In this document: positions 1 to 64,000 of the stretch, one piece after another
Position numbering within the stretch: the stretch's first letter is position 1
Layout of the letters: every line of letters begins with the position of its first letter
Assembly (NCBI GenBank): GCA_964234715.1
Contig: OZ174277.1
Origin: Podarcis melisellensis
Lineage: Eukaryota
DNA: 64,000 bases
Strand: one strand, 5' to 3'
The notes under the pieces: model-generated
The model's input: only the letters and a program-made list of their open reading frames with translations
Databases searched by the model: none
Told to the model about the DNA's origin: nothing
Program-made: the position numbers and the translations under genes

Positions 1-597
1 CAGCCCAGAATTGCATTGGCTTTTTTAGCTGCCGCGTCACACTGTTGGCTCATGTCAAGTTTGTGGTCAACCAAGACTCCTAGATCCTTTTCACATGTAC
101 TGCTCTCAAGCCAGGTGTCACCCATCTTGTATTTGTGCCTCTCATTTTTTTTGCCCAAGTGCAATACTTTTCATTTCTCCCTGTTAAAATTCATCTTGTT
201 TGTTTTGGCCCAGTTCTCTAATCTGTCAAGGTCGTTTTGAAGTGTGATCCTGTCCTCTGGGGTGTTAGCCACCCCTCCCAGTTTGGTGTCATCTGCAAAT
301 TTGATCAGGATGCCCTTGAGTCCATCATCCAAGTCATTGATAAAGATGTTGAATAAGACCGGGCCCAAGACAGAACCCTGTGGCACCCCACTAGTCACTC
401 TTCTCCAGGATGAAGAGGAACCATTGATGAGCACCCTTTGGGTTCGGTCAGTCAGCCAGTTAGAAATCCACTGAGTGGTAGCATAGTCAAGACCATATTT
501 TACCAGCTTCTTTACAAGAATATCATGGGGCACCTTGTCAAATGCCTTGCTGAAATCAAGGTAGGCTACATCCACTATGTTCCCTTCATCTACCAGG
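1..597 (-). mobile_element. CR1 LINE ORF2 reverse-transcriptase fragment (runs off the window start)
   Basis: Minus ORF 171-575 has CR1 RT motifs [42 protein letters not shown] and MNFNREK. Confidence 0.95.
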
Positions 598-605
598 GTT
601 GTAAT

Positions 606-965
606 TAGTCCAGCATCCTATTCTCACAATGGCCAATCAGAGACCTGTGGGAACTCTTCCCTCCTGTGGTTTCCAGCAACTGTTATGCAGAAGCAACGCT
701 GCACTCAGCTGTGGTGGCAGAGCACAGCCATCATGGCTAGTAGCCTTCAACAGCCCTCCCCTCCATGAATCTGTCTAATTCTCTTTTAAAGTGATCTAAG
801 CTGGTGGCCACCACTCCATTCTGTAGTTTCACTCTGCACTGCACGAGCAAGTATTTCCTTTTATCTTCCAACATTCAACTTTATTGGATGCTCCCAATTT
901 CTAGAATTATGAGAGACGGAGAAAAACAATTCTGTATTCACTTTCTCCATGCCAGGCATAATTTT
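606..965 (-). mobile_element. Old CR1-type LINE 3' end fragment
   Basis: Sequence 'agtccagcatcctattctcacaatggccaatcag' matches the CR1-type 3' UTR family also seen at about 5030-5110 and 47166-47390. Confidence 0.55.
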
Positions 966-2526
966 AGAAACTTATTCAGAGACACGGGAGCAATATGGTC
1001 ATAAAGCACCGAAGACTTTGTACTTCTTAGAAGTTGTGTACAAAGATAATCAATGGGAATTCCCTCTAGAGATGTCTGTTTATACGCTGTTCTTCTTTTG
1101 AGCTGTTCTTGGCTCTGGATTCTTGGTGTTTTCTACAAACAACACAGCAGTTCCCTGCCACTTGAACCAGCGTTTCCACCCTTCCTTAGTCTGATATTTC
1201 CCACTCAGCCAGGGCTATGGGCTGGACCAGCTCAGGCATGGAGGCCTGGATCTCTGCCGGGAGATCTAATTATAACAATGTCCTCTTCCTCTGACAGGGA
1301 GTACGTGTTCATTTCTAATCCACTTGGCCCAGTGACCAAACACAATTAGCTTAATGCAGTTTCCCTGACTGTTATCAGATGCTTTAGCTACATATCTGGA
1401 GATCTACTCCAAATGCTCATAAGAATGGAGCAACTCCCCTCCCCTCACACTGTCTTCATCCTCTGTTTCATTGGCTAGGGTAGGAAAGCTGAACCGGGGG
1501 GGGGGGGGGACTCATTTCTCAGAATTCCCATTCCACACACTGATGCACAGGCTGTCAACACGGTACTCTACAAATCTTTTAGATAACAATGTCCATCATT
1601 CTTGACCATGTGCTGTTAGATACCGTAAATCAAAGAAAATTCCCCAATTCTTCCTTGAATGGACACTTTATCCCCAAGAAAGGGAGGCCAGACACAGGCA
1701 TCAAAGTACGACTCCAATTAATTAGAGCGTACTGTGGGCTATGCCGATCGGGAGTCCGCACTAAGTTCAGCATCAGTGCCAAGCTAGCAGGGGCTGATGG
1801 GAGTTGTATTCCAACAACGTGGGAAGCTAGCATGTTAGCTAGCCCTGAACTAGAGGTCCTGAACTAGAGGTTCCAACAATTCATAACATGTGAGCTACTA
1901 TAAGAGATTTTCTGCAAATAATGCTCATCATAGTCCCTCCATGATAAACATACCATGTTCCTTCAGACATAGCGCAGAACCTCAGATGATGTGTGGCTCA
2001 CCCCAGCTCTACTTCCTACCTTAGAGCGGATGTCTAGGGCAGGGAAGCCTGCACACCTGGGCCTCTACATGCAGGGTTCCAGGACCAGTAAAGGTCCATG
2101 CGAGTAGGCTTCCCTGTCTCAGATATCCACATGGGGCTGGGGGGAGAAACACACGCAGCAGGGTAGTGTAATTTGGTTGTTTTAGCGGCTGTCCAAATAT
2201 ATTTCCAGGATATCTTTTTTCCAAAAAATAAATAAAAGCAATGAGGTCAATGTCACGGCAGCTTTTTATATGTGTTCCTTTGCACATGCAAAGTGTCTCC
2301 CTTAATTGAAATGAGTAACATCATGGGAGGGGTGTTCCCAGATACCCCATCCTTTGCCCTTGGAAGCCTTATAAGCTGCTGCTGCTGCATGAGAGGAACA
2401 TTGAGCAACATCATGAGAAGGTTGTTTCTAGGACTAAGGTGAAACTGTGTAGCTCCCTTACTATTTTTGCTATGCCACATGTAATCTTGTTATATTTATA
2501 GCATTGAAATGTGTTTGTTATGTTAT

Positions 2527-3360
2527 TGTGTGGACAGGAGGAGTCCCTTCCAACCCCAGGTTACTCCCGAGTGGAATAATGACTCAAGACAACGTGCTAT
2601 GGGATTAAAATTGGCCACAACTTTATTAAGTTTCAGATGTAGGGAGACCTTGGCTCAGGCATTGGGCATTCATCCTTCCCAGTCCACAGCCAGGGATCTG
2701 TGGGACATCAAGGTTATCCAGAATGTGTGGGGATTGGGTTGGCTCTGAAGAACATATGTTCAAGCAGAGAGCCCGCCCCCTGTTTTATCGCCGTCACAGG
2801 GGAGAGTTATGACAACCTTTCAGCGAATGGCCAATGCTTCCCCTCAAGACCCCTTTAACGGGGAACCCTGAGATCACACCCCCCCCCCCAATTTATGGAA
2901 GATAGACTAAATGATTCTGCCCAAGGCCTGAAACCGCCAAAGTTGTGACATTTTGCTACAGGGAAGGCAAAACCTGCCAATACAGGAAAATTCCTTTCTG
3001 GCCTTTCAACAGCGGCCTTAACGTAGTAGCACCCACATACCTGTGGAGAAAAGGTTAACTTGCAAAAGAAGGCTTAACTGAGGGAGGGCAGGGTGGGAGA
3101 AGCTCTGGAGCCAACTGACGCTTTCCAGGTACGATTCACCATCTGTTATCTGGGCAGGGCGGTCCCTCCCCTTACCTGGCCGATCCCCTGGCAACGCCTC
3201 CCCAGGTGGGATTGGGCGATTGGCTGAAGTAGGCAGAGACCTCCAAGTATCCAGCCTGGGGAGGGCGAAGCCAGCCCATACTACCAGAAGCCGCATGGGA
3301 TCCGGGGGGCTGTGCACGACCACGTAAAAGGCGCCCCCCATTTGATGTGGGGAGCGGTCG
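2527..3360 (-). mobile_element. Solo A-spacer-B terminal unit of an Ngaro-like tyrosine-recombinase retrotransposon (diverged family)
   Basis: On the minus strand it shares, in order, a C-tract border, the U-rich loop motif, TAGCAAAATGTCACAACT, TGGCGGT, GGGT-N4-CGTTAAAGG, CCAATGCCTG, AATAAAGTTGTGGCC and a CACAC end with the terminal unit of the full element at 42141-42939. It is about 830 bp, has no ORFs, and 'gttat' occurs at both junctions. Confidence 0.8.
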
Positions 3361-6300
3361 TTATATTTTTGTTTTGCTGTGTTTTTATGGAATTGTTTTT
3401 ATATTGTTTGCTTGAAATGCATCCCTGTTTCTTTGTTGCAAGTCACTTTGAGCAGTGTGTGTGTGTGTTGTGTATGGAAAAGTGGCTTGCCGATAAAATG
3501 AAGGGATGAATGGCACAGCTTTTGACAAATGAACATGAACGAACAATCAGGGAATATTTTATATAAAGAAGATAGTGTCCCTGGAACAAGGCTAGCTGCA
3601 ACCGTATCAGTCCCGTGGTGAATATCACAGCTCAAGTCTTGGAAACATAGGAAGTTGCCTCATATGAGGTCAGACTATTTGTTCATCTATCAAAGCGTTG
3701 TCTATTCCAGTGGTGGCTGGTGCTCACTGGAGTAGTACAGCATAAGTGATAGGGGTCAACAGTAAGGAGAACCAGAGTCAAGGAGAGTCCAGTTTTTCCC
3801 CCACCCACCTTCCTGTTGAGTTCTGCAAAGACAACACTAAGACAAAGGAGGAATAAGCTGTTGCCCAGTATCAGCCGCTAGACTGGAAGTAGGGCAGGTA
3901 GAGACTGGTTGAGGGCAGAATGACATTGGTGCTCCTCTTACCCTAATGGACCAGGCTTCACAGGCTCCAACTAGGGTTTCATTCAGAAACCACTGCTACC
4001 TTTTTTCCTTTAACTGAATATGATGAGCATCAAACACTGAACCTTTAGGGTGTTTTTTCCCCAGAATCTTTGCTGTGTAGTTCCATACAACACATGGGCT
4101 TGAAGCCAAGTTTTTTGGTGCTGAAAATTGGGGTGCAGACTTCCACTTAACAAGTAGGTGATTTTAGGCATCTCTCTCAGTGTGTCTCACCTTACAAGTT
4201 GGGAGCATGGCATAATAACATGAATAATACAGTTCAACCTCACAAGCTCCCTTTTGGGACCATTCTCTGATACACCCTGTATGCCCTTCAGATTGATTTT
4301 ATTTGCCAATTAACTTAATGACAGATCGTTGCATTTTAAATATGCACTTTACTCCTTGTTTTTATGTTGCAAAGCTGCTCCAAGAGGATATGAATTGGAA
4401 AAAATGGAAAGGCTGAGTGAACAGTCAGAATAATGTGTTTCCCACATTTCATAAATGGATAATGCATCATATGCTTGAAGGCCACAGGTCTCAGTAATAA
4501 GGAGCAGAAAATGAGTTGCAGGTATAACACTCTAGGAAGCTACCTGTTTTCAGCTGGAAAGCAGAGTCAGAGGTTGCAAAGACTTAACAGGCAACTAAGG
4601 CAGACACTAGAAGAAATCAGCAGCATAAGCAGTCAGAAAAGGGGTCACAAAAGGGCTAAACCAAACAGCAAACACCAACTGATGAATGCAAAGCCTTGTG
4701 GATGTTGGCCAACAGGAAACCTTTTAACTACAACCAGTTAGAATCCCAGATTTTAGACTAGAAAGGAATTATACATAAATTCAGAAAAAGCCCAGCACTA
4801 TAGATATGATCAAGTCCTAATCCACAGTTTCGTAACAGATTTAATAAAAAAAAAAATGTACACCCTTCCCTAGCCCCACACTCTCTTTACTATATCCCTC
4901 AATATCAAAATTTATATGGAGCTTCAGCTTCCTTTCCCTCATTAAATAACAAGATGGAAGAGCCATTGACATTGATTGTGACATAGAGAAGAGTGGCAAG
5001 GTTGGAATTCAAGAGCTCACTGAAAGACATGAGAAAAGTCCTGTTGGATCACCTGAAGGATTCATCTAGTCCAGCATCCTTCTTTCTGCAGTGACCAGAC
5101 ACCTCTGGGAGTGTCTTGAGATCAATGCCACACCACGTTACATCACACAGCATAGTTCCCAAGGCATTCCAGGAATTGTGGCAATTGGGAAGCTGTGGAG
5201 AAAGACCTGTACTATTTCCTAATGATCACGCTTCCTGGAATGCTTTGAGCACCCTAGAATGTAATGTGGCATCATCACTCCAGTGGCATTCCACAAAGGG
5301 CAGCTGGTGAAAGTTGTGGAACAGCCTTGTACCACCCTCAGCAATGTAGTTTAAACAGGAAAGTGGGGGGGGGGAGGAAAGTCCTTAGCTACCTCATAAG
5401 GGTAAATAAGATAAGGAGAAACATCCCTCTCCCCCCCAAAAGAACAACCACCCCACAGCAATCGCCCCATCTTTCAGAGAGGTTAGTTTCACAACTGCCC
5501 ACCAAAAGGTTGAGAAATGAAGTTTTGACATGTTCAACTCAACTTAAGACTGGCTTTGCATCCATTCCATTTCCGCAGGAAATCTTGGGGAAATTCATTT
5601 TAAAAGGGAAAGTACTATGTCTCTTTTATAGATAATTATCAGCATGGCATGTCACCAAGATACCATTACCAGGATTCTCTGGAGGAAAGCATTGCACTAC
5701 AAAAGATAAGACCACAAATGTACTTTATTTGACCATTATTCTCCAGAATCAGTGCCTAGATAGGAGTTTCTCTTCTTAAGGTGGAAAAACACCACAGAGT
5801 GCTAGAAGACTTGGCTGTGGAAAAAAGATAATTCCACCATCCTAAGTTCCTACAAAACCTTCTAAAATCCTTTCTTCACGGAAACAAACAGCATAACTGA
5901 AATCACCCTCGTAATGCATCCTAATGCTGGCTCACAAGTGAGGAAGAGCTGTAGAAAGATTGTAAGATGCTACTTTTGAAAGATGATGCTTAAATCACCC
6001 TCTTAATCCTCTAAAAAAAGCTACATTCATTCTGCAGTGGTCTTTACTATCAAAACAGAAATGAACTCTTAGAACACTGAGAAATACATTCAGGTCCAGT
6101 CCAGATCGCAAAAAGAACATTTAGCTGATTGTTAAAGAAAGAACCAGGGACTGGAACCTTTCCAAAGTCAAACATTCAGATGATTTCAAGTGACATTACA
6201 AAGTGTTTTGGGTCAAGCACATTTGTCACTCACTATGAAGAAAACAGAAGGTGACCGTTTTTATACTGATAATGTTACCAATGTAACCTTTTCATTCAGT

Positions 6301-6989
6301 TTCTGGAAAATCCAAGTTTATCCCTTTTGAAATCAACCTGACTGCTCATGTGAGAAATACACAGAGGGGAAGGGAATGGAGATCCCATTCTTTAAGAAGT
6401 TTTTTTTTAATCAATGCACAGCATGCACCCAATGAACTCTTCTTTCTACAACTTATAGTCATTTTTTTGAAAATCCTAAAGAGCTGCTCAGTACCTAGTT
6501 GGACTAGCCCAGCAGGAGGTTATTGCTTGGGAGCAACATCCAAGAAACTGAAGGCAGAAATCATTTTGAAAAGACAAGCTAAATTACTCAGAAAAGTTCT
6601 CTGCATCCATTCCTAGGACTAGCATCTTAAGCCACTTGTAAGACTACTGCTTCCTTTCCTTTTAGAAATAATTCTTAAATCCCACCCATTAATGGAGTCT
6701 GTTTGTGAAGACAGCATCATAGCCTGTAAAACAGCAGCAAGGAGGGCTTTGCCACCTTACAAACTGACACAACCATTCGTTGTAGCATAAGGTTTTGTGG
6801 CTTCAGATTATTGCTGTTACTATTAATATTATTTCTACTACTACTCCTCGGCCTTCACCAGAAGATCCTGGGGCAGCAATATAAAATGCAGTATTGTAAA
6901 AAGTTACAATTGCATCTAGAGTGGGTCCAAATAGATACAGGGGCAAAGGCTAGGGCAAAGGTGTATGAAGCCTGATGCTCAGTTGGCGG

Positions 6990-7012
6990 GTGTGTGTGTG
7001 TGTGTGTGTGTG
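6990..7012. repeat. (TG)n microsatellite
   Basis: Read directly. Confidence 0.95.
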
Positions 7013-9420
7013 TTTGTCATACAAAGGTGGAGAAAAGAGGAATAAATGGTTTGAAATCATCTCGGTTGACCGTTTTAAACAAATACACATGCACATTCAA
7101 TGTATATAAGCTTTCAAGTCACAAGCCAATCAAATAAGGGATCTCTGCTATATTTTTGTAGCTTTCAGAGTTAGACCACAATGCCATGCAGAGTCCTAAT
7201 GTTGCATCATCACCAACACTACTACACAACAGTAGGTTATCCAAATACCATCACCCAGACTGAAACTCAGCCAGGCCATTGGGGCTCACACCCATACAAT
7301 GACGTGATTGTGAGAGGCACAGATTAACTGCATCCTCCGCAAGTTCAATGTAAAGTCAGTTTACATAATGGCTGGAAATGGATAGTTTTATGCTTTGTGA
7401 AGGAAAGGAATTTATGTGAGGGTTCTCATGGCCACATACGCAGAGCCATTAATTTGGAGAGCAGGCACCTGTTGCGCGTGGATGCTGTTCTCCCTGCAGG
7501 GGCCTCTATGATTGAGGGAGCACCAAGGACGGAAAAAACAAACAAGGGAGAGGACCACCACTACCTCCGCAGATCCTATGAATGCTGCCCAATGGCCAAT
7601 CCAACCCAAGTCTCTTTGAGAAGTCGTGTCACTGCAGACACTCTCCAGAGAGATATACAACATTTGACTCAGGGCAAGCGATCTGGAGGCAAACAGACAC
7701 AAACCACTACAGATCTTACACGCATGGGCACAAAAAGCAACCATAGCTCCATTATCCACTATACATTATTAGTTAAAGTGTTTACACCCAACTGGAGAAG
7801 ATAGTACAACTCAGCAGGGCAGCCATGTCTCATGTCCCCTTTCTTTCCTTGCCAGAGCAGCTCTGGGAAAGAAAAGCAGAGAAAGCTTTCTAGGGGCTGG
7901 CATGGGAGAGATGGAGAAGGAAGGAAAAGGGGCCAGGGGCTTTGGGGAAGTGATGATAATCCAGTTTAAGACTGCAGTCTATTAGTGCTGCGGTCCTATA
8001 TACACTTACCTGCAAGTGTCTCCAACTGAACCCAATGGAACTTACCGCTGAGTAGACATTGGTGTAGGGTTGCACAGTAAAACTGCCACCCTAAAAACAC
8101 CTAACACATCCAAAATGCAGCCCTAGCCATGTCTGCTCAGAAATAGGCCCTACTGAATCCCATAAGGTTTACTCCCAGTGGGGTTGTGATTCCAGCCCTA
8201 TTAAGGAATATATCCCATTGAAAACAGTGAGAGTTACTCTTTCTAAGTGAACACATATATAGAACTATGCTGTAAGGCTGCAATCCTATGCACAACTGAT
8301 TTGTGAACTGCACCATTTCAGCATTTCCCAAGGATTAAATCACTCCTCATTTATTCAGTGTAACTTGCTGTATGGGAATCCAAACAGAGCAACTGTTCTG
8401 GTGGTTGAATGCTCTTCTATAAATCACCACCACTTGGTCCATTCCTCGTTGTTATTACTTGCAATGAGTTGCTGGCTCAGATTATCACAGTCTTAAACAG
8501 CACGGCATGGCAAGAGCAAAGGCCTTCTCTTCATTTTTCTCTGATAGCATGTAAGGTGGGCACAGGGTATAGCCCTCTTTCTCATTGGAACCAGTGATGT
8601 GAATAGCAAACAGAGCTTTTGCCAGGAAGTTGTCTTCCAGAGCACAGAGATCAGCTCTTACCAGCAAAATATAAAAACAAAAACACACACTCAGACAAAG
8701 CAGGACAAAATAGAACAAAACCTTTTCTGCCTCGGGAGTTATGATGTGAATGAACCAAACCACATTAGCTACTTTTGGCAAGCTGGATGTTGGAAAATGA
8801 ACTGGCAGATTCAAGGCATGGTCTTATTTTACAGTTCCTAGTAACCATCACATGAAATCCGTATGATCATTCCATCATTCCAGTTCTAAGCAGAAGGGCA
8901 ATTGAGAAAGCGGACTGCTAGCCAAAGTCTCACCAACATGTACTTAAAATCAGGGCTTAATCTGAGCTAAGGTTCAGGCCCTGAGCTTCTTTTCTTAAGT
9001 AGAAGGCAAGTCTTAGAAATGTGTACAAAGAGTGTTTTTGAGCATGTGCAGCTTCATTGCTCTTGCTTTTGTTGAATAATATTTAGCCCCTGAATAACTG
9101 GGATTAGATAAAAGGGGTAAAACACCACTGGGCAAAACTGTTGAGCAGAATAAAATATTTGCCTCTCATCTTACTGACTTTATTAGAGAAGGGGCTGATA
9201 TTTTTTAAATTGCTCTCCTTGATTGATAAGTGTTCCCAAAGAAGCATCCACACCATAAACAAAGCTGTAAATAACTTCATGAGTACTATAAATATTTCAC
9301 AAATTCCATATTGATAGAGTCATTAAGTAATTTTTTGCTTGGATGTTGCATAGAATAAGCAAACTTGCAGTTAAAATCCATGAAGCCAGCAACTTCCAAA
9401 GGCCAATGGTCCAAAATATA

Positions 9421-9584
9421 CCATATTTTTCTGTGTATAAGACTAGGGCTTTTTCCTAATAAATTATGTAAAAAAGTAGGGGGCATCTTATACACGGATA
9501 GTGCCGAGGCCATTTTCTTAAATCTGAGTCTCCCAAAACAGGGGCGTCTTATACATGGGGTGTCTTATAGACGGAAAAATACGG
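9421..9584. mobile_element. Tc1/mariner-pogo type MITE
   Basis: TIRs ccatatttttctgtgtataagac / gtcttatagacggaaaaatacgg, flanked by TA on both sides. Confidence 0.75.
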
Positions 9585-10740
9585 TATGTGACAATAAATC
9601 AACAGGTCACTATAACAGGTAAATTTGGACTTGAGAGTCACCATACCAAAATGGTTGGGAACCACTATTCTAAAGGGATAAAGATAAGACACCATCACCA
9701 ACTACCAACACATCTTAAAGTTGCATCCCAGCTGCCCACCATTAGATCAGAAAAACATTTATCTGTGAGACTTGCGCATCCCTCACCACTGGAAAAAGAA
9801 GAGAGAGTGAGCTGCAGTCCTCCTGATGTTTTGTACGGCAATTCCAATCATCCCAAAGTTGATGGGAGTTGTAGCCCAAGAACGTATGGGATGGCCATTA
9901 AGTGCCCCATCCCTGATTTAAAGATTTGAGCATGATCTTAACACGAACAGTGCAACCCTACACATGTCTACTCAGAAGTAAAGTCTCACCAACTTCAGTG
10001 AGACTTACTCACAGAAAAGGTGATCCCAGGTTCTTAGCAGCCCTTCCCCAACTTGGTGCATTACAGATAGTGTAAGCTACAATTCCCATCATTGCTTGCT
10101 GACTGAAGAGCACCAGGGTGAGGAAGGCGGGTTTATAGGATTGCAGCCTAAAACAAATAATCCAAAAAAAGAATAAATATCTTGGTTGCATAATAAGCAA
10201 GGTTACCAAGCAGATTAAGTTCCAAGGTTAAGACAACAAGTACAATAGCAAAATAATCTCTCTGAACAGCTTCCTAAATGAGGCTTCAAATTTTTTTCTA
10301 AAACAAGACTGCAGATACAGACTGTGGCAGGGTGGGCCTTTTCTAGGCAGCTTGTCCCCTTAGCAGTTGTCTAAGAGAGGAGTCGGGTGTAATCTGGAAG
10401 TATTTCTAGACAGGCTACATCACTGGGAAGCCAAACAGGCTGCCTAGGGATGTGGCCATGTTGGAGACACTCTTCCGACCCCCTCAGTTCTGCATTTGGG
10501 AGTGGCACACCACCAGCGACCAGAAAATTCCTGATCTCAGTCCCACTCACTTCAGTAGTTACCAACAAAATCAAGCCAATACTTAAAGCAAAGGATGGGT
10601 TCTGTTTGTTTATCCTTCCCTTCTGAGAACATACTATTTTGGGACAACTAATATCTTACAGGGTTTGGGTGGAAAAAAAGCATTTGTGTCCTTACACTCC
10701 CTCGCTTACACAGGCAAGCTGCAGCATAGCTCAGACATTT

Positions 10741-11998
10741 AGACCAAGATTCTCGGGGAAAACCAAAGCTTAGAAGCTGGGAACTCCAAGGCCATAAACT
10801 AGAACAAGTCTCAAACTATAAGTATTTAGGAATGGTGGTCCAGGCCTCAGGATCCAACAAACTACACATAAATTCCATCGGGAGCTCTGGGGGAAAAACA
10901 GCAAATTGTATCCTCAAATTTTTTAGAACCCAAGGGGGCTTTTTCATCCCCGCGGTCCTAAAATTATACAAGGCCAAAACATTGGCGCAGCTCCTTTATG
11001 GATCCCTTCCAGGGCTGCCACCCTCTGCTTTCTCCCCACTCGAGAGAGTTCAATCCAAACTCCTTAGAGCCCTCATACAAGTCCCCAGATGCATATCAAA
11101 CGCATGGGTCAGACTAGAAACGGGGATGATGAGAGTGGAGGCTCATATCAGCCTAACATCAGTCTATAAATGGCTGGCACTGAAACTGCTCCCCCATGGT
11201 ATAGCCCCACTGATCCTTTGCGACCAGTTCCAGTCAGGCTGGAAGACAGCAGTTCTGAACACTCTTCAGAAACTGGGTTTTGCCCCTCAAGCTCTTCTAA
11301 GTCTGGGCTTGGGCCAAGCAAAAGCTATGGTTAGGGCAAAGAATTATAGACACTGAGAGACAAGAGGACTGCTTAAGGTGCCCCGACTACAAAACTGTAG
11401 AAATCGAGAGGGAGATAGCTGCACTGGGAGCATATCTCTTTTTTCTCGTATCCAAAAATGCAAGAAGGGCTTTTACACTTGCCAGAAGCTCGGCTCTGCC
11501 CTCGCCAGTCATGGAAGGATCCTTTTAAAAAGTCCCATACGCCCAGAGACTTTGCACCTGCCCATTGGGGGATATAGGAAGCGCCGAACACATATTTTTT
11601 AGATGTCCCTTTTACGATGAGGCATGTAGAGATACCATTGACCCCCTGCTGGTGAGGCTTGCTGACCTCCCAGAAAAGCAAAACTTCGATCTTCTCCTGT
11701 TAGGCAAAGGTCACAAAACAACCTGGACAGTCACCAGATTCTGCACACAGATCTGTAGGCACAGACCATCCCTCGATTCAAACTTGTTTGTTAAGAAAAT
11801 TCCCAAACTCGGATCCACGGGTGACTCTGAGTCATTTCTCTATGGTAGTTTATCTTAAAGTTTTTATGGGTTTATACACCTATTGCATTTTTAAACTTTA
11901 AATCCATTGGTGTATATTGTTTTAAATGTTGGTGTTGGTTTTGCTTTTGGGATAGTAGTCCCACTTGTGTTTCACAAGCTGGTCTCCGACTGTAATAA

Positions 11999-12043
<45 letters not shown>
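10741..12043 (+). mobile_element. 5'-truncated, frameshifted non-LTR retrotransposon (RTE-X-like) with (ATT)n tail
   Basis: ORF pieces read YKYLG, LYKAKTLAQLLYG, ERVQSKLLR...VRLETG and a C-terminal Cys/His motif EHIFFRCPFY. AATAAA is followed by an (ATT)n tail. A 15-bp TSD atagctcag(a/c)cattt lies at 10726-10740 and 12044-12058. The clade call is from motif memory. Confidence 0.8.
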
Positions 12044-12046
<3 letters not shown>

Positions 12047-14580
12047 GCTCAGCCATTTCTAATAGCCATTTGAAAGTGAATCTACAAAACTCTTCACCAT
12101 GAAGGGTACTGCTTAAAAACTTGTTTGTAGTGATTTAGGCAGAAACACCAAGGATTAAATGTCGTGGCCAATCTAGAGGTATTTCCTCAAGAAAATACCA
12201 GATGTTGTTTCTGTATGACTGGGTACACACCATACATTTAAATGACATTCTCCTCCCCCCCAAAAATCCTGTGAACTCTAGTGAAAGGTATGGTGTTTAT
12301 ATCAAGGGCAAAGCAACATGCCAAACATTCATGCACAAATATACTCTTTAAAACTAGGAAACTTGGCAGCTTCCAGAACTGCCAAACTCTCTGGGCCCAA
12401 TTCTGCATTCCCGTTGCAAATTAAACTATTAACAAAAGGTTAAACACAGTATTTCATTGCACTGTTTTTGTTTTCATTCAGCATTTTGGACAAGGGAGAA
12501 TCTGGGGTCAGTGACCCTAAAACCTCAATATTACGCAAGCAAGTTTGGACTTTAAGCCAGAAACTTGGTGTAACCATTGAACTTTTAACCTAAATAGTCA
12601 GTGAAGAATTGCTGGCTGGCAGGAGTCCCGCCTGATAAATTTCGGCTTGCTTTGTGTGTATATTTTTAAGAAGCGTCCAACAAAAATGCCTGATTTTGCT
12701 GAGCAAGTCAGTTTGCTGGGCAGCAAATTATGGCTGCAAGCACATTCACTTGGGAGTGAGCCCTATTGAATTTGGTGGACTCATTTCCAAGTAAACATGT
12801 GCAGGATTAGACTGCATAGCTCTTTTTTCTAAGGCCAACTGGCATCCTTCAATTTGCTCCCGTGTGTCTACCAGACTGGACTGAAAATGTAGATAAGGGT
12901 TTTGGCCCTCCACCCTTGTGGATTAGCAAAGGACTTGCTGGTACAACAGGCTATATTTACAGTATCCCCATAAAGTACCCTCCTTGGCTTCTGCCCTCTT
13001 CCATCAGGTTTTGCTGATTTGCTCTCTAATATCTAATCTGTAATGGTACCTTAGATCAACAATTCCTCCCTGAGGTTCCAAAAAGAAACTGCCAATTCAT
13101 TCTTCCTGAACTGAAGTTCTTTACCACACAAATTGGTTTCCACAGCTTTTTCTGTGTAGTTTTAATCCATGATAATCTTCAAGGGATTATTTTCAATCAG
13201 GTATGGGGTTTTTTCCACAGTATTTTACCTGTGCTGAAATACACAGCCTTGAACTCACTGTTTATAAACAGTTTAGCATGGAAAGTTCCCATTAATTCTT
13301 ATTTTTTGAAGGAATCATTATTGTATAGTTGAATAGCCTGCAACAAGCTAAAAGGCCACTAACTAATGAGGCAGCTTCCATAATGTCTGCTTTTGACAGC
13401 AAAGGCTTCTGCTGGCTCTCTCAGCTTCTATGACTATAATACAGAATATGCAAGGCTGCATAGACACTAGACCTTTAAAGCATATTCAAAGCACATTCTT
13501 TCTCACAAAGAATTTTGGGCACTATAGTTTACCCCTCAGGGTTATAATTCCCAGCAACCCCTAACAAACTTTATCTGTAAAATGCCTTGAGTCCCATCAG
13601 GGAAAAAGGCAGACTATAAGTAAATCTATAATAATATAACAACAAATTGCCGTGCCCAGAATGCTTTGAGGGGAGGATGTGTTTCAAATGTCCTCAAATG
13701 TATAGTGTGTACGCTGCCCAAATCATCTAACCAGTTTCCAATCCAATATCCACTTAATAAAACCCAAAGCATTTCCTGAACACTTGCTTTTGAGTGTGAT
13801 CCTTTATGAGTTTTGCCAGAATATGAAGTCCCATTCTAAATCTAAGAAGCTGTTTTGTTAAAGGGATGTGGGGCAGAGCAAATGATTAACAGGACAAAGG
13901 AGCCCTAGGGCTGCTGCAAAGCCTTCCTAGTCAAGGAGCCCTGACATTTCCATTTAATATCAGGGAAGCCAACCTTGGCGACACTTGGCAATGACATCTC
14001 TCCAAAGCTTTAAAATGATTGCTCCTGCCCAAAGCAAACAATTTGTCCAAATCAGGACAAGTGTCTCAAAGGAATGAGGTTGAGCTCAACTTACTAAATT
14101 GTTTGAACAGCAAAACCATTAATCATGGGGGACTGGAGCAGAGGGCAATGAGGGAAGATCGGTTTTCTGAACTGCTGGGCTCTGTGGGGATATTACAGCC
14201 AGGCTTCTTGTTGTCCCTCCCTGGTGTGGAAGGAAAGCCAATGGGTCAGCTACCCTGTAGTACAAATCAGGAAATGATCTCATGCCTTTGCAATCAGATC
14301 TTCAAATATTTAGGCTAAGGAGGTCGCACTGGGAATGCTCTCCATTTTCTTATCAGTAAACAAAAGAACTTTAGATTAATGCTGAGTGAGGAAACATTTT
14401 CCCCCTAAATCTCTAGGGTTCACAGATAGAATGTAATGTGTGTGTACACACACATATACCCCACACATATAGCTCTTTCTGCTGCTGGTTTTCCTTAATA
14501 GCAACCAAGCTTTATGTCAAAGAGGCTTGGAAAGTCTACAGCAAATTGTTTATACTCCTGTGCCCTTTGGAGGTGAATAG

Positions 14581-15551
14581 TAGGGCTGGGTGATATCAGC
14601 TTTTCAACATCGCGGTGTATCGCCAGCCAAACATCACAGTTTGGCAATGCCCCTTCCGACCTTCAGGAGGAGGGGGGGTTGTGGGATCACGACCCCGCCC
14701 ACACTCGCTCTCGCGAGGCTGGCGTCAGCCTCGCGGGAGACAGGGATTCCCTCAATTAGCATACCCTGTGGCGCCAGCCAATCGGCTGGCGGCAGGGGCG
14801 GGGCTTCGTAGGGCCACTTAAGGTCAGGGCAGCCCCTGGCTCGCCCCCTTTCTTCCCTGGAGACGACGCGGTTTCCCACCCACCCGCCCTTTAGGTTTTG
14901 CCACTGACCTTGCTATGGGCTTCGGCTGGTCGCCGCAAGGGGCCTGGTAGGAGTTTTTCCATTTGGCTAATTGGCTGGTTTGGTGAGCCACTTGGTTTTT
15001 TCGCCTACCTCGTAGCAAATCGTCACAACTCCCTCGGTTTTGGCGGTAGGCATTGGCCGGGGTATTATCATGCAGATGAGGTTGGGGGGGAGGAACGCCA
15101 TCACCTCCCCCAATGCTTGAAGGGTAGTTCGTTAAAGGACTCCGAGGGGCGACGCCTCGTCCGAAACCTACGGAGGCTAGGGCCTAAAGCGCGCCCCCGA
15201 GCAGTAACCCCTCGGGGAGCGCCTAGGGATATGCATCTCGGGTGGCTCCCCCTGTTGGTGTTTAACCCTTCCCGGTCAGACCGGATAGTCGGTTAGGGCC
15301 AATGCCTAAAGCCAATACCCTTCTTTCCTGTAATCAATAAAGTTGTGGCCATTTTCGCCCATTAACCTAAAAACTCTGTGTCCGTTGTCTTCATTTATTC
15401 CACCTGTGGGGGGGAGGGAATAGCCACACAATATACCACCACTCAGGCGTGGTGGTGGTTTCACCAGCGATATACTGCTGAGTTAAACCAACATAGCAGT
15501 CTGCTCCTCATACTGGTCCTGGGCGATATATTGATATATTGCCCAGGCCTA
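14581..15551. mobile_element. hAT-type MITE interrupted by an Ngaro-like solo unit
   Basis: TIRs tagggctgggtgatat / atattgcccaggccta, with a perfect 8-bp TSD gtgaatag at 14573-14580 and 15552-15559. Confidence 0.85.
14639..15430 (+). mobile_element. Solo A-spacer-B terminal unit of an Ngaro-like retrotransposon (second family)
   Basis: About 792 bp against 799 bp for A2-spacer-B2 of the full element. Shares TAGCAAATCGTCACAACT, TGGCGGTAGGCATTGG, GGGT-N4-CGTTAAAGG, CCAATGCCTAA and AATAAAGTTGTGGCC. 'caca' occurs at both junctions; CCAAT and GC boxes lie in the A part. Confidence 0.85.
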
Positions 15552-15934
15552 GTGAATAGTAGTAAAATAGCACAAACAGCTATCACAATGGTGCTGGCAT
15601 TTCCACCAGCATTAAAAATACTCCATAGCTTGTGTTGCTGTCACAAGTCCTAATCACCTATTACTCACGTGTAGGGCATAAGCATGCAGAATGGGGAATG
15701 GTTATTGGAACCTAAATATTTTGTGTCCTAGCTGCCTGGAGCTCTTAGTTTTGAACAGGAGCTCACGCAACCACGTAACAGAGAAGGGGAGCACTAGAGG
15801 ATGGGGAGGCAGAACATGATGCAAGCAGTAGCCTTGCAAAAGCCTTCTGGTTGCTCAACCTAGTTAGCACATGCCCATGAGTGGTACAGAGGGAGACACC
15901 AATCCCTACAAAGCACAAGGTGTTGTTGGGAAGG

Positions 15935-16440
15935 GTTGTAGCACAGCAATGGAGCATCTGTTTTGCAATACAGGAGGTCCATTGTTTGATCCCCAGCTTC
16001 TCCGGTTAGGGCGAGAAAGCTATAGAATTATGTTCAGCCTGGAGAAGAAACGACAGAGAGGTGATACAGTAGTCACCTTCAAATATCTGAAGGGCTGTCA
16101 TGTGGAAGATGGAAAAGGCCTGTTTTCTACTGCTTCAGAAGGTAGGACCCAAACCAGGATTCAAATTACAAGAAAGAATAATCTGACTAAACATTAGGAA
16201 GAACTGTACAGCTGTCGAGTGGACTACCTTGGAAGGTGGTGGACTCTCCTTCGCTGGAAGTTTTTTAAACAGAGGTTGGATGTCTGCCTGTCAAAGATTT
16301 TTAGCTGCATTACAGGGAGTTGAACCAGATGACCACTTGGGTCTCTTCCAACTCTACAGTTCTATGATTCTGTGATAGATGGATCAACTGGTAATCTGCT
16401 GGTCTGACTCAGTAGAAGGCAGCTTCCTATATTCCCTATG
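15935..16440 (+). mobile_element. tRNA-derived SINE (Squam3-like) with a nested CR1 3' fragment (~16020-16375)
   Basis: tRNA-like head, then CR1 ORF2 end (FSLEKKRQRGDTVVTFKYLKG) and 'ttccaactctacagttctatgattc' tail, then SINE tail 'ggtctgactcagtagaaggcagcttcct'. Confidence 0.65.
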
Positions 16441-16761
16441 TTGCTGCAAGAGCAGCTATTGACCTTGGTCATGGGGAGGCAAACCCAGTACAGTATTCTT
16501 GAAGCCCCAGACTTACTGCAATGAAAATTCCTGATGGTCACACATGAAAGTCACTTCCATTTCTTTCAACAGATTTTAGAGCCTAACTATTTTTTAAGGA
16601 AAATGTTCTGGTGTTGAATATTTGCTCTTCTGAATATTTTCTTACACAAGTTGTGTGTATGTTATTAAAAATAATGATAATACAGTAGTATTGCCACTAG
16701 AATGTAACAAATACACCAAATATCACCAAATAGAGATGAACTCTCAAAAAAGGTGGGCCAC

Positions 16762-16812
16762 ATGATGATGATGATGATGATGGTTGTGGTGGTGGTGGTG
16801 ATGATGATGATA
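16762..16812. repeat. (GAT)n/(GGT)n microsatellite
   Basis: Read directly. Confidence 0.9.
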
Positions 16813-18940
16813 TAAGGATGCTCTTGGTGACTTTAATATGCTAAACATCAACATTCAGAATCTGACCTTGGCAAATTATTTCTGCCCATTAAAAGAGATG
16901 GTCAGAAAAATCATCACCCTTCTTTCTTACTAATATATGTGGGTACTACTTTTTGTGCATTTTAACTAGGCATATTTAGGAAACGTAACTGACAAAGAAA
17001 ATGGAAAGTAGTAGTGTTGTGATGGACATTGCATATGGCAATCCAATGAATCACTTAGAAGTGTCTACACAGCTGGTATTGGCTGCAGTTTAACAGAGAT
17101 GGCAAAACATTTATGATTTTCTTTTCTTTTTTTAGTCACATAGGGCTTTTCCACATCTAGGCAGCCAAGAACTCCACATTGCTAAGAAATTAGTAGAGCA
17201 TCACAGATAACAGCCAATTTCAAAATAAGGCCCATTTCCAGTTTTCCCAAAATCTATTCCAGGCCCACCTCAATTCAGTCATCCCCGTATAAAATAGCTA
17301 AACAAGAAAGGGACATTGGAATGCCTCAAAAAAGCTGATAATGTGTCTCCCAATCTGTGACCTCAGAACACTTTTTCAGGTCCAGAACTTGGAAACCAGA
17401 TGTGTCCAGCGCTGATGTGGAACACCCAATGACTGCAGCAAAGAGGGTACCACCCTTCGCAGCTGCGATGTCCAAGAACAGTACATTTGGCAGAGCCCTT
17501 AATGAGCCTGCTGAATTGAAGACAAGGGATAGAAATGATTTTCCACTTAAGTGGCACTTACCTCCCCAAATATTTAACAGTTTGTATTAACAAGGCAGAT
17601 TGATTCAACAGAAACGGTATGTGAAAAGAAGCTGCAAAGATCCAGTGAGCCACTTCCCCTGCTTTCGTGTCTTCCTCTTTTCTACATTATACAATGGAAG
17701 AAGCTAAAGCTGTCTCCTAAAGACTGTCTACAACCACCACTGCAAAGCAAATTCTGCTCCGATCCAGACCAGAGGAAGACTATTATGGGTCTTTTTAGAG
17801 GAGTCGAATGACAGATTAAACACACACTTTCCACTTCCATGTTGTTCTGGTTTAATAACCAAGTTAAAATAGCAGAGCTTAACTTGAACTAGGGCTTTGG
17901 AGGGTTCAGCCCTAGAAGATATTTTCAGTGCCGGTACTTTTCCCCCTGGAACAGAAGACCAATCAAAATAATGCATTTGATCCAAGCATTTGCAAGATGC
18001 TTCCCCCCCCCCCCTCACCACTGAGTAGCTACTGTCTGTTCAAAAGTAATTTGGGGAATTCAAGGCAGAGCATTCCAGTCTGTGCAGAGCATTTAAATAT
18101 ATATTCACTGTACAATATTGGTGTCTGATGTCGTACTCAGAGCCTTTCCACTGTACTCATAACCAGGCTGGTAGCCGAGTGTTCATTAGATCACAATGGT
18201 TCTGAGCAGGACTTCCTATATTCCGCTTCAGAGATATTCTGACACCTGTGTAGCAGGCTCTGTCGCCAGCCCTCTTTAAGCCTAACATCTCGTGTCTCAC
18301 CAACAGTACAAATGTTCAGAATTCCTAACTATTTCCTGTGTTTCAAAATTAGCATCCCAAAGATGTCCTGTTTATATTTTGGAGGTATGGTGGAAATAAA
18401 CACTATGAAGTCAGGATATTCCATCAGCAGGACTAAAATACTGAACAAACTCTTATTTATTTTTTTGCCTTCCTACTCTCCTCTGCTTTACATTTTCACT
18501 TCTACAACCCCTTTAATAGAGTTTGATCAATAACCCTGTGCTTAAACTCTGCGTGAAGAAAATGGTTAATGTTCCTGTTTTGTTGTCCCAGTTCCAAGTG
18601 TGAAAAAAAAACCCTTGGCTGTGCACAATCACCCTTTCCCCTCGCAATGAGTTGAATTCTTTGCTTTGGGGTTTGCAATTTTACCGATTTCTGCCTTTCG
18701 GGATCAGCCGTATCTATGAAAACCTAGAGGATACTTTGTAATGGAAAAATAAATAGGCTAGTCTGTATGTCAGAATTTCCGTGCAGCAACATAATTAAAA
18801 CTGTTCCAAGTGGTAGGTTTTATCACAAGGTATGCCACACACATGTAGTTTACTGCGCGGTAGAGATTATTTTCTCCATATCGCCATAAACGTTTTCATG
18901 TTTCTGCACTGGAACAGAAGGAATCACCCAATTTAAAATA

Positions 18941-19165
18941 CAGTGGTAACTCGGGTTACAGGCGCTTCAGGTTACAGACTCCTCTAACCCACAAATAGTA
19001 CCTCAGGTTAAGAACTTTGCTTCAGGATGAGAACAGAAATCGTGTGGCAGCGGCACAACGGCAGCAGGAGACCCCTTTAGCTAAAGTGGTACCTCAGGTA
19101 AGAACAGTTTCAGGTTAAGGATGGAGCTCCAGAACAAATTAAGTTCTTAACCCGAGGTACCACTG
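18941..19165. mobile_element. Tc1/mariner MITE (cagtggtacctc family), copy 1
   Basis: TIR cagtggtaactcgggtta / taacccgaggtaccactg with TA TSD. Confidence 0.9.
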
Positions 19166-20175
19166 TAGCATATAAGTGTGTGTGTGTAACACAAAGGTGA
19201 TGAGTAGACTAAATTTTTAAGACTAAATAGCCATTGGATGCTAACAGTTACCCTATTCAGCTATGTTTAATGGGGCTACTATAATCAACATTGTTGGGGG
19301 GAGGGTAGGATCACAAACCCCCAACCCTCCATAGACTGATCATTCCTTTGTGCATACGGTTTCTCTCTCTGTGTGTACACCAGGTGTACATCAGGTGTAC
19401 ACAAGCTTTGCATATGCCAAGTGGTATTCTATATTTTGCATGGAGAGCACCTAAGAGCACATAATTTGCACGGACTGGCTCTGTGCATAAATAAACCATC
19501 AAAGTAAGGAATTCAGAAACAGAGCCTTCCGATTCTTCTCTCCTTCCATGCATCACCTGCAACACCCACAAATTAAGAATATTTGACAAAGGGCTAGTGA
19601 TGTTTAATTTTTGAAAGCAGCAAGTTTAACTGGTTTAATCAACCCAAGCTATGTGCCAGTAAATTCACTCGTACTGAGGGCCAGTTGTGAAGCTTCTGGC
19701 CCTTACTATATCAATCACTTCTCCCTGGTCAACCCAGAGATACCCACAGCACTCTCCTATTCACTTAAGTAAGTCCCACTGTGTTCAATGGAACTTACTC
19801 CCTAGTAAATATGTTCAGGGGATAGCAACCCAAATCTGTTTTCATTATACTTTCTCCAGTTGAACCCGAAAAAGTCAGGCTTTCCTCAATATTGCCCTCA
19901 ATCCATATGTAAAATGTGGAGGGAGTTTGTAGAAAAGCACGGCCTAGAGTACTTTCATTCCTCGCGCTGCATCCCTGCCAGCATCATGTCACCAGGATCC
20001 ATTTTGGCAAAACTGCAAAGCTTTTTGCTCTCTTAGTGTACTGTACTACTAGGATTTGGGGGGATGTCATACTAGCAAGAAAAGCAAGAAATGGAAACAT
20101 GTAGGAGGAGACACAATTTCAGAAAATCTCATTGTTCTTATGATGAAACTGGAGATATAGAGCTAACTAAATGTG

Positions 20176-20510
20176 CAGGTGGGTGCTGTGAGTTAAACCA
20201 CAGAGCCTAGGACTTGCCGATGAGAAGGTCGGCGGTTTGAATCCCCGCGACAGGGTGAGCTCCCGTTGCTCGGTCCCTGCTCCTGCCCACCTAGCAGTTC
20301 AAAAGCACGTCAAAGTGCAAGTAGATAAATAGGGTTAGGGCGTTTCCATGCGCTGGTCTGGTTCGCCAGAAGCGGCTTAGTCATGCTGGCCACATGACCC
20401 GGAAGCTGTATGCCGGCTCCCTCGGCCAATAAAGCGAGATGAGCGCCACAACCCCAGAGTCGGCCATGACTGGACCTAATGGTCAGGGGTCCCCTTTACC
20501 TTTACCTTTA
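20176..20510 (+). mobile_element. Sauria SINE (Squam1)
   Basis: tRNA-like head with 'aaggtcggcggtttgaatccc', body 'cacctagcagttcaaaagcac...aagtagataaatagg', and (ACCTTT)n tail. Confidence 0.9.
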
Positions 20511-23500
20511 AATGCTGACTAAAAAGAGGGTTTATATCTCCAGTGATCTTAGGATGACATGACCTTTCTGAAGAATTCAGGTATAAAGCTCTGGTTTTGC
20601 AACAGCTATAATGAGGCTTTTGGCTAAAATATTTCATTACCCAACCTGAGGTTTCAGGAACTGGCAGACTACAAATAAAATCCATTTAAATATATAACAT
20701 TGCATGATCTGCACACACAAAAGGGGGAAAAGCCAACAACTTGTGGCTCTGTGAGGAGGATGCAGGTTCTCCTTTCAGGACCCTTAAACTACAGTTCCCC
20801 GAAGTCTTTTGGAGAAGCCACGGCTGCCTACAGTGATATGATACTGTTTTAAATGTATTGTGTAGCTGGGGCCCAAGTGTTTGCAGTGAATGGCAACAGA
20901 GGAATTTCTGCCGTGTTGCCAGGGGCTGGGATTTCTGTCATTTAAACAGCACGTGCTGTGTTCAGAGTAAAAAAGATACTGCAATGCAAACGTTCTCTGT
21001 CTATGGGAAAATGTCACTTACACTTGACCTAAACCATGTGCAACACTTCAGTATCTAGAAGGATGCTTTATAAGTGCCTGCTGTCATGCCACAGATGTTT
21101 GTGATTAATGCAAAGCATGTATGTTGCATTTCAGGTCTCACAATCCTTACAGTGATTCGCTCGACAGCTGGTAGTAATCAGCATCTGTCAGATGCTTTAA
21201 CAAGAATGGCCATGAAGAGAACGAAAATATAAAATGAGGGTAACCTCTCCTCTATGCTTAAAACTCATGCCTTCCACCCAGGGAATCCCGAGGATATGTA
21301 GCTAGGGGACAGGCTGAGAATTCTGTTGGAAATCCTTGGCCATCTGAACAATCTACTAATACAAAATATTCCCATGAAGAAACCATGACATGCAAGTCAG
21401 TATATAGGTTAAAACTTCAATCATCAGGTTTACAGCAGGGATTCTGTAAATGTATTTCAGGGGATAGACATTCCCAGACTCTAACACACATCAGCCCTAG
21501 CCAAAATAGTCAATGGTCAGGGAGAATGGGATTGGTAGTTCAGCAACACCTGGAGGGCCACAGGTTTCCCCAATCAGAAAAAGGTGTCATCTAGGAAATT
21601 GGCTTGTCTAATCTCCAGACAGACCCCATCTGGCCTACCACTTGATTTTTACAAACACAAAATTATTTCCTATGAATCACTATAACAAGGCCCAAATTAA
21701 ACACACACAAAATGAAGGTGGGGGAATCTTTATGTGGAAAAACTGCAAGCGGAGACACCATTTATAGTAATTCATGCAACTAAAGAGCACAATTTTTAAA
21801 AAATACACAGCAAACCGGACGTGAAATAACTGGTTAACGGCTCCCTAATCACAAAGAGTTTCCTCTGCTACACATTTTTCCTATTTACCCTATGGCTTCT
21901 GGTTTTCATCTAGCTTGCCTAATGGAAGCTTGGGGTGGGGAAGAGAGCTGGGCCTAAACTCATCCAGCAGATGCACAGCACTGAGACCTCAAAACACACA
22001 CCAGCCTGCTTTCTGGAACACCTGGAGAAAAGACATTGCAGCGGATCCCTTGTCCCCACATGCCAAGAACTTTGGAGATACTACAATAGCAAACATATTC
22101 CAGCTGCCCGGAGCAAATGCCAGGGAAGGATTCTGTGCTGTCAAAGGAGAAAAACATTGATGAAGGTTCCTAATAAGATGAGGTTGAAATAACAAGACTT
22201 GAATAACTTTTCTTGTGACTTTTGTTATGCAGAAGGCTGCATAAAAAATCATGTTAAAATGTTTGACCTTCCCGGATTAGGAGGTATTTTCATAAACAGA
22301 ACCGAAAGATAACACACATCCAGAAGCTACGACTGAGATGTTGAGGGGAGGGTGTTGAAGGCTAGTCCATGAAATAAGCATGGTGGTGGGAAAACTAGTC
22401 CAAGCCCCAAGCTTGGACAACACACTCAAAGTGTGACAATTAGGCACGGTGCATTTCCTTGGACCACATAATTGTGGCACACACCACTTAAGAAAAGGTG
22501 GCATCCAAGCCCATGTCTTCCATGTCACGGAAAAATGGGGACTTCAGGAAGGATCGGTTAGTGGTAGGAGACACTTGCCTCTTACTCTAATGGCTGGTTT
22601 TCTTTGTAAGGTTGCAGATGCTGCCCCAAGCCCTACCCCCAGACAGACCTCAGTCTCAGAAGCCAGCCCAGGTTGGGGGCAGTGTGCCATGGGACAGGCA
22701 TTTGCAGAGAATTTATGGGTGGAAGACAAGTTAAGCACCTTTCCCTCTTTCCCACCAATCCTCCCACAGACAACAAGATAATATAAGCTCCACCTCCACT
22801 GCCAGAAGCAGTGAATACCAGCTGCTGGGGATCTAAAGTGGGGAGTGGGTTGTTGCATTCAGGTTCACTTTGTGGGCTTCTAAGTGACATCTGGTTGTGA
22901 CAACAGGATGTTGAGTTAGGTGAGGCTTTGGTTTCATGCAGCAAGGATCTTCTTAACCTCTAGTTTGGACCTCGGAGATACAGGGTCAAGTTGGGAAAGT
23001 GGGCGTAGCTTCCTGGTAGCCTCACAGTTTCCATAATTGGTGAAGGACCTCTGAGAACACATCCACAGATAAACAAATATTATAGTGCAGCACTGAGGGA
23101 AACCATCAACATCTTCATGGAAAGTCTCCTCCACCTTCTAAATCACCTCATTGCTGGCTCATGCACAGTGGAGATGGCCGTGACACCAGCTGCTGGTGGT
23201 CTTGAGAACTCCCAGGACCCCCTCAGAAGCCTTTGTTCCGAGGAAGGAGATGAAAATGTAGATAAATGTATTTTTCTACATTTAATTATTCCTGCCAGAG
23301 TGAAGAAGAATTGGAACTGGTAACCTCAGAGCTTCCTCCCAACTCCTGGGAGTTGCCATAATTAAAGCAATCTGCATTTAAATTTGGCTTGCAGCAGTCT
23401 GCCATTTAAGAGTCGAAACAGATTTTGGGATGGAACATTCTTTCATGGGGCACAGGGCTCGGCTTTTGCAAACGGAGCCTGGGTAATAACCGAAAATAAT

Positions 23501-24998
23501 AATCATTAGCTTTGTTTGTGCCACTCTACAAGAAAGAGAGCAGGAAAGGTCATCATGATGCAAGGCCTCCAGAGGTGGGTGGGGCAGCAGGCTCATTTGG
23601 AGAAAATGTGCAATTTCTCTGCACACAGGCCCTGTACAGCCCATGAGAGCACAACCAAGCAATTCTACCTCAGAAATGTCAGGGCTTTAGATACACACAC
23701 CAACCATTGCCAGAAAGGCTTGGCATATGTACCAATACACGTCTTCCTATCAGAGACATCAACAAATCCACTCAGCCTGCTCAGATCTGCTGCCCAGGTG
23801 CTCACTGTCAACAGGCAACTTTAAAAACTATAAGAAGGGAGTCCAGAGATCTTGGAGAGATCTTGGACTGGGCAGCCCTTCAATTAGATGGCTTTCTTCT
23901 GTAAAGTAGGACAAATAGCCACCCTCTGTGCTGTTCAAACAGCTTTCAATTTCTGACCTGGGCAATTAAAGCTATCTATGAGTGATGGTGGCAGAATAGC
24001 TTTTCAAAATGTCTATTGTACTAAGTTTGGATGTTCTTACAGATAAATCCACTGGGATTGAAACATAACATTTAAGGCAAAACAACATGAATCAGAGACG
24101 TAAATTCTGCCCTCAGATTCCCCTTTGGTCAGGAAGACACAAGCCATAATGTAATTCTTCACTGTCTATACAGAGCACATGGATTTTGTCTCAGCAAGTT
24201 CTGGAAGAGCCCTGGTTTATCCTCATGTGCAGAACAGAAGCAAGCCTCACAGCTGTCTAAATAGGCATCTGTTGTTAGCATTCTTTCTTTTGTTTTACTG
24301 TGGAATAAACTGCAGAGGAAAATCACCAGCAGAATCCCAGGTTAACAGCAGGATTAATATGGCTCTTGCACAGGTGATGGCTAAACACAAGCAAATACAG
24401 GGTGCTTTTCTCATTTATGTCGCCTTGTTCTGGAAGAGCTGCAGTCGTAAAGTAGTCTAGTGTCACCAATTCCGGTGAAACAGCCACTATTTGATTGCCA
24501 CAAATCAGCATGTTGTAGAAACACAGGAGGAATGAAACTGGGAATAATTTTGCCTTTGGGCAAAATGCTGAATGCCAAGATAGAGGAGCAACCTATTCAT
24601 GTGTCCACTTGTTAATATTGGTTCCAAAACTAAAGATCCTGGTTCTCAGGTGAAATCTTTCCAAGCCATGAACTGAATTGCTCATTGTCTGCAGACCTCA
24701 CTACTAGCAGCCCAAGCCACACTTTACATACCAAGGGTGTGTGATGAAACCCCAATGGCTCTTGAAAATGATGCACTTAACCCTTTTCTGCTTCTGGTCA
24801 TTTTCATTACTTCTCATTGAAATCTCCTAACAGAAAATCAGATAAGAAGGAAGTCTGAAGTATAATCACAGTTAAATGAACGCCATTAAAATTACAAATA
24901 GGATATAGGTCTGTTGTGAGATACACACAGTGTCAGAAGGTAGGCAAAGGGTATGTCCAAGGGACTGGGCCTCAAGAAGAATCTTTCTTTTGAAGGTA

Positions 24999-25240
24999 CA
25001 GTGGTACCTTGGGTTACATATGCTTCGGATTACATACACTTCAGGTTACAGACTCCACTAACCCAGAAATAGTGCTTCAGGTTAAGAACTTTGCTTCAGG
25101 ATGAGAACAGAAATCGTGCTCTGGCGGCGCAGCAGCAGCAGCAGGCCCCATTAGCTAAAATGGTGCTTCAGGTTAAGAACAGTTTCAGATTAAGAACGGA
25201 CCTGTGGAATGAATTAAGTACTTAACCTGAGGTACCACTG
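24999..25240. mobile_element. Tc1/mariner MITE, copy 2
   Basis: Same TIRs and body as 18941-19165, with TA TSD. Confidence 0.9.
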
Positions 25241-27009
25241 TATATCTGAAAGGTTGGGGAGTTACAGGGCATGTGGGCTAGACCTGCCCACCATGCTCCT
25301 CCAAATACCTGCTGGGCACTCATTAGAAAGAAATATCTGCACACACAAGGAAGGCCGCTGATTGGCCAGGCATGTGTCAGGAGACCACGACAGCAATGAA
25401 TAACAACAGCAGTAGGCAGAGCATCCCATGCAGCCCCCTCCACACATTTTTTCAAGACATGGAAGGGTTTGTGTGCACGCGTGCACTCACACGCACACAC
25501 CACACAATTAGCAACATTTTGAACTATTTACTCTAATCCAAAGTATTTTTGCCTTGAGTCACTGCTACATATCAAATCCTCCCTAACAAACAGAGAGATA
25601 GATTTTTAAGCAACAAAACATCAACACTAAACCATGAGCCTCATCATTGCAAAGCACAGTGACACATTGCCACGGCTGAAGCCATTCTCATCTCTGCATG
25701 CCATACCATGGGCAGTTGCACATTCCAGTTTGATGCTATTCGTGCTTCGTTTGAGTTTGGCTTCTGCAGCTTACAGGAATGCCTAATAGCTGGGGACAGA
25801 GCTGGGAGTTGTCCATATGTGGAAAAGTCTGCCTGTGGGCTAGCCATTGGTCACCCCATTGAACATGCTTGTCAAAGGTTTGCCCGGCAGCAGGAACTGG
25901 ATTGTCCTTTGTATCCCAATAATCACCCTACTAGTCAGAGCCTGATAACCAACAATAAAAGTGCCTCTGCACAACCACATTCTTCTCTTACTGAGAAACG
26001 AAGCTCGGACAGCATATCAGATGTACATTGACCCTAAATATACTCTCTTGTACTCTCTCTGTGGGGCTCAGTTACAGCAGTTGCTTGGCTCTGAAGGATT
26101 AATTTGCCTTTGAACCCAACCTCGCCCATTGTGATCACATTACCATAGCAACACTTTTCTGCAACACCCCAAACATGACCCACCCAAGGTGATGCCATAT
26201 TCCACTTGTTCCAGACACACACACACACACACAGGCAAGCAAATCCATGTTGGCTAGGAGCAGATTAGTAGCCAAAAAAGTTCACAACCACTATGGTGGT
26301 ATGTTGCAATATTAGCATTAAAAATAACATGGTCACAACTCACACCAAATGAAACCCTCATCTCCAGGAATCTGGCTCTGAAACACAAGGAGTGGAAGGC
26401 ATCCAGCTTCAGGAAAATGTGGTATATCTATTTACCGCTGAAACTAGTTCCTAAAAGACAAGAGTGTGTGCTCTTGTGAGCCACTTCCCTTCTCCTAAGA
26501 ACTGGGTATTTGCATTAGAACAGTTAAGAAAGAAAAATGAAGACTTCCTATTTATGCATTATTTAACAACAAGGTTCCCACAAGGAAATTTTTAAGGAGG
26601 ATTTCCTCACAATGCTAATTTTTAAATCAGCTCTGTGCTGCAATCACATGAACTATTCTCAAAGGTGAACCCTGTATGTCACACAGTGTCCATTTCCACA
26701 TTGATGCAGTTTAGTTCGGAAGCTACGCTCACTGCTTCCCATGTCAGCTTCTGCAGTCTTGATGACTGAATGTCTTGCCCTTTTCTTTGGCCTAGGAAAC
26801 TGGGAAATCATTAGGGCTGCTTAAAGTGATTGAAGCTTCCCGCGATGACTATATGAAACAAAGCCACAGAGAAGCTTCTGTGCTTTCAGGTTGCCTCAGT
26901 AACACATGAACTACTAGCTCAAGGCTGCAGCATCAGCAAGCCAGAAGAAGAAGTTGACTTATTGAAGGAACTCCCCAATAATAGAAGGAGGTGGATGCAA
27001 AGCCCAGTA

Positions 27010-27190
27010 ACTTCAGCTGCAACAGTGGAGCATCTAACCAGACTTCCACGAGAAGTGGTGGACTCTCCTTCCTTGGGTTGTTTTTTTTAGCAGAGGTTGG
27101 ATGGCCATCTGTCATGTATGATCTAGTTGAGATAATTGCAGGGGATTTGACCCTCAAAGTCCCCTTCCAAGACTACAATTCTATGCATCT
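27010..27190 (+). mobile_element. Degenerate CR1 3' end
   Basis: Contains 'gtggactctccttccttg...ttttttagcagaggttggatggccatctgtc...ccccttccaagactacaattctatg'. Confidence 0.7.
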
Positions 27191-30100
27191 AAACCTAAAA
27201 CAAATACATTTCTCACAGTCGTAGAAACCCCAACATATATCCACGACAATACCATGGTGCTACTTGCAGTTGCAGTATGAAAGAACAAGTGAATTGGGAG
27301 AAGTTAATGAGGCAGGAGAGCATCTGTTTACAAGAAGGTCACCATAACTGGAAAATATTCCACCCGTGCAGGCAGCTCACAGCACACAATGCATGTGATC
27401 TATCAGGGAGGGCATTTATGAGGTGCACTGGTCCCACAATATACGCCTGCTAAGAAGCAGCCTATGTATGATAGCAGTATTATCTTGGGTAAATAAAAGA
27501 ATATTTCTGGTACTGGGCTCTTTGAAGAGATAAAAGGAGCCACTGGCCCTTTCCTGGCTCTGGCAGTGCCTGCGTTACTCAAGCTATACCTCTGTAGCTT
27601 GGCTCCTCTCTCTGGTACTGGCTTTGCAAGGATCTCTGTTTCAATTGCCCCCAGACATGCAGCAATGCCAGGTCTAACCACAGAAAGAAATGAAGGAAAA
27701 TACAAATGGAAAACAGAGAGGGGTTAAAGAAACCACAGGTAAGAACACTGTACTTGGCGGTACAAATAACAAGGAAATGCAGCCTCGCAAGAAATGTTCT
27801 GGATTACCCAGAGTAATAAAGCTGCTCAATGAGGAAAACAGGGCACTGCTAGAGAATGGGGAGCTTACAGTTTCTCCATTATTAAACGCAAGGCAAACTC
27901 TGTTCTTTGTAACCATATAAAGTCAAACTGAATTGTTCATCCAGCCAGGCATTTAAATATATGCATTTGCATGACTTCACTTTATAAAAACTGACTAAAG
28001 AAGAAAGCATATATAACTGATACAACAACACAAACACAACAGCTCCCACTACTCTGGTTTGGAGCATCAAATTATTGTCACAACGAAAGCTTCATGGTTT
28101 TGAATGTGCAGGCAACAGCTTTGCCCTCTCCCCATCCACAGATCTATGTAAACCTATTGTTTAGGGAAGCCCTGTTTAGGAAAGTTTCTAATGTTTGACA
28201 TTTTAAGCAACGGCTGTATAGCATCAGACCCAGCTCTAATTCTGCCCAGCATAGTGTGTAAAACAACACTGTTTCACATTATCACACAGAGACCAGGTGT
28301 GCCACAAGTCTCCATTGAACAACAAGCAGTCTTCATCTGAGGGACATATCTAAAAAAATAACATGTGAAGGGGTTTATAGAAATAGCACAAACAATATGA
28401 GAAAGCAACAATCTGCTGAAAATATGGTTATGTGCTTGGGGGAGAGTGTCAGTATGGATGGAGTCCCCTTCCAGAACCTGTGATCCCGTATCTGTGAGGG
28501 TAGAAAGTACAACAAGGGAAAGCTTGCCAAACCAATTCCTTTGTCAAGGTAATGGCTTTGGCTGGCTAGTTAAGTACCACGATTTATGAGTCCAAAGAGG
28601 TTGACATAGAAATCAATGGGTGGGCCTTTCATGGGGGGAAGAGTGCTAGCTGGAGTTATGTGTGAGTGAGATGAAAGCAGGCTGGAAACTGGAAACACAG
28701 AGACAGGTTTTGTTCTGTGCTGGACTTTGGGGGCTCCCCTGGAAACCCGAGGAAAAGCAAAATGTATGGAAATGCCAGTGCTGTGAGTCCCTCCATCCTA
28801 TGCTCAAGTTGCACATATGTGTAAATAACACCATATATCCTAAAGACACCAGTGACTCTGCTGACCTCCACTCAAAGGAAACTTAGCCCTGGGTAAATGC
28901 AGAAACCCCAGAGTCTTTTGCTGCTCAGAGATGGGGTGCATTTCTCAGCTAATTTTCATGTTATGGGACGTAGGCTGCATTCACATGGCAGTTTACTCTA
29001 TTCCCCCCAATGTTTCCCTACCCATTAATTTCTGCGTTGTATTTCAGCTTTCACATGATGTAAAAGTCACTTTTGGAAAACTAATGCAATGCAGTGTATG
29101 TTTAGCATGTGATTTTTATTTATTTAGCCTTTCACATGACATAGGGAGCAAAAGGAAATGTAGAAGCAGAGAAGGACTGGTCACTGCTTTTGGAGGTTCA
29201 CCTTTGACTCTGGCATCCAAGCAACAACCTTGTATGTAGGTGCTAACCACAGCGTAAGACTCAAGAGAAAATAATACATTTCACAGTAATCAGACAGACT
29301 GAAATGTAGACATTTAAGCAAGCAAAATAACATTTCCCCCCTTAAGCCACTATTTAAAAAAGAATGACAGAACTACTTAGGAATCTGAGCTGTTGGCTAG
29401 GACCAATAAACCTCTAGGCGATGTCCTCAAAGTTTAGAGCTGGGCTCCCTGGAGTGGCCACACCAGTTGCTGGGAGAGGGACATGCTTTTATCTAAGCAC
29501 ATATTCGGGCCTCATAAAAAGGAATCAGTAGATTTCATCAAACTACTAGGATTCTACTGGATCAGCCCGTATCTTCAGAAGCATTTTGCTTCTTAAGGAT
29601 CCTTCTCCCATCATCCTTAAAGCATCCAACGGGCTTAAGTGACCTCTGTCCTCCCCACCCTTCCGTTCTGACCTGCTTGGTCTCAACAGGATAAAAGACA
29701 CACCTTAATTATGTGTATGTGGCACTAAAGAACAAAGCTACATGGGAGCCAGGGTACCATCTTAGAAATCTAGGTCAAATTCCATGGCATATGAGGCAGT
29801 CGAGTAGACTTGCATCTGAGCACCTACAGGGTGATTTTCCCCACAGTGCTTAGATTCTGTAACCGTCTCTCATATATTTCATGTCAATAGGGCAGAAGCC
29901 TGGTCTACACACTTAGTGAAGTCCAGAGGAAGTAAAATGGATTTGTATGGCTTCAGGATGTGGTTGGGAGACTATATTTTGCCATCTTGGAACATTTAAT
30001 GCCCTCAAGCACAGGAAAACAAACATAGCATAGGAAGGAAAAATCCCTGCTAAGTAGCACAGCAGGGAGCAGGCTGAGCATGATCCTTCTCTCTCCAGGG

Positions 30101-30493
30101 TGCTATTTTTTAACTCGCAGGATTTTTTGTACATTGGAGAGCATCCCAAAACCAGCAACATGAATTGGTACAGTCTACTCAGATTCTACCACCACATTTT
30201 TTGGAACGTATGGATCACACTGGAGCCTCCAGTTCAGAATGTGTGGTTGTGGGCTTGAGCAGTTGGAACCAGCAAGGCAGCAGGATGGGAGCACAGCATA
30301 TTCTGGTATACCACCTGCATGCCTTCTCCTTTCTGTGTGTGGAGTACACACCTGAGGAGCATGTATATGTGTCTCCATACACCTCACTCCATTTAAGACG
30401 CCTGTTCAAAGATTCCAAGTTGGGTCTTGGGCATTCACTTCTCCAAGCCAAAAGAAGGACCTGTTCCCTTACCAACCTGCCTATGCATTAAGG

Positions 30494-30818
30494 CAGGGGG
30501 GGGGAAGCTTCAGCCTGAGGGCCAAATTCCCTTCTGGGAAATCTTCCTAGGGACAAATGCCAGTGGCAATAGTGAACAGAGCAACACATGCAAATTTTAC
30601 TTTTGCACAGCAAGCTAATTCCTACGCACATTCTCTGCCCTCTACCCCGGAAAGCAAGTAACATTTTCAAAGTACAAGGACCCATTCCAGCCAAGCAAAA
30701 ACATATCGAGGTGGCAATAGAGTCAGCAACGGATGTAGCCTAGGAAGAGTCCCAAGGGCCTGATAGAGAGGCCAGCAGCACCACATTTGGTCCCCAGGGG
30801 TGGGGCTCCCCATCCCTG
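30494..30818. mobile_element. hAT-type MITE
   Basis: Ends cagggg.../...catccctg, with 8-bp TSD cattaagg/tattaagg (one mismatch). Confidence 0.65.
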
Positions 30819-32490
30819 TATTAAGGATTTCCCCCAGGTGGCATCTGAGATGAACGCTGAGCCAAATATCTCAGTGACATCTGAGATGTGGCAGGTGGAA
30901 AATGGAGAGAGGGAGGATTAATGCTGGTTGGCCATCTTAGGCACAGCCCATCAGCCAGATGCAACAACAAAACAGAAAAGGAAAATAGCAGGTACCACAG
31001 ATAATTTGATGGCTTGATTTCCAGGTGATTTCTCCAAGATCCTGGCTAAATAGGAGCAAGTTTAATAGATAATGATTAAACAGACTTATTTCAAGTTTAA
31101 CATAGTTTTGGGGGGAGCTGGGGGTTTGTTCACATTCAGCTACTGATAATTCCAAAGGAGGGACACATACCCTCTTTCTCTTTGTGCATTAGTGACTTTA
31201 TGGCCAAGGTGGCAAACCTATGTCCCCCCAAATGTTACAGGACTTCAACTCTCATCATCACTGCCCACCGGGCATGTTAGCTGGGGGATGATGGGCATTG
31301 TAGTAGTATTACAATTGCTACATCCACAGCACTTAAGGAGGAAAAGAGACACTTAGGGAGACAGGATTATGGAACAGAATCATCTCAAGAAACTGAGGGG
31401 AATAAAAAACAGTTAATTACTCAGCACTCAAAGGTTAAACCGGATGGAAGATCCTTTAGCTCCAGTGTAAGTGGCTAAGGCCCCTAGATTTCATTTCCCA
31501 TAAAATAAAGTAGGAGAGAATTAAGCGTCCATTATCTAGAAGCCACAAGAAGTTTAGATCAGGCCTGCTGAAACACTCCAATTTAAGAGCTCAGTGATCA
31601 CAGATATGGACTTCTGGGTTGTGATCCAAAGCCCCAAATGATCTGCACACACAGATATTTCTGCATCACACGGGCCGAACGTTCTCCAGCACACAGGATC
31701 AGAACTCCTGGATTGCTCCTCTGATGCAGAAGAACCCACTAATCAATGTTTTTAAGAACCAGAGCTAACAGCATCTTATCTGTATTAAAGAAACCAAAAC
31801 CGACAGACAGAGAAACAAAAAACCTCAGCTACCCCACATGGCCCAAAAGAAAGAATGTAGTTCCTGGAGACTCTGTTCTGCATCCCCAGTTCACACTGAT
31901 GCCATGTACAGTATGCATCCAAAGCAAAGCCAGATCTCAAGGCGGCTTTGAAGGGAACACTGACACATCTAAGCCAGGACACCACTGCACCGCTAAATTT
32001 CAAAATAGATTGGAATGGCTGATTCAATGTGATGTGGGAGAGTGGAGCGAGAGGGAGAAGAAACATATAATCAGAGTATTTTCTAACACTTAACACATTA
32101 GATCTGCTGCGACATGACAGGCACGTCTGTGTTTGCCATGAGTTCATAAATCCCCAGTCAGAAAAGGAGCGCCTCTGCATATTAAATCTGCTGCACAAGT
32201 GTGCAACCTCTGCATCCCAAAATGTTTCTGGGCACAACAAAATATTTGTCAGTATTTGAAAGCATAATGCCTGGCCACCATGGCTGCTTCCAGCACAGCT
32301 AAAGAGGAGGAGATTGGAAGTATCCACTTCCTGGTTTAAAAATAAAAAAGACAATCCATCACTACATTCAAACCAGGCACAGTGGTTAGTTTAAATGATG
32401 GGATAATGAAACAAGCCAGAATCAGAAATTGTGATTTGAATTTGGTTTGTTTCAATAAACCATTGTTTAAACTAATCACAGCTTGCCCTT

Positions 32491-32607
32491 ACAGATAGGT
32501 AGCCGTGTTGGTCTGCCATAGTCAAAACAAAACAAAATCCTTCCAGTAGCACCTTAAAGACCAACTAAGTTAGTTCTTGGTACTGTATGAGCTTTCATGT
32601 GCATGCA
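32491..32607 (-). mobile_element. Penelope-like element terminal fragment with a truncated hammerhead
   Basis: Homologous to 48850-49030. The minus strand begins with only the ...TGCACATGAAAGCTCATAC half of the hammerhead. A 14-bp direct repeat cacagcttgccctt flanks it (32477-32490, 32608-32621). Confidence 0.7.
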
Positions 32608-32866
32608 CACAGCTTGCCCTTGTCAGACATTGACAACAAACCAAGTCTTGTTTAAACATGGAAGCAGAAGAGGTGTGAGGGAACACGTGAGCAACAGGCT
32701 TGCCCAGTTTCAGTCACATAGTGCAGACTATGGCTTTTAGCATCATGTCCACACTGGGCTAAATGTGAAGGGCCAATCCACACACACAGTTCTAGAATCT
32801 CAGGTTCAACCTATGAATTTACCAGCAACAAAGGCTACAAGTTACAAAACATTTTCCATCCATATT

Positions 32867-32892
<26 letters not shown>
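32867..32892. repeat. (CA)n microsatellite
   Basis: Read directly. Confidence 0.95.
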
Positions 32893-32898
<6 letters not shown>

Positions 32899-35601
32899 CT
32901 TAAGAAACCACAGCAGTCAAGACTAGGATGCTGACAACCAACACCAGCAACAGAGGGGAGGACCTGGTGCAACGAGATCTAGGGAGGCTCAGTAGCCCAT
33001 CAAGGACCAACAGCTCCAGAGTTCTGCAAGCCATTTCCTCCCTTCAGCTACTTCCATTTCACACAAATATTGGCACATTGCACAGGCATGCATTTGTAGC
33101 CCATTCCAGAACACAGCTCTTGATTCACTTTCTTCAATGGAAAGGCACCAAAATATGCTTATACCATAAAAGCCAGGCACACGGAGAGGAATATAAATGC
33201 CTAATCGTGGGGTGAACATCCTCCAAGAGAAATCTTGGAAATCGGTGGTCTCGTGAACTCCAACAGATCAAAACCACAATGAGGTCATTTGTTAACTGTG
33301 GAAGAAGACTGCCTTTGGCAGGCTTTCATCCAGTTTGCCTCTGCTGCATTAATAACCTGGGACTTTTGAAATTCATAATGCAAGCCAGTCATTTTCTGAT
33401 AAAAACAGAAGGGGATTATGCACATTTCATCGTATATGACAGTATTAAATGGAGCTTTGAAGCAACGCTGTGGGTCTTGGATAGCTCCCCTGTGTTCTTA
33501 AGCTACTGGCTGCCTAGGTTGGAAGCAAAACCAGCCTCCCTTACCCCTGGTGATAACTCCTTCCTTTCTGCACTGGCATAAATTATATCTTGGAGTCCTT
33601 CTAATAAAATTGAGGCCATCTATTAAAATCAAGAGTTGGAAACTCCACAGCCACAAAGCCTCTGCTCGTTAAAGGCCCACTTCCTATCAATCATCTTGAA
33701 ATAAATTTGAAATGAGATGGGCAGTGCCTTCATCACCAGCCATCAACACACTTCTCTGAAAATGAGATTGCTATTCCCCTCTCTAATTCAGAAGACATTC
33801 AGCACCACAAGTCACAGACTTAAGACAGTAAGTGATAACAATGGGAATGCCTTGTTTCAAACTGTCAAGGACTGCTGACTACTGCCCCATCTGATGAGTC
33901 ATATAAAATGGCAGTCTCTCAGATATGAACCAGATCTGGCTTCACTCATCTAGCTTCACTCCATCTTCCTCCACTGGCCATTGAAAGAGTGTAAAGGACT
34001 TTCTTTTCCATCTAAACCATTCTCGAATAGCAGGGTTTACCTGAAATCTAGTGTGCCTTGCTCCTTGGCCCCAATTCTTCTCTTGTTCTCTGGGTTATCC
34101 TTCGGCTTTCAGTCCTGGATCCTAACTCTCTCCAGATCACAATCAAAGGAAGTATCTCTTGATACCAGTCAAGCAGTCTCTCTTCTACATTCAGCAAGAA
34201 ATAAGTGTGCCATCACTCTAGTTCTTACCGACCACCAAGTAACCGGGTCATCAAGTAAAGCACCTCAAGATTTATTTCTAATGGCATGTAGTATAGCTTT
34301 CTTTTAAATAGCTACAATAAAACAGCAAATGCATTAAAAGAGCTCAATACTGACAGTCTCAGCAGATACAATGGGGAGCCGTTAAAAGAAAATATTTTCA
34401 CACACAGGCATAAATAACATTTAAATTGTTGTTGTTCTTCATGGTACGAAACTCGGAACGTAGATTTTGGGGCAGGAAAATACTGATCTTAATTATCTAA
34501 GACTGGTGGCGGAGATGACAGGGGGTGGGCAAGATCCCTTTGTACAAACAGAAGCTGTTCCACATGCAAGGACTTAGTTGAATACCCCTCTTCACATATC
34601 AAACTACAGAACAACAAAACCAAGTCACCCTCATCAAATACTATTAATCATCCTCACCAAACAAACAAGATATGCAAAGCATCATGCCTCTGCTTCTTTT
34701 CTTCACCCTCTCTCATTTCCGTTTCAACATTGGTATTTAATCCATTGCGCTGAGGAAAAAACACTTTCAGTAGGACTTGAAAACCTTATTATCACCTCAC
34801 TCACTCACCAGAGGTAGAGCCAATCGCCATCATTACCCTTGTGTGTGGTTTTATAGAAGTTTATTTCTATGCCTTCACCTCACATCACTGGAAAAGTGAT
34901 TACGAGAGGCAAGACCTTCTCAGTGATGTTGCCATGGCTCAAAAATACTACCCCCCTGTAAAGAGAATCAGCCCTGTTTAGACAGAAACTGAACAGGCAT
35001 TATAATGTTTAACTCCTTGTTGCTCTGATATTGATTCCTAGACTAATTATTTGTAGTTCTTATGGTGCTTATGGTCATTATTATATGGCTATAAAATGTT
35101 TCAGGAACTATATTGTATTCATTGCACTGCATGTTAAATTGTAATCTGCTCTGAGTGCTCTAAGGGCAGAAGAGTGGGATATAAATACATAACAACAAAA
35201 GCAGAAACACTCATATCTTCCAGGTCATCTCTTGAGTAGGCAGCCCTTTGCTGAATTTTCATATAGGCTCCAATAGGAGAATCAGCTCTCCAATTACTGT
35301 GAACCCCAAGGACTGTGAAGAATGTGGGCAATGTGTGAGAGCAGAAGGGGAAGGAGGGGGAAAATGAACTATACAGGCAGTGCTATTTTTGAGCTCAGCT
35401 TTTCCCATCAGTCCTGTTAACTTTTCTACAGCAGATAGAAAATGCTGGACTAGTCTGGGGGAAAGCCACACGGGTGGATAATTGCCTCTTTCAATTTATG
35501 AAGACCACAGAGTCTCATATTCCATGTTAGCTCGCCTTCTGATGTAACAGCGACTGTCATAAGTTGTTCTGATTAATAGTCGGCGCTGTAGGAATTAAGG
35601 G

Positions 35602-35814
35602 AAAGCGTGTTCTCCCTAAAAGAGAGCACGTGTTGCGGATGGGGCCAGGCAAAACCCAGGTTGCCAAGCATGATTAGATAGGAGGGGCTTGGAGCAGTTT
35701 GGATATTGGTGTTGCTGAGGATAAATTGATGTTGCCAATTTAGGGGTGGGATTAGTGGCTATTTAAGTAAGGTTCACAGCTTTCTCTTTCTCTTTTGCTG
35801 TGAACATCGGATCT
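35602..35814 (+). repeat. Split direct repeat A1 (213 bp)
   Basis: Identical by eye to 42141-42353. Confidence 0.95.
35705..35766 (+). promoter_or_regulatory. Putative Pol II promoter in repeat A
   Basis: ATTGG at 35705, GCCAAT at 35734, GGGGTGGG at 35743 and TATTTAA at 35760-35766, followed about 25 nt later by a pyrimidine-rich initiator-like tract. Confidence 0.6.
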
Positions 35815-36742
35815 TCAACACCGGAGTGGATCGGCAAAAGAGTTGGTTGTATAAACCCTTGTTCCTTTTCTTCCTCTTCCTTCGTTTCTATCTATTTCTT
35901 ATTTACTTATCCTCCCTGCTAATTCACCCTTCTATTTAATTCACCTCCTCTTATTTTCTAATTGTTGATTTGGGACTCTCATTGGGGGGGGGAGCCTCAC
36001 GGTCCCGGGGGGGGCTTACGGCCCGGTTCTCGGCCGAGCCACTAGACCCTGGACGGGAGTTTGGCCCCTTGCAGGCTGTTGTTTCATATTTTAACCTCCC
36101 CACCCCCCCCAACCTGCATCCGCAGCTGCGTGCGCTGGAGCCTGACGCGGCTGGCTTCGGCCCGGTCGGGCCTCCTCCGTTGCGGCTGCCCAGGCTTCTC
36201 CGCGGCTCACTCGGCCCGGCTGGGCCCGCGCCGCTTCCTCCCACCCCACCCCCTTCCCGCGACTGGGGCCTGTGAGCGCCAGGGGCCTCCTCGGGCCTAC
36301 TCGGCCCTGTCGGGCCTGCGTTGGCCCGGGGACCGGCAGCGGCCTGTGCGGCCCGGCCCCGCCCACCTCCGCTAGGCGCCGGGTGCTGGGATCGGTTGGC
36401 GCGGCCTAGCGGGGCCTGCCCTGCCGGGCCTTCCTTCCACGGCCGCCCCCCCCGTTTAGGAGCGGGCTCCAGGCGGGAGCCGCTGGGGCAGGTAACGACT
36501 TGCCTGGCGTCGGTGTTGGCGGCGCGCTCCTTCCGCGATCGCGGGCCGGGGTTTCGTGCGCTTGAGCCCTGCAGGCCTTTAGGCGATCTGGGGGCTCCCG
36601 GCCGCTCTTGAGCCCCTTCCTCCCCCTTCCCACCATCTCCGCCCCTGTGGTTTTGGGGGGGCGCCGGGTTGGGGACTGGTGGTGATCCTCCATTTTTCAG
36701 GTAATTTGGCGGGAGCGCCATTTTGTTGTGTTCAGGCCTGCA

Positions 36743-36841
36743 GCGCCATCTAGTGGGCCAGCTCCGTAACTGCAGCCGGCTGAGAGCTAGTGCTGGCCCA
36801 ACCTGAGTGGAGCCCTCTAGTGGCTACCTCTTGCATTGCAG
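36743..36841 (-). promoter_or_regulatory. Two tandem CTCF-like sites with upstream motif in the element leader
   Basis: The minus strand reads CTGCAGTT-acggagctggc-CCACTAGATGGCGC and CTGCAATG-caagaggtag-CCACTAGAGGGCTC. Confidence 0.65.
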
Positions 36842-37059
36842 TGTAATTTGTTACTACCCTTGCTATCTGTGGATTTGCTTTTCAGCTGATTAAGCTGCTT
36901 ACATTTTGAGGTCAAAGCCTTGGTCTAAATTGGGTCGTTACTTACCTACTGGTCAATTAATTGCTGAATATTAATTTTATTTGTATTGATTTGCTTAGTT
37001 CAATTTTATTGTTTCTTTGAATAATTTTAATTTTGTTTTATTTTACGCCAGTAGTAGGA

Positions 37060-38586
37060 ATGGCTCCAAAAAAGGCTACAAAGAAGTCTGGTCCGCCCCT
37101 CTCTGCGAAACGGCCCATAAGGGGCCCGTCTCAAGCTCTTCGCTCTCCTGCGCCTGGTCAGTCGTTGCAGCGCATTCAAACCATGGTCTCCAGTTTGGCC
37201 GGCGACCCAGTGGCATTGGCAAGGGTGGAGGCCGAGATGGATGGCCTGCTACACCGCGCCTCCACCCCTTCGACTTCATCAGCAAGGCTGGTTCCTCCTG
37301 CGGGTACCGCGTCCCCAGTGTTGTCATCCAGTGAAGACGAGAGAGAGGCATCATTTGCCGGGGGTGTTCTTCCAAATACGCAGTTGGCTCGGTCGCTGGT
37401 TTTACCTGCCCCGCAGGTCTCTGTGGCTAGGGGTCGTGGCCGGTCCAGGGCCGGGACCAGGAGAAGGGAATCAACCCGGGGACGTGCGGCGCGGGTTTCC
37501 CCCGCGCAGCCTCCAGTAGCAAGTAGGGCAGTGCCGGGGCATTCACAAGTTGTCTCTTTCCAGTCATCTCCAGGCGCTGGGCAGCAGGGCGATGTGTCTG
37601 AGTCTTCAGTAGAGGACAGCCTCCCCCCACCTCCAAAGACCTCTTCTGGAGGGCATCGCCGCCGCAAGAAGAGGTCCAAGAAGCGTGCCAAGCGGAGACG
37701 AAGGGACACCTCGTCGTCTTCTTCAGGTACATCTTCTCAGACTTCTAGTAGCGATGAGGAGGCGTCCTTGAAACTTTATTGGGGTTTTGGAGAGGCCTCG
37801 GGGCTCCCAAAGTGGGTTTGGGAGAGGAGGGCGAACTCCCACAGGGCCAGGTACGGGGCAGTACAAGAGTGTTTGGATGGAGTGTTGGTACCTGAGGTAA
37901 GGGTATCCACCAATTCAGCCAGGGATCTTATCCCAGGGTCACATCTGTCCGCCACATTACGGTCCAGGATCTTGAATGGGCGTTATGTGGATATTTTTAG
38001 CTTGGCCCCCCCTCTCGAGGGCCAGGAGCCCCTGGATAAGGGCTTGCCTCCAGCTAATAAACGTTCGATCTTAGCAAAAGCGGACAGGAATTTTGAGCGT
38101 TGGTTGGATAGTTTCCAGGTTTTTGCTGGAGTGGTTTCCGCGGCTTATCCCAGGAGGTCTTTGCACTTGTGGGTTTATCAGTCCATAGTCCGCTCGGCCT
38201 TTACTATGGCCGGGGAAGCTGCCGCTCTGTCCTACGATCAGAATTTTAGACGTAGAGCGGCCAAGATCCCTACTGCCCGCTGGGATCGAAAAGACTTGGA
38301 TGTCTGGACCACTTATGTGGCCCCTAGAATTGATAAGAAAGCCCCTGATACACAGAAGTTTAAGTCGGCCCCAGCGAGACCTGGCCGTAAGCTGGTCTGT
38401 TGGGACTTCAATAAAGGTACTTGTCCGCGGCAATCCTGCAAATATTTGCATGTGTGTGACAAGTGCTCAGGTAACCACGCAGCCTCCACATGTGCCGGCA
38501 GCCGGCGGCCATTTCGGAAAGGGGGAGGCTCACAGCAGCCTCCTAAAGCAGCTTCCCAAGCTCCTGCCACTGGAACAGGGAAGTAG
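37060..38586 (+). CDS. gag: Ngaro ORF1, Gag-like protein with a basic NLS-like tract and a C-terminal Cys/His zinc finger
   Basis: ATG at 37060 (MAPKKATKK), RRRKKRSKKRAKRRRR, YDQNFRRRAA, and CWDFNKGTCPRQSCKYLHVCDKCSGNHAASTC. Confidence 0.9.
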   Translation: MAPKKATKKSGPPLSAKRPIRGPSQALRSPAPGQSLQRIQTMVSSLAGDPVALARVEAEMDGLLHRASTPSTSSARLVPPAGTASPVLSSSEDEREASFAGGVLPNTQLARSLVLPAPQVSVARGRGRSRAGTRRRESTRGRAARVSPAQPPVASRAVPGHSQVVSFQSSPGAGQQGDVSESSVEDSLPPPPKTSSGGHRRRKKRSKKRAKRRRRDTSSSSSGTSSQTSSSDEEASLKLYWGFGEASGLPKWVWERRANSHRARYGAVQECLDGVLVPEVRVSTNSARDLIPGSHLSATLRSRILNGRYVDIFSLAPPLEGQEPLDKGLPPANKRSILAKADRNFERWLDSFQVFAGVVSAAYPRRSLHLWVYQSIVRSAFTMAGEAAALSYDQNFRRRAAKIPTARWDRKDLDVWTTYVAPRIDKKAPDTQKFKSAPARPGRKLVCWDFNKGTCPRQSCKYLHVCDKCSGNHAASTCAGSRRPFRKGGGSQQPPKAASQAPATGTGK

Positions 38587-40192
38587 TACCCTGTTCTCCT
38601 TGGCACATACCCCTGTGCGGTTACAGCCATTGCTATCATTGTTAGCTCTATACCCTGACAGTGCATCGGCATCTTATTTGCGTGATGGTTTTTCTTTTGG
38701 TTTCAGGATCCCAGTCGCCTCCACCCCTGTAGCTGGGAACCCTGTTAATCAAAAATCGGTTAAGGATATGCCAGAGGTGGCACGCAAGAAAATCGGGAAA
38801 GAATTGGCGTTGCAGCGTATGGCTGGGCCTTTTGCCACCCCCCCTTTTCCTAACTTGCATATTTCACCCTTGGGCATCGTTCCCAAAAAGGCTCCGGGGG
38901 AATTCCGCCTAATCCACAATTTATCTAGTCCTAGAGGCACGTCAGTAAATGACGTAATTCCCCCGGAGCTTTGTTCGGTGAAGTATGCGTCTCTTGATCA
39001 CGCGATCAAGATCATCAGGAAGTTCGGGCGGGGTGCCCTGCTAGCCAAATGCGACATTGAGTCGGCGTTTCGGCTGCTTCCTATTCATCCCGATGACTTT
39101 TGGCTGCTAGGTTTCCAATTTGAAGGGGGTTATTATTTTGACAAAGCTATGCCCATGGGCTGCTCGGTGGCCTGTGCGGCCTTTGAGTGTTTTAGTTCAT
39201 TTTTGGAATGGGCTTTGCGTGAAAAAACCGGTTTGGGCGGGGTTACGCATTACCTGGATGATTTTTTGATGACTTCGGCAAAAAATACGGGTAATTGTGA
39301 GGTGCTTTTGCGTGCCTTTGCCTCCCTGGCGGAGTACCTGGGCGTTCCGTTGGCGGCGGAGAAGACCGAGGGCCCTTCTACGCAGCTGACTTATTTAGGT
39401 ATCTTGCTGGATACGGTGGCCCAAACTTCCAGTTTGCCGCCTGAGAAGATTACCACTTTAAAGAGGGTCATCAGTGAACTCCTTCCCTTAAAGAAGGTGA
39501 CGTTGCGGCAACTCCAGTCGCTGCTGGGTCACTTGAATTTCGCTTGCAGGGTGGTCGCTCCGGGGAGGCCATTCTGCTCACGTTTGGCCAGACTGACATC
39601 GGGGCTGCGGGCCCCGCAGCACAGAGTGCGCCTTCCTCAACAAGTGAGGGCTGACCTTAACATGTGGTTGGAATTCCTAGAGGAATTCAATGGTGTTTCC
39701 TTGTGGCAGGACATTTTGAACCTCCATAATGATTTTCAGGTGCACTCTGATGCGGCGGGGTCATTGGGGTTTGGTCTCTACTGGGATGGTAGGTGGTGCG
39801 CGGAACACTGGCCTCCGGATTGGCGTGGAGAAGCAATAACTCGAGATTTAACGTTCCTTGAGTTCTTCCCCATTGTGGTGGCCGTGCACTTGTGGGTGGA
39901 GCATTTCAGAGACCACCGGGTTTGCTTTTGGTCTGATAACCAGGCGGTGGTGAAGGTACTGGCTAAGCAGTCTTCACGATCTCCGCGAGTATCAGCTTTG
40001 CTGCGGGCGTTTGTATTACACTGTTTACGCTTTAACATAGTGTTTTCTGCCCGCTTTATTCCGGGCATATCTAATGAGATTGCTGATGCTCTGTCCCGTT
40101 TTCAGATGGAGCGGTTCAGGTCCCTGGCGCCACTGGCTCGAGACCGTCCGGAAATTTTCCCGGATCATCTCTGGAACCTTGGCAGCACTTAG
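38300..40192 (+). CDS. pol: Ngaro reverse transcriptase / RNase H
   Basis: 630-aa ORF overlapping gag. RT motifs FRLIHNLS, KCDIESAFRLLP, MPMG, YLDDF, YLGILLD. RNase H motifs HSDAAG, LEFFP, WSDNQ, NEIADALSR. Confidence 0.95.
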   Translation: MSGPLMWPLELIRKPLIHRSLSRPQRDLAVSWSVGTSIKVLVRGNPANICMCVTSAQVTTQPPHVPAAGGHFGKGEAHSSLLKQLPKLLPLEQGSSTLFSLAHTPVRLQPLLSLLALYPDSASASYLRDGFSFGFRIPVASTPVAGNPVNQKSVKDMPEVARKKIGKELALQRMAGPFATPPFPNLHISPLGIVPKKAPGEFRLIHNLSSPRGTSVNDVIPPELCSVKYASLDHAIKIIRKFGRGALLAKCDIESAFRLLPIHPDDFWLLGFQFEGGYYFDKAMPMGCSVACAAFECFSSFLEWALREKTGLGGVTHYLDDFLMTSAKNTGNCEVLLRAFASLAEYLGVPLAAEKTEGPSTQLTYLGILLDTVAQTSSLPPEKITTLKRVISELLPLKKVTLRQLQSLLGHLNFACRVVAPGRPFCSRLARLTSGLRAPQHRVRLPQQVRADLNMWLEFLEEFNGVSLWQDILNLHNDFQVHSDAAGSLGFGLYWDGRWCAEHWPPDWRGEAITRDLTFLEFFPIVVAVHLWVEHFRDHRVCFWSDNQAVVKVLAKQSSRSPRVSALLRAFVLHCLRFNIVFSARFIPGISNEIADALSRFQMERFRSLAPLARDRPEIFPDHLWNLGST

Positions 40193-41079
40193 TTTTTCAG
40201 GGAGTAGCTGCTTCTGTCGCCCCCTCTACTTTGAGGTCCTATGAGAAAGCATGGGCCGATTTTTTGCTATTTAATGGACAGTCAGTAGCTGGGGAGGTTC
40301 TTGCCCCCCATTCTACATCCCAGGTGCTCAGGTATTTAGCACATTTATTCCAGAAGCGCAGGGCAGTCAGGACGCTGCGCCTTCACTCAGCAGCGATCTC
40401 CTTTTTTAGTAAGGCATTCTTCAACAAAGACCCGTGTGGGAAGTTTGTGGTGCGCAAGGCTTTGGAAGGATGGGGGCGATTGCTCCCCTCCGGGCTTCCC
40501 CCCCGACGACCCATCACTTTTGAACTTTTGGCAAAAATGCGCTGTAAATTGCGCAGCATCTGTTGGTCGTCTTTTGAGGCGCGGCTATTTTCCGCAGCCT
40601 TTTCATTAGCCTTTTTTGGGGCTCTGAGGGTAGGTGAGGTGGTACTGGAGCCTAAGCGGGATGGTGGTTCCAGGGGATTATTGCTACAGGACGTGAGTTT
40701 GTCTCCGTCTGAGCTTCAGGTTAACGTCAGAAATTCGAAGACAGACCAATTGGGCAGGGGTGCCATTATTCGGCTCCCGGCGTCGGGGGAACGTGGCCCT
40801 TGCCCTGTAAAAGACCTCACAAAATATTTGGCCTTGCGTCCAGCAGGTGAAGGACCCCTGTTTATTCATGAGAACGGGCGCCCTCTGGGGAGGCATCAGT
40901 TCGCCAGAGTGTTGCGTAAAGCTCTTGCAGCTTGCGGCCAGGTGGCATCGGAGTTTGCACCTCATTCCTTTCGGATTGGTGCTGCAACGACGGCTGCCCA
41001 TTGGGGTTTGTCGGTGCATGGGATTAAAGATTTGGGTCGTTGGAAATCGGGGGCATTCAAAGTATATGTGCGCACATGA
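40087..41079 (+). CDS. Tyrosine recombinase (frame open from 40087; first in-frame ATG only at 40537)
   Basis: Full catalytic set: R (ALRVGE), K (SKTDQ), HxxR (HSFR), W (GRWKS), Y (KVYVR). Confidence 0.95.
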   Translation, partial: CSVPFSDGAVQVPGATGSRPSGNFPGSSLEPWQHLVFQGVAASVAPSTLRSYEKAWADFLLFNGQSVAGEVLAPHSTSQVLRYLAHLFQKRRAVRTLRLHSAAISFFSKAFFNKDPCGKFVVRKALEGWGRLLPSGLPPRRPITFELLAKMRCKLRSICWSSFEARLFSAAFSLAFFGALRVGEVVLEPKRDGGSRGLLLQDVSLSPSELQVNVRNSKTDQLGRGAIIRLPASGERGPCPVKDLTKYLALRPAGEGPLFIHENGRPLGRHQFARVLRKALAACGQVASEFAPHSFRIGAATTAAHWGLSVHGIKDLGRWKSGAFKVYVRT

Positions 41080-41692
41080 TATGGATATGTACTTACATTT
41101 TTTGTGTTTAACCCTAGGTTGGGCTCCTATCCGTATTTGGATAGTAGGCCACAGTATTGTACATTGGGCTGCCGTCAGAGCTCGTCAGTCTGGACTGGGC
41201 GAGGGCCTATGCTTCCCACAACACGTTCAGGTTTCCTGGATCTCCAGACGGGGGATGCTGTGGAGTGAATTCTTACCACTCATGCGAAGGCGCGTTTTCC
41301 AGGATGGTCCTCCTTCAGCGATTGTGGTGCAGCTCGGGGAGAACGATATCGTATCTTCTTCCTGCTTTGGGCTGCGTGCTGCCATTTTACAGGACTTGGG
41401 GGAATTGGCGGCCATGGTGCCTTTTACTACACTGATTTGGTCACAGTTGCTTCAACGCCGCACGTGGCGTGGTAGTCCCTGCCCAGCAGCCACTGAACGG
41501 GTTAGGAAGCGGGTTAATTCCGCAGCAAGCAAGTTGGTGGTGGGCCTGGGCGGATTGGTGATACCTCACCCTCTTATTTCATTCAAGGCTGCTGAACTAT
41601 ACAGAGATGACGGGGTTCATCTCTCTTCAGTGGGGAATGATTTGTGGTTGGATTCAGTGGTGTCCAAGTTGAGGGTCTGGTTTGCTTTGTGA
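40847..41692 (+). CDS. SGNH/GDSL-family hydrolase (domain ~41118-41692)
   Basis: Block I IVGHS, block II RRG, block III LGEND and block V DGVH. Hydrolase ORFs are known from some vertebrate Ngaro elements. Confidence 0.9.
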   Translation: MKDPCLFMRTGALWGGISSPECCVKLLQLAARWHRSLHLIPFGLVLQRRLPIGVCRCMGLKIWVVGNRGHSKYMCAHDMDMYLHFLCLTLGWAPIRIWIVGHSIVHWAAVRARQSGLGEGLCFPQHVQVSWISRRGMLWSEFLPLMRRRVFQDGPPSAIVVQLGENDIVSSSCFGLRAAILQDLGELAAMVPFTTLIWSQLLQRRTWRGSPCPAATERVRKRVNSAASKLVVGLGGLVIPHPLISFKAAELYRDDGVHLSSVGNDLWLDSVVSKLRVWFAL

Positions 41693-41720
41693 GTGGTTGG
41701 CGGCGAGCGTAGGGCTCGAG

Positions 41721-42140
41721 TGGCGGTTAGGCATTGGTTAAAATTGCTTGGTGGAGGGGTATGGATAGGCTGGGCCTGCCCCTCCAATGCTGCTGCTGCA
41801 CGGGTATTCCGTTAAAGGAATTCTGAAGCTTACCATCCCCTTCGTCCAAACCCTGACGGCAGGGTGCGGGCCGTGTAAGCTTCAAGGAGCATGCGGGGTG
41901 TAGCTGAGGGTCTGATTCACAGCTCTGGCTGGCCCTGATCTTGTTCCTCCGAACTGGCTAAGGAGTCAGTGCTGTCCCCCAAGGCGGGAGGGGACAGCTA
42001 GTCATAACCAATGCCTAAGCAACCATTCACAATTTGTATGATAATAAAGTTGTGGCCAAAATTATGCCAAAAACCTTAAACAAAAATCACGTGTCATGTG
42101 TGAGTTATTGGGGTAGGGGTTTTGAAGGACCTCGTCACGC
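41721..42140 (+). repeat. Split direct repeat B1 (420 bp), AATAAA at 42043-42048
   Basis: Identical by eye to 42517-42936. Confidence 0.95.
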
Positions 42141-42353
42141 AAAGCGTGTTCTCCCTAAAAGAGAGCACGTGTTGCGGATGGGGCCAGGCAAAACCCAGGT
42201 TGCCAAGCATGATTAGATAGGAGGGGCTTGGAGCAGTTTGGATATTGGTGTTGCTGAGGATAAATTGATGTTGCCAATTTAGGGGTGGGATTAGTGGCTA
42301 TTTAAGTAAGGTTCACAGCTTTCTCTTTCTCTTTTGCTGTGAACATCGGATCT
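42141..42353 (+). repeat. Split direct repeat A2
   Basis: Copy of 35602-35814. Confidence 0.95.
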
Positions 42354-42516
42354 CCCGCCCGCCCTCCCTTGTTGGGCTTGCGCTTGACCTTGCTTTGCCT
42401 GTCATGGGGTCGTCCGCCTTGGTGCGGGGGCCCAGTAGGAATTTACCAATTGGCTGATTAGTGTGTGCCTTTTGGGTTTTGCCTACTGCTTAGCAAATCG
42501 TCACAACTTGTAAGGT

Positions 42517-42936
42517 TGGCGGTTAGGCATTGGTTAAAATTGCTTGGTGGAGGGGTATGGATAGGCTGGGCCTGCCCCTCCAATGCTGCTGCTGCACGGG
42601 TATTCCGTTAAAGGAATTCTGAAGCTTACCATCCCCTTCGTCCAAACCCTGACGGCAGGGTGCGGGCCGTGTAAGCTTCAAGGAGCATGCGGGGTGTAGC
42701 TGAGGGTCTGATTCACAGCTCTGGCTGGCCCTGATCTTGTTCCTCCGAACTGGCTAAGGAGTCAGTGCTGTCCCCCAAGGCGGGAGGGGACAGCTAGTCA
42801 TAACCAATGCCTAAGCAACCATTCACAATTTGTATGATAATAAAGTTGTGGCCAAAATTATGCCAAAAACCTTAAACAAAAATCACGTGTCATGTGTGAG
42901 TTATTGGGGTAGGGGTTTTGAAGGACCTCGTCACGC
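42517..42936 (+). repeat. Split direct repeat B2
   Basis: Copy of 41721-42140. Confidence 0.95.
42839..42844 (+). terminator. Polyadenylation signal of the full-length element transcript
   Basis: AATAAAGTTGTGGCC is conserved in all three Ngaro-like units, with a GT-rich tract downstream. Confidence 0.7.
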
Positions 42937-43298
42937 AAAATAACAGGCTGAAAAACTCTGGGGGTTTATACCACTTTAAAGAGCTGGCCCATGAGAAATT
43001 ATACATAAAACTGGGGGTGGGGGAGGGGGAGATACCAATAATAAATAAGACCCACAGTGATGAACAGGATTCAGCGAGTGGCCAGAGAGCTCCCAAAATA
43101 ACCCTAACTGGACCAGAAAACAAAGGCCACAATATCTGACTGCCAGTGGCACTGATATGAACATCAAGATGCCCAGATGGATGGCAGTTTTCTATGTGGT
43201 TATATCTGCAACAATCTTCACATGTTTTACTTAGAAATGGAGATTAAAGTTTGAAAGCCAAGAGGTTCTATTTGTGTGGGGCAGGGTAGGTCCTTGTC

Positions 43299-43338
<40 letters not shown>

Positions 43339-43380
43339 TTTATACCCTGCCCATCTGGCTGGGTTTCCCCAGCCACTCAA
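43299..43380 (-). mobile_element. L2-type 3' terminal fragment with (AAT)n tail
   Basis: (AAT)n followed by 'tttataccctgcccatctggctgggtttccccagccactc', as at 49905-50070. Confidence 0.7.
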
Positions 43381-44569
43381 CTCCTGTTGTATTGAATTTG
43401 GGGCCTTTTGCATTCAAAGCTGATACTCTACCACAGAGCAACAGCCCTTCCCCAATTCTTGTTCTAATATTTATATTGGTCAATACATATTTGTACTACC
43501 AAATTTCATGACTTCCTAGGAGTTGGATTTTGGGAAACCGCTAAGAATTCTTCTAGCTCTTTAATAATTTTTTTATATACACACACCCCACAACCATGCT
43601 TACAGTTCTGTGTGAACCCCTATCGATTGCTGGGAATGCTTAAATGGGAGTCTGCACGCAACTGAAACCATTTTGCCAGTGTGACCACGTCATAGAAGCT
43701 TCCTGACATAAGATCACGGGACTGCCCCATTAAATCAAGTTTGTGCATAATGTTGCCTGGAGGGCGAATGGTGCAATAATGTAAAAGTTTGGAGAACTGA
43801 AGGGACGGTAAGCGATTCTGAGCATGTAGTTCTCTGTTGTTGTTGTTGCTGCTGCTGCTGCTGCTGTTGCTTCTTCCTAATGAGTCCTCCAGTTTTTTTA
43901 AAGGCTTTCATTACACAGACGAGCATTGGCCTCATCAATCCACAAGCAAGTCCCAACTCCCTACTGAGTGTCGACAGAATGCAAGGCTGCAAATTATGTT
44001 TTGCCGCTCAAAAACTTTTCATACAGCGGAAGCCCGGGGAATCATTATCCTGTATCCTTCAACACATTTTGAAAACATCAATATGCTAATGAAAATCAGC
44101 TCTGCTTTTTTCCATCATCACGTCTAGACAGAACAACTAACCCCCTCCCAGCTGAAAGCAGCAGTGTGGTTAAGAACAGATGGGCTTGCGCTCAGCTCAA
44201 ATAAGAGGAATGGGATGCTTTGGGAGATGGGGTGATGGCGGAGGAGAGAAGATGGGCAAAGAAAACATAGGCTGGAACATTTGATGTTGGTAGAATTGAG
44301 CCCTGTGACTGCCAGACTAAATGAAAGGACATGCTAGCCCCAACCATTGGCCAAAGGAACAAGAGTCACCAAGTACTCTTCAAGAAAGGCCATCAGCAAG
44401 AGAAAGTCAACATGGCCTGGACTAAATATAAATGCTTGTAGACTGTGTACGCCGCTTCGTTGTGGCCATGAAGAACTGAACTCCCTCAACCCTTTGCCTC
44501 CACTCTTCCTTTCCTCATGTGCTGTGTCTTCTTAGCTTGTCTGCATAAGCTTGATGCAAAGCCTGTTTC

Positions 44570-44572
44570 TAT

Positions 44573-44611
<39 letters not shown>

Positions 44612-44612
44612 T
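44570..44612. repeat. (ATTT)n microsatellite
   Basis: Read directly. Confidence 0.95.
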
Positions 44613-45164
44613 CATGATTTTACACACTTTGGGAGAGAATAATGGTCTGAATCACAGAATTAACGCAATATAAGAAAGAAAGAAGTGTGTGTTAAACCTC
44701 AGGACGTGGCTAAAAAAGAAGAAAAACCTTGCATCTCTTCCACTGAGATGCAGATCTCACAGTTGGCCATAACTAGGGATTGAGGAAATCTGTTTGGTTC
44801 ACATTTTAATATAAGCCTACCATTCTAACACATTTCCCAGTAACATGTGAACCAAAACAATACTATCCTTCAAAATTCACCCTTCTCCTAATTTTCCAAT
44901 GCAGTTCACCAACCCAGAAATGAATACTAAAATGCACATATTAGGGAAAGTATACATAAAAATGCATGTTATAAAAGGGGAAAATGTTTGCAAATATGCA
45001 TACATTGGGCAAAATTGCACACTAAAATATGCATGTTAGGAGAAATCCTCACTAAAGCAAATGAATTTGAGAACCTTTTTTTTAATGCAAGCTGATGTAG
45101 AAATGTGAAGAACAGAGATTAAGACTGGAAAAATGAGAAACGTGGAGTAACTGAAATTGACATA

Positions 45165-45399
45165 CAGTGGTACCTCGGGTTACGAACTTAATTTGTTCCA
45201 GAGGTCCATTCTTAACCTGAAACCATTCTTAACCTGAGCTGCACTTTTGCTAATGGGGCCTCCTGCTGCCACCACGCCAAGCGATTTCCGTTCTCATCCT
45301 GGGGCAAAGTTCGCAACCCGAGGTACTACTTCTGGGTTAACGGAGTTTGTAACCCGAAGTGTTTGTAACCCGAAGCATTTATAACCCGAGGTACCACTG
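45165..45399. mobile_element. Tc1/mariner MITE, copy 3 (opposite orientation to copies 1-2)
   Basis: TIR cagtggtacctcgggtta / taacccgaggtaccactg with TA TSD. Confidence 0.9.
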
Positions 45400-46156
45400 T
45401 ATTTGTCCATGACTATGTTCACATCATAAGAACATACCTAGCTGGTAGCTGCTCTGAAGGGCAAAATAAATTTGTATTTGATGCAAGATGTCACTGCCAT
45501 TCCTTCAACATGTTTTCAGATTTTGGAGCATGTTTGCAAACTCTGGGCTCTAGAGCTGAGCTAACCCCTGCTTGATTCAGTGTGAGACTTGCTGAGCTTC
45601 ATCCAAATTCACTGAGAAACAGAACTTCCTCCTACAAGCTTTTGTTGTATGCTGTATTACCCAATGGGACAGAAATTATGGGGCAAAAGGTTTCCACTTG
45701 CCTGGAATCCTATTAAGACATTTTGTTTTACTTCTGGCAGAGTCAGATCTGAGTGAGCAGATAATTTAATGAAAGGAGGGATCATAACAGGCAAAGTCAG
45801 GCTTAAAGGGTGGAGCGGGGCTGGGGGTGGGAAAAGCTTCACTAAATTTCTTGGCGTTCAAGTTTACCCTACTCCTTAAGTTTCAGAGCATGAAGCACAG
45901 AAAGCCCTGAGCCTTAAGAGGGCAAAAGGCCAAAAGCTACATGGGAATAAAGATATAAATTAAACAGAGGAAGGAGAATGCACAGAAGTTCATCCGCCTC
46001 TGACTAGTTTAACAGGCTATTCCCTTCCTTCTCCTGAATGGTTTGTGTTATCGGAGATTTCTAGTGCATTTGAAAGCTTTGCATGGGATTTACCTGAGGT
46101 AAATTCATCCGCGTACCTGAAATACATTTATTGCCTATTCATCAAGAGGACACACA

Positions 46157-46620
46157 GCCCTATACGGCCTAGGACCCTCGTACCTACGGTACCGCCTCTC
46201 CTGGTATGCCCCACAGAGAAATTTACGGTCTGCAAATAAAAACATCCTAAAGATCCCAGGCCACAGAGAAGTTAGGCTGGCCTCAACTAGAGCCAGGGCT
46301 TTCTCGGCCGCAGCTCCAATCTGGTGGAACGCTCTGTCACAAGAGACTAGGGCCCTGCGGGACCTGACATCTTTCCGCAGGGCCTGCAAGACAGAGCTGT
46401 TCCACCAGGCCTTTGGTCAGGGGGCAGCCTGACCTCCTCCTCTGGCAATCTGCACAGAATTTTGCTTGATGGTTGCCATTAATTTGATCTTAATTAGATT
46501 TTAATTAATTTTATAATGAATGTTTTTAGAATGTTGGACTATTTTGATTGTTGTTAGCCACCCTGAGCTCAGCTTCGGCTGGGGAGGGCGGGATATAAAT
46601 AAAATTTATTATTATTATTA
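46157..46620 (+). mobile_element. L2 LINE 3' end
   Basis: Translates as LYGLGPSYLR...RAFSAAAPIWWNAL...FRRACKTELF, followed by a 3' UTR 'gggcgggatataaat' and (ATT)n. Confidence 0.85.
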
Positions 46621-47165
46621 TTTCTAAAGCTCAATGAGAAATATAAAATATTGGGCAGGGAGCATAATTTGCTCCAGTCATATTTGATATATTACAGCCC
46701 TTACTGGCAGTTAGGATGCTAGATACCAGAAAAGCCATGATTTGATTTGCCTGGATCCTGACCCTTGTACGAAATCCTACATTCCCTCCATAGACAGCTT
46801 TTGACACTGAGACAGCACAACTGAGACTGCAGGGCCAAAGGGAAAACTCCAAAAAGGAGTCAGAACCATTCATCCGATGAGCATCCCTTGCATCTTTCGC
46901 GATCTCACTGGTGGAGGATATAGCACAAAGATATATACTGTACACAACCTCCAAGCATAACAAACTGTTACCATCTTTTCTCTAAAACTTATAGCACTTG
47001 GCAGAACAGATGCCAGCAGAAAACAAGTAAGTTCCCCCAGATGAATATCTAGCAGCAGAACTGGGAAGTCACCCCTGGCCTCTTGGCATGAAACTCACAG
47101 CTCAATCGGCTTGACATACCTTTCCCTTCCCAACTTCAAGCAGAGACATTTCTTCTAATCCCCTT

Positions 47166-47390
47166 ATAAGAATGTAAGAAGAACCACATTGGATCAGGCT
47201 AAAGACCCCTCTAGTCCAACATCCTGCTGTCACAAGGATGACCCACCAGATGCCTATAGAAAGCCTGCAAGCAGGGCATGAGTGCAACAGTGCTTTCCCC
47301 ACTTCTGGTTCTCAGCAAGTGGTAGTAAGAGGCTTATTAAGCCACTGTGGTTAGTAGCCATCAATAAGCCTCATCCTCTAGGAATCTGTC
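47166..47390 (-). mobile_element. Old CR1-type 3' end
   Basis: Contains 'ataagaatgtaagaagaacc...ggatcaggctaaagaccccctctagtccaacatcctg'. Confidence 0.6.
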
Positions 47391-47734
47391 TTCACTTTCT
47401 TGCCTTTGGAGAGGGTGAAAAAGTGTCGTATCTGATCAGCTCTCAATGAGACAGAAACAAACTGTAAAGAGTTACATATTTCCCAAGCTCCAAGAAAAGA
47501 AACTGTGCAATTTTCTTCCCCCATGGCAGCCATATTCACTTTTAAATGAAGGCACTTCTATTCTTGGCAGTACTCTGGGCAAAGCTTTTCTCTGCCTGCT
47601 GAGAGAAACAAGGCAGTCGGTAGACTGCTGAGTAACTCCTGTCCACAAAAAGAAATCAATTGAGATGTCATTCTTTCAGACCCTCGCTAGACACATTCCC
47701 ACTCAAGAAATTAAAATTGCAAAGGGTTCCTTAC

Positions 47735-47779
47735 TTAGGTTCGACTGCAAGTTCTTTCTTGGTGTTACGGGAAAAATCA
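47735..47779 (-). other. Candidate small internal (5' UTR) exon of the host gene
   Basis: Minus strand shows acceptor tgtttttctag| and donor |gtaagg flanking 45 nt. Confidence 0.3.
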
Positions 47780-47959
47780 CTAGAAAAACATCAAACATAG
47801 ATCTATGAGCCTCCAAAAAGTTTTACATTACCCCCTGAAGAATTATTAGAAGCGCTCGCCTACCAACACACTTCTGGGAATTTTTAAACTATGCAATTCT
47901 GTAAAGGCATTCAGATTAAGAAACGGAATCCAGTTAATTGTGCTGTGGCTTACTGAGTA

Positions 47960-48201
47960 CAGTAGTACCTTGGGTTATGAACTTAATTTGTTCCGGAGGT
48001 CAATTCTTAACCCGAAACCATTCTTAACCCTGAGGCGCACTTTCGCTAATGGGGCCTCCTGCTGCTGCCACGCTGCCAGCGTGCGATTTCCTTTCTCATC
48101 CTGGGGCAAAGTTATCAACCTGAGGAACTACTTCCGAGTTAGCGGAGTTTGTAACCCAAAGTGTTTGTAACCCGAAGCGTTTGTAACCCGAGGTACCATT
48201 T
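47960..48201. mobile_element. Tc1/mariner MITE, copy 4
   Basis: Same body as 45165-45399; right TIR degenerate. Confidence 0.85.
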
Positions 48202-48224
48202 TATCGGCTTATGGCAACACTGAC

Positions 48225-48495
48225 ACAGACCTTTTCATTGGTGGTGCCCATGTTACGAAACGTACTCCCCGCGGAAATATGAGAGACCTCCATCAGTATT
48301 GGCATTCTGGAGGCTTCTGAGGACACAGCTGTTTCATACGGTCATTATTGCGTTATTTTATTGAGATTGTTTTATTGCATATTCTAATGGTGGATGCTTC
48401 GATTTTAATGTCTGTGTAATTGGTTTTTACACTTGTAAACTGCTCAGAGGCCTGTTCCGGCATTAAGCAGTATCTAAATTGATAAATAAATAAAG
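48225..48495 (+). mobile_element. Degenerate L2 3' end
   Basis: Resembles 46157-46620; ends 'gcagtatctaaattgataaataaataaa'. Confidence 0.55.
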
Positions 48496-48849
48496 CATGG
48501 TTCAGAGAAATCCCAGTGTGTTGAAATGAATCAAACACAATGAGGGGAGTAGAATATGTGTTGCTATCTTTTAAACATACACACATGAAAACACAAAACT
48601 GTATACGGTGCATAATATTTAAGTCCCATGTCCACCCTGATCTCAAACACATGATTGTGATCTGTACCACATCACACAACATCTCCACAACAATCAGCAA
48701 GGGATTGAGAGAGCCAGCGACACTGACCTGCAGATCTACCCCAGATCACGCTGCAGCACAACAAATCACAATTCTCAGATAAGGACTCAGTTTTTTCTCC
48801 TTGGCAATCTCTTGTAACCGAGCAAGATTGTCTTCCATGAATATGGATT

Positions 48850-49030
48850 CAGGTAGGCAGCCGTGTTGGTCTGTCGCAGTCGAAATAAATAAAAAAATTA
48901 AAAACTGTCCAGTAGCACCTAAGTTTATTCTGGGTATAGGCTTATGGTATCTGAAGAAGTGTGCATGCACACGAAAGTTTATACCGAGAACAAACTTAGT
49001 TGGTCTCTAAGGTGCTACTGGACAATTTTT
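48850..49030. mobile_element. Penelope-like element inverted terminal remnant
   Basis: Inverted repeat tgtccagtagcacct (48906-48920) / aggtgctactggaca (49010-49024) around a hammerhead core. Confidence 0.8.
48946..48985 (+). ncRNA. Minimal type I hammerhead ribozyme (Penelope-associated)
   Basis: GGTAT-CTGAAGA-A-GTGTG-CATG-CACAC-GAAA-GTTT-ATACC: stem I, core, stem II, GAAA. Confidence 0.75.
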
Positions 49031-49903
49031 TTAAACACCCCCCCCCCATGAATATGGTCAGTGAACCACGTCTGTACAGTCAATTTCCACATGTATCATT
49101 TATCCATGGTCCTAAAAAACACTGTTCCATGCACCATCACATCCCTATGTGTCAATGCCAAGGGTCAGATCAACAGCTATTCAGCTGCACATGTGGTTCT
49201 GCTAGTGCATGGTGGCTTTTACCCTATCTCCTCCCCTTTGTGTCCCTTCCATTCCCCACCCTCATTGGCTCTCATTGGGGAGAGTCAGGAGAACCCCAGA
49301 AGAGTATAGGGGGAGGAGTGGGGATATTGTTTGATCAGGCAAGCAGAGATGCTTGTGCTGAAACAAAGGATCACCTGGACACTGCTTCAAATTTCTCTCC
49401 AATACTGCACAAACATATTTTTAGCCACAGCCTTATTTGTCCAGCCAGCATCAAACTGTATTATGGGAGTGATAAGACCATTTGCTGAGTCTCACAACTC
49501 TTTTTATAAATGAAACAGGTGCAGAAATGTAGAGATTTAAGAGGAAAAGAAGGTTCTATCACCATTTTTGTCTGCCTTTTGCAATGGTAAGTGCTCCAAA
49601 TGGCCAGGGCAGAAGGGCATGGTATCTTACGGATAAAGATCAGTGTAAACCATGTCATAGGTCGCAGCAACCTGGCAGACACCTCTGAATTTGCGGCCAC
49701 TGGAGGAAATACAAACACAATCATGGAGATATTTGCTGGCTTGAAATTATGCATTGGCTGGCATCCACGTGATAGGATATATTAGGACCAAAAATCCAGT
49801 GCTGGCACACATCTTAAGCACACCTGGGAAGCTGGGAAGCTTCCCTAAAAGAACATCATACTAAAAAGTATGTTCAGTTAGTTGGAGACAGAGTATGTTC
49901 AAT

Positions 49904-49904
<1 letters not shown>

Positions 49905-49944
<40 letters not shown>

Positions 49945-50070
49945 TTATTATTTATACCCCGCCCATCTGGCTGAGTTTCCCCAGCCACTCTGGGCGGCTC
50001 CCAATCAGTGTTAAAAACAGTACAGCATTACATATTAAAAACTTCCCTGAACAGGGCTGCCTTAAGATCA
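49905..50070 (-). mobile_element. L2-type 3' end with (AAT)n tail
   Basis: (AAT)n followed by 'tttataccccgcccatctggctgagtttccccagccactctgggcggctc'. Confidence 0.75.
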
Positions 50071-52312
50071 ATGTAGATAAGGAACAGCACCACTTCAAAT
50101 CAGAATAATCAGTGGCAAGAGATTTTTCCCACCTTTCCAATACATACTAACAGGAACAAGTTAGGATTTTAATTCATTAGCAATTATGCATCTTAAACCT
50201 TTTAAGGTGATGGCAGCTTCAGATAAACTGAGCACAAAAGATAGATTTTTTTAAATGGATGTGACGTTTGAGTACCAAGAAAAATGCCCTGATCCCATTT
50301 CTTATTTGCCTTTCCTTTACAGAGGGAACTGTATCATTTTCTACTTGTTACAAAAATTTGGCACAGCCAATTCAATCCAAAGTCATTTTACTGGCATTAT
50401 CGGGTTGCTACAAAAATGTTTTGCTTCCGTACCAGCAGATAAAATTGATCCTTTAAAATGTTTCCATCAAAAACTCACTCAGAGGCTAAGAGTTTCCAGT
50501 TCATGCTCTCTGGGCACTTTTTAAAGCTTTAGTCAAACACACGCTTAATAAACCTAGAAGAGAAATGAGTTACAGTATTTCTCTTTCTTTCTTTCTCTCT
50601 CTCTCTCCCTCAGTTCTGCTTCAGGACTCTGGCAACCGATTCTCTCAAAGGAAAGGGCAGCCAGCACAGAGTTGAAGCAATATACACAGAATTTGTAAAA
50701 CTACCTCTATCAGGATTCAGCCGTTTATTTTCTTAATTAACTGAAAATGATAACACAAGAGCATTTCCATTTGGGGAGCCCTCCAGCTTCATCAACTGCT
50801 GGAAAAATTCTGCTCCAAGAGCTGAAGTTACAGTTATTTCAGCAGATTTCAAAATAAACACAGCCATACAATCGCACTGCATAGTAGCCAAATCTAGGTA
50901 ACATTACTGGCCACAGAGCTGCAGACGTCTTCAACACACCCCGCCAAATTTTGCTACATGGCACCCACATTGTATATTTGTGAAGCCACAAAATGCCACG
51001 TTTGAGCCATGCAAACGACACCAATGAGACCAAACCATAAAAGCCAGAGGTGGTTTCTTCCAGCCTGTCCTCAGCCCACCTTCCTCTGCATGGATATTGC
51101 ATTAGGCACCAGCAATTATAGCAAGCAAGATCATCCTGCGATTGGACAACCTTTCAACCACCTACACATCTCAAACCTGCCAAAGACCAAATACGAGACC
51201 CCGGAGGGAAAGGCCAGGAAGTGGGGAAACGATGTGTTCAAGAAGAATGGCTCTGGCATCCATTTCATTTCCTATAAGCTCCTCTTTACAAGTCAGCAGT
51301 TCTGCTAGAGCCACCTTAAATAATAATATGCAGGCCATCAAGACAGGAAGGTATGTCTGAGCTAAAAAAAAATATCAAAACCGCTCCTCCTAATGAGCGG
51401 CCAAAGAAGTTCAGATCTTTTTGAAGTTCATGAATGGAGCTGCTCTCGATGGAGTACCAGAATCCTAGAAGGATGAGTAGAGTTGGGTAAGACGACAGTG
51501 GTGGGGGAATCTCACACTTCCTCTGGGAACAGACATGGCCTGCACTTGTCAAGAACAAGTTTGTTGTTGTTGTTTTTAATTGGGCCACGCTCAGGATATG
51601 AACGCCATCCTCAGGGTCAGTCAGATCACTGGCCTTCAATGAGTGGCTTGGAACCCATTACCAGTTCACAGCAGCTGCACTACCACCATACAAATATATG
51701 GCTTTTAAAAATGTCTTGCATGCTGCAAGTCTCATTCATTTGGGGACTTGGGAAGATATTGAGATATACCGTGAGAACGGAGGTGGATGCTGGATTGTAG
51801 AACTGCAGGAGATACAACACCAACCTTCACATTTATCACTAAGATGGTTTGTTAGCTAAATGTGGTTTGTAAAAGAAGTAGACCATCATTTCAATCTTTT
51901 CGTCAGCAGAACTAAATAAATAAATTATGGACATTTGTAACACTTTGTTGTGTTTGGAGTGTGGGGTTGTTGTTTTTTTAAAAAAGGAAACAGTTAAAAA
52001 CCCTGGCAACGCAAACTCCCATTTGCATTCTTAAAATATTCTTTGAGCAAAAGATTAAGGCTGTTGAGCCAATCCTATAAAAACAGACACAGCAAATAAA
52101 ACCTGTTTCAAGACTATGCCAAGCTATTTTAGAAACAACCATCTGGCTCAAGGATCTTAACACAGTCGGTTCCAAGAAGTAAGGAGGAAGCCTGAAGAAG
52201 AAACAGATATTTAAGAAATTAAGAGAACTCACCAGCAACTGATTGGGGGTTGCTGAAACCAGCTAGGGAACAAAACATACTTCTAGGTCCTGAGCTAGTG
52301 TCTAGACACTAG

Positions 52313-52549
52313 AGCCAGTGTGGTGTAGTGGTTAAGAGCAGTAGACTCGTAATCTGGTGAACCGGGTTCACTTCCCCACTCCTCCACATGCAGCTGCTGG
52401 GTGACCTTGGGCTAGTCACACTTCTTTGAAGTCTCTCAGCCCCACTCACCTCACAGAGTGTTTGTTGTGGGGGAGGAAGGGAAAGGAGATTGTTGGCCGC
52501 TTTGAGCAGGATATCAAATCCAAACTCCTCCTCCTCTTCTTCTTCTTCC
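52313..52549 (+). mobile_element. tRNA-derived SINE (Squam2/POM-like)
   Basis: A box 'tggtgtagtggttaagagc', B box 'gggttcacttccc', core 'tgggtgaccttgggctagtca', and (CTC/CTT)n tail. Confidence 0.85.
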
Positions 52550-54159
52550 AGACAGCAAAGTGGCATGCTAGAATATGGATGCTGATCTTCTCCGTCCTAG
52601 TATGATCTCTGCCGAACACTTCTCACTGACTTGTCCGCTTTCCATGAGCAAGGGATTTTGGCTTTTGGGGAGTATTTACAGCAGGACTGAGAAACCAAGG
52701 CCCAGAAGTAAAATGTGGCTCTCAAAGCTTCTTTATCTGGTCCTTGGGACTCCCTCAGGCCACACCCCTCTCACTTCAGCATACTCCTCACTATCCCTCC
52801 TCCATATCCTGGCTGGAATTTCTTCTTGAACTGTGACTGAATGCAAGGGCAAGTGTAGGTGTGGGCGGCTGTCTGCCTTTGTAGCCTTACTGTACAAAGA
52901 TGCAGTCACATCCATTGCTCCACCCTCTTTTGCCCATGGATACAAACACCACTCACAGAGAGCCCCAGAAGGCTGTTTCACCCTTGGGTGAAAGAAGCCC
53001 CAGAGCTAGTTTAAAGATGTAATCCCTCACATACAATCTAAAGTCCCAGAGCACATTATTATACCGCTAAATGTGCCATTTTGGCTTTAACTGAACAGCA
53101 GACACACACTTCAAGGAAGAGGGTTGTCTTCCCAGTAGTGCCCAACTTCCGAGCATTGTCTAAACCATCCTATGAAAATGAAGTATTATTAAAGGAGTTC
53201 AGCTGTGGTCACAAGAGATGTACAAGCATGAAGGGAGCATTTTTGAGAACGCCAGTGTCAAATGCCAGCAAAGCAAAACAGACAGAATTCTCCCACAAGA
53301 GGCTGTAGCCTACAGAACGAAGGTTAAGAGTCACATCTTCCACCCTCCTGGCACCTCTGTCACTGCCCACTACTTGTATGTAGCCTTTGGAAGGTGTCCT
53401 CTGGCTGAAAAATGTTCCCCATCCCTGTTAGACGTACTATGTGACTTTAAGACCTAATACCCAAGTCGGCTTGTTTTCCTCTTCTCTCCTCATTCCTTCC
53501 CCCGCCTTTTGCATTGGACCATATAGATTATAAACCTGCAGACAGGAATTCCAACACACACACACACACACCAACCATGTATTGATCTTATTTAAGTCAC
53601 CCTGGGAAATCTTTTGACTGAAGGAGCAGGGTAAAAGTGGTTTAAATAAACTCAGTAAATTCAAAGCCACGTCCCTCCACCCTCCAAAATGAGGCAAGTG
53701 GTGACCATGAGAAATGAGGGCCTTTCCAGTCCCAGCACCTCAAATATGTCCTTTCACAGCACCAGGCAAAGAAATGTGACCAGACATTCAAATGTGCTTT
53801 ATAGCTGGTTTTAGACATGCTGGGTTTTAGTGGTTTTGCTTCCGTGACTCTTCTGGTGTCTTGCTTTTATGATTTTAACGTCTCTGTTTTTAAAATTATA
53901 TGCTGCCCTGGGAGTCATGGTACTGTAGGGTGGCATATAAAATTGCCTGTTAAAATGGTACTTCAGAAGTACTTACCAGGAGTATCCAGCAGGAAATTTC
54001 TATTGCTCTGCCCTTACAGACTACTGGGTACTAGCTGGATAGCATTTGTTACTACAGTAATAAGCACTAAAGTATTTGTTACTGTAGTATCAACAGGCAA
54101 ATTGCAAAAAAGAAAGGTGGGGAGATACAGGATCCTATAATCTAATACAAAAGAGCTGG

Positions 54160-54360
54160 AATAGGAACAGAGAAAGCTGCCTTATACAGAGTCAGACCAT
54201 TGATCCATCTAGCACAGTATTCTCTACACTGATTGGCAGCAGCTCTCCATGATTTCCAGGTCAGGTTCTCTCCCACCCCTACCTGGAAAAGCTGAGGTTT
54301 GAACCTGGGACCTTCTGCATGCAACACTGATGCTCTGTCACTAAGCAATTGCCCTTCCCT
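54160..54360 (-). mobile_element. tRNA-derived SINE (Squam3-like)
   Basis: Minus strand reads 'gcatgcagaaggtcccaggttcaaacc...gatggatcaatggtctgactctgtataaggcagctt'. Confidence 0.75.
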
Positions 54361-57300
54361 CTCTATTGCTCTGCCCGGAACGCAGCCATTCCACGAACAG
54401 AAGATTTCAGTCACTGCACTTGCTAAGCATAAAACAGCATTTAAAAGGACCAGATTGCAATTATGCACACATACCAGAATGAGCAGCATGCGAGTGCAGA
54501 AAACAGGTGGCAGGGTGCAAAAAGTAGGTCATTTTAGCAGGGCATCCTGTCAAGAAACAAGTTGTTGTGGATACCCTGCAGCGGAGGGGCAGTCAGGTTG
54601 CTAAGACCACGGTCAGCAGGAGGCAAATTCACTCAAAGGCTTTGGAGACTTTGGGGGTCATGTGTCCACAGAAATGCAGTGCACCACCCGGGGGGGGGGG
54701 AAATGTCAGAAGCCAATATTTTTTTAAAAAAAAAAATCAATCCAAGACAGAAAGCAGTGTCATGTTTGTACTAAACAGTTCAAGCAAGGTTTTCCAGCAC
54801 TTGCTCATTCATTGATTATTTTTTTAATATTAGTGAATACGCTAAACAAGTACCCCCCCCCCTTTTTGATGCCATCTTCAGTTGGCCCTGAAAGGAGGTT
54901 GTTGTAGCCTGGCCTTTGCCAACTTAAGGCTCACCAAGTGTTCCGCACTACAGCTCCCAGCAGCCCCACCCAGTCCCAACAGTTTCTGTTGGGAACTGCA
55001 GTTCCAAATATCAGAAGTGCATCAGGTTGGAAAAGTCTGGTGTAGTCAATAAAAGCCATAGATCTCCAAAACGGAATTGCCTGTTAACGGAGATACAAGC
55101 CTTCTCCCTAGCCAGGATTTGATAGGTGCTCATTTCTCCCATCCACCCTGCCATGCAGCAGAAGAGGGTGGGGGAGCGGATATCTGGGGAATATTCAACC
55201 CCTATTTTATTGACTTCACAATATTTTTATCCAACCTTTTTCTGTGGCTCACTACATAAACTAAAACCATTGGTAATGTACGCTCAAACATAAAATAAAG
55301 TGAGAGCTAAAACAATACTTTGCAAAATAGGACAGAAACAATGGGGGGGGTTAAATGTCTTAACAGCCTGTCTAAATAGCAAAGGGGTCGATTGGGCCCC
55401 TTGGGAAAGGGAATTCCATCACCAGGGTGCCACTACAGAAAAGGTCTTGCTTCACACCCCAGTCAATCAGTTATTTGGTGAAGTACTGTTATGCCCTGTG
55501 ATACAAACTACATTTGCCAAGCAACTGAAAGCTGCCCAAGCTGTCTTCATTCCTGGAAGGAACACTTGGTGACCATCAGAAAGGAAGGGATAGTATTGTC
55601 ACTTCCTTTGCCACACTAGTTATACCCTCCTAGAACCTAAAACTCTCTGCACATTTTTTTCCTTTACAGGTCCCCATGACAAAGTTTGAACCCAAAAAAG
55701 GATGCTTCCATACCAGAGTAAAAATAAGCAATTTATACAAGAAGAATCCCAGCTTGAGGAAAGTGTTATTATGGATCAGTTGCAAAACCTGACAGAAGTG
55801 AGAGTACAGCTTCTCTCCCCTACAAGACTAATCAGCTTCTTAGGATTCCAAAACTGCTTTCTCAGTTTTCAACAACACTTTCCCTCCTCTGTCTTTAAGA
55901 CACAAGTATGAAATAAAGATGAAGAAAAAACATGACCCTGATATACCTCTGAGAAGACTGGGTATGTCTGAAAACACATGCATCTTCTTAAATTTCCCAC
56001 GCACAAATCTTATGTACATAAATAAACCAGTCAGCACCCATAAGCACGAGCTGAGGGTGGGGGTGGGGAATCTCAATGAATTGTAAATGTCAAGGATCTG
56101 AATGAGCAGATTTCATAACATGTTTTCATCAGCTTTTCCAAGAATTAGACGCAACCAGCTCATGTTGTCAGCAGTAAATCAGTAAATTGTCTCCCAGCTT
56201 TGCAACTTTAAATTTACAGGGTTTAGTTCAAAAGGGGGGGGGATACATTTATAATGGCCTAGCTCAGCCAGTCTCAGATATATCCTAAAGATACAATCAA
56301 CTGCTGATGACCTTGTATTTTTTTAAAAAAAATCTGTCACTCAGGCTGTCCTTCTGTCCCGCCAGCAAAACAACAGTATCAACACCACAGAAACAGATCT
56401 CAAAGGTTCATTTTGTCTGAGTCTTCAATGGGATGCACATGTAAGTACATCTTTAGGAGCTAGGGTCAAAATAATGAGCATGACCATACGTAATGCAAAA
56501 GCGAGAAAAGCAAGGGCCGTGAACATTACAACATGAGCAAAAAAGCAAAGAACATGAATGTGAGGTTTCTTTCCCTTCAAGTTCACTGTCATCTGCACTT
56601 GACCATAGTTGGTACACAGTTACGGGGCAAGAACACAGGTCCGTGTGTTAAGAAATCTCACACAACTGCATTAGAAATCAGCTCAAGAGCCGCTGCTGTC
56701 AAGTTTGACAAAGCCAGTGGAAATGGACCATATGTCTGACAACACCACATCCTGTCATGCTTCTCTTCATGTTCAGAATACATAGCTCAACACCCTTTGA
56801 GGAAACATTTATTGAACCATCCCAATGTCCAAAAGTAACAGGAGGACAATCCCTTTACTAGAAGTAAAATGTCACAAAGTAATGAGCAAGTGTTTTTAAT
56901 TGCCTCTGAGCTCTTCTTAAGGTTGGATGCTAACACACCCACCCCAAAAACAGGCCAAAAAAGTACCATTATTTGGGGGGGTGTCTCTCCCCTCCTCCCC
57001 ATTTTGTTTGGGGGACCTGACAGATTACTCATAACTTTAAGACATTTAGCTGGTCCTAATAAAAATATGACTATTAACTTCGTGTTATTTTTGGATCCCC
57101 CACCCAAATAAATTAGCATAGCTACTTTCAATGTATGTTTATTTGGGAAGATCCACAAATTTGTTCCATAACCAGGATCCAGCCAGATGCCTCCCTGCAC
57201 TGCCAACTACAAAACAGAACACAAAGTTTTAAGCTGCTCAGCATATCCCTCCGTAGTACCTATGGACATCAAAGGGATGAACCTTCAGGAAGGTGTGTCA

Positions 57301-57419
57301 AGAATTCCTAATACTATGTTCTTAATTCCGATTGGCCAAAGCTTCATTCTTAAAACACGTCACGTGACTAACTCTACTCGTCTACTCAAAATCATGAATG
57401 GGTTTGCTTCCCCGATGCT

Positions 57420-58700
57420 GCACTGCGGTGCTCGCTGCCCTGATGAATCACCACTCCCTTTCTACCAGCTTATCACCACTGAATTATTCACTTAACTGAG
57501 TTTTACCAACTTCCCTGGATGTTTTACGGCGGATTATCGCCAGGCGTCGCAGCAGCGCCCTCTACCCGACCCACGCGGGAACTGTACCCAGGGACGCTGC
57601 CCAGCGCCTTCGCTTCTGCCCATTTCAATTACAGGCGACGATTGCGACTCAGAAATCTGCAGGCACTTGAAAACAACACCCCCCCCCCCCGCTTTCATTT
57701 TAGAAATTGACCTCTCCCCAATACAATTTCCGGCCGCCTCCAGAAAGAAAAAAATGCTCGACGTGCAATTCTGCACTAAAATATAAATGACAAGTCTCCT
57801 TAAGAAAACCCCGTGGAAGAAAGTCATATTGCATGTACCCAATGAGTTCAGAATAGACATGCACAGCATTGCACTGTTAATAATCTCCCTATTCCGTGCA
57901 AAAATAGAAACAAAAAGGCTTCTTCTCACCGACTTCTGCCTGTCCTCTAATCCACCGCTTTTTGCCAGCAGGCTGGCAGGCTTGCCTTCGCCCCAAGAGC
58001 TAACGTGGGAAAGCGGATTTTGATTTTAGAAAAGGGCTGCAAACGCTCGAGAGGCTCTCCTTTCCCATCTCGGCTCTCTCCCTTGTGTTTTTGCAGCTGC
58101 TCTGCTCGGGAGAGACCATAAATGTAGCCTGCGGAGAATGTTTTTTTAAAAAATAAAGAGCGCCCTAAAAAGCTACGATCACTTGGGTTGGACTTACCCA
58201 GAAGCTCAAGCAGCGCTTTTTTTCATCTCCGGACTTGGCTTTCACCGCAAACGGCTGAGCTCAGGGCTCCTGCGCGGCCATCCCGTGTCCGCCAGCCAAG
58301 CCCCCTGGACGCCCAAGTGCACCAGGCAAGGGAAAGGGGCGGCGGAGCCTGCGGGCTGCTGCTGCTGCTGCTGCTGGCGCTGCAGCGGCGTCTTCGCCTT
58401 CGCCTAAAGAGCAGGCGCCGCTTCCTCGTCCAGCCAGCGGCCGCTTTACGAGCGCCGCAAGCTCAGCTAGGCGCTCCTGCGCTACGCGCTCTTAAAGGAG
58501 CCATAGCCCCGACGGGGCGCGCAGGGAAAGAAGCGCCCGGGCGCTGTCGCGGGAAGGGAGCCCTGTCTTCACGCGGCGGCGCGTGCTTAATCTGAGGGAC
58601 GCCCTCCCAATCTGCTGCTATTCTGCTGGTGGGATGCAGAGGTCAGCGCAGGTCGGGCACTCAAAACGGACTGGGCACTTTTGTGCCACAGAGCTACGTC
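57420..58700. promoter_or_regulatory. CpG island / promoter of a minus-strand host gene
   Basis: Dense unmutated CpG outside any recognisable repeat, with a splice donor at its inner edge. Confidence 0.8.
58198..58450 (-). other. Putative non-coding first exon of an unidentified host gene
   Basis: Minus-strand donor TGG|GTAAGT (intron begins at 58197); the exon holds a (CAG)n run and two short uORFs. The 5' limit is approximate. Confidence 0.6.
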
Positions 58701-59589
58701 GGGAGTGTGTGGGGAGATCTTTTCGCAGTTAGGAAAGTGATGCAGAAAGGCACTGGGTAGTGTGGGAGATCAATGGCTCTGACCCAAGAAAACAAATCCG
58801 AATGATTGTTTGATAAATAGCGTTGAATGAACTCCCCACAAACTTTGCGCAGCCGTTCAGAATGTTATATAAAGTATCCAAAGACCAATAGGTCAATTGA
58901 TAGGTTTAGGAAGCACTGGGGAAGGGACATAGCAGGCACCTTTAACTGCCCCACAGCTGACATCATAGATGACATCAAGTGTGGGCAGGTGGACATGATT
59001 TGACTGAAAGCACCTTGTGGGCCAAAATGGTGAGGCCTAGTGAGACCCACAAGCCAGAGGTTCGGTCTCTCTCTCTCTCACCTGCCATAAACTTTGTGCA
59101 AACAAATCAAGATTAATGTCCAATAAGCAGGTCATCTGCAAGAGCCTTTAGCATTGGATTTATTTTATTTTATTTTATTTTATTTTTATTGCTTCTTATA
59201 AAAAAATCTATTGCAAATTGCACGTTTGTGATCTCTCAATGGACCACTGACAATATTCTGTATGCCCTGTATTAGAGTCATGTTGGTAGAGGTAGCCATG
59301 GAGCTTTGAGGATTGTCTCAGTGCAGCTGCTAATTCATTAGCACAGCAAAGAATCAGAAGACTATGCCCTGCTCCAACCCTACTTCATATTATATTTATT
59401 TGCTTGGCTTACTAGCTTTCAGATTTATAGCCCCCTTGTCAATCAAGTGATCCTCAAGTTTGCCGTTTCTCCCCCTCCCTAAATGGAGATTAAGGGCAAG
59501 ACAAACAGAAATGCTTTGTCTCAGAGAGCACAGCTCAGGTATGGAATTTGCTTCCCAAATATGTGACAATGGTAGAGTGGGCAGGGCCA

Positions 59590-59890
59590 GAGCTCAGTGG
59601 TACAGGCATGCTTTCCCTGCAAAAGATTCCCAGGCTCAGTCCCCAGTATCTCCAGGTAGTGCTGGGAAAGCTTCCTGCCAGAAACTCTGGAAAGCCACTA
59701 GCAGTCTCTGTAGATCAGGGATGGGGAACTTGTCTGGATGTTGCTCAACAACAGCATCCATCATTCCTGGCTATTGGCCCTCCTGACTGAGGCTGGTAGG
59801 AGCTGGAATCCAACATCTGGAGAACCACAGATTAGCCACCCCCAGCACAGATGGACCAGCAGTCTGAATTAGTGCATGACAGCTTCTTCA
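59590..59890 (+). mobile_element. Squam3-like SINE interrupted by a small MITE (~59715-59845)
   Basis: tRNA-like head 'agctcagtggtac', with tail 'gatggaccagcagtctgaattag...cagcttc' resuming after the insert. Confidence 0.55.
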
Positions 59891-60134
59891 ACTTTATGAT
59901 AAGCTCTCTCCAGGGAGACATGCCTGGCACCATCAGTAGCATTTTTAGGCAAGAACATTCTTATTCACCCACGTCTTTGGATCTTAATTTTAGTGGTGTA
60001 GATCTGTTTTTCTATTATTTGTGCATTTGAGGATGTTCTAGCCTCTTTTTATATTTGTTTCTGATGTTCATTTGTGTAAGTTTCTTCGAGTTTCATTTTT
60101 GGAAAAAAGTGTCTGATGAATAATAATTTTTATC

Positions 60135-60360
60135 AAATTGCAGGAAAGGAGATTCGGCCTAAACATTAGGAAGAACTTTCTGACAGAGCTGTTTGACAGT
60201 GGAACAGTCTCCCTCAGAAGGTGGTGGACTCTCCTTCATTGGAAGTTTTTAAAACAGAGGTTGGATGGTCAGGGATTCTTTAGCTGTGATTCTTGCATTG
60301 CAGGAGGTTGGACTAAATGTCCCTTGGGAGCCCTTTGAACTCTATGATGGTGTGATTCTG
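60135..60360 (+). mobile_element. CR1 3' end
   Basis: KLQERRFGLNIRKNFLT followed by 'ccctttgaactctatgatggtgtgattc'. Confidence 0.8.
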
Positions 60361-60486
60361 CTTCTCCCATCCTATGGAAACAATTCATTCCAGAAGGTTC
60401 TCACACAACCAGAAGCCCAAAGAGGAAGATTCCATACTTCCCTGCTCTTCAGCTCACAACTATTCTCTGTGCCATTGCAGGAGGGG

Positions 60487-60633
60487 CAGTGGCGTAGTGT
60501 GGGGGGTGCAGGGGGGGCCGGCCGCACCGGGCGCAACATCTGGGGGTTAGGATTAGGGGGCGCAAATCCACGGGTTAGGGGCTCCAAATTACTTGCCTTG
60601 CCCTGGGTGCTGACAACCCACGCTACGCCACTG
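60487..60633. mobile_element. hAT-type MITE
   Basis: TIR cagtggcgtagtgtggg / cccacgctacgccactg with a perfect 8-bp TSD aggagggg. Confidence 0.9.
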
Positions 60634-63106
60634 AGGAGGGGAAAGGCCTCAATGCTCATTCTCCACAACCACTCAACAACACATGGATGCATGCCTCCAC
60701 CCTGGAAGCTGAGCCCAGTTAAAGATTGAAAGCCTCTGTTTGTTGAGCATTCATCCTGATTTCCTTGCACAGTGCTTACACAGGGGTTCGAATATGGCTG
60801 TGTACACCCTGTACCTTTAAAGCACATTCGAAGCACATTGTTTCCCTCAAAGAATTCTGGGCATTATAGTTTGCTGAGGGTTGCTAGGAATTGTAACTCT
60901 GTGAGGAACAAACTACAGTGCCCACAATTCCTTGAGAAAAAGAAAGTGCTTTAAAGGTATTGGGTGCATCCTGATTGGCTTGTAGGGAGGTAATATGACA
61001 GTGAGCATTCATCCCAATTTGCTTCCACAGAGTTTACACATCTCCCCATCAATCAATCATCTATTCTCCACTTTTTAGTGCATTTCCCCATCACTTTCCT
61101 AGCTGCAAATAAACAAAATGAAAACCAACCAGCAACCTTGCTTTGTTTTTAAGTGGATTTGTTTCTACAGAGCGATTTAATTTCCGGCATGTGATTGAAT
61201 CCTTTTTGCAAAATACTGACAGTCTAGAGGAGACCAAAGAATTTCCTTCTCACTTTCTGCAACACCAACAGGGAAATGGCTGCAAAGGTGGGAATCCTGC
61301 TCTTCCTGCTGTGGGGAAGATGCCATTCTCAGAGTCTCTCTCACCCTGAAGAAACAAGAGAAAATATCTACTTGCTACCCACCAGGCAATATTCTGTTGA
61401 CTCTTGCACAAAAAAGAGTTTCCCATCCAACAGCAGAAATTGCCTCCCTAGACCAAAAGGAAACAGATGGCAGACTGGCACTGGTCTAAAATAGATGCCC
61501 AACTAACCACAGAAAAGGTACATATTGGCCAAATAAGTGGCAATGCTGGCCAATCACAATACAGCACTGTTTTCTCTACTCTGCTAGTCTTCTGAACAAC
61601 CATGGTAGCTTGGCGTTGATTCTGGTGCTCCCAGGACATGTCTACAATGATTTTAGTTATACAAAATGGATATGCCCCTTGCTTGTAAATAGACCCTCTA
61701 AACAGTTTTACAAAAATAAATAAATAAAACATTTGACACAACATTTGTTAGAAGAGAGATGGGGAGGAAGGCTTCTGTGGCAATAGAGCTTGGCAGCTGC
61801 CATTTGGAATGGGAAGAGTAGGACTTTGATTGACGCTCGGTCCCTTGAAGGTTGATCAGGACAATATTGGGTACATGTAGAAACTTGGATCACATCCATG
61901 CCATACATTTAAAGCACATGGCTTCCCCAACAAAGAATCAGGGAAGTTTGTTCACAGTTCTGGGAAGTATAGTTCTCTGAGGACTAAACTACAGCTCCCA
62001 GGATTCTTTGAGGGATGTCTTAAATGTGTGGTGTGGCTGTGACCTTAGCTACAGAGAAAAAAGCCACAGTTATCAAAGTCCAGATTTGGAAATACTTAAC
62101 TGTACTCTGTGTTTCAGGACAGTATGTGGAAATAAGCACTTGCGTATATCTAAAGCACTGGGCGAATTAAGAGAATTAAGGAATGATCTTTTATTTAAAA
62201 ATAACAACAACCCACAATGTACTTCCTACATTGTACTGTACGTGTAGCTTGAAGATAAGAAAATGTGCAGTCTATGATAGTCTCTTAGATAATTTAGTAA
62301 TAGTTCTGTTCCTTTGCAGTCCAAAAGAATACCAAGTTTTTAAAACATTACAAAGATTCCTTTGGAAGCCAGGTTTCATGATTCAGAAAGAGAAATATTC
62401 ACTCATGCTTTGAAGTGAAACAATCCCCTCTTGCGTGCGTGCCTTGAAGTGCAATGGTCACACAAAGTACCTGATGGATAAATGTACTGGTATCTGGCTT
62501 GAAGAATAGGGGTGCAAAAACCCAAGAGCAGGACATTTCCAAAAGCGAGATTATGCCATAAAAGGGAATTGTTTTCTGCACCAAGTGTTCTGCAAAAGCT
62601 TCTGTATCAGCCTTTGGTCTAAATCGTTTGTTAGATCAGTTGTCAAAACAAAGGAATCTGAGTATTGTTAAACTGAGGACAAAGGTAACTATTGTAGATG
62701 GAGTTTCTGTGGCATGCTGCCTGCTCCCTCTGACAAAGGGCTTAAGCACCATGTTGTGTGGATGGGGGAACTGAACTGTGAGCAATAGCCAACACATTGT
62801 TATTACAAGGCATAAGTGTCTCTTACATCTGACACACTGCGGCTGCATCCCTGCTCTGAAGTGATGGGGTGACTTCTGATGTCAAAGAAATTTGACTTGA
62901 GAGCTACGCCTGGCAAACACTGTCAGCTGGTACACAGCATGTTCACTGTGGGGCCTGGGATCACGTCCCACATCAGCCGTTGGTTCACCTGGTGAATCTG
63001 TTGAGTCACTATTGTTCGTCTCAGTTTCCTCATCTGCAAAATGGGGACAATAATCCCCTATTGTCCGGGAGGTGCTGGCAGGATGACTGAGAAATGCTTC
63101 ATCAAG

Positions 63107-63657
63107 CCAAAGAAGGATAGAACATTCTTTTTGTATGCTACAACAGCAGCAAGAATACTCATCGCAAAGTATTGGAAGACACAAGATCTACCCACCTTGG
63201 AAGAATGGCAGATGAAGGTGATAGACTATATGGGACTGGCAGAAATGACTGGCAGAATCCGAGACCAGGGAAGAGAGACGGCGGAAGAAGATTGGAAGAA
63301 ACTTAAAGACTATCTTGGGAAATATTGTAAAATTAATGAATGTTAGAGTGATGTTGGTTTAGAAATTAAGTGGTTTTCAGCTGTAATGATTAAGTAAAAA
63401 GAAAAGAAAGGTTGAAAATTAAATGAAAACTAAGGGAGAGGATTTGCTGAATTAATAATTAGAAATTGGAATACAAAAAGGGGAGGTATGAGGAGGTCTG
63501 GGAAGTAAGTTACATGAAAATAAGGGAATGAAACTTTACCTGTTTTTAAACTGTTTTTAGTTTTGTATTTTTTTATTTTTGATATGTATTTTTTTGTTGT
63601 GTTTATTTTTTCTGTATATTCTTTGAAAAGTTAATAAATATCTTTTTTTAAAAAAGA
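63107..63657 (+). mobile_element. 5'-truncated L1 3' end inserted in a MIR/CORE-SINE remnant
   Basis: ORF2 C-terminus AARILIAKYWKTQDLPTLEEW, AT-rich 3' UTR and AATAAA. An 18-bp TSD gagaaatgcttcatcaag lies at 63089-63106 and 63658-63675. The CORE motif 'ctcagtttcctcatctgcaaaatgggg' is at about 63020. Confidence 0.9.
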
Positions 63658-64000
63658 GAGAAATGCTTCATCAAGAGCTGAAAATATACTATTATGTCTT
63701 TTAAAATCTCTGTTTAAAAAATCAGACCGGATAGCACCAAAGTAGGCATAATTAATTAGAGCAATCCGTTTCAAAATAAAATGTGTTTTTTTCCTGAGGG
63801 AAAACTCCATTACAATGCCCAGTTATGAGCTGCACCTGCAAATTTCAATCCAAAGAGCAAACTGTTTCAAAGATGGTGGACTTGAACTGACTGTATGGGA
63901 TGTTAGGCACTTAGAGAATCTGGAGCCAATCTTTGTGCTCAGATTTCTGGGATCAGCTGATAGCCAGTGTTACCAGCAAGTGCTCAGAGCAGCTTACAGT

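Follow-up and report, generated by a model that had tools for sequence, protein, structure and literature searches.

Splicing onto the first 222 gag codons very probably yields the recombinase and the esterase of a lizard Ngaro retrotransposon

Ngaro elements with a fourth open reading frame (ORF) encoding an SGNH hydrolase were reportedly described by Goodwin and Poulter in 2004. In elements of this kind, for example DIRS-53_XT of Xenopus (PMC9210276), the split direct repeats A1, B1, A2 and B2 and the order of the overlapping frames, gag, reverse transcriptase (RT)/RNase H, tyrosine recombinase (YR) and SGNH hydrolase, are the same as in the lizard element analyzed here. In the published Ngaro descriptions that were searched the ORFs are taken as overlapping frames and frameshifting is suggested, and neither a donor in gag nor spliced fusions are mentioned in them. 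A -1 ribosomal frameshift in the overlap of the RT and YR frames was proposed in the standard review (Poulter and Butler, 2015, in the extract quoted in PMC13003380), and the full-text papers searched did not describe splicing for any Ngaro or DIRS element. The expression of overlapping, ATG-less frames in tyrosine-recombinase retrotransposons has so far been put down to 'probably frameshifting'.

The env mRNA of avian sarcoma/leukosis virus uses a 5' donor located inside gag, 3' of the gag ATG, and the spliced subgenomic mRNA is therefore translated from the gag ATG, in frame into the downstream gene. For the subgenomic mRNAs of foamy virus Pol and of copia and BARE Gag, the ratio of the proteins is set by splicing rather than by frameshifting; foamy Pol is made without a Gag part, and the spliced RNA of copia and BARE encodes Gag. 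The splicing scheme that we propose for Ngaro resembles that of avian sarcoma/leukosis virus env in its donor inside gag and its start at the gag ATG. However, about six gag codons are common and one downstream gene is reached in the virus, whereas in Ngaro, which is no retrovirus, 82–257 codons and two enzymes (three in the mussel) would be involved. The scheme also differs from that of copia and BARE, since the spliced Ngaro RNAs would encode enzymes and not Gag. An SGNH-type esterase on a nucleic-acid-packaging protein is known from ORF1p of the L2-clade LINE ZfL2-1, where membrane targeting has been proposed (PMC3905857). In ZfL2-1 the esterase is a constant part of ORF1p, whereas the putative Ngaro fusion would join it to the N-terminal part of Gag only, and on spliced mRNA only.

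The element studied here lies in a 64,000-nucleotide stretch of Podarcis melisellensis DNA (the window; all features are on the + strand). With a length of 7338 nt (35602–42939), it is an Ngaro retrotransposon of the DIRS order that inserted very recently and is still intact. Repeat A1 is found at its 5' end and B1-A2-B2 at its 3' end, with A1 (35602–35814) being 100% identical to A2 (42141–42353) over 213 nt and B1 (41721–42143) being 100% identical to B2 (42517–42939) over 423 nt. The RT/RNase H is followed by a tyrosine recombinase in place of a DDE integrase, and after the recombinase comes the hydrolase ORF, in which the SGNH blocks are present and for which the domain search gave no methyltransferase match. 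The gag ORF (37060–38586, 508 aa, from the ORF list) encodes a CCCH-type zinc finger towards its C-terminus (zf-CCCH_10 match with an E-value of 3e-5, under the Pfam cut-off). The RT/RNase H frame, which is open from 38189 to 40192 and in +1 relative to gag, matched RVT_1 (E 2.7e-12) and contains ATGs at 38300, 38315 and 38450. The open stretch of the YR frame spans 40087–41079, and the YR exon (40106–41079) matched Phage_integrase (E 2.6e-5) and an N-terminal SAM-like domain (E 2e-4); a further Phage_integrase match of the recombinase had an E-value of 1.9e-5 and 25 bits, just below the cut-off of 27.1 bits. The residues ALR and HSFR and the C-terminal Tyr were found in the recombinase, which has hundreds of XerD-like homologues.

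From the comparison of related copies, the recombinase and the esterase of this lizard Ngaro very probably arise by the splicing of their exons to the first 222 codons of gag, and we infer that the copy in the window would itself be transcribed and spliced in this way. Full Gag would come from unspliced RNA, and a weak phase-1 donor in gag (after 37726) would join alternatively to the acceptors for the exons starting at 40106 and 41118. The two resulting subgenomic mRNAs would start at the gag ATG, with Gag residues 1–222 fused in frame to YR or to the SGNH-type esterase. The putative common first coding exon (Gag-N, 37060–37726) comprises 222 codons plus one base and ends in a basic tract directly before the donor, with Lys or Arg at 14 of 20 residues, plus a serine run. 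The predicted fusion products, known as computed lengths with the exons searched separately, are 546 aa for Gag-N plus YR and 413 aa for Gag-N plus esterase; P0121 and P0122, the models nearest to the latter, are equally long. The common N-terminal part may serve targeting, be it nuclear import, RNA binding or co-assembly with Gag, and the weak donor would leave most of the RNA unspliced for Gag and replication. Moreover, if alternative acceptors shared one gag leader exon, this would account for the missing start codons of the YR and esterase frames, for the identical phase at all three junctions and for the RNase H end ranking with the best-conserved DNA of the element. A search for Gag-N homologues in a library of 1.8 billion proteins returned 13 matches, all of which were lacertid models or noise, indicating that the exon is restricted to this lineage.

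The sequence-only reading had pointed to two phase-1 donor candidates in gag, two phase-1 acceptors and a YR frame without an ATG until 40537, and each of these was found at the coordinates that it gave. Donor D1 (CAG/GTACAT, 37724–37732) has its exon end at 37726, and the second candidate (CAG/GTAACC, 38468–38476, exon end at 38470) lies in the zinc finger. The YR acceptor (40082–40105) overlies the RNase H codons for ADALSRFQ, with pyrimidines at 15 of 20 positions followed by CAG; the last of these codons contributes the AG, with its final base at 40105, and the exon start at 40106 is codon position 2, which gives phase 1. The esterase acceptor (41090–41117), a pyrimidine tract followed by TAG, is located inside the 38-nt spacer 3' of the YR stop codon, and its AG ends at 41117, 29 nt 5' of the GHS codon and likewise in phase 1. 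When ranked with a rough position matrix, which served for ranking only, 37726 and 38470 came seventh and third among the 94 GTs in gag, and the acceptors ending at 40105 and 41117 came fifth and sixth among 236 AGs. The weakness of donor 37726 by this crude matrix was counted against splicing. In the window sequence alone the splice sites are unremarkable and do not stand out from chance, and their significance comes solely from the comparison with other copies.

This comparison comprised nine loci, namely the window, copies from gecko, Xenopus and Mytilus, and five further lacertid copies that belong to several families, the eight related copies being hosted by wall lizards, common lizard (Zootoca, L004), gecko, Xenopus (L006) and mussel (Mytilus, L007), with L003 as the closest relative of the window element. 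Conservation was scored on DNA, independently of gene models, and in the nine loci a donor located 3' of the gag ATG is accompanied by downstream-gene acceptors of matching phase. After the Gag-N part, a phase-1 GT donor is present at the homologous Gly codon (GGT) in 9/9 loci. The YR acceptor on ADALSRFQ is in phase 1 in all nine as well, and its synonymous positions are confined to pyrimidines throughout, Ser being always encoded by TCY, Arg/Cys always by YGT and Gln always by CAG. Only one other 60-nt stretch of the element is more conserved than the one in which this acceptor lies, and across three lacertid families the DNA identity was 0.77 at the YR acceptor compared to 0.19–0.34 in Gag-N. 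The esterase acceptor was found in phase 1 in all eight loci with an intact esterase, the ninth locus being broken there. A pyrimidine-rich tract with YAG in phase 1 lies 26–35 nt 5' of GHS in the seven loci measured, and Mytilus has a phase-1 AG acceptor with a weaker tract before the esterase. The frame 5' of the esterase acceptor is unconserved at the protein level. The conservation of the acceptors and of their phase, on which the sequence-only reading had made its proposal depend, was thereby upheld. Of the alternative splicing from one gag donor to Gag-YR and Gag-esterase that it had envisaged, the part involving donor 37726 is supported by conservation and by gene models, while the part involving donor 38470 did not stand: the Gly codon there is GGG, GGA or GGC in five of the eight motif-bearing loci, including the closest relative, and none of the gene models uses the site. 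We rejected 38470 as a chance site because it is not conserved.

The same loci bear on a reading without splicing, which we regard as very unlikely and according to which YR would arise by a -1 frameshift from RT/RNase H in the 106-nt overlap (40087–40192) and the esterase would start from its own ATG (41066, 41081 or 41087). Besides the proposal in the standard review, this reading draws on the YR frame being -1 relative to RT and on a heptamer at 40156 that reads T_TTC_CCG in the RT frame and also occurs in three other lacertid loci. The presence of this heptamer within the RT/YR overlap in four lacertid loci was counted against splicing. Efficient eukaryotic slippery heptamers have A or U in the second triplet. 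The heptamer found here is not of this efficient type and is missing from L002, L005 and the Xenopus locus; the search for a conserved X_XXY_YYZ heptamer in the zero frame of the overlap yielded only T_TTC_CCG or T_TTC_CCA, in four lacertid loci. In the window, the YR frame has a stop 22 nt 5' of the acceptor (22–34 nt in the seven loci tabulated) and is free of ATGs for 431 nt 3' of it, its sole ATG (40537) falling downstream of the SAM-like domain. With regard to the esterase, in-frame ATGs are located upstream of it in the window, L003 and L004. Those of the window, which the earlier reading had placed near 41066–41090 and which were found at 41066, 41081 and 41087, lie 31–52 nt upstream of the acceptor, and they too were counted against splicing. 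However, ATGs 5' of the catalytic GHS are missing from three of six esterase frames, the same count being obtained between the upstream stop and the acceptor. A reading without splicing also leaves unexplained the conserved phase-1 gag donor, the restriction of synonymous positions to pyrimidines at the YR acceptor and the many gene models that use the junctions.

Splicing onto Gag-N is supported by public gene models from Podarcis muralis, P. raffonei, P. lilfordi, Zootoca, Paroedura, Xenopus and Mytilus, which join exactly these donor and acceptor sites; the exon structures detailed below were solved exactly from protein and DNA, and the models are predictions, some of which may have spread between species via protein alignments. 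Among the NCBI models, P0023, P0007, P0153 and P0122 include the homologous Gag-N exon. In P. muralis, P0023 consists of gag codons 1–222 plus YR joined at the homologous sites, and P0122, hosted by a copy that is 80.6% DNA-identical to the window element, consists of Gag-N joined to the esterase. Likewise, Xenopus P0109 and gecko P0046 have Gag-N joined to YR at the same sites, and the isoforms X1 and X2 of Zootoca LOC118082278 combine one common donor with the YR and the esterase acceptor. About twenty lacertid models read from the basic tract through serines and G into the esterase, and eight read from the basic tract through DG into YR. For Mytilus LOC134707625, four products that start at a single ATG are on record (360, 634, 404 and 284 aa). 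The unspliced frame, together with one donor spliced in turn to each of three AG acceptors before RT, YR and esterase, accounts exactly for these four lengths. For a Xenopus product of 360 aa, brute-force exon solving gave no unique solution.

That such models are gene-prediction artifacts, with consensus-like sites spread by protein homology that have no role or are used cryptically within host genes, appears to us slightly less likely still than expression without splicing. The sites are not outstanding on their own, annotation pipelines rely on cross-species protein alignments, one model is a host-element chimera, and the models at some other copies are mutually inconsistent, for instance RT-YR and YR-esterase fusions, all of which would fit an artifact. 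The P. lilfordi models, from a different annotation pipeline that drew on the P. muralis proteome, have the same donor-acceptor pair and include one chimeric host-element model. In contrast, the DNA-level conservation is independent of models and extends from mussel to lizard at sites amid saturated neighboring sequence. In addition, the model at the Zootoca locus is spliced even though gag and RT there share a single uninterrupted frame, which is not the choice of a pure ORF-maximizing predictor, and the four Mytilus products have one ATG and one donor in common.

The lowest probability among the alternatives is given to the operation of both routes, in which splicing would provide the Gag-N fusions and unspliced RNA would be a further source of some YR or esterase, through frameshifting, reinitiation or internal initiation. 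This would accord with the ATGs near the YR start in L002, L005 and L006, with single-exon YR models or ORFs of 293–305 aa that have a Met near the YR start in the gecko Eublepharis, Lacerta agilis and public contigs, and with the own ATGs of the window esterase. However, YR is ATG-free for about 430 nt in the window, L003 and L001, and a second route was required by none of the tests run. The proteins found in Logan and ENA were all unspliced single ORFs, and cluster look-ups revealed no fused form on a short contig. A run search with the window sequence returned three runs of one sample, all of them contigs that behave as DNA, and no RNA run. Among the 15 DNA joints listed, of 30, none joined 37726 to 40106 or 41118, which was also counted against splicing.

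Splicing onto Gag-N would supply an annotation rule for spotting intact copies and would account for numerous RefSeq entries from vertebrates and molluscs that are labelled 'uncharacterized protein' or 'XerD homolog'. It also opens to test whether the Gag N-terminus serves the enzymes as a targeting module and whether a Gag-tethered esterase fills the role proposed for the esterases of LINE ORF1p. In a wider version, all metazoan Ngaro elements would use one phase-1 gag donor with separate acceptors for RT/RNase H, YR and esterase, every enzyme being fused to a common Gag-N module that brings it to the particle or nucleus; we consider the chances of this version to be evenly balanced. If true, it would replace the frameshifting model of the reviews, and the strategy would predate the split of molluscs and vertebrates. 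A conserved phase-1 RT acceptor was not found in the window family, the candidates being weak and only two of them recurring in the closest relative. The RT acceptor candidate TTACAG at 38626 is in phase 0 and absent from L002 and L004, and was rejected.

The SGNH-type esterase exon (41118–41692) carries GHS at 41147, GEND at 41336 and DGVH at 41609, and thus the block I Ser, the oxyanion-hole Gly and Asn and the block V Asp-x-x-His. In an alignment of 16 sequences Ser12, Asn75 and Asp76 were invariant, and Asp164 and His167 were kept in at least 90%. The Pfam match of the single sequence was weak (E 0.31). The likeness to LINE ORF1p esterases that had been suggested at the outset is corroborated by the esterase profile, for which the best solved relative was the ZfL2-1 ORF1p esterase 4c1b (E 9.6e-8), matched over nearly the whole domain.

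The proposed splice sites lie within a Ngaro retrotransposon of 7338 nt (35602-42939), whose split direct repeats are perfect (A1 and A2 identical over 213 nt, 100%; B1 and B2 over 423 nt, 100%) and which carries four intact frames: gag at 37060-38586, an RT/RNase H frame open over 38189-40192, a tyrosine recombinase (YR) frame open over 40087-41079, and the frame of an SGNH-type esterase, open over 40811-41692. The proteins closest to its products come from Podarcis, Zootoca and Lacerta; in amphibians, Ngaro elements carrying a hydrolase ORF have already been described (PMC9210276). The esterase contains the blocks GHS, GEND and DGVH, conserved in a 16-sequence alignment, and since the best solved relative of its profile is the ZfL2-1 LINE ORF1p esterase (4c1b; E 9.6e-8), the earlier likening to LINE ORF1p esterases holds. 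The 1.2-kb leader that separates repeat A1 from the gag start codon includes a 75% G+C stretch (36000-36500) with long spurious ORFs on both strands.

The sequence-only reading had proposed two donors and two acceptors, and the coordinates and phases of all four were correct on checking. The GTs after 37726 and after 38470 are both phase 1 in gag; the AG that ends at 40105 falls on the ADALSRFQ motif of RNase H and is phase 1 in the YR frame, and the AG ending at 41117, 29 nt upstream of the esterase GHS, is phase 1 in the esterase frame. Among the 94 GTs of gag, a crude matrix ranked the 37726 donor 7th, and among 236 AGs the two acceptors came 5th and 6th; judged from the window sequence alone, this set of splice sites is not beyond chance. 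Comparison with related loci indicates that a shared first coding exon, Gag-N (37060-37726; 222 codons plus one base), is very probably joined alternatively to a YR exon beginning at 40106 or to an esterase exon beginning at 41118. Support for the splicing interpretation extends to the 37726 donor and the two acceptors, which are conserved and used by gene models, but not to the 38470 donor, which is not conserved.

When the YR and esterase exons were searched separately, many RefSeq models showed homology beginning exactly at the respective acceptors, together with N-terminal extensions; nine loci were then retrieved and their exon structures solved exactly. In P. muralis, P0023 joins gag codons 1-222 to YR at the homologous CAG/GT and TTTCAG/ sites (L001; this copy, at 9700-15750, is interrupted, with the recombinase end and the esterase about 4 kb further on, in pieces). 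Zootoca LOC118082278 (L002) has an isoform X1 composed of Gag-N and YR and an isoform X2 composed of the same first exon and the esterase. At a P. muralis copy whose DNA is 80.6% identical to that of the window's element (L003), the Gag-N-esterase model P0122 has 413 aa, exactly the length predicted for the corresponding product of the window. A phase-1 donor in gag is likewise joined to the ADALSRFQ acceptor in Xenopus tropicalis (L006, P0109) and in the gecko Paroedura (L008, P0046). In Mytilus trossulus (L007), one gene with one ATG has four recorded products (360, 634, 404 and 284 aa), whose lengths agree exactly with an unspliced reading and with splices from one donor to AG acceptors ahead of RT, YR and the esterase. 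About 20 lacertid models pass from a basic tract through serines and Gly to the esterase, and eight from the basic tract through Asp-Gly to YR; the junction codons of the window would be predicted to encode the same residues. Gene models are predictions, and some at other copies deviate from these two patterns. The only runs found to contain this stretch, X1-X3, consist of DNA contigs from one sample, and the proposed junctions are not among the joints listed for them. The P. lilfordi annotation, made by a different pipeline that drew on P. muralis proteins as well as RNA-seq and Iso-Seq, has models with the same donor-acceptor pair, once within a chimeric host-gene model. This model, CAI5779521.1 (OX395132.1; L009 3001-22220), incorporates two exons from a Ngaro copy that lies in an intron; the gag donor and the esterase acceptor are again those described above, followed by a donor within the esterase leading to host exons.

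Conservation of the sites was scored on DNA, independently of gene models. In all nine loci the donor is a phase-1 GT within a GGT glycine codon, while at 38470 five of eight loci, the closest relative among them, have GGG, GGA or GGC as the glycine codon. The acceptors' conservation and phase, which had been put forward as a check, were borne out in related loci. All nine loci have the YR acceptor, with Gln always CAG and the synonymous positions confined to pyrimidines (Ser TCY, Arg/Cys YGT). The esterase acceptor, in the seven loci measured, consists of a pyrimidine-rich tract and YAG in phase 1, 26-35 nt upstream of GHS, and since a phase-1 AG also precedes the esterase in Mytilus, it is kept in 8/8 loci with an intact esterase. 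On the 5' side of this acceptor the esterase frame shows no protein conservation and, in Xenopus, contains a stop codon 19 nt upstream of it. Relative to three distant lacertid families, DNA identity is 19-34% in Gag-N and 77% in the 60 nt around the YR acceptor; only one stretch of the element is more conserved than the latter. In the X1-X3 DNA contigs, the B1 and A2 repeats (41666-42400) have a summed depth 100-300x that of the coding interior, and at the end of RNase H with the YR acceptor (39947-40328) the depth is about 20x that of the flanks; these pieces are far more abundant, or far better conserved, among genomic copies than the remaining element.

The sole ATG of the window's YR frame is at 40537, as had been claimed. 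In seven tabulated loci this frame has a stop 22-34 nt upstream of the acceptor and no ATG between; for the window, L003 and L001, about 430 nt pass before the first ATG, which lies 3' of the N-terminal SAM-like domain (match at residues 36-106). The caveat that the esterase frame has ATGs of its own near the acceptor is correct for the window (41066, 41081, 41087); three of six esterase frames have none from the upstream stop to the acceptor, and their next ATG lies at or past the catalytic serine. Frames lacking a suitable upstream ATG would thus need a spliced Gag-N start. Alternatively, YR expression by -1 frameshifting within the RT/YR overlap has been suggested (Poulter and Butler 2015, as quoted in PMC13003380). 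The only heptamers found there, T_TTC_CCG or T_TTC_CCA, occur in four lacertid loci, and nothing was found in L002, L005 and Xenopus. The T_TTC_CCG of the window (40156-40162, RT frame), shared with three other lacertid loci, encodes a conserved Phe-Pro. Neither heptamer is of the efficient eukaryotic slippery type, and frameshifting may be a minor route. A literature search, with two key older papers outside its reach, turned up no account of Ngaro or DIRS elements being spliced.

For RT/RNase H, gene models use Gag-N-to-RT acceptors in Mytilus (L007 4008) and one Zootoca family (L004 6703). In the window, 38189-38700 contained only weak phase-1 AGs and no conserved phase-1 acceptor; ATGs of the RT frame are at 38300, 38315 and 38450. 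Gag and RT form one continuous frame in Zootoca L004, where the model is nonetheless spliced, and in one P. muralis model a 184-nt intron bridges gag to RT (L005 6249-6434). Finally, a phase-1 GT in the recombinase, between 40759 and 40760 and 3' of the KTDQ..G motif, matches the donor of two P. muralis models, P0062 and P0135, in which part of the recombinase is joined to the esterase acceptor, and may represent a further or cryptic splice.

Follow-up and report, generated by a model that had tools for sequence, protein, structure and literature searches.

Small RNA hairpins that are read by a protein commonly carry a fixed loop and a bulge on a stem of free sequence, a design found in the iron-responsive element (IRE), in HIV-1 TAR, in the hepadnavirus epsilon signal and in the phage coat-protein operators. 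Among retroelements, the 3' UTR stem-loops of the UnaL2 type are recognised by the reverse transcriptase (RT) to start cDNA synthesis. In the tyrosine-recombinase retrotransposons (DIRS, Ngaro, PAT and VIPER) it is not known how the RNA is chosen and how reverse transcription starts, and the primer has never been identified (PMC7192593). Poulter and Goodwin suggested, as cited in PMC7192593, that a hairpin at the 3' end of the DIRS-1 mRNA might serve as a self-primer. The open-access papers on Ngaro and DIRS that were searched mention no Ngaro hairpin, stem-loop or conserved RNA motif, and judged by them the hairpin described here, which lies in repeat B of a lizard Ngaro element, is previously undescribed.

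The 'stringent' non-LTR stem-loops, such as those of eel UnaL2 and its SINE partner, share with the Ngaro hairpin a small size, a 3'-proximal position and a conserved loop on a free stem, and in both systems short non-coding relatives carry the same hairpin. Unlike UnaL2, Ngaro elements have a tyrosine recombinase together with an RT and RNase H of LTR type and are not target-primed, and the hairpin is found not at the very end but ~240 nt ahead of the poly(A) signal. The architecture matches that of the IRE, HIV-1 TAR and hepadnavirus epsilon in having a 5' bulge, an upper stem that is short (its 5 bp equal those of the IRE) and a fixed six-base loop, and as with epsilon and TAR it lies in a stretch that would be present twice in the genomic RNA; the loops themselves differ (GUUAAA in Ngaro, CAGUGN in the IRE, CUGGGA in TAR, CUGUGC in epsilon), and so do the bulge sequences. 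With the DIRS-1 hairpin, as far as that secondary account describes it, the Ngaro hairpin shares the order to which the elements belong, the primer question and the 3'-proximal position, whereas the DIRS-1 hairpin stands at the RNA 3' end and could prime, and the Ngaro hairpin lies within the RNA, without a free end on its 3' arm. The two show no sequence relation, and DIRS-1 has inverted repeats and an ICR where Ngaro has split direct repeats. Finally, the MPMV CTE and the mouse IAP RTE are, like the domain described below, structured RNA domains specific to their element, which follow the last ORF, precede the 3' repeat and carry invariant short loops on helices of variable sequence, whereas the MPMV CTE binds NXF1 through two symmetric internal loops and the Ngaro hairpin has a single apical hexaloop and no sequence similarity to it.

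The window, by which we mean the whole 64,000-nt stretch of Podarcis melisellensis DNA that was analysed, contains one intact element with the following parts.

35602-42939, plus strand: intact Ngaro tyrosine-recombinase retrotransposon carrying the motif (from repeats and Pfam)
35602-35814, plus strand: repeat A1
37033-38586, plus strand: gag, encoding a zinc-finger Gag
38300-40192, plus strand: RT (Pfam RVT_1)
40231-41079, plus strand: YR, the tyrosine recombinase (Pfam Phage_integrase)
40847-41692, plus strand: SGNH-like hydrolase ORF (GHS, GxND and DxxH blocks read)
41721-42143, plus strand: repeat B1, 423 nt, of which the first ~310 nt form a structured domain
42043-42048, plus strand: poly(A) signal in B1
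42141-42353, plus strand: repeat A2
42354-42516, plus strand: spacer X, 163 nt
42517-42939, plus strand: repeat B2, same as B1, with the second hairpin copy

The element matches RVT_1 and Phage_integrase and has A and B each twice in the order A1-ORFs-B1-A2-B2, as is characteristic of Ngaro. A1 and A2 are 100% identical, as are B1 and B2 over their 423 nt. An extra ORF of SGNH type is known from amphibian Ngaro, and that of the window element agrees with it (PMC9210276). The closest protein relatives of the element are from Podarcis and Zootoca, and Sauria-type SINEs are present in the window. The C-terminus of Gag (window 38390-38490, residues ~455-487) holds a CCCH finger, C-x7-C-x5-C-x3-H, with a weak Pfam match to the ZAP-like zf-CCCH_10, followed by a CCHC-like knuckle.

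A preliminary description of the window had reported a motif of constant spacing, GGGT-N4-CGTTAAAGG, as part of an unnamed structured RNA candidate. The motif was borne out in four copies in the window, all of them within repeat B of Ngaro elements: the pattern GGGTNNNNCGTTAAAGG is exact at 41802-41818, 42598-42614 and 15122-15138 on the plus strand and at 2868-2852 on the minus strand, hence in three families, and it had no match in 100 dinucleotide shuffles. The copies at 15122 (+) and 2868 (-) sit in short A-X-B remnants of two other families, without a coding part; the full-length relatives of the 15122 family are the loci L008 and L010. Each copy forms a hairpin.

41803-41823, plus strand: motif hairpin, B1 copy (from RNAalifold, pair counts with controls, and minimum-energy (MFE) and centroid folds)
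G41803-C41823 and G41804.U41822: lower pairs of the B1 copy, with U41805 bulged
41806-41810 / 41817-41821: its 5-bp stem, enclosing the hexaloop GUUAAA at 41811-41816
42599-42619, plus strand: motif hairpin, B2 copy, loop 42607-42612
15123-15143, plus strand: hairpin in the second family (solo A-X-B), stem AGUUC/GGACU with one U.G pair, loop 15131-15136
2847-2867, minus strand: hairpin in the third family (solo A-X-B), stem CCCC/GGGG, loop 2859-2854

RNAalifold on ten copies gave a bulged hairpin of seven pairs, with a 5-bp stem (ATTCC/GGAAT in the intact element of the window) and a GUUAAA hexaloop closed by C-G; beneath the bulged base, a U but in one family an A, two pyrimidines that follow the stem pair with the second and third G of GGGT. 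N4, previously taken as a free spacer, is therefore nothing of the kind, as these four bases and the following C pair with GG and the next three bases, and the spacing of the motif is fixed because the stem uses them. C-GUUAAA-GG, the loop block, can be called 'invariant', and so can GGG in intact elements; the fourth base cannot, being A in family L011.

We counted pairs in a gap-free alignment of 32 columns, with 500 shuffles of the partners and with slides of one to three columns as controls. In the hairpin 95.7% of the cells are paired, compared with 87.1% when the 3' partners are shuffled (none of the 500 shuffles reached the observed value) and at most 69% with the partner displaced by one to three columns. 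Full compensatory changes occur at two stem positions (U-A/G-C/C-G and U-A/C-G), the other variation being from G-C to G.U, and when pairs with a change on both sides are counted the hairpin does not exceed the shuffles (227/500). Since there are only ~5 independent lineages, all of them lacertid, these covariation statistics are thin and the signal is modest; all of the pairing measures point the same way. The hairpin was also formed in the MFE fold of every one of the eight B domains folded, the decayed copy Z7m not being among them. Eight G.U cells on the plus strand are A.C mismatches on the other strand, and the B domain folds with -141.4 kcal/mol (z -4.5) in sense and with -116.8 kcal/mol (z -3.1) in antisense orientation, and from both it follows that the structure belongs to the sense RNA.

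This polarity bears on a reading of the motif as a signal in DNA, namely an accessory recombinase site, a transcription-factor site or a hairpin in single-stranded minus cDNA. With inverted arms on either side of a 6-bp spacer, the stem formally resembles a small recombinase core site, and the intermediates of DIRS-1 are indeed single-stranded cDNA (PMC7192593). The G.U pairs of the intact families, however, would become A.C mismatches in the minus strand or in the symmetric half-sites of a duplex, the antisense strand folds less well by 25 kcal/mol, and variable arms around a fixed spacer are the opposite of what protein half-sites show. The crossover site, moreover, lies elsewhere. At the B1/A2 junction the last bases of B and the first of A make up the palindrome CACGC-AAA-GCGTG, and AAA is also found at both outer ends beside host DNA, so that this palindrome is very probably the crossover site of the tyrosine recombinase, with a 3-nt overlap (window 35597-35610, 42134-42150 and 42930-42945; L011 13655-13680 and 14460-14475). 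In four families the right end reads ...CACGCAA(A) or ...CCACAA. The motif was rejected as the crossover site itself, as the element ends and the B1/A2 junction map to the palindrome, 340 nt downstream of it. Altogether we regard a signal at the DNA level as very improbable.

The motif hairpin stands within a larger fold, whose other parts in B1 are as follows.

41721-42026, plus strand: long-range helix H1 closing the B domain, 5' strand 41721-41739, 3' strand 42008-42026
41753-41785, plus strand: upstream hairpin H2, GGAGGGG 41753-41759 / CCCCTCC 41779-41785, then CCAATGCT at 41784-41791
41824-41884, plus strand: adjacent module H4-H6
41824-41833 / 41875-41884: helix H4, which encloses H5
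41844-41847 / 41868-41871: helix H5, GUCC/GGGC, which encloses H6
41850-41855 / 41860-41865: helix H6, with the tetraloop ACGG at 41856-41859

The B domain (~310 nt) is thus a multi-hairpin structure closed by H1, with its 3' limit ~17 nt before the poly(A) signal, and in every other Ngaro B domain that was folded a comparable closing helix is predicted. The domain's place in repeat B means that each full-length transcript would contain the hairpin in two copies. The helix TGAAGCTTAC/GTAAGCTTCA that had been proposed at 41824-41833 / 41875-41884 is present and is predicted in both the minimum-energy and the centroid folds, and a G-rich/C-rich hairpin ending in CCAATGCT was found, as described, in two families (41753-41759 / 41779-41785 and the copy of the 15122 family). 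The pairing of CGTCC with ACGG was mistaken: GUCC pairs with GGGC, and ACGG is a tetraloop. For the 15122 family the helix CCGAGGGG/CCCCTCGG had been given as the counterpart of H4; comparison with relatives points instead to GGGGCG(A)CGC with GCGCGCCCC (15146-15155 / 15189-15197), and CCGAGGGG/CCCCTCGG stands as a competing alternative in that family.

H4 begins 0-2 nt after the motif hairpin, is 8-11 bp long and differs in sequence in every family, being UGAAGCUUAC/GUAAGCUUCA in the window element, AGGGGCUUG/CAAGCCCC in L011 and GGGGGUCGU/ACGACCCUC in L004, with G/C-rich forms in the 15122 family. Inside it follow a pyrimidine-rich internal loop, the 4-bp helix GUCC/GGGC of conserved sequence and, within this, a small hairpin that covaries and, in two families, has the loop ACGG. 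When the whole module is aligned to a covariance model, 84% of the cells are paired compared with 78% in shuffles (0/500), and the covariation score is 0.29 compared with 0.21 (1/500). The inner half of H4 is paired in 46.7% of its cells, the families differing in register there even after covariance-model alignment, and H4 is formed in all nine non-decayed copies when these are folded singly, being lost only in the decayed Z7m copy. A core that stays constant while the flanking helices differ in sequence between families agrees with the structured RNA candidate of the preliminary description. Besides, CCAATGCT after H2 (window 41784-41791; 15109-15116) repeats the 3' strand of the closing helix (CCAATGCC); its pairing with the 5' strand of H1 (GGCATTGG), as an alternative short-range fold, was dismissed since it is available in two families only, and a pairing of GGGU with downstream loops of ACCC type was dismissed as inconsistent between families.

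An invariant core between variable helices could also be expected of a self-cleaving ribozyme. Ribozymes do occur in other groups of retrotransposons, HDV-like ones in R2 and L1Tc and hammerheads in Penelope-like elements, and a catalytic RNA had been among the suggestions made earlier. However, there is no likeness to any ribozyme family: the Rfam ribozyme families gave no match even at E<=10 on the two local regions searched (41600-43000 and 14900-15420). The invariant bases, moreover, are confined to one hairpin loop and its base, with no second conserved strand or junction that could serve as a core, and cleavage inside B has no obvious place in the logic of replication. That the motif is part of a new self-cleaving ribozyme in repeat B is therefore, in our judgement, extremely improbable.

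Other known classes of RNA and sequence signals were likewise compared. The Rfam search that had been called for gave no match at the gathering threshold over the whole window, and at E<=10 over 41600-43000 and 14900-15420 it gave only weak chance matches to miRNA, sRNA, lncRNA and riboswitch (fluoride) families. An IRE has a 5' bulged C, a 5-bp upper stem and the loop CAGUGN; the upper stem of 5 bp and the six-base loop fit, whereas the bulge, U or A, and the loop GUUAAA do not, and no Rfam IRE match was found. The T-arm has a 5-bp stem closed by G-C and a 7-nt loop UUCRANN in a cloverleaf context; the motif has the 5-bp stem, but its closing pair is C-G and its loop has 6 nt, there is no Rfam match to tRNA or tRNA-like structures, and ARAGORN found no tRNA-like gene in the window. 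A tRNA primer-binding site starts with TGG and can pair over 12-18 nt with the 3' end of a host tRNA; the motif does not start with TGG. Coding sequence was rejected because B has stops in all three frames and the invariant block lacks third-position variation, and a 5' splice donor GG|GU was rejected because one active family (L011) has GGGA and the fit to the donor consensus is poor.

Among the window element and the comparison Ngaro loci, which were collected via the RT protein, five full-length elements have an intact hairpin in B1 and B2 alike. They represent four lacertid families (the window element, L011, L008 with L010, and L004), and in all four families B1 and B2 are 100% identical. 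In three Podarcis families the identity to the window element is 46-58% for Gag, 62-73% for RT, 56-65% for the recombinase and 46-60% for the hydrolase. An alignment of B from five families contains four invariant blocks only, which are the two strands of H1, the motif and the poly(A)/GTTGTGGCC block (AATAAAGTTGTGGCC), the remainder being barely alignable. Old copies have lost the motif: the CpG at the stem-loop junction has decayed to TG in L007 (minus strand, 4016) and to CA in L010 (2131), GGGT has become AAGT in L007 (14872), and the loop is changed in L004 (minus strand, 20851). As old broken copies lose what transposing lineages keep, the conservation reflects selection on the latter.

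These findings stand against the view that the block has no function of its own and was kept by chance or by descent in a recently radiated group. The sampling of ~5 lineages from one lizard family speaks for it. On the other hand, nine contiguous bases of the loop block are identical amid a barely alignable B and in elements whose hydrolases are only 46-60% identical, dead copies lose the block, and the stems change with compensation, so that we hold such a neutral origin to be highly improbable.

Two covariance models, one of 32 nt for the hairpin and one of 88 nt for the module, found 17 copies in 398 kb, all inside Ngaro B repeats and with nothing outside them below E 0.6; for annotation, then, such a model serves to find Ngaro B repeats only. 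The hairpin is absent from the Ngaro B domains of Anolis sagrei, Eublepharis, Hemicordylus, Rhineura and Xenopus laevis. The elements of this Anolis, gecko, cordylid, amphisbaenian and Xenopus are active-looking, their RT is 50-60% identical, and their B domains have the same closed architecture with different interiors. Hence the hairpin is a clade-specific module of lacertids and not a general Ngaro signal, and since active-looking Ngaro elements do without it, it is not essential to the Ngaro mechanism as such. Conservation in further families, on which the preliminary description had made its reading depend, extends to the lacertid L004, L008/L010 and L011 and is lacking in five Ngaro families of other squamates and Xenopus; taken as a whole, that interpretation is partly supported. 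Both Gag fingers, by comparison, are kept from Xenopus to lizards, in hairpin-less elements as well, so that there is no correlation of the fingers with the hairpin.

The hairpin is therefore real, specific to its clade, under selection and part of a larger conserved 3' fold, and we consider it probable that the motif is the sequence-constrained part of a functional sense-strand RNA hairpin of the lacertid Ngaro clade. A loop and bulge that stay fixed on a freely covarying stem are characteristic of hairpins that proteins recognise, and by analogy with the systems named at the outset we infer that a protein reads this one too. Its partner may tentatively be sought among the element's own proteins of the replication machinery, the RT or the zinc-finger Gag. 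Either of these would recognise the hairpin and so mark the 3' domain of the element RNA as its own template, and the marking would serve packaging, the start of cDNA synthesis or both. We favour RT or Gag on account of the position in the 3' domain, the two copies per RNA and the primer of the DIRS order, which is stated as unknown (PMC7192593). A more specific version, in which the hairpin together with H4-H6 in the closed B domain would be the site where the Ngaro RT binds its own RNA and starts the minus strand without a tRNA primer, appears unlikely. Evidence against reading by the element's own proteins comes from the loop, which is invariant although Gag is only ~46-58% identical; a conserved host factor fits this at least as well.

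Such a host RNA-binding protein could act in nuclear export of unspliced RNA (as with the MPMV CTE and the IAP RTE), in RNA stability or in the choice between the poly(A) sites of B1 and B2. A loop identical in families whose own proteins have strongly diverged is what a shared host partner predicts, the host signal AATAAA is among the other invariant blocks of B, and the hairpin is confined to one host clade, the lacertids. A place in the 3' UTR a short way before the poly(A) signal is likewise typical of elements that bind host factors. Against this, no known host-factor motif was recognised and Rfam gave nothing, and copies that are the same in B1 and B2 could not on their own distinguish two poly(A) sites. 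We regard a host protein as a rather unlikely reader, though as the main rival to RT or Gag.

A contact between RNAs was considered as well, either as kissing through UUAA, between two genomic RNAs or between the B1 and B2 copies, or as a tertiary docking within the B domain. In retroviruses the dimer initiation sites are palindromes in a loop, the loop centre UUAA of the Ngaro hairpin is self-complementary, and each full-length RNA would have two copies. Four A-U pairs are weak, however, and a dimer loop would be free to vary as long as it remained palindromic, yet here it is invariant between families. Nor was a conserved complementary partner of the loop found in the four full-length elements searched, which gave scattered 7-mers only, none at homologous positions. 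We therefore take an RNA-RNA contact to be quite improbable. The stretch CGUUAAAGGA (window 41810-41819) is seemingly complementary to what we take to be vertebrate 18S rRNA, ...UCCUUUAACG..., and a match of 9-10 nt to rRNA has a chance expectation of ~1-3%.

A 21-nt hairpin with a fixed loop and a covarying stem, selected in several apparently active lizard families, is a concrete target for mutation, for probing and for use as bait. If it is the site of RT or Gag, the replication mechanism of a whole order would be opened to experiment, and if it is where RT initiates, the DIRS order would gain its first defined initiation signal in cis, and with it an account of template selection and priming. 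A host-factor site would point to a lizard protein that Ngaro elements exploit; if it is neither, it would be a well-defined new RNA motif of one clade of transposable elements, with limited reach.

Some further observations concern the elements and their surroundings. A tRNA-derived SINE in L005 (minus strand, near 15999, 5260 and 668) has a hairpin TGTGG/CCACA with the same hexaloop GTTAAA, closed by G-C; it is probably a degenerate T-arm, and its likeness to the Ngaro loop may be due to chance. The solo A-X-B units at ~14650-15438 (+) and ~2560-3300 (-) of the window have precise element ends and no coding part, and could have arisen by recombination between A1 and A2 or by integration of a small circle, made from a circular intermediate when its two B/A junctions recombine. 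L007, L001 and L012 have ORFs followed by a single B. Between the stop codon of the hydrolase and B1 (window 41697-41720) lies a small conserved hairpin, CGAGC 41704-41708 / GCTCG 41714-41718, which is also found at L004 14335-14358, L008 14640-14668 and L009 22493-22516. A second copy of TTGGCGG, with which the closing helix of B begins, lies before this hairpin, which stands in front of B1 only and not of B2. In the spacer, GUCACAAC is able to pair with GUUGUGGC just 3' of AAUAAA (window 42501-42510 with 42845-42854; also L003 14127-14137 with 14484-14494). In the Xenopus element both sides of this pairing are altered together (GUCACAGC with GCUGUGGAC), a compensatory change that supports it.

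Follow-up and report, generated by a model that had tools for sequence, protein, structure and literature searches.

The right end of a Ngaro-type tyrosine recombinase (YR) retrotransposon of the lizard Podarcis melisellensis carries two identical poly(A) signals, one in each copy of its repeat B, and RNA folding models predict that the two are closed reciprocally, on the upstream side at B1 and on the downstream side at B2. The upstream closure is a stem found at B1 only, formed with the flank that precedes B1, and the downstream closure is a short helix (P1) formed between the unique spacer S and the end of the B2 signal. The preferred reading, to which a probability of about 45% is given, is that the B1-only stem weakens the internal poly(A) site, and that P1 clamps the poly(A) tail at an ENE-like loop and so protects the read-through RNA.

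The element spans 7.3 kb of the window (the whole stretch of 64,000 nucleotides that was analysed) in the order A1-ORFs-B1-A2-spacer-B2. A1 and A2 are 100% identical, as are B1 and B2, and these split direct repeats (A1 ... B1 A2 B2), together with overlapping reverse transcriptase (RT) and YR ORFs placed 3' of a gag-like ORF, are as in Ngaro-like retrotransposons. There are four overlapping ORFs, which encode a CCCH-finger protein, the RT, the YR and a fourth protein that has no Pfam match at E 0.01; from its sequence, and from a position as in the Xenopus Ngaro, ORF4 is likely to be the SGNH hydrolase that vertebrate Ngaro elements have past the YR in place of a methyltransferase, and PF13472 is carried by two YR homologues among the matches listed. 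The YR has 554 homologues, with the named ones in lizards, amphibians and molluscs; the closest of these are from lacertid lizards, followed by geckos, Anolis, amphibians and molluscs. The TATA-like sequence of A1 is a candidate promoter, and the palindrome at the B-A junction would be the recombinase crossover site. The P1 strands were ruled out as recombinase sites, since the element ends at the CAA/AAA junction. A1 is followed by a GC-rich 1.2-kb leader (35815-37059) that extends to the first ATG of ORF1 and varies in length among copies. Each B also contains a hairpin (41788-41854 in B1, 42584-42650 in B2) within a multi-way junction; its loop is a conserved GUUAAA, replaced by GGUAGA in some families, its stem shows compensatory changes, and it has no Rfam match. 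Elsewhere in the window, four copies of what is probably a non-autonomous DNA transposon, short and with inverted ends of the TACAGTGGTAC type, lie in both orientations (18936-19167, 24997-25246, 45159-45404 and 47958-48204).

Table 1. Positions in the window of the element, its predicted RNA structures and two solo copies
Feature	Position	Strand	Remarks
Solo A-S-B, third family	2526..3363	-	5' end approximate
Solo A-S-B, second family	14645..15431	+	
Repeat A1	35602..35814	+	213 nt, identical to A2; TATA-like sequence near 3' end
ORF1	37021..38586	+	Gag-like by position; CCCH zinc finger match below Pfam cut-off
Reverse transcriptase ORF	38189..40192	+	RVT_1, E 3e-12
Tyrosine recombinase ORF	40087..41079	+	Phage_integrase E 2.7e-5, below cut-off
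ORF4	40811..41692	+	follows YR; conserved DGVHLS motif
B1 stem, 5' strand	41687..41699	+	ORF4 stop codon and next 7 nt
Small hairpin	41704..41718	+	conserved, between TGGCGG motifs 41698-41703 and 41721-41726; upstream of B1 only
Repeat B1	41721..42143	+	423 nt, identical to B2; helix P2 (41727-41737 with 42008-42018) closes inner domain
B1 stem, 3' strand	42020..42032	+	inside B1
B1 AATAAA	42043..42048	+	
B-A junction CACGC-AAA-GCGTG	42136..42148	+	short palindrome; element ends fall here
Repeat A2	42141..42353	+	
Unique spacer S	42354..42516	+	163 nt, between A2 and B2
ENE-like stem-loop	42434..42487	+	lower stem 42434-42439/42482-42487, upper stem 42446-42449/42472-42475; U-rich internal loop
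P1, 5' strand (spacer)	42500..42509	+	GTCACAACTT
Repeat B2	42517..42939	+	helix P2 (42523-42533 with 42804-42814)
B2 AATAAA	42839-42844	+	last two A's inside P1 3' strand
P1, 3' strand (B2)	42843-42852	+	AAGTTGTGGC
Predicted cleavage site	42864..42865	+	CA 19-22 nt past hexamer

All copies compared come from one genome, that of Podarcis melisellensis; the 23 distinct B2 and solo sequences used below represent three visibly different families that were grouped by eye. A first look returned 1,435 candidates for the recombinase and 1,950-3,959 per query for three spacer-B queries, figures that are not copy numbers. Of 60 recombinase-anchored loci, 35 have both B1 and B2, 21 end at B1, one has a partly deleted spacer and three are unclear. 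When Anolis, gecko and frog recombinases were used as queries of this genome, the families fetched all had the same motifs. Solo A-S-B copies are common here, and solo AB remnants are known for Ngaro (PMC8547959); the solos are derivatives of full elements, and they add families while providing no independent test of function. Very young solos are frequent, with a single signal in 25 of the 30 best second-family matches (L051-L080, 96-100% identical) and in 15 of the 30 best matches of the window's family (L001-L030). Young solos and B1-ending elements could reflect recombinase resolution of a circle with two B-A junctions, rather than slow recombination after insertion. Two further loci depart from the common layout: L042 has an extra tandem A-S-B unit (+7552, +8361, +9170), giving B1-A-S-B-A-S-B, and L117 is a full copy with a spacer that has neither the P1 strand nor the right half of the ENE-like loop.

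The earlier note on this DNA had stated that B1 lacks an upstream partner. This is correct for the P1 strand, which at 110 loci lies 307-391 nt upstream of every spacer-preceded B and is absent within 200-480 nt of every B1; B1 pairs with another strand upstream, at the end of ORF4 (B1 stem in Table 1). Among 21 distinct B1 flanks, cognate strands of this stem average -26.6 kcal/mol compared to -14.0 between clades, and the matrix of pairings resolves into at least four blocks, each of which prefers its own strands; within a single clade the values are -33.6 and -28.9 (permutation p 0.001, with kinship not corrected). In a fixed register, from which 6-7 rows with indels drop out farther along, positions 1-3 are G-C, G-C and U-A in the window's clade, A-U, U-A and G-C in the second and C-G, U-G and G-U in the third. 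These compensatory switches lie beside the anchor, mostly in non-coding sequence past the ORF4 stop.

In folding models the B1 stem buries the sequence immediately 5' of the signal in B1; in one clade it also takes in the first bases of the hexamer. In the second clade the stem extends to about 25 bp and the AAU of the hexamer is paired at a probability of about 0.8 or more in six of nine rows; in the window's clade (11 of the 21 rows) the firm part of the stem mostly ends at least 10 nt before the hexamer. To open the stretch from -15 to +4 around the hexamer, 20 of 21 elements are predicted to need more energy at B1 than at B2 (means of 10.1 versus 2.9 kcal/mol), and for +4 to +15 the reverse is predicted, also in 20 of 21 (8.6 at B2 versus 3.7 kcal/mol at B1); the 21 elements are kin and these counts are not independent trials. 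For the hexamer alone, the opening energy is about equal at the two sites and its sign inconsistent (22 rows, one rearranged). If the skipped signal is to be the more occluded one, as in retroviruses, the models agree with this on the upstream side (20/21) and for the start of the hexamer in one clade (6/9), but not for the hexamer overall and not for P1. The suggestion of the earlier note that two identical signals are made to differ by structure is retained in the form of reciprocal closure by the flanks, the models giving the signal a different fold in B1 from that in B2. The final bases of S form a shorter pairing with the B segment that the B1 stem engages, and they follow the changes of that segment, so that a single B domain is closed in alternative ways by its two flanks. 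It may also be that the B1 stem just completes a B fold needed in both copies.

P1 joins GTCACAACTT of the spacer to AAGTTGTGGC of B2 through perfect complementarity save for one U-G pair, and overlaps two A's of the window's AATAAA, as the earlier note had described with the right coordinates; the counterparts that it gave for the two solos are also there (15022-15030 with 15341-15349, 9 bp, and 2939-2949 with 2614-2624, 11 bp). The partners had been called near-invariant, and over 23 distinct B2 and solo sequences the eight-pair core is indeed nearly unchanged: the strands are complementary in 23/23 with 96.5% of positions paired, and neither strand varies, nor does the U-G pair (23/23). None of the ten pairs has changed on both sides; seven never vary and three depart solely by unpaired cells. 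Among the same sequences, both-sided changes occur in four of the six pairs of the ENE-like lower stem and in two of the 11 pairs of P2, and RNAalifold recovers the P1 core, P2 and the ENE-like lower stem. The number of hexamer A's under P1 varies by family, with one A in three sequences, two in 10 and three in 10.

Taken as a single copy, the P1 duplex is only modestly above chance, its -14.1 kcal/mol being reached by 31 of 1000 dinucleotide-shuffled spacers. Single-sequence folding gives P1 a probability above 0.5 in 17-18 of the 23 sequences; for the window's copy the value is 0.19 or 0.72 depending on context, and falls below 0.02 in a 1.2-kb fold of its entire B1-A2-S-B2. A genome-wide search with three single-change versions of the 3' strand gave 44, 18 and 136 matches, of which 30, 18 and 30 were examined, and a compensated P1 was found at none of these 78 loci, about a third of which are unclassifiable. 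The mutated strands are scattered over families, and the spacer strand that accompanies them is canonical or decayed. Because P1 shows no covariation, the case for it is made by its conserved complementarity and by its nesting, directly outside the covarying P2 and beside the covarying ENE-like stem.

The ENE-like loop is present only in the spacer. Its lower stem is 97% paired across the 23 sequences and is topped by two G-C pairs in 21-22 of them, placed as for A-minor contacts; the definition of an ENE has G-C pairs adjoining the U-rich loop (PMC7583470). The internal loop is U-rich on two sides, as in an ENE, with a 3' run of 4-7 U's in 23/23 and a 5' run of 3-6 in 21/23; the 5' run is just three in the window and degenerate in two third-family copies, where it has one or two. 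Judged by sequence, the spacer loop fits the secondary-structure definition of an ENE, and the triple helix that this implies is putative; Rfam models run over 42100-43000 gave chance-level matches only and no match to an ENE model. In Arabidopsis, an ENE raises the RNA stability and the mobility of Evade (PMC12501189). A conserved CA lies 19-22 nt past the hexamer and is followed by GU/U-rich sequence in 23/23, and cleavage is predicted at this CA. P1 lies 12 nt from the lower stem on one side and 12 nt from the predicted cleavage site on the other, such that it would, in agreement with the earlier note, bring the ENE-like loop beside the tail.

The proposed division of labour begins at B1, where the stem would dampen the internal signal and let some transcripts read through to a B2 signal that is presumably the one used. 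Together, P1 and P2 would then fold away about 330 nt of B2 as a loop, and the newly made poly(A) tail would emerge beside the ENE-like stem-loop. As the spacer is present in the read-through RNA only, the loop would selectively stabilise that RNA, which would also be the only one with the B-A junction from which both ends could be rebuilt, by analogy with the internal complementary region of DIRS-1 (PMC7192593). It counts against this proposal that a mere clamp would be expected to accept compensatory changes, of which P1 shows none.

The same invariance of both strands and the U-G pair, amid neighbouring helices that covary, argues for a second reading, which is compatible with the clamp and is possible, if on the whole unlikely: that P1 acts as a signal for reverse transcription, the RT or Gag of the element recognising a sequence-specific duplex close to the 3' end of the RNA. 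In one variant P1 would be a self-primer, where an end trimmed to 42852 creates a primer-template junction pointing into the spacer, and in another it would fix the place of the last B1-to-B2 template switch. Tf1 is self-primed by an 11-bp duplex. For DIRS-1, the primer is described as unknown (PMC7192593). Differences in TGGCGG to the left of P2 are inherited by siblings (four copies in one family and two in another), just one difference inside the block is shared, and from P2 onward B1 and B2 have no differences in 23 of 51 copies, a floor as five rows are mis-anchored. The identity of B1 and B2 thus starts at the base of P2 and places the boundary of the copied block about 12-20 nt from P1, in favour of a role in reverse transcription. 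However, cleavage is predicted 12 nt past P1 and is followed by the tail, so that priming would need trimming, and one interior B1/B2 difference is common to two independent insertions, which means that B2 is not always recopied whole from B1. A broader version, in which the spacer and B2 form a self-contained Ngaro 3' RNA machine, with the ENE catching the tail, P1 acting as primer or RT-loading site and a mutually exclusive B1 stem setting the amount of template, is considered improbable.

The earlier note had cast P1 as the switch between the two 3' ends, and this part of its proposal is not supported by the folding models. P1 is found at B2 only, but it sits on the signal that needs to be used and mostly closes it. 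Blocking the spacer strand in the model lowered the opening cost of the hexamer in 12 of 19 elements and raised it in seven (three of 22 rows were left out, as rearranged copies or as lacking the spacer strand in the folded stretch), and in 14/19 P1 makes it costlier to open the sequence that runs from the hexamer to the cleavage site. The seven elements in which P1 eases the hexamer all belong to the window's clade, where a local AAUAAA hairpin competes (in the window, 2.0 kcal/mol with P1 versus 3.9), and P1 could there free the B2 signal from an inhibitory hairpin. Against this, the overlap with the hexamer is not fixed and ranges from 1 to 3 nt, and in HIV-1 a stabler AAUAAA helix lowers use of the site (PMC2645353), which is the wrong direction for B2. 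In these models P1 does not look like an activator of B2, and it is quite improbable that P1 itself decides the choice of 3' end. If structure controls read-through, the covarying B1 stem is the better candidate. The least probable reading, that the two 10-mers are separate protein-binding motifs of DNA or RNA in inverted orientation that have no need to pair, would account for the zero covariation, for the 3% of shuffles that match the single-copy duplex and for the weak P1 of the window's fold, but sits poorly with the nesting of P1 between covarying helices, with a sole fixed mismatch that is a legal U-G on the sense RNA and with the 17-18 of 23 sequences in which P1 is predicted to form.

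Four contig-only runs of related organisms, guessed to be RNA and compared at 80% likeness, contain contigs that join ORF4 to B and the spacer to B. A poly(A) tail was seen at none of the 24 loose contig ends among those listed (there are 175 more), the single listed contig across the B-A junction extends too little to one side to be counted, and contig depths from these runs cannot rank parts of the element. Among 80 metagenome loci (30-47% YR identity), the six repeat-bearing ends listed are all without these motifs; many duplexes of -15 to -32 kcal/mol lie near AATAAA or ATTAAA at such loci, as values without a control from which no claim is drawn. One metagenome element (L134, 37% YR identity) has a hydrolase-like ORF past its YR and pairs 2859-2885 with 3006-3025 at -24.9 kcal/mol; here the 18 nt past AATAAA have their complement 150 nt farther downstream, which recalls P1 with a different sequence, in a single uncontrolled case on a contig without B2. 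Matches at 80 viral loci were weak (24-36% identity), most likely to phage integrases, and both partners were absent from 18 viral pattern matches. Likenesses to ribozymes and retrons, supported by no test, were dropped.

In a split-repeat YR retrotransposon, transcripts have to run past the first poly(A) signal and end at its identical copy 800 nt farther on. Short, named helices, one compensatory and one invariant, make the questions of read-through and of the primer testable. If the preferred reading is true, a tetrapod YR element joins those with tail protection of the ENE type. In this genome, where the family is large, many solos therefore combine a promoter-like repeat with an ENE-like loop and a poly(A) signal.

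Among Ngaro-like elements, Xenopus DIRS-53_XT has the same A1-ORFs-B1-A2-B2 repeats, a gag-like ORF, RT, YR and a fourth ORF past the YR (10.1101/2021.08.05.455354, PMC8547959); the element described here differs in its 163-nt unique spacer between A2 and B2, with conserved RNA helices. The accessible parts of the literature covered hold no account of RNA structure or of 3'-end choice in Ngaro repeats; the 2016 ENE catalogue and the original Ngaro papers, outside that scope, might list the loop or the helices. SIRE of VIPER, from kinetoplastids, is likewise what remains of a YR element with split repeats, in the order A2-spacer-B2 (PMC6681497), and the likeness drawn is one of layout.

The ENEs of KSHV PAN and of Evade/Copia93 share with the spacer loop a two-sided U-rich loop beside G-C pairs, located near the 3' end of an intronless mobile-element RNA. 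In contrast to these, about 375 nt of sequence separate the spacer loop from the predicted tail, and the two would be close solely if P1 and P2 form; the U-runs of the loop are short, with extra purines. The list in a review of ENEs comprises plants, fungi, a slime mould and stickleback retroviruses, and in that list there is no YR element or reptile (PMC7583470).

Two retroviruses provide further parallels. In HTLV-1, the R spacer is likewise a long-range fold that shortens several hundred nucleotides near the 3' end (PMC2645353), although there it joins AAUAAA to the cleavage site; in the present element those two adjoin, and it is the tail and the spacer that folding would bring together. 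In HIV-1, the polyA hairpin and the U3 upstream element tell identical end signals apart by a unique flank together with RNA structure, using one local hairpin at both ends and an enhancer unique to the 3' end (PMC2645353). In the Podarcis element, by contrast, each copy of the signal is predicted to have its own long-range partner, and the signal to be skipped lies just 800 nt from the final one.

Follow-up and report, generated by a model that had tools for sequence, protein, structure and literature searches.

A covarying hairpin with a U-rich internal loop in the 3′ spacer of a lizard Ngaro retroelement, a possible ENE-type element

The window analysed here is a stretch of 64,000 nt from the lizard Podarcis melisellensis (contig OZ174277.1). 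It carries an intact Ngaro element on the plus strand (35602-42939), with reverse transcriptase (RT) and tyrosine recombinase ORFs and an A1...B1-A2...B2 arrangement whose internal repeats lie after the recombinase. This organization matches the published definition of Ngaro elements, split direct repeats with internal repeats past the recombinase (PMC4157794). Reading along the plus strand, the A1 repeat (35602-35814) is followed by a gag-like ORF (37033-38586), the RT ORF (38300-40192), the tyrosine recombinase ORF (40231-41079), ORF4 (40847-41692), the B1 repeat (41721-42143), the A2 repeat (42141-42353), an A2-B2 spacer of 163 nt (42354-42516) and the B2 repeat (42517-42939). A1 is identical to A2 and B1 to B2 (both 100% identity), B1 and A2 abut through a common AAA, and the spacer occurs only once within the element. 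Pfam matches in the element ORFs were zf-CCCH, RVT_1 and Phage_integrase, the CCCH finger of the gag-like ORF being ZAP-like; no Pfam match to a methyltransferase domain was found in these ORFs. The recombinase is closest to proteins of lacertid lizards and next to those of geckos and anoles. ORF4 itself has no Pfam match. Its homologues in fused Podarcis proteins give weak matches to Lipase_GDSL_2 (PF13472), in agreement with the hydrolase reported in some Ngaros (PMC7192593).

Both A1 and A2 contain a promoter with CCAAT boxes and a TATA-like box (35760-35767 in A1, 42299-42306 in A2), and similar boxes are equally placed in other copies. Judging from this position, transcripts from A2 would begin near 42330, roughly 20 nt upstream of the spacer. 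The B repeats carry AAUAAA followed by GUUGUGGCC, at 42043 in B1 and at 42839 in B2. This AAUAAA signal is kept in every copy; the stretch formed by it and the bases that follow (42839-42852 in B2) has 5 matches in the window for 0.02 expected. In addition to the intact element, the window contains two solo A-spacer-B units, one on the plus strand (~14.7-15.45 kb) and an older one on the minus strand (~2.55-3.3 kb).

Several further features of the locus and its relatives were recorded. A C-rich block, CCCGCCCGCCCUCCC (42354-42372), begins exactly at the A2/spacer boundary and is kept in all copies, those of gecko and anole included; the sequence found after A1 is different. Another subfamily is represented by three Podarcis Ngaro copies that stop after one B and lack A2-spacer-B2 (L001 ~10884-11270, L004 ~11507-11890 and L137 ~17054-17440), which could reflect either B1/B2 recombination or a different integrated form. 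Finally, a short interspersed repeat beginning TACAGTGGTACCTCGGGTTA is present four times in the window, in both orientations and with 80-92% identity (18951-19167, 25025-25246, 45159-45402 and 47958-48204); it resembles squamate SINEs.

The spacer of the intact element contains a hairpin at 42433-42488. Its outer stem of 7 bp is formed by CAGUAGG (42433-42439) and CCUACUG (42482-42488). Above it lies an internal loop that is U-rich on both strands, AAUUUA on the 5′ side (42440-42445; U4 to U6 in other copies) and GUUUUG on the 3′ side (42476-42481; 4 to 6 U and then CG, UG or G in other copies). The inner stem and apex (42446-42475) comprise CCAA (42446-42449) paired with UUGG (42472-42475), then GGC/GCC pairs and a CCAAT/ATTGG pentamer. 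The original prediction had quoted this hairpin together with homologous ones in the two solo units, and all three sequences were confirmed: 42433-42488 (+), 14946-15009 (+) with U tracts of 5 and 6, and 2998-2962 (-), a shortened version with U tracts of 4 and 4 and one A.C mismatch. The fold proposed for them is the minimum free energy (MFE) structure of the isolated sequence for the full element and the 14.9-kb copy; for the 2.9-kb copy it is not. The further statement that the hairpin is restricted to the A2-B2 spacer holds; the conserved block adjoining it has three occurrences in the window, one in each spacer.

Folding energies of the three isolated hairpins were no better than those of dinucleotide shuffles (z = -0.69, 0.02 and -0.09), and the spacer, folded as a 201-nt sequence, was also no more stable than its shuffles. 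Thermodynamics therefore lends the hairpin no support. When the copies were folded in long context, the hairpin was part of the MFE structure in 5 of 8; it lay 1.7-2.0 kcal/mol above the MFE in two others and 3.8 kcal/mol above it in the old solo unit. The topology was also searched with a loose descriptor (6 bp or more in the outer stem, 3 U or more on each side, 3 bp or more in the inner stem), giving 17 matches on the two strands of the window; 30 dinucleotide shuffles gave 2-16 matches, 8.2 on average. Such a shape is common by chance and a single instance means nothing; the evidence is therefore to be sought in conservation.

Additional copies were gathered from the loci of recombinase homologues in public lizard genomes, followed by a profile search with the spacer. 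This yielded nine homologous hairpins from four genomes: the three of the window, two from Lacerta agilis (L002), one from Zootoca vivipara (L003) and three from Podarcis muralis (L133-L135). Loci from P0005, P0002 and P0010 added no spacer copy, the spacer being either unreached or absent. The nine copies, some of which are close relatives, form two subfamilies, which are found side by side both in the window and in lacertids, and the hairpin is kept in each of the two. Every copy has an outer stem of seven positions, U tracts on both sides and a CCA/UGG inner stem, usually continued by UGGC/GCCA, and block conservation of the spacer extends across all nine.

Pairing was retained to an extent that slid partners do not reproduce: 95.7% of the cells in the nine-copy alignment pair, compared to 25.7-52.1% after sliding, and the covariation score of the alignment was reached by none of 500 shuffles. 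The predicted covariation across diverged elements is thus borne out in this larger set. Both-side changes affect three of the seven outer-stem pairs, namely pair 1 (C-G/U-A), pair 2 (A-U/G-C, with one G.U) and pair 4 (U-A/A-U), and RNAalifold independently predicts the same hairpin structure from the nine copies. The claim that pairing is kept while stem sequences change accordingly holds for the outer stem; the A.C mismatch of the 2.9-kb copy had gone unmentioned. Compensatory changes separate the two subfamilies and also the near-identical Podarcis copies Pmu135 on one side and Pmu133 and Pmu134 on the other, so that the signal does not stem from one old split alone. The CCA/UGG and GGC/GCC pairs are invariant in the nine copies, and the inner stem is therefore without covariation support, either way. 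The U tracts had been predicted to be conserved, and three U on each loop strand are indeed invariant in all nine copies. Their full lengths (5′/3′) are 3/4 in the intact element, 4/4 in the 2.9-kb copy, 4/4-5 in the Podarcis copies, 5/4 in the Lacerta copies, 5/6 in the 14.9-kb copy and 6/6 in Zootoca, the two strands varying together. The G.U pairs of the outer stem, like the invariant U.G of the neighbouring helix P_pA described below, fit the sense strand only. Altogether, the hairpin is very probably real and under selection as a structure of sense-strand RNA in one squamate Ngaro lineage.

Variation in the source genome was followed with contigs from three runs (X4-X6) of one sample, placed on the element at 85% likeness; these data are genomic and do not report transcription. 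The Ngaro family is very highly repeated in this genome, and the conserved blocks have the greatest summed contig depth. At positions 42433 and 42434 most genomic copies have T and G, as does the 14.9-kb copy. Two variants lengthen the U tracts: T at 42445 on the 5′ strand, in ~39% of the contig depth (run X4), and T at 42476 on the 3′ strand, in 33-55% (runs X4-X6). Among the best-supported variants listed, drawn from thousands of contigs, none changes an invariant loop U. Summed depth reaches about 1.3 million at 42489-42517 and 42837-42865, far exceeding that of the A part, which suggests that this genome may hold a very large number of solo A-spacer-B units.

The hairpin belongs, as one module, to a conserved 3′ RNA domain of larger size. 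Immediately after it lies a block of 19 nt (42491-42509), the most conserved part of the spacer and the one with the highest contig depth of the stretch, with 3 matches in the window for 0.04 expected. A pattern scan of metagenomes for this block returned 120 stretches, none of them homologous by nhmmer bar one weak chance match. The second half of the block, GUCACAACUU (42500-42509), pairs with AAGUUGUGGC (42843-42852), whose first two bases are also the last two of the B2 AAUAAA (42839-42844). In this helix, P_pA, 93.6% of cells pair compared to 30-48% with slid partners, and there is one compensatory change in anole (U-A to C-G). P_pA belongs to the MFE structure in 8 of 10 separately folded elements, including those of gecko (L005) and Anolis sagrei (L006), and is 0.6-1.2 kcal/mol above the MFE in the remaining two. 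Its 5′ strand is present before B2 only and not before B1, so that the helix could affect the choice between B1 and B2 3′ ends.

A second helix, P_B, joins 42523-42536 to 42801-42814 and closes the B domain; its counterpart in B1 joins 41727-41740 to 42005-42018. In this helix 86.6% of cells pair (22-55% when slid), covariation across ten elements is strong, at six pairs or more, and it appears in both the MFE and the centroid fold. The whole 3′ region of 442 nt folds with z = -3.65. An invariant motif, CGUUAAAGG (42606-42614), is found inside the domain closed by P_B. From the sequence, cleavage would be expected at the CA at 42853-42854 or 42864-42865, 10-21 nt past AAUAAA. The hairpin is located 351 nt upstream of AAUAAA in sequence. 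It ends 11 nt from the 5′ strand of P_pA, at the same helix end as the expected start of the tail, and P_pA and P_B together would place the start of poly(A) no more than ~13 nt from P_pA and from the hairpin-bearing junction.

P_pA and P_B are kept in the Ngaros of gecko and anole, whose spacers (72 nt and 124 nt) were searched for the hairpin; it is absent from both, and is therefore not essential to the family. Structure is predicted for the remainder of the spacer as well, and some of its alternative pairings involve bases of the conserved block and so compete for them. In particular, UGACCUUGCU in the 5′ half of the spacer (42394-42404) is complementary to AGCAA...GUCA of the block that follows the hairpin (42491-42503), and the predicted UGAC/GUCA and UUGCU/AGCAA pairings enclose the hairpin. 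The UGACCUUGCU pairing, which shows no covariation, would compete with P_pA for GUCA and may constitute a switch. A helix of 3-4 bp between the GGGCC preceding the hairpin and (G)CCC at the presumed cleavage site was rejected, the G run pairing upstream in longer context.

What could a hairpin of this type do? The original prediction likened its topology to that of ENEs, in agreement with published descriptions (PMC7583470, PMC12501189): an ENE is a stem-loop with a U-rich internal loop adjoining G-C pairs, acting on the poly(A) tail near the 3′ end of the RNA (PMC7583470). The lizard hairpin has several traits in common with the KSHV PAN element and the other single-domain ENEs of viruses and transposable elements: it is a stem-loop in which each strand of the internal loop contains a U tract, the upper stem is closed by a C-G pair adjoining these tracts, the lower stem finishes in G-C pairs, and the structure is located in 3′ untranslated RNA, here with a conserved AAUAAA (PMC7583470). 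PAN, in contrast, forms five triples, whereas each strand of the lizard loop offers 3-6 U, and that of the intact copy 3-4. The lizard hairpin differs also by the AA and (C)G that separate its lower stem from the U tracts, by its position 351 nt before AAUAAA and by its host, a tyrosine-recombinase retrotransposon. The ENE of Evade (Copia93), an Arabidopsis LTR retrotransposon, occupies a comparable place, the spacer that separates the last ORF from the 3′ terminal repeat, and shares U-rich internal loops flanked by G-C pairs; protection from deadenylation has been proposed for it. It is a double-domain element with four U tracts and is experimentally proven (PMC12501189), whereas the lizard hairpin has one predicted domain.

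In MALAT1 and MEN-beta a nearby secondary structure delivers the A strand to the ENE, a part that P_pA would play in Ngaro. These RNAs encode a genomic A-rich tract, whereas no conserved genomic A tract follows P_pA, so that the partner of the Ngaro loop would be the poly(A) tail; unlike theirs, the Ngaro hairpin lacks C+.G-C interruptions and an RNase P processing signal. Retroviral RNAs, too, fold around their poly(A) signals: HIV-1 has a poly(A) hairpin, and the Rex element of HTLV-1 brings AAUAAA to the cleavage site. P_pA is similar in that an upstream block pairs with the end of AAUAAA and with eight further bases, but this likeness concerns the block neighbouring the hairpin and not the hairpin itself.

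A possible mechanism can be drawn from these elements. The block located 11 nt past the hairpin pairs with the bases right after the B2 AAUAAA, P_B closes the ~280 nt of B between the two strands of P_pA, and the start of the poly(A) tail would thereby be brought to ~13 nt from the hairpin-bearing junction. The U-rich loop could then clamp A residues of the tail between its U tracts, in the manner of an ENE, and this clamping would slow down deadenylation of Ngaro RNA containing the spacer. In this scheme the hairpin, its covariation, the conserved U and both helices are demonstrated, whereas we infer where transcripts end, that the loop contacts the tail and that this stabilizes the RNA.

Compared position by position with known ENEs, the nine copies have U tracts on both strands (U3-6 on the 5′ strand, U4-6 on the 3′ strand). 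A stack of about five U.A-U triples, as in PAN, would call for long tracts; those of Zootoca are 6/6 and those of the 14.9-kb copy 5/6, most copies have 4, and the intact element 3/4. On the upper side, the invariant C-G pair of the inner stem directly adjoins both U tracts. On the lower side, two invariant G-C pairs of the outer stem are parted from the tracts by the AA/(C)G mismatch, and only the 14.9-kb copy forms a G-C pair next to them; in the Evade ENE the flanking G-C pairs are essential (PMC12501189). Three points thus weaken the ENE reading: this interposed mismatch, the intact and youngest copy having the shortest U tracts (UUU-A and G-UUUU, with room for 3-4 U.A-U triples), and the gecko and anole Ngaros lacking the hairpin despite a shared 3′ architecture. 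In addition, scans with Rfam 15 gave no relevant match up to E = 10 for 41500-43100 and for the Zootoca hairpin, in a library whose content in ENE models is unconfirmed. The proposal that only read-through RNA carries the motif was also too strong. A2 possesses the same CCAAT boxes and TATA-like promoter as A1, so that the hairpin would also be present in short RNAs initiated in A2 or within solo units.

Taking these observations together, we regard an ENE-type function as the best single explanation of the hairpin, a plausible one held with less than even confidence. The more specific version is doubtful: that the hairpin is a poly(A)-clamping triple helix, the first in a tyrosine-recombinase retroelement and in an amniote transposon, and that together with P_pA and the closed B domain it separates B2-ended genomic RNA from B1-ended messenger RNA. 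As to novelty, among the publications searched none describes an ENE-like element in tyrosine-recombinase retroelements or links these elements with triple helices, in line with the original prediction.

The same conserved features can be read in other ways. The hairpin might, without forming any triple helix, be a recognition site for a protein of the element and so label RNA containing the spacer as template, a possibility we rate nearly as likely as the ENE-type function. Candidate binders are RT, acting as cDNA synthesis begins, and the Gag-like protein with its CCCH finger, acting in packaging. Conserved loop bases on a covarying stem are the pattern expected of a protein-bound internal loop, and the hairpin lies beside a folded 3′ domain (P_pA and P_B) that is kept from lacertids to gecko and anole. 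The Gag-like ORF has a ZAP-like CCCH finger, and the RT primer and start are unknown for this class (PMC7192593). Nothing, however, connects the proteins of the element to the hairpin RNA, related Ngaros with similar proteins do without it, and matched U tracts on both strands are not predicted by protein recognition. The symmetry and matched lengths of these tracts would be explained if the hairpin were a structural strut, an irregular continuous helix with U.U pairs that aids folding of the spacer or the register of its blocks without any ligand; the symmetric U tracts could equally form U.U pairs in such a continuous rod. A spacer predicted to be structured throughout, with competing pairings around the hairpin, also suits a strut, as does the lineage-specific presence expected of a dispensable insert. 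But a strut would tolerate U-to-C or U-to-A changes, and none is seen at the invariant U, either in the nine copies or among the best-supported contig variants listed; we consider this explanation unlikely.

The apex raises the question whether the conserved feature acts in DNA. The sequence AUUGGC, which had been described as kept apically, is a CCAAT box on the other strand. The pentamer is indeed found at the apex of every copy, mostly in a Y-box-like form (GCTGATTGGCTGG), but in Zootoca it has the opposite orientation (TAGCCAATCT; L003 14895-14912); it is shifted in the intact copy of the window (CCAATTGG; 42446-42460). Being flipped in this way, it may be a signal at the level of DNA rather than RNA: a CCAAT/Y-box of NF-Y type flanked by T tracts, serving an internal or antisense promoter, the inverted repeat being incidental. 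The A promoter has CCAAT boxes as well. Yet this explanation leaves the compensatory changes and G.U pairs of the outer stem unaccounted for, CCA/UGG and UGGC/GCCA stems readily yield such pentamers, and no downstream start site is known, so we judge it decidedly improbable. An NFI site at the apex was discarded on spacing, which is 3-4 or 12 nt between half-sites and not the required 5. Slightly less probable still is that the resemblance arose by chance and was carried along by common descent in a functionless hairpin. The frequency of the loose topology (17 in the window, 8.2 in shuffles), the energy z-scores near zero and the small set of nine copies, some closely related, speak for chance; against it stand the compensatory changes between close relatives (Pmu135 versus Pmu133 and Pmu134) and between subfamilies, and the persistence of the hairpin in two old subfamilies and four genomes. 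Self-priming of cDNA, by the RNA 3′ end through P_pA or by the tail on the U tract, was considered and rejected: by inference, progeny would lose the unique 3′ part of the spacer.

ENE-type elements have been described in transposons of plants, fungi, slime mould and one fish (PMC7583470), and evidence for a role in mobility comes from plant Evade only (PMC12501189). In tyrosine-recombinase retroelements the RT primer is still unknown, even for DIRS-1 (PMC7192593). The covarying domain formed by P_pA and P_B, common to the Ngaros of lacertids, gecko and anole, provides a testable RNA structure for this poorly understood class. If the ENE reading of the hairpin is true, the ENE strategy would extend to tyrosine-recombinase retroelements and to amniotes, and the hairpin would give a handle on how these elements discriminate template from messenger RNA and on how their cDNA synthesis starts.

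What the first reader, a model, noticed from the sequence alone, without database searches (positions are those of the whole stretch)
42354..42368. Antisense G-quadruplex motif starts exactly at the end of repeat A
Seen: A1/A2 identity ends at 42353 and the next bases are CCCGCCCGCCCTCCC, i.e. GGGAGGGCGGGCGGG on the cDNA strand. The solos carry CCCACCCACCCGCCC (14875-14889) and GGGAGGGCAGGGTGGG (3082-3097, element on minus) at the equivalent position. The four G3 tracts are conserved while the 1-2 nt loops vary. Known: G3 tracts with 1-nt loops form very stable G4s that stall polymerases. Inference: a G4 in minus-strand cDNA could act as the strong-stop for plus-strand synthesis through A2, fixing the A boundary and triggering the strand transfer that regenerates A1. 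This would supply a mechanistic step for split-direct-repeat replication.
Basis: partly seen in the sequence, partly recalled or inferred. Interest (0 to 1): 0.85.

Follow-up and report, generated by a model that had tools for sequence, protein, structure and literature searches.

The report
Conserved G-quadruplex-prone tract at Ngaro repeat edge
A 15-base run of C-triplets (G-triplets on the copy-DNA strand) starts at the first base after the internal repeat A2 in every Ngaro retrotransposon I could resolve, from lizards and a frog to a sea urchin, so it very probably marks a step in how these elements rebuild their ends, though a quadruplex "stop" is still untested.

Summary
The window holds an intact Ngaro-type element at 35602-42939, laid out as A1, ORFs, B1, A2, a 163-nt spacer X, then B2, with both repeat pairs 100% identical. 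A1/A2 identity ends at 42353 and X opens with CCCGCCCGCCCTCCC.

The 64 kb holds only four short-loop 4xG3/C3 motifs on either strand. Three of them sit at this position, in the full element and in two A-X-B solos.

I resolved 11 more A|X boundaries elsewhere:
- Podarcis (two elements)
- Hemicordylus
- Anolis
- Xenopus
- Lytechinus
- five contigs from unidentified hosts, probably invertebrate or protist

In all 12, a C-tract begins at offset 0 (nine cases) or -1 (three cases) and never later. The sequence on either side is unalignable between families. Seven of the 12 are canonical quadruplex motifs. The other five carry a CCNC "bulge" or are degenerate, and one of these is a recently active Anolis copy. 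All 12 score 1.88 or more on G4Hunter on the minus strand.

No conserved pairing partner, Rfam family or published description was found. It remains inference, and I put it at about 0.35. No expression or biochemical data were obtainable. The scan's other notes on this genome cover the element, not this tract on other DNA.

The parts
35602..35814 (+). Repeat A1, the left end of the element. It has a TATA-like TATTTAAG at 35760-35767, 55 nt before its end.
   Evidence: 100% identical to 42141-42353. TATA-like box.
35815..41720 (+). Internal region I with the ORFs (Gag-like with a CCCH finger, RT, tyrosine recombinase, and a fourth ORF). It ends in a G-rich stretch plus a small hairpin just before B1.
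   Evidence: Pfam RVT_1 E=2.7e-12 and Phage_integrase E=1.9e-5. ORF list. Hairpin.
41721..42143 (+). Repeat B1. It overlaps A2 by the 3 nt AAA. The B|A junction reads CACGC AAA GCGTG. AATAAA lies at 42043-42048.
   Evidence: 100% identical to 42517-42939. Junction. Poly(A) signal.
42141..42353 (+). Repeat A2, the internal copy of A. TATA-like TATTTAAG lies at 42299-42306.
42354..42368 (-). The finding: CCCGCCCGCCCTCCC on the + strand, which is GGGAGGGCGGGCGGG on the minus (first-strand cDNA) strand. These are the first 15 nt of spacer X, at offset 0 from the A2 end.
   Evidence: G4Hunter 2.12 against about 0 in the flanks. A three-tetrad G4 appears in the model MFE of the minus strand.
42354..42516 (+). 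Unique spacer X between A2 and B2. It is present only in read-through RNA and carries further conserved motifs (e.g. GCAAATCGTCACAAC).
42517..42939 (+). Repeat B2, the right end of the element. AATAAA lies at 42839-42844, 101 nt before the end.
14645..15431 (+). Complete A-X-B solo of a second family, with its tract CCCACCCACCCGCCC at 14875-14889.
   Evidence: Aligns 1-781 of L002 A2-X-B2 at 92.6%. Tract.
2525..3345 (-). A-X-B solo of a third family on the minus strand. The left limit is exact at the B end and the right limit is approximate. Its tract is at 3082-3097 (GGGAGGGCAGGGTGGG on the + strand).

Best explanation
**What the tract is.** It is a conserved cis-acting replication signal of Ngaro tyrosine-recombinase retrotransposons. 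It marks, and probably sets, the 3' edge of the internal repeat A2.

**Most likely mechanism** (inferred, not shown):
1. The read-through RNA (last ~25-30 nt of A1, then I, B1, A2, X and part of B2) is copied into single-stranded minus cDNA.
2. On that strand the tract is (GGGN)3GGG and folds into a quadruplex immediately 5' of the complement of A2.
3. Plus-strand DNA started upstream, at or near the start of B1, runs through B1 and A2 and stalls at the first G. This gives a B+A 'strong-stop' DNA whose 3' end is the last base of A.
4. That 3' end pairs with the complement of the A1 tail at the 3' end of the minus strand. Both ends are extended, which restores a complete B-A in front of I.

**What is shown:** the element architecture, the exact and conserved position of the tract, and its quadruplex-type composition.

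**What is inferred:** that the quadruplex forms, the stall, the plus-strand start site, and the strand transfer.
For: - Exact position: the tract starts at offset 0 in 9 independently resolved A1/A2 pairs and at -1 in 3, and never at a positive offset. Hosts are a lacertid (the window), Podarcis (two elements), Hemicordylus, Anolis, Xenopus, Lytechinus and five unidentified eukaryote contigs.
- A positive offset would leave a 3' mismatch after the transfer, so the one-sided distribution is what a stop model predicts.
- Anchored on the boundary, information content is near maximal over the tract and near zero in the 40 nt before it and the 30 nt after it. A ranges from 160 to 360 nt and X from 152 to about 1260 nt, so indels were frequent everywhere else.
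- Always the same strand. Loops are mostly 1 nt and differ between families (G, A, T, C) while the C-triplets stay.
- Minus-strand G4Hunter is 1.88-2.81 in all 12, against about 0 in the flanks.
- ViennaRNA with DNA parameters and its G4 term puts a three-tetrad quadruplex in the MFE of the five canonical elements that were folded: window, L001, L002, L004, L006.
- Each ~7-kb element has at most one other short-loop motif, at no conserved place.
- No conserved G-rich pairing partner exists in the RNA, so the tract is not one half of a helix.
- TATA-like boxes lie 55-63 nt before the A end in three elements. This predicts a 25-30 nt A tail at the RNA 5' end, which is the homology the transfer needs.
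- A conserved G-run + hairpin + CTGT + GGCGG sits at the I|B1 junction, where the model needs a plus-strand start.
- DIRS-1 cDNA is linear and single-stranded and its primer is unknown (PMC7192593).
- G4 motifs in LTR retrotransposons are biased to the minus strand, and HIV-1 G4s near the cPPT promote strand transfer (PMC5838962).
Against: - There are no biochemical or expression data. Only assembled contigs of public runs were available, so neither the transcription start nor any DNA 3' end at the boundary could be seen.
- Five of 12 tracts are not canonical. Anolis, L089, L016 and L038 have three C3 plus one CCNC. The sea urchin tract is more degenerate. For the four of these that were folded, the folding model gives no G4 or only a marginal two-tetrad G4 (L089 was not folded), yet the Anolis copy has 100% identical repeats.
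- The stalled 3' end would be base-paired to its own template and would need strand exchange to move.
- A quadruplex is a leaky block, and the plus strand must still cross it to copy X.
- Many shorter metagenome contigs of more distant Ngaro-like elements show no such tract, but their repeats were not assembled, so the boundary is undefined there.
- The 12 boundaries share ancestry, so they are not 12 independent trials.
Confidence: 0.35

Rival explanations
1. The boundary signal acts without a quadruplex. The G-rich cDNA or the C-rich RNA at the A2 edge could be recognised by the element's RT or Gag, or a persistent C-rich RNA fragment could stay annealed as a roadblock. Either would set where a DNA strand ends or switches template.
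For: It explains the exact, one-sided offset equally well. It tolerates the five non-canonical tracts. The element encodes a Gag-like ORF with a CCCH finger.
Against: No protein with this specificity is known for these elements. RNA pyrimidine:DNA purine hybrids are not known to resist RNase H (my own knowledge). Strict 1-nt spacing between C-triplets is more typical of quadruplex stability than of protein sites.
Confidence: 0.17
2. The tract is a C-patch site on the sense RNA for poly(C)-binding proteins (PCBP or hnRNP K type) or for Gag. It would mark the read-through genomic RNA, the only long RNA that contains X, for packaging, stability or translation control.
For: X is absent from RNAs that end at the B1 poly(A) signal, so a signal in X would select replication-competent RNA (architecture). 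Three to four C-patches are the known preference of KH-domain proteins (my own knowledge). The tract has no intramolecular partner.
Against: It gives no reason for zero spacing from the A2 end across families in which every other spacing changed. KH proteins tolerate variable spacers, whereas here the spacers are almost always 1 nt.
Confidence: 0.18
3. The tract is a cluster of Sp/KLF/MAZ-type GC, CACCC and CT boxes acting on double-stranded DNA, just downstream of the A2 promoter.
For: CCCGCCC, CCCACCC and CCCTCCC are the core motifs of these factors (my own knowledge). The tract lies about 25-40 nt after the predicted A2 start site.
Against: It is absent after A1, the copy that must drive the genomic RNA. 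The loops change the factor that would bind from family to family. The orientation never flips. A promoter box need not abut the repeat edge exactly.
Confidence: 0.1
4. The tract is a primer-binding-site analogue. DNA synthesis would start at the A2 edge from a G-rich primer annealed to the tract, as at the U5|PBS border of retroviruses.
For: A conserved ~15-nt motif lies at offset 0 from the 3' end of a repeat, which is the classic PBS position.
Against: It starts with CCC, not TGG, so it cannot pair with a tRNA CCA end. The loop positions differ between families, and no element-encoded complement exists (no sense-strand short-loop G motif; no conserved partner). A cDNA started there would never copy X and B2, which are inherited.
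Confidence: 0.07
5. The tract is the polypyrimidine tract of a 3' splice site at the start of X. The intron would remove B1-A2 from read-through RNA.
For: A YAG lies within 17 nt after the tract in 9 of 13 copies, where about 35-40% is expected (by inspection). GTGAGT lies about 30 nt before B1 in the window and in L001. Another first-stage note on this element proposes splicing.
Against: The window copy itself has no AG for more than 30 nt after the tract. C-triplet periodicity is not a feature of splice tracts. No RNA evidence could be obtained. This reading does not explain the exact offset.
Confidence: 0.05
6. The tract has no function. It would be an ancestral C-rich stretch that happens to sit there, or a compositional effect.
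For: All copies descend from one ancestor, so shared presence alone is not independent evidence.
Against: The flanks have diverged beyond alignment while the tract keeps near-maximal information and zero offset in hosts as far apart as sea urchin and lizard. In each element it is at or near the most C-rich 15-mer, including the AT-rich ones.
Confidence: 0.04

Closest known systems
Retroviral / LTR-retrotransposon plus-strand strong-stop at the U5|PBS border (block at the modified base of the primer tRNA)
   Same: A fixed block ends a plus-strand DNA at the edge of a terminal repeat. That DNA is then transferred to complete the other repeat. A conserved motif abuts the repeat at offset 0.
   Different: In retroviruses the block is a modified RNA base in a tRNA primer and the transfer uses PBS complementarity. 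Here the proposed block is a DNA structure in the template, the homology would be the last ~25-30 nt of A, and no tRNA-type PBS is present (the tract starts CCC, not TGG).
G-quadruplex motifs in LTR retrotransposons (plant LTRs; PMC5838962) and in the LINE-1 3' UTR (the latter from my own knowledge)
   Same: Conserved quadruplex-type motifs in retroelements, with a bias to the minus strand (79% in maize elements).
   Different: Those lie inside LTRs or UTRs and were tied to transcription, translation or retrotransposition efficiency. None is reported as abutting a repeat boundary or as a strand-transfer stop.
[quoted passage not shown]
   Same: They link a G-quartet structure to template switching during reverse transcription.
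   Different: In HIV-1 it is an intermolecular RNA quadruplex on the genomic (plus) strand that raises recombination. Here it would be an intramolecular DNA quadruplex on the minus-strand cDNA acting as a stop.
DIRS-1 internal complementary region (Cappello 1985 model; PMC7192593)
   Same: An internal copy of the element's ends is used to rebuild termini missing from the RNA. The cDNA intermediate is single-stranded. The primer is unknown.
   Different: DIRS-1 has inverted repeats, so the cDNA can fold on its own ICR. Ngaro repeats are direct, so a second strand is needed, and that is where a defined stop would matter.

Membership tests
Ngaro (tyrosine-recombinase retrotransposon, order DIRS) | Reverse transcriptase ORF | tested here: met
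   RVT_1 E=2.7e-12, above the gathering score. 379 homologues at E<=1e-20 in lizards, frogs and sea urchin.
Ngaro (tyrosine-recombinase retrotransposon, order DIRS) | Tyrosine recombinase instead of a DDE integrase | tested here: met
   Phage_integrase E=1.9e-5, 25 bits, just under the 27.1 cut-off. The same position carries PF00589 in the gene calls of L005, L089 and L090.
Ngaro (tyrosine-recombinase retrotransposon, order DIRS) | Split direct repeats A1-[ORFs]-B1A2B2 | tested here: met
   A and B pairs are 100% identical and B1 abuts A2 with a 3-nt overlap. A 163-nt unique spacer lies between A2 and B2.
Ngaro (tyrosine-recombinase retrotransposon, order DIRS) | No methyltransferase domain (separates Ngaro from DIRS/PAT) | tested here: met
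   No such Pfam hit in the five ORFs scanned. Only ORFs of 100 aa or more were scanned.
Intramolecular G-quadruplex motif | Four runs of three or more G separated by short loops on one strand | tested here: met
   GGGAGGGCGGGCGGG on the minus strand with loops 1/1/1. Canonical in 7 of 12 boundaries and bulged or degenerate in 5.
Intramolecular G-quadruplex motif | Cation-dependent folding (K+ over Li+) and polymerase arrest | not testable with these tools
   Only model energies and G4Hunter scores are available.
Retroelement primer-binding site | Starts with TGG and is complementary to the 3' end of a host tRNA | tested here: not met
   All 12 tracts start with CC(C), and the loop positions differ between families.
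Retroelement primer-binding site | Lies immediately 3' of a terminal repeat | tested here: met
   Offset 0 or -1 from the A2 end in 12 of 12.
Polypurine tract (plus-strand primer) | Purine run on the plus strand immediately 5' of the downstream repeat | tested here: not met
   The tract is pyrimidine on the plus strand and lies 3' of the repeat.
Sp/KLF GC-box cluster | Core CCCGCCC / CCCACCC motifs placed so as to serve the functional promoter | tested here: inconclusive
   The cores are present, but only after A2 and never after A1. No binding data exist.

The most novel reading that the evidence does not exclude
Metazoan Ngaro elements would replicate with a retrovirus-like two-signal logic built from nucleic-acid structure. 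A hairpin-CTGT-GGCGG signal at the I|B1 junction would start plus-strand DNA. The (GGGN)3GGG quadruplex on the cDNA would stop it exactly at the A2 edge. The B+A unit would then be made as a discrete strong-stop DNA, the functional equivalent of an LTR, and the split direct repeats would be its footprint. This would be the first defined cis-acting replication signal pair for any tyrosine-recombinase retrotransposon, and a case where a DNA quadruplex replaces the tRNA block of retroviruses.
Probability: 0.25. Interest if true: 0.8.

Novelty: new variant of a known kind. Interest (0 to 1): 0.62.

Why it matters
How tyrosine-recombinase retrotransposons rebuild the ends missing from their RNA has been modelled since 1985 for DIRS-1 and since 2004 for Ngaro. 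No primer, stop or transfer signal has been identified; a 2020 study still states that the primer is unknown (PMC7192593). A 15-nt motif that sits at the exact edge of the internal repeat in hosts from sea urchin to lizard is a concrete handle that can be mutated and tested on short oligonucleotides. If the quadruplex stop holds, it adds a new role for DNA quadruplexes, namely defining a repeat boundary during reverse transcription. If it does not, the motif is still the best-conserved non-coding landmark of these elements and a practical marker for annotating the A2|X border and A-X-B solos.

Tried and rejected
- **Expression and transcript ends.** The look-up of sequencing runs gave no run on record as RNA and only Logan contigs. 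Laying four runs on 41000-42990 showed only that the end of X, the start of B and the tract region are present in very many genomic copies. It gave no starts, ends or meaningful joints.
- **Wider sampling.**
  - 80 metagenome contigs had no assembled split repeats. Only L016 and L038 gave a usable A-to-I versus A-to-X branch point.
  - L044, L049, L047, L075, L025, L052 and L041 carry repeats that could not be assigned to A or B, so they count neither for nor against.
  - Several distant contigs have only poly-C runs or no C-rich tract downstream of RT.
  - Viral contigs gave no relatives.
  - Contigs from bacterial MAGs (host DNA contamination) gave one good element, L093.
  - The gecko locus L003 and the ENA locus L008 have no detectable repeats.
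  - The newt locus returned no DNA.
  - L091 (Anolis) lacks A1. Its tract CCACCCACCCACCC lies 52 nt after a TATA-like box, which is consistent but was not counted.
- **Pairing partner for the tract.** Duplex scans found only scattered G-rich coding segments, at no conserved place. Inverted repeat I4 (a B1 segment with the 3' part of the tract, 80% complementary) is specific to the window family.
- **Rfam.** Nothing relevant.
- **Literature.** No paper in the library links Ngaro to a G4 or C-tract at A2. A bird-genome preprint reports Z-DNA, not G4, enrichment in Ngaro. Goodwin & Poulter 2004 is not held, so an earlier mention there cannot be excluded.
- **Models rejected on logic.** Minus-strand priming at the tract, a hepadnavirus-like capped-primer shift, and RNA 3'-end formation at the A2 edge would each lose X and B2 or lack the required signals.

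Full report
**What is in the window**

Self-comparison shows an intact element at 35602-42939. Its layout is:

| Part | Coordinates | Note |
|---|---|---|
| A1 | 35602-35814 | left end |
| Internal region I | 35815-41720 | 5.9 kb, ORFs |
| B1 | 41721-42143 | overlaps A2 by AAA |
| A2 | 42141-42353 | internal copy of A |
| Spacer X | 42354-42516 | unique, 163 nt |
| B2 | 42517-42939 | right end |

Both repeat pairs are 100% identical. The ORFs carry a reverse transcriptase and a tyrosine recombinase. The best RT relatives are uncharacterised proteins of Podarcis muralis and Zootoca vivipara. This is therefore a young Ngaro-type element in a lacertid lizard genome.

The B|A junction and both outer ends share the trinucleotide AAA, inside the palindrome CACGC AAA GCGTG.

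**The observation**

A1 is followed by TCAACACC. A2 is followed by CCCGCCCGCCCTCCC at 42354-42368.

The 64 kb contains only four 4xC3/G3 motifs with 1-2 nt loops on either strand: 42354, 14875, 3082 (G-rich on the + strand) and one inside I at 36240.

The copy at 14645-15431 is a complete A-X-B solo. It aligns end to end at 92.6% with A2-X-B2 of the Podarcis element L002, whose own A end is defined by its A1/A2 pair. The third copy lies on the minus strand, with its B end at 2525. In all three, the tract starts 146-148 nt before the conserved GTCACAAC of the spacer.

**Does the link between tract and A boundary hold elsewhere?**

I fetched loci around RT homologues and defined A and B by self-BLAST in each. 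I also looked for usable branch points in metagenome and MAG contigs. This gave twelve boundaries. Lower-case c marks the last base of A.

| Locus | Host | First bases after A2 |
|---|---|---|
| window | lacertid lizard | CCCGCCCGCCCTCCC |
| L001 | Podarcis muralis | CCCGCCCCCCCTCCC |
| L002 | Podarcis muralis | CCCACCCTCCCGCCC |
| L004 | Hemicordylus capensis | CCCTCCCTCCCTCCC |
| L005 | Anolis sagrei | CCCACCACTCCCGCCC |
| L006 | Xenopus laevis | CCCACCCTCCCTCCC |
| L007 | Lytechinus variegatus | cCCCACCTCCATCCCC |
| L089 | unidentified eukaryote (ENA) | CCCACCCTCCCGCCAC |
| L090 | unidentified eukaryote (ENA) | cCCACCCACCCTACCC |
| L093 | host DNA in a Sedimenticola MAG | CCCACCCACCCACACCC |
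| L016 | metagenome | CCCGCCCACCTCTCCC |
| L038 | metagenome | cCCACCCACCACACCC |

The tract starts at offset 0 in nine and at -1 in three. It never starts later.

When the sequences are anchored on the boundary, information content is near maximal across the tract and near zero on both sides. The first 15 nt of X are at or near the most C-rich 15-mer of each element. Each element has at most one other short-loop motif, at no fixed place.

The lengths of A (160-360 nt) and X (152 to about 1260 nt) vary widely. Indels were therefore common everywhere except between A2 and the tract.

**Quadruplex competence**

- Seven of the 12 boundaries, plus both window solos, are canonical.
- Four others have three C3 runs and one CCNC, which could only give a bulged quadruplex.
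- The sea urchin tract is more degenerate.
- Minus-strand G4Hunter scores are 1.88-2.81 for all 12 and about 0 for the flanks.
- Eleven of the 12 were folded (L093 was not). With DNA parameters and ViennaRNA's quadruplex term, a three-tetrad G4 is in the minimum-energy fold of the five canonical elements window, L001, L002, L004 and L006. L005 (Anolis) gave none, and L007, L016 and L038 gave only marginal two-tetrad forms.
- The Anolis element has 100% identical repeats. A strictly canonical motif is therefore not required for recent activity.

**Context that bears on mechanism**

- TATA-like boxes lie 55, 56 and 63 nt before the A end in the window, L001 and L006. AATAAA lies 60-110 nt before the B end.
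- The genomic RNA should therefore start about 25-30 nt before the end of A1, read through B1-A2-X, and end inside B2. It would carry a short A tail at its 5' end and the full B1A2 copy inside.
- X is present only in this read-through RNA.
- At the other edge of the B1A2 unit, the end of I carries a G-run and a hairpin whose stem sequence differs between families but stays paired. CTGT follows, and then B always starts with GGCGG. This holds in lizards, the frog and three of the unidentified-host elements.
- DIRS-1, the only experimentally studied relative, makes linear single-stranded cDNA, and its primer is unknown.

**Mechanism**

Direct repeats cannot fold on themselves, so a second strand is needed to restore the missing part of A1. 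Plus-strand DNA begins at B1, copies B1-A2 and stops at the A2 edge. Its 3' end then pairs with the complement of the A tail at the 3' end of the minus strand, and both ends are extended.

This needs a stop at or before the last base of A, because any overshoot into X would leave an unextendable mismatch. A quadruplex in the template arrests polymerases at the base before its first G (established biochemistry, my own knowledge). That matches offsets of 0 and -1 and the absence of positive offsets.

I therefore rank this first, at about 0.35. The existence of a boundary-setting replication signal of some kind is much more likely than that.

**Alternative readings**

- PBS reading: the position fits, but the defining TGG/tRNA feature fails. 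The loops vary without any element-encoded complement, and a cDNA started there would lose X and B2.
- PPT reading: fails on both strand and side.
- Sp/KLF boxes: fit the core motifs, but not the absence after A1 or the exact abutment.
- C-patch RNA-protein site: plausible, because X marks genomic RNA, but it does not explain the zero spacing.
- 3' splice-site reading: supported only by a weak excess of YAG after the tract, and it fails in the window copy itself.
- Chance or mere ancestry: disfavoured by the contrast between the tract and its unalignable flanks.

**What is known**

The library holds no description of this tract. The founding Ngaro paper is not held, so priority cannot be settled.

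Quadruplex motifs in retroelements, their minus-strand bias and a link between G-quartets and strand transfer in HIV-1 are all known. A quadruplex-type motif that abuts a split-direct-repeat boundary, conserved from echinoderm to squamate, is a new variant of that theme.

**Limits**

- No raw RNA or DNA reads were available, so no transcription start, splice or DNA end could be observed.
- The twelve boundaries share ancestry.
- Distant Ngaro-like contigs could not be scored because their repeats were collapsed in assembly.
- One genetic test was referred rather than specified.

Noticed in passing
window 41690-41726; also L002 14618-14675, L004 13265-13332, L005 13238-13305, L006 13318-13385, L089 13066-13133, L090 13237-13304, L093 5103-5180: The end of I has a G-run (GGGG(G)A) and a hairpin whose stem differs in sequence between families but stays paired. 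CTGT follows, and then B always begins GGCGG. The sequence reads TGGCGG across the I|B1 junction but not across X|B2. It is conserved from lizards and frog to the AT-rich unidentified-host elements. It may be the plus-strand start or another replication signal. It is not a tRNA-type PBS as far as I can tell from memory of tRNA 3' ends.
   Followed up: partly
window 35602-35604, 42141-42143, 42937-42939: The element's two ends and the internal B|A junction share AAA inside the palindrome CACGC AAA GCGTG. The flanks show no target-site duplication. This looks like the recombinase crossover core. The palindrome is present in the window family and L001 but not in the other families.
   Followed up: partly
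window 41727-41740 with 42005-42018 (and 42523-42536 with 42801-42814): A perfect 14-nt inverted repeat (TTAGGCATTGGTTA / TAACCAATGCCTAA) closes a 264-nt loop. It joins the start of B to the region just before its poly(A) signal.
   Followed up: no
window 42186-42197 with 42473-42484: There is a perfect 12-nt complementarity between A2 (AGGCAAAACCCA) and spacer X (TGGGTTTTGCCT). It overlaps the stretch another first-stage note calls ENE-like.
   Followed up: no
window 36240-36258 and 36655-36674: A second C-tract (CCCACCCCACCCCCTTCCC) lies 426 nt into I, and a G-rich run lies on the sense strand 841 nt into I. L001 has a looser C-tract at I+334, and no counterpart was found in the other families.
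   Followed up: partly
window 42369-42385 and the same place in L001, L002, L004, L005, L006, L007, L090: A YAG, often TAG|G, follows the tract within 17 nt in 9 of 13 copies. Part of a motif (T)AGGTTGGGCTT(T)GC is shared by the window and Hemicordylus. The window copy has no AG there.
   Followed up: partly
window 42474-42540 (run X13): In contigs of a genomic run of a related organism, the end of X and start of B reach a summed depth about 25 times that of the middle of A. This conserved core is therefore shared by very many copies and families, most of them probably solos.
   Followed up: no
window 45163-45402 and 47958-48204; 43265-43378 and 49872-49990: There are two copies of a SINE-like repeat (89-92% identical), and two copies of a repeat that ends in an (AAT)n microsatellite, downstream of the element.
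   Followed up: no
L091 5081-6911 and 13766-19215: An Anolis sagrei Ngaro copy without a recognisable A1 is embedded in long arrays of a tandem repeat of about 90 nt. Part of its B repeat recurs at 15622-15832.
   Followed up: no
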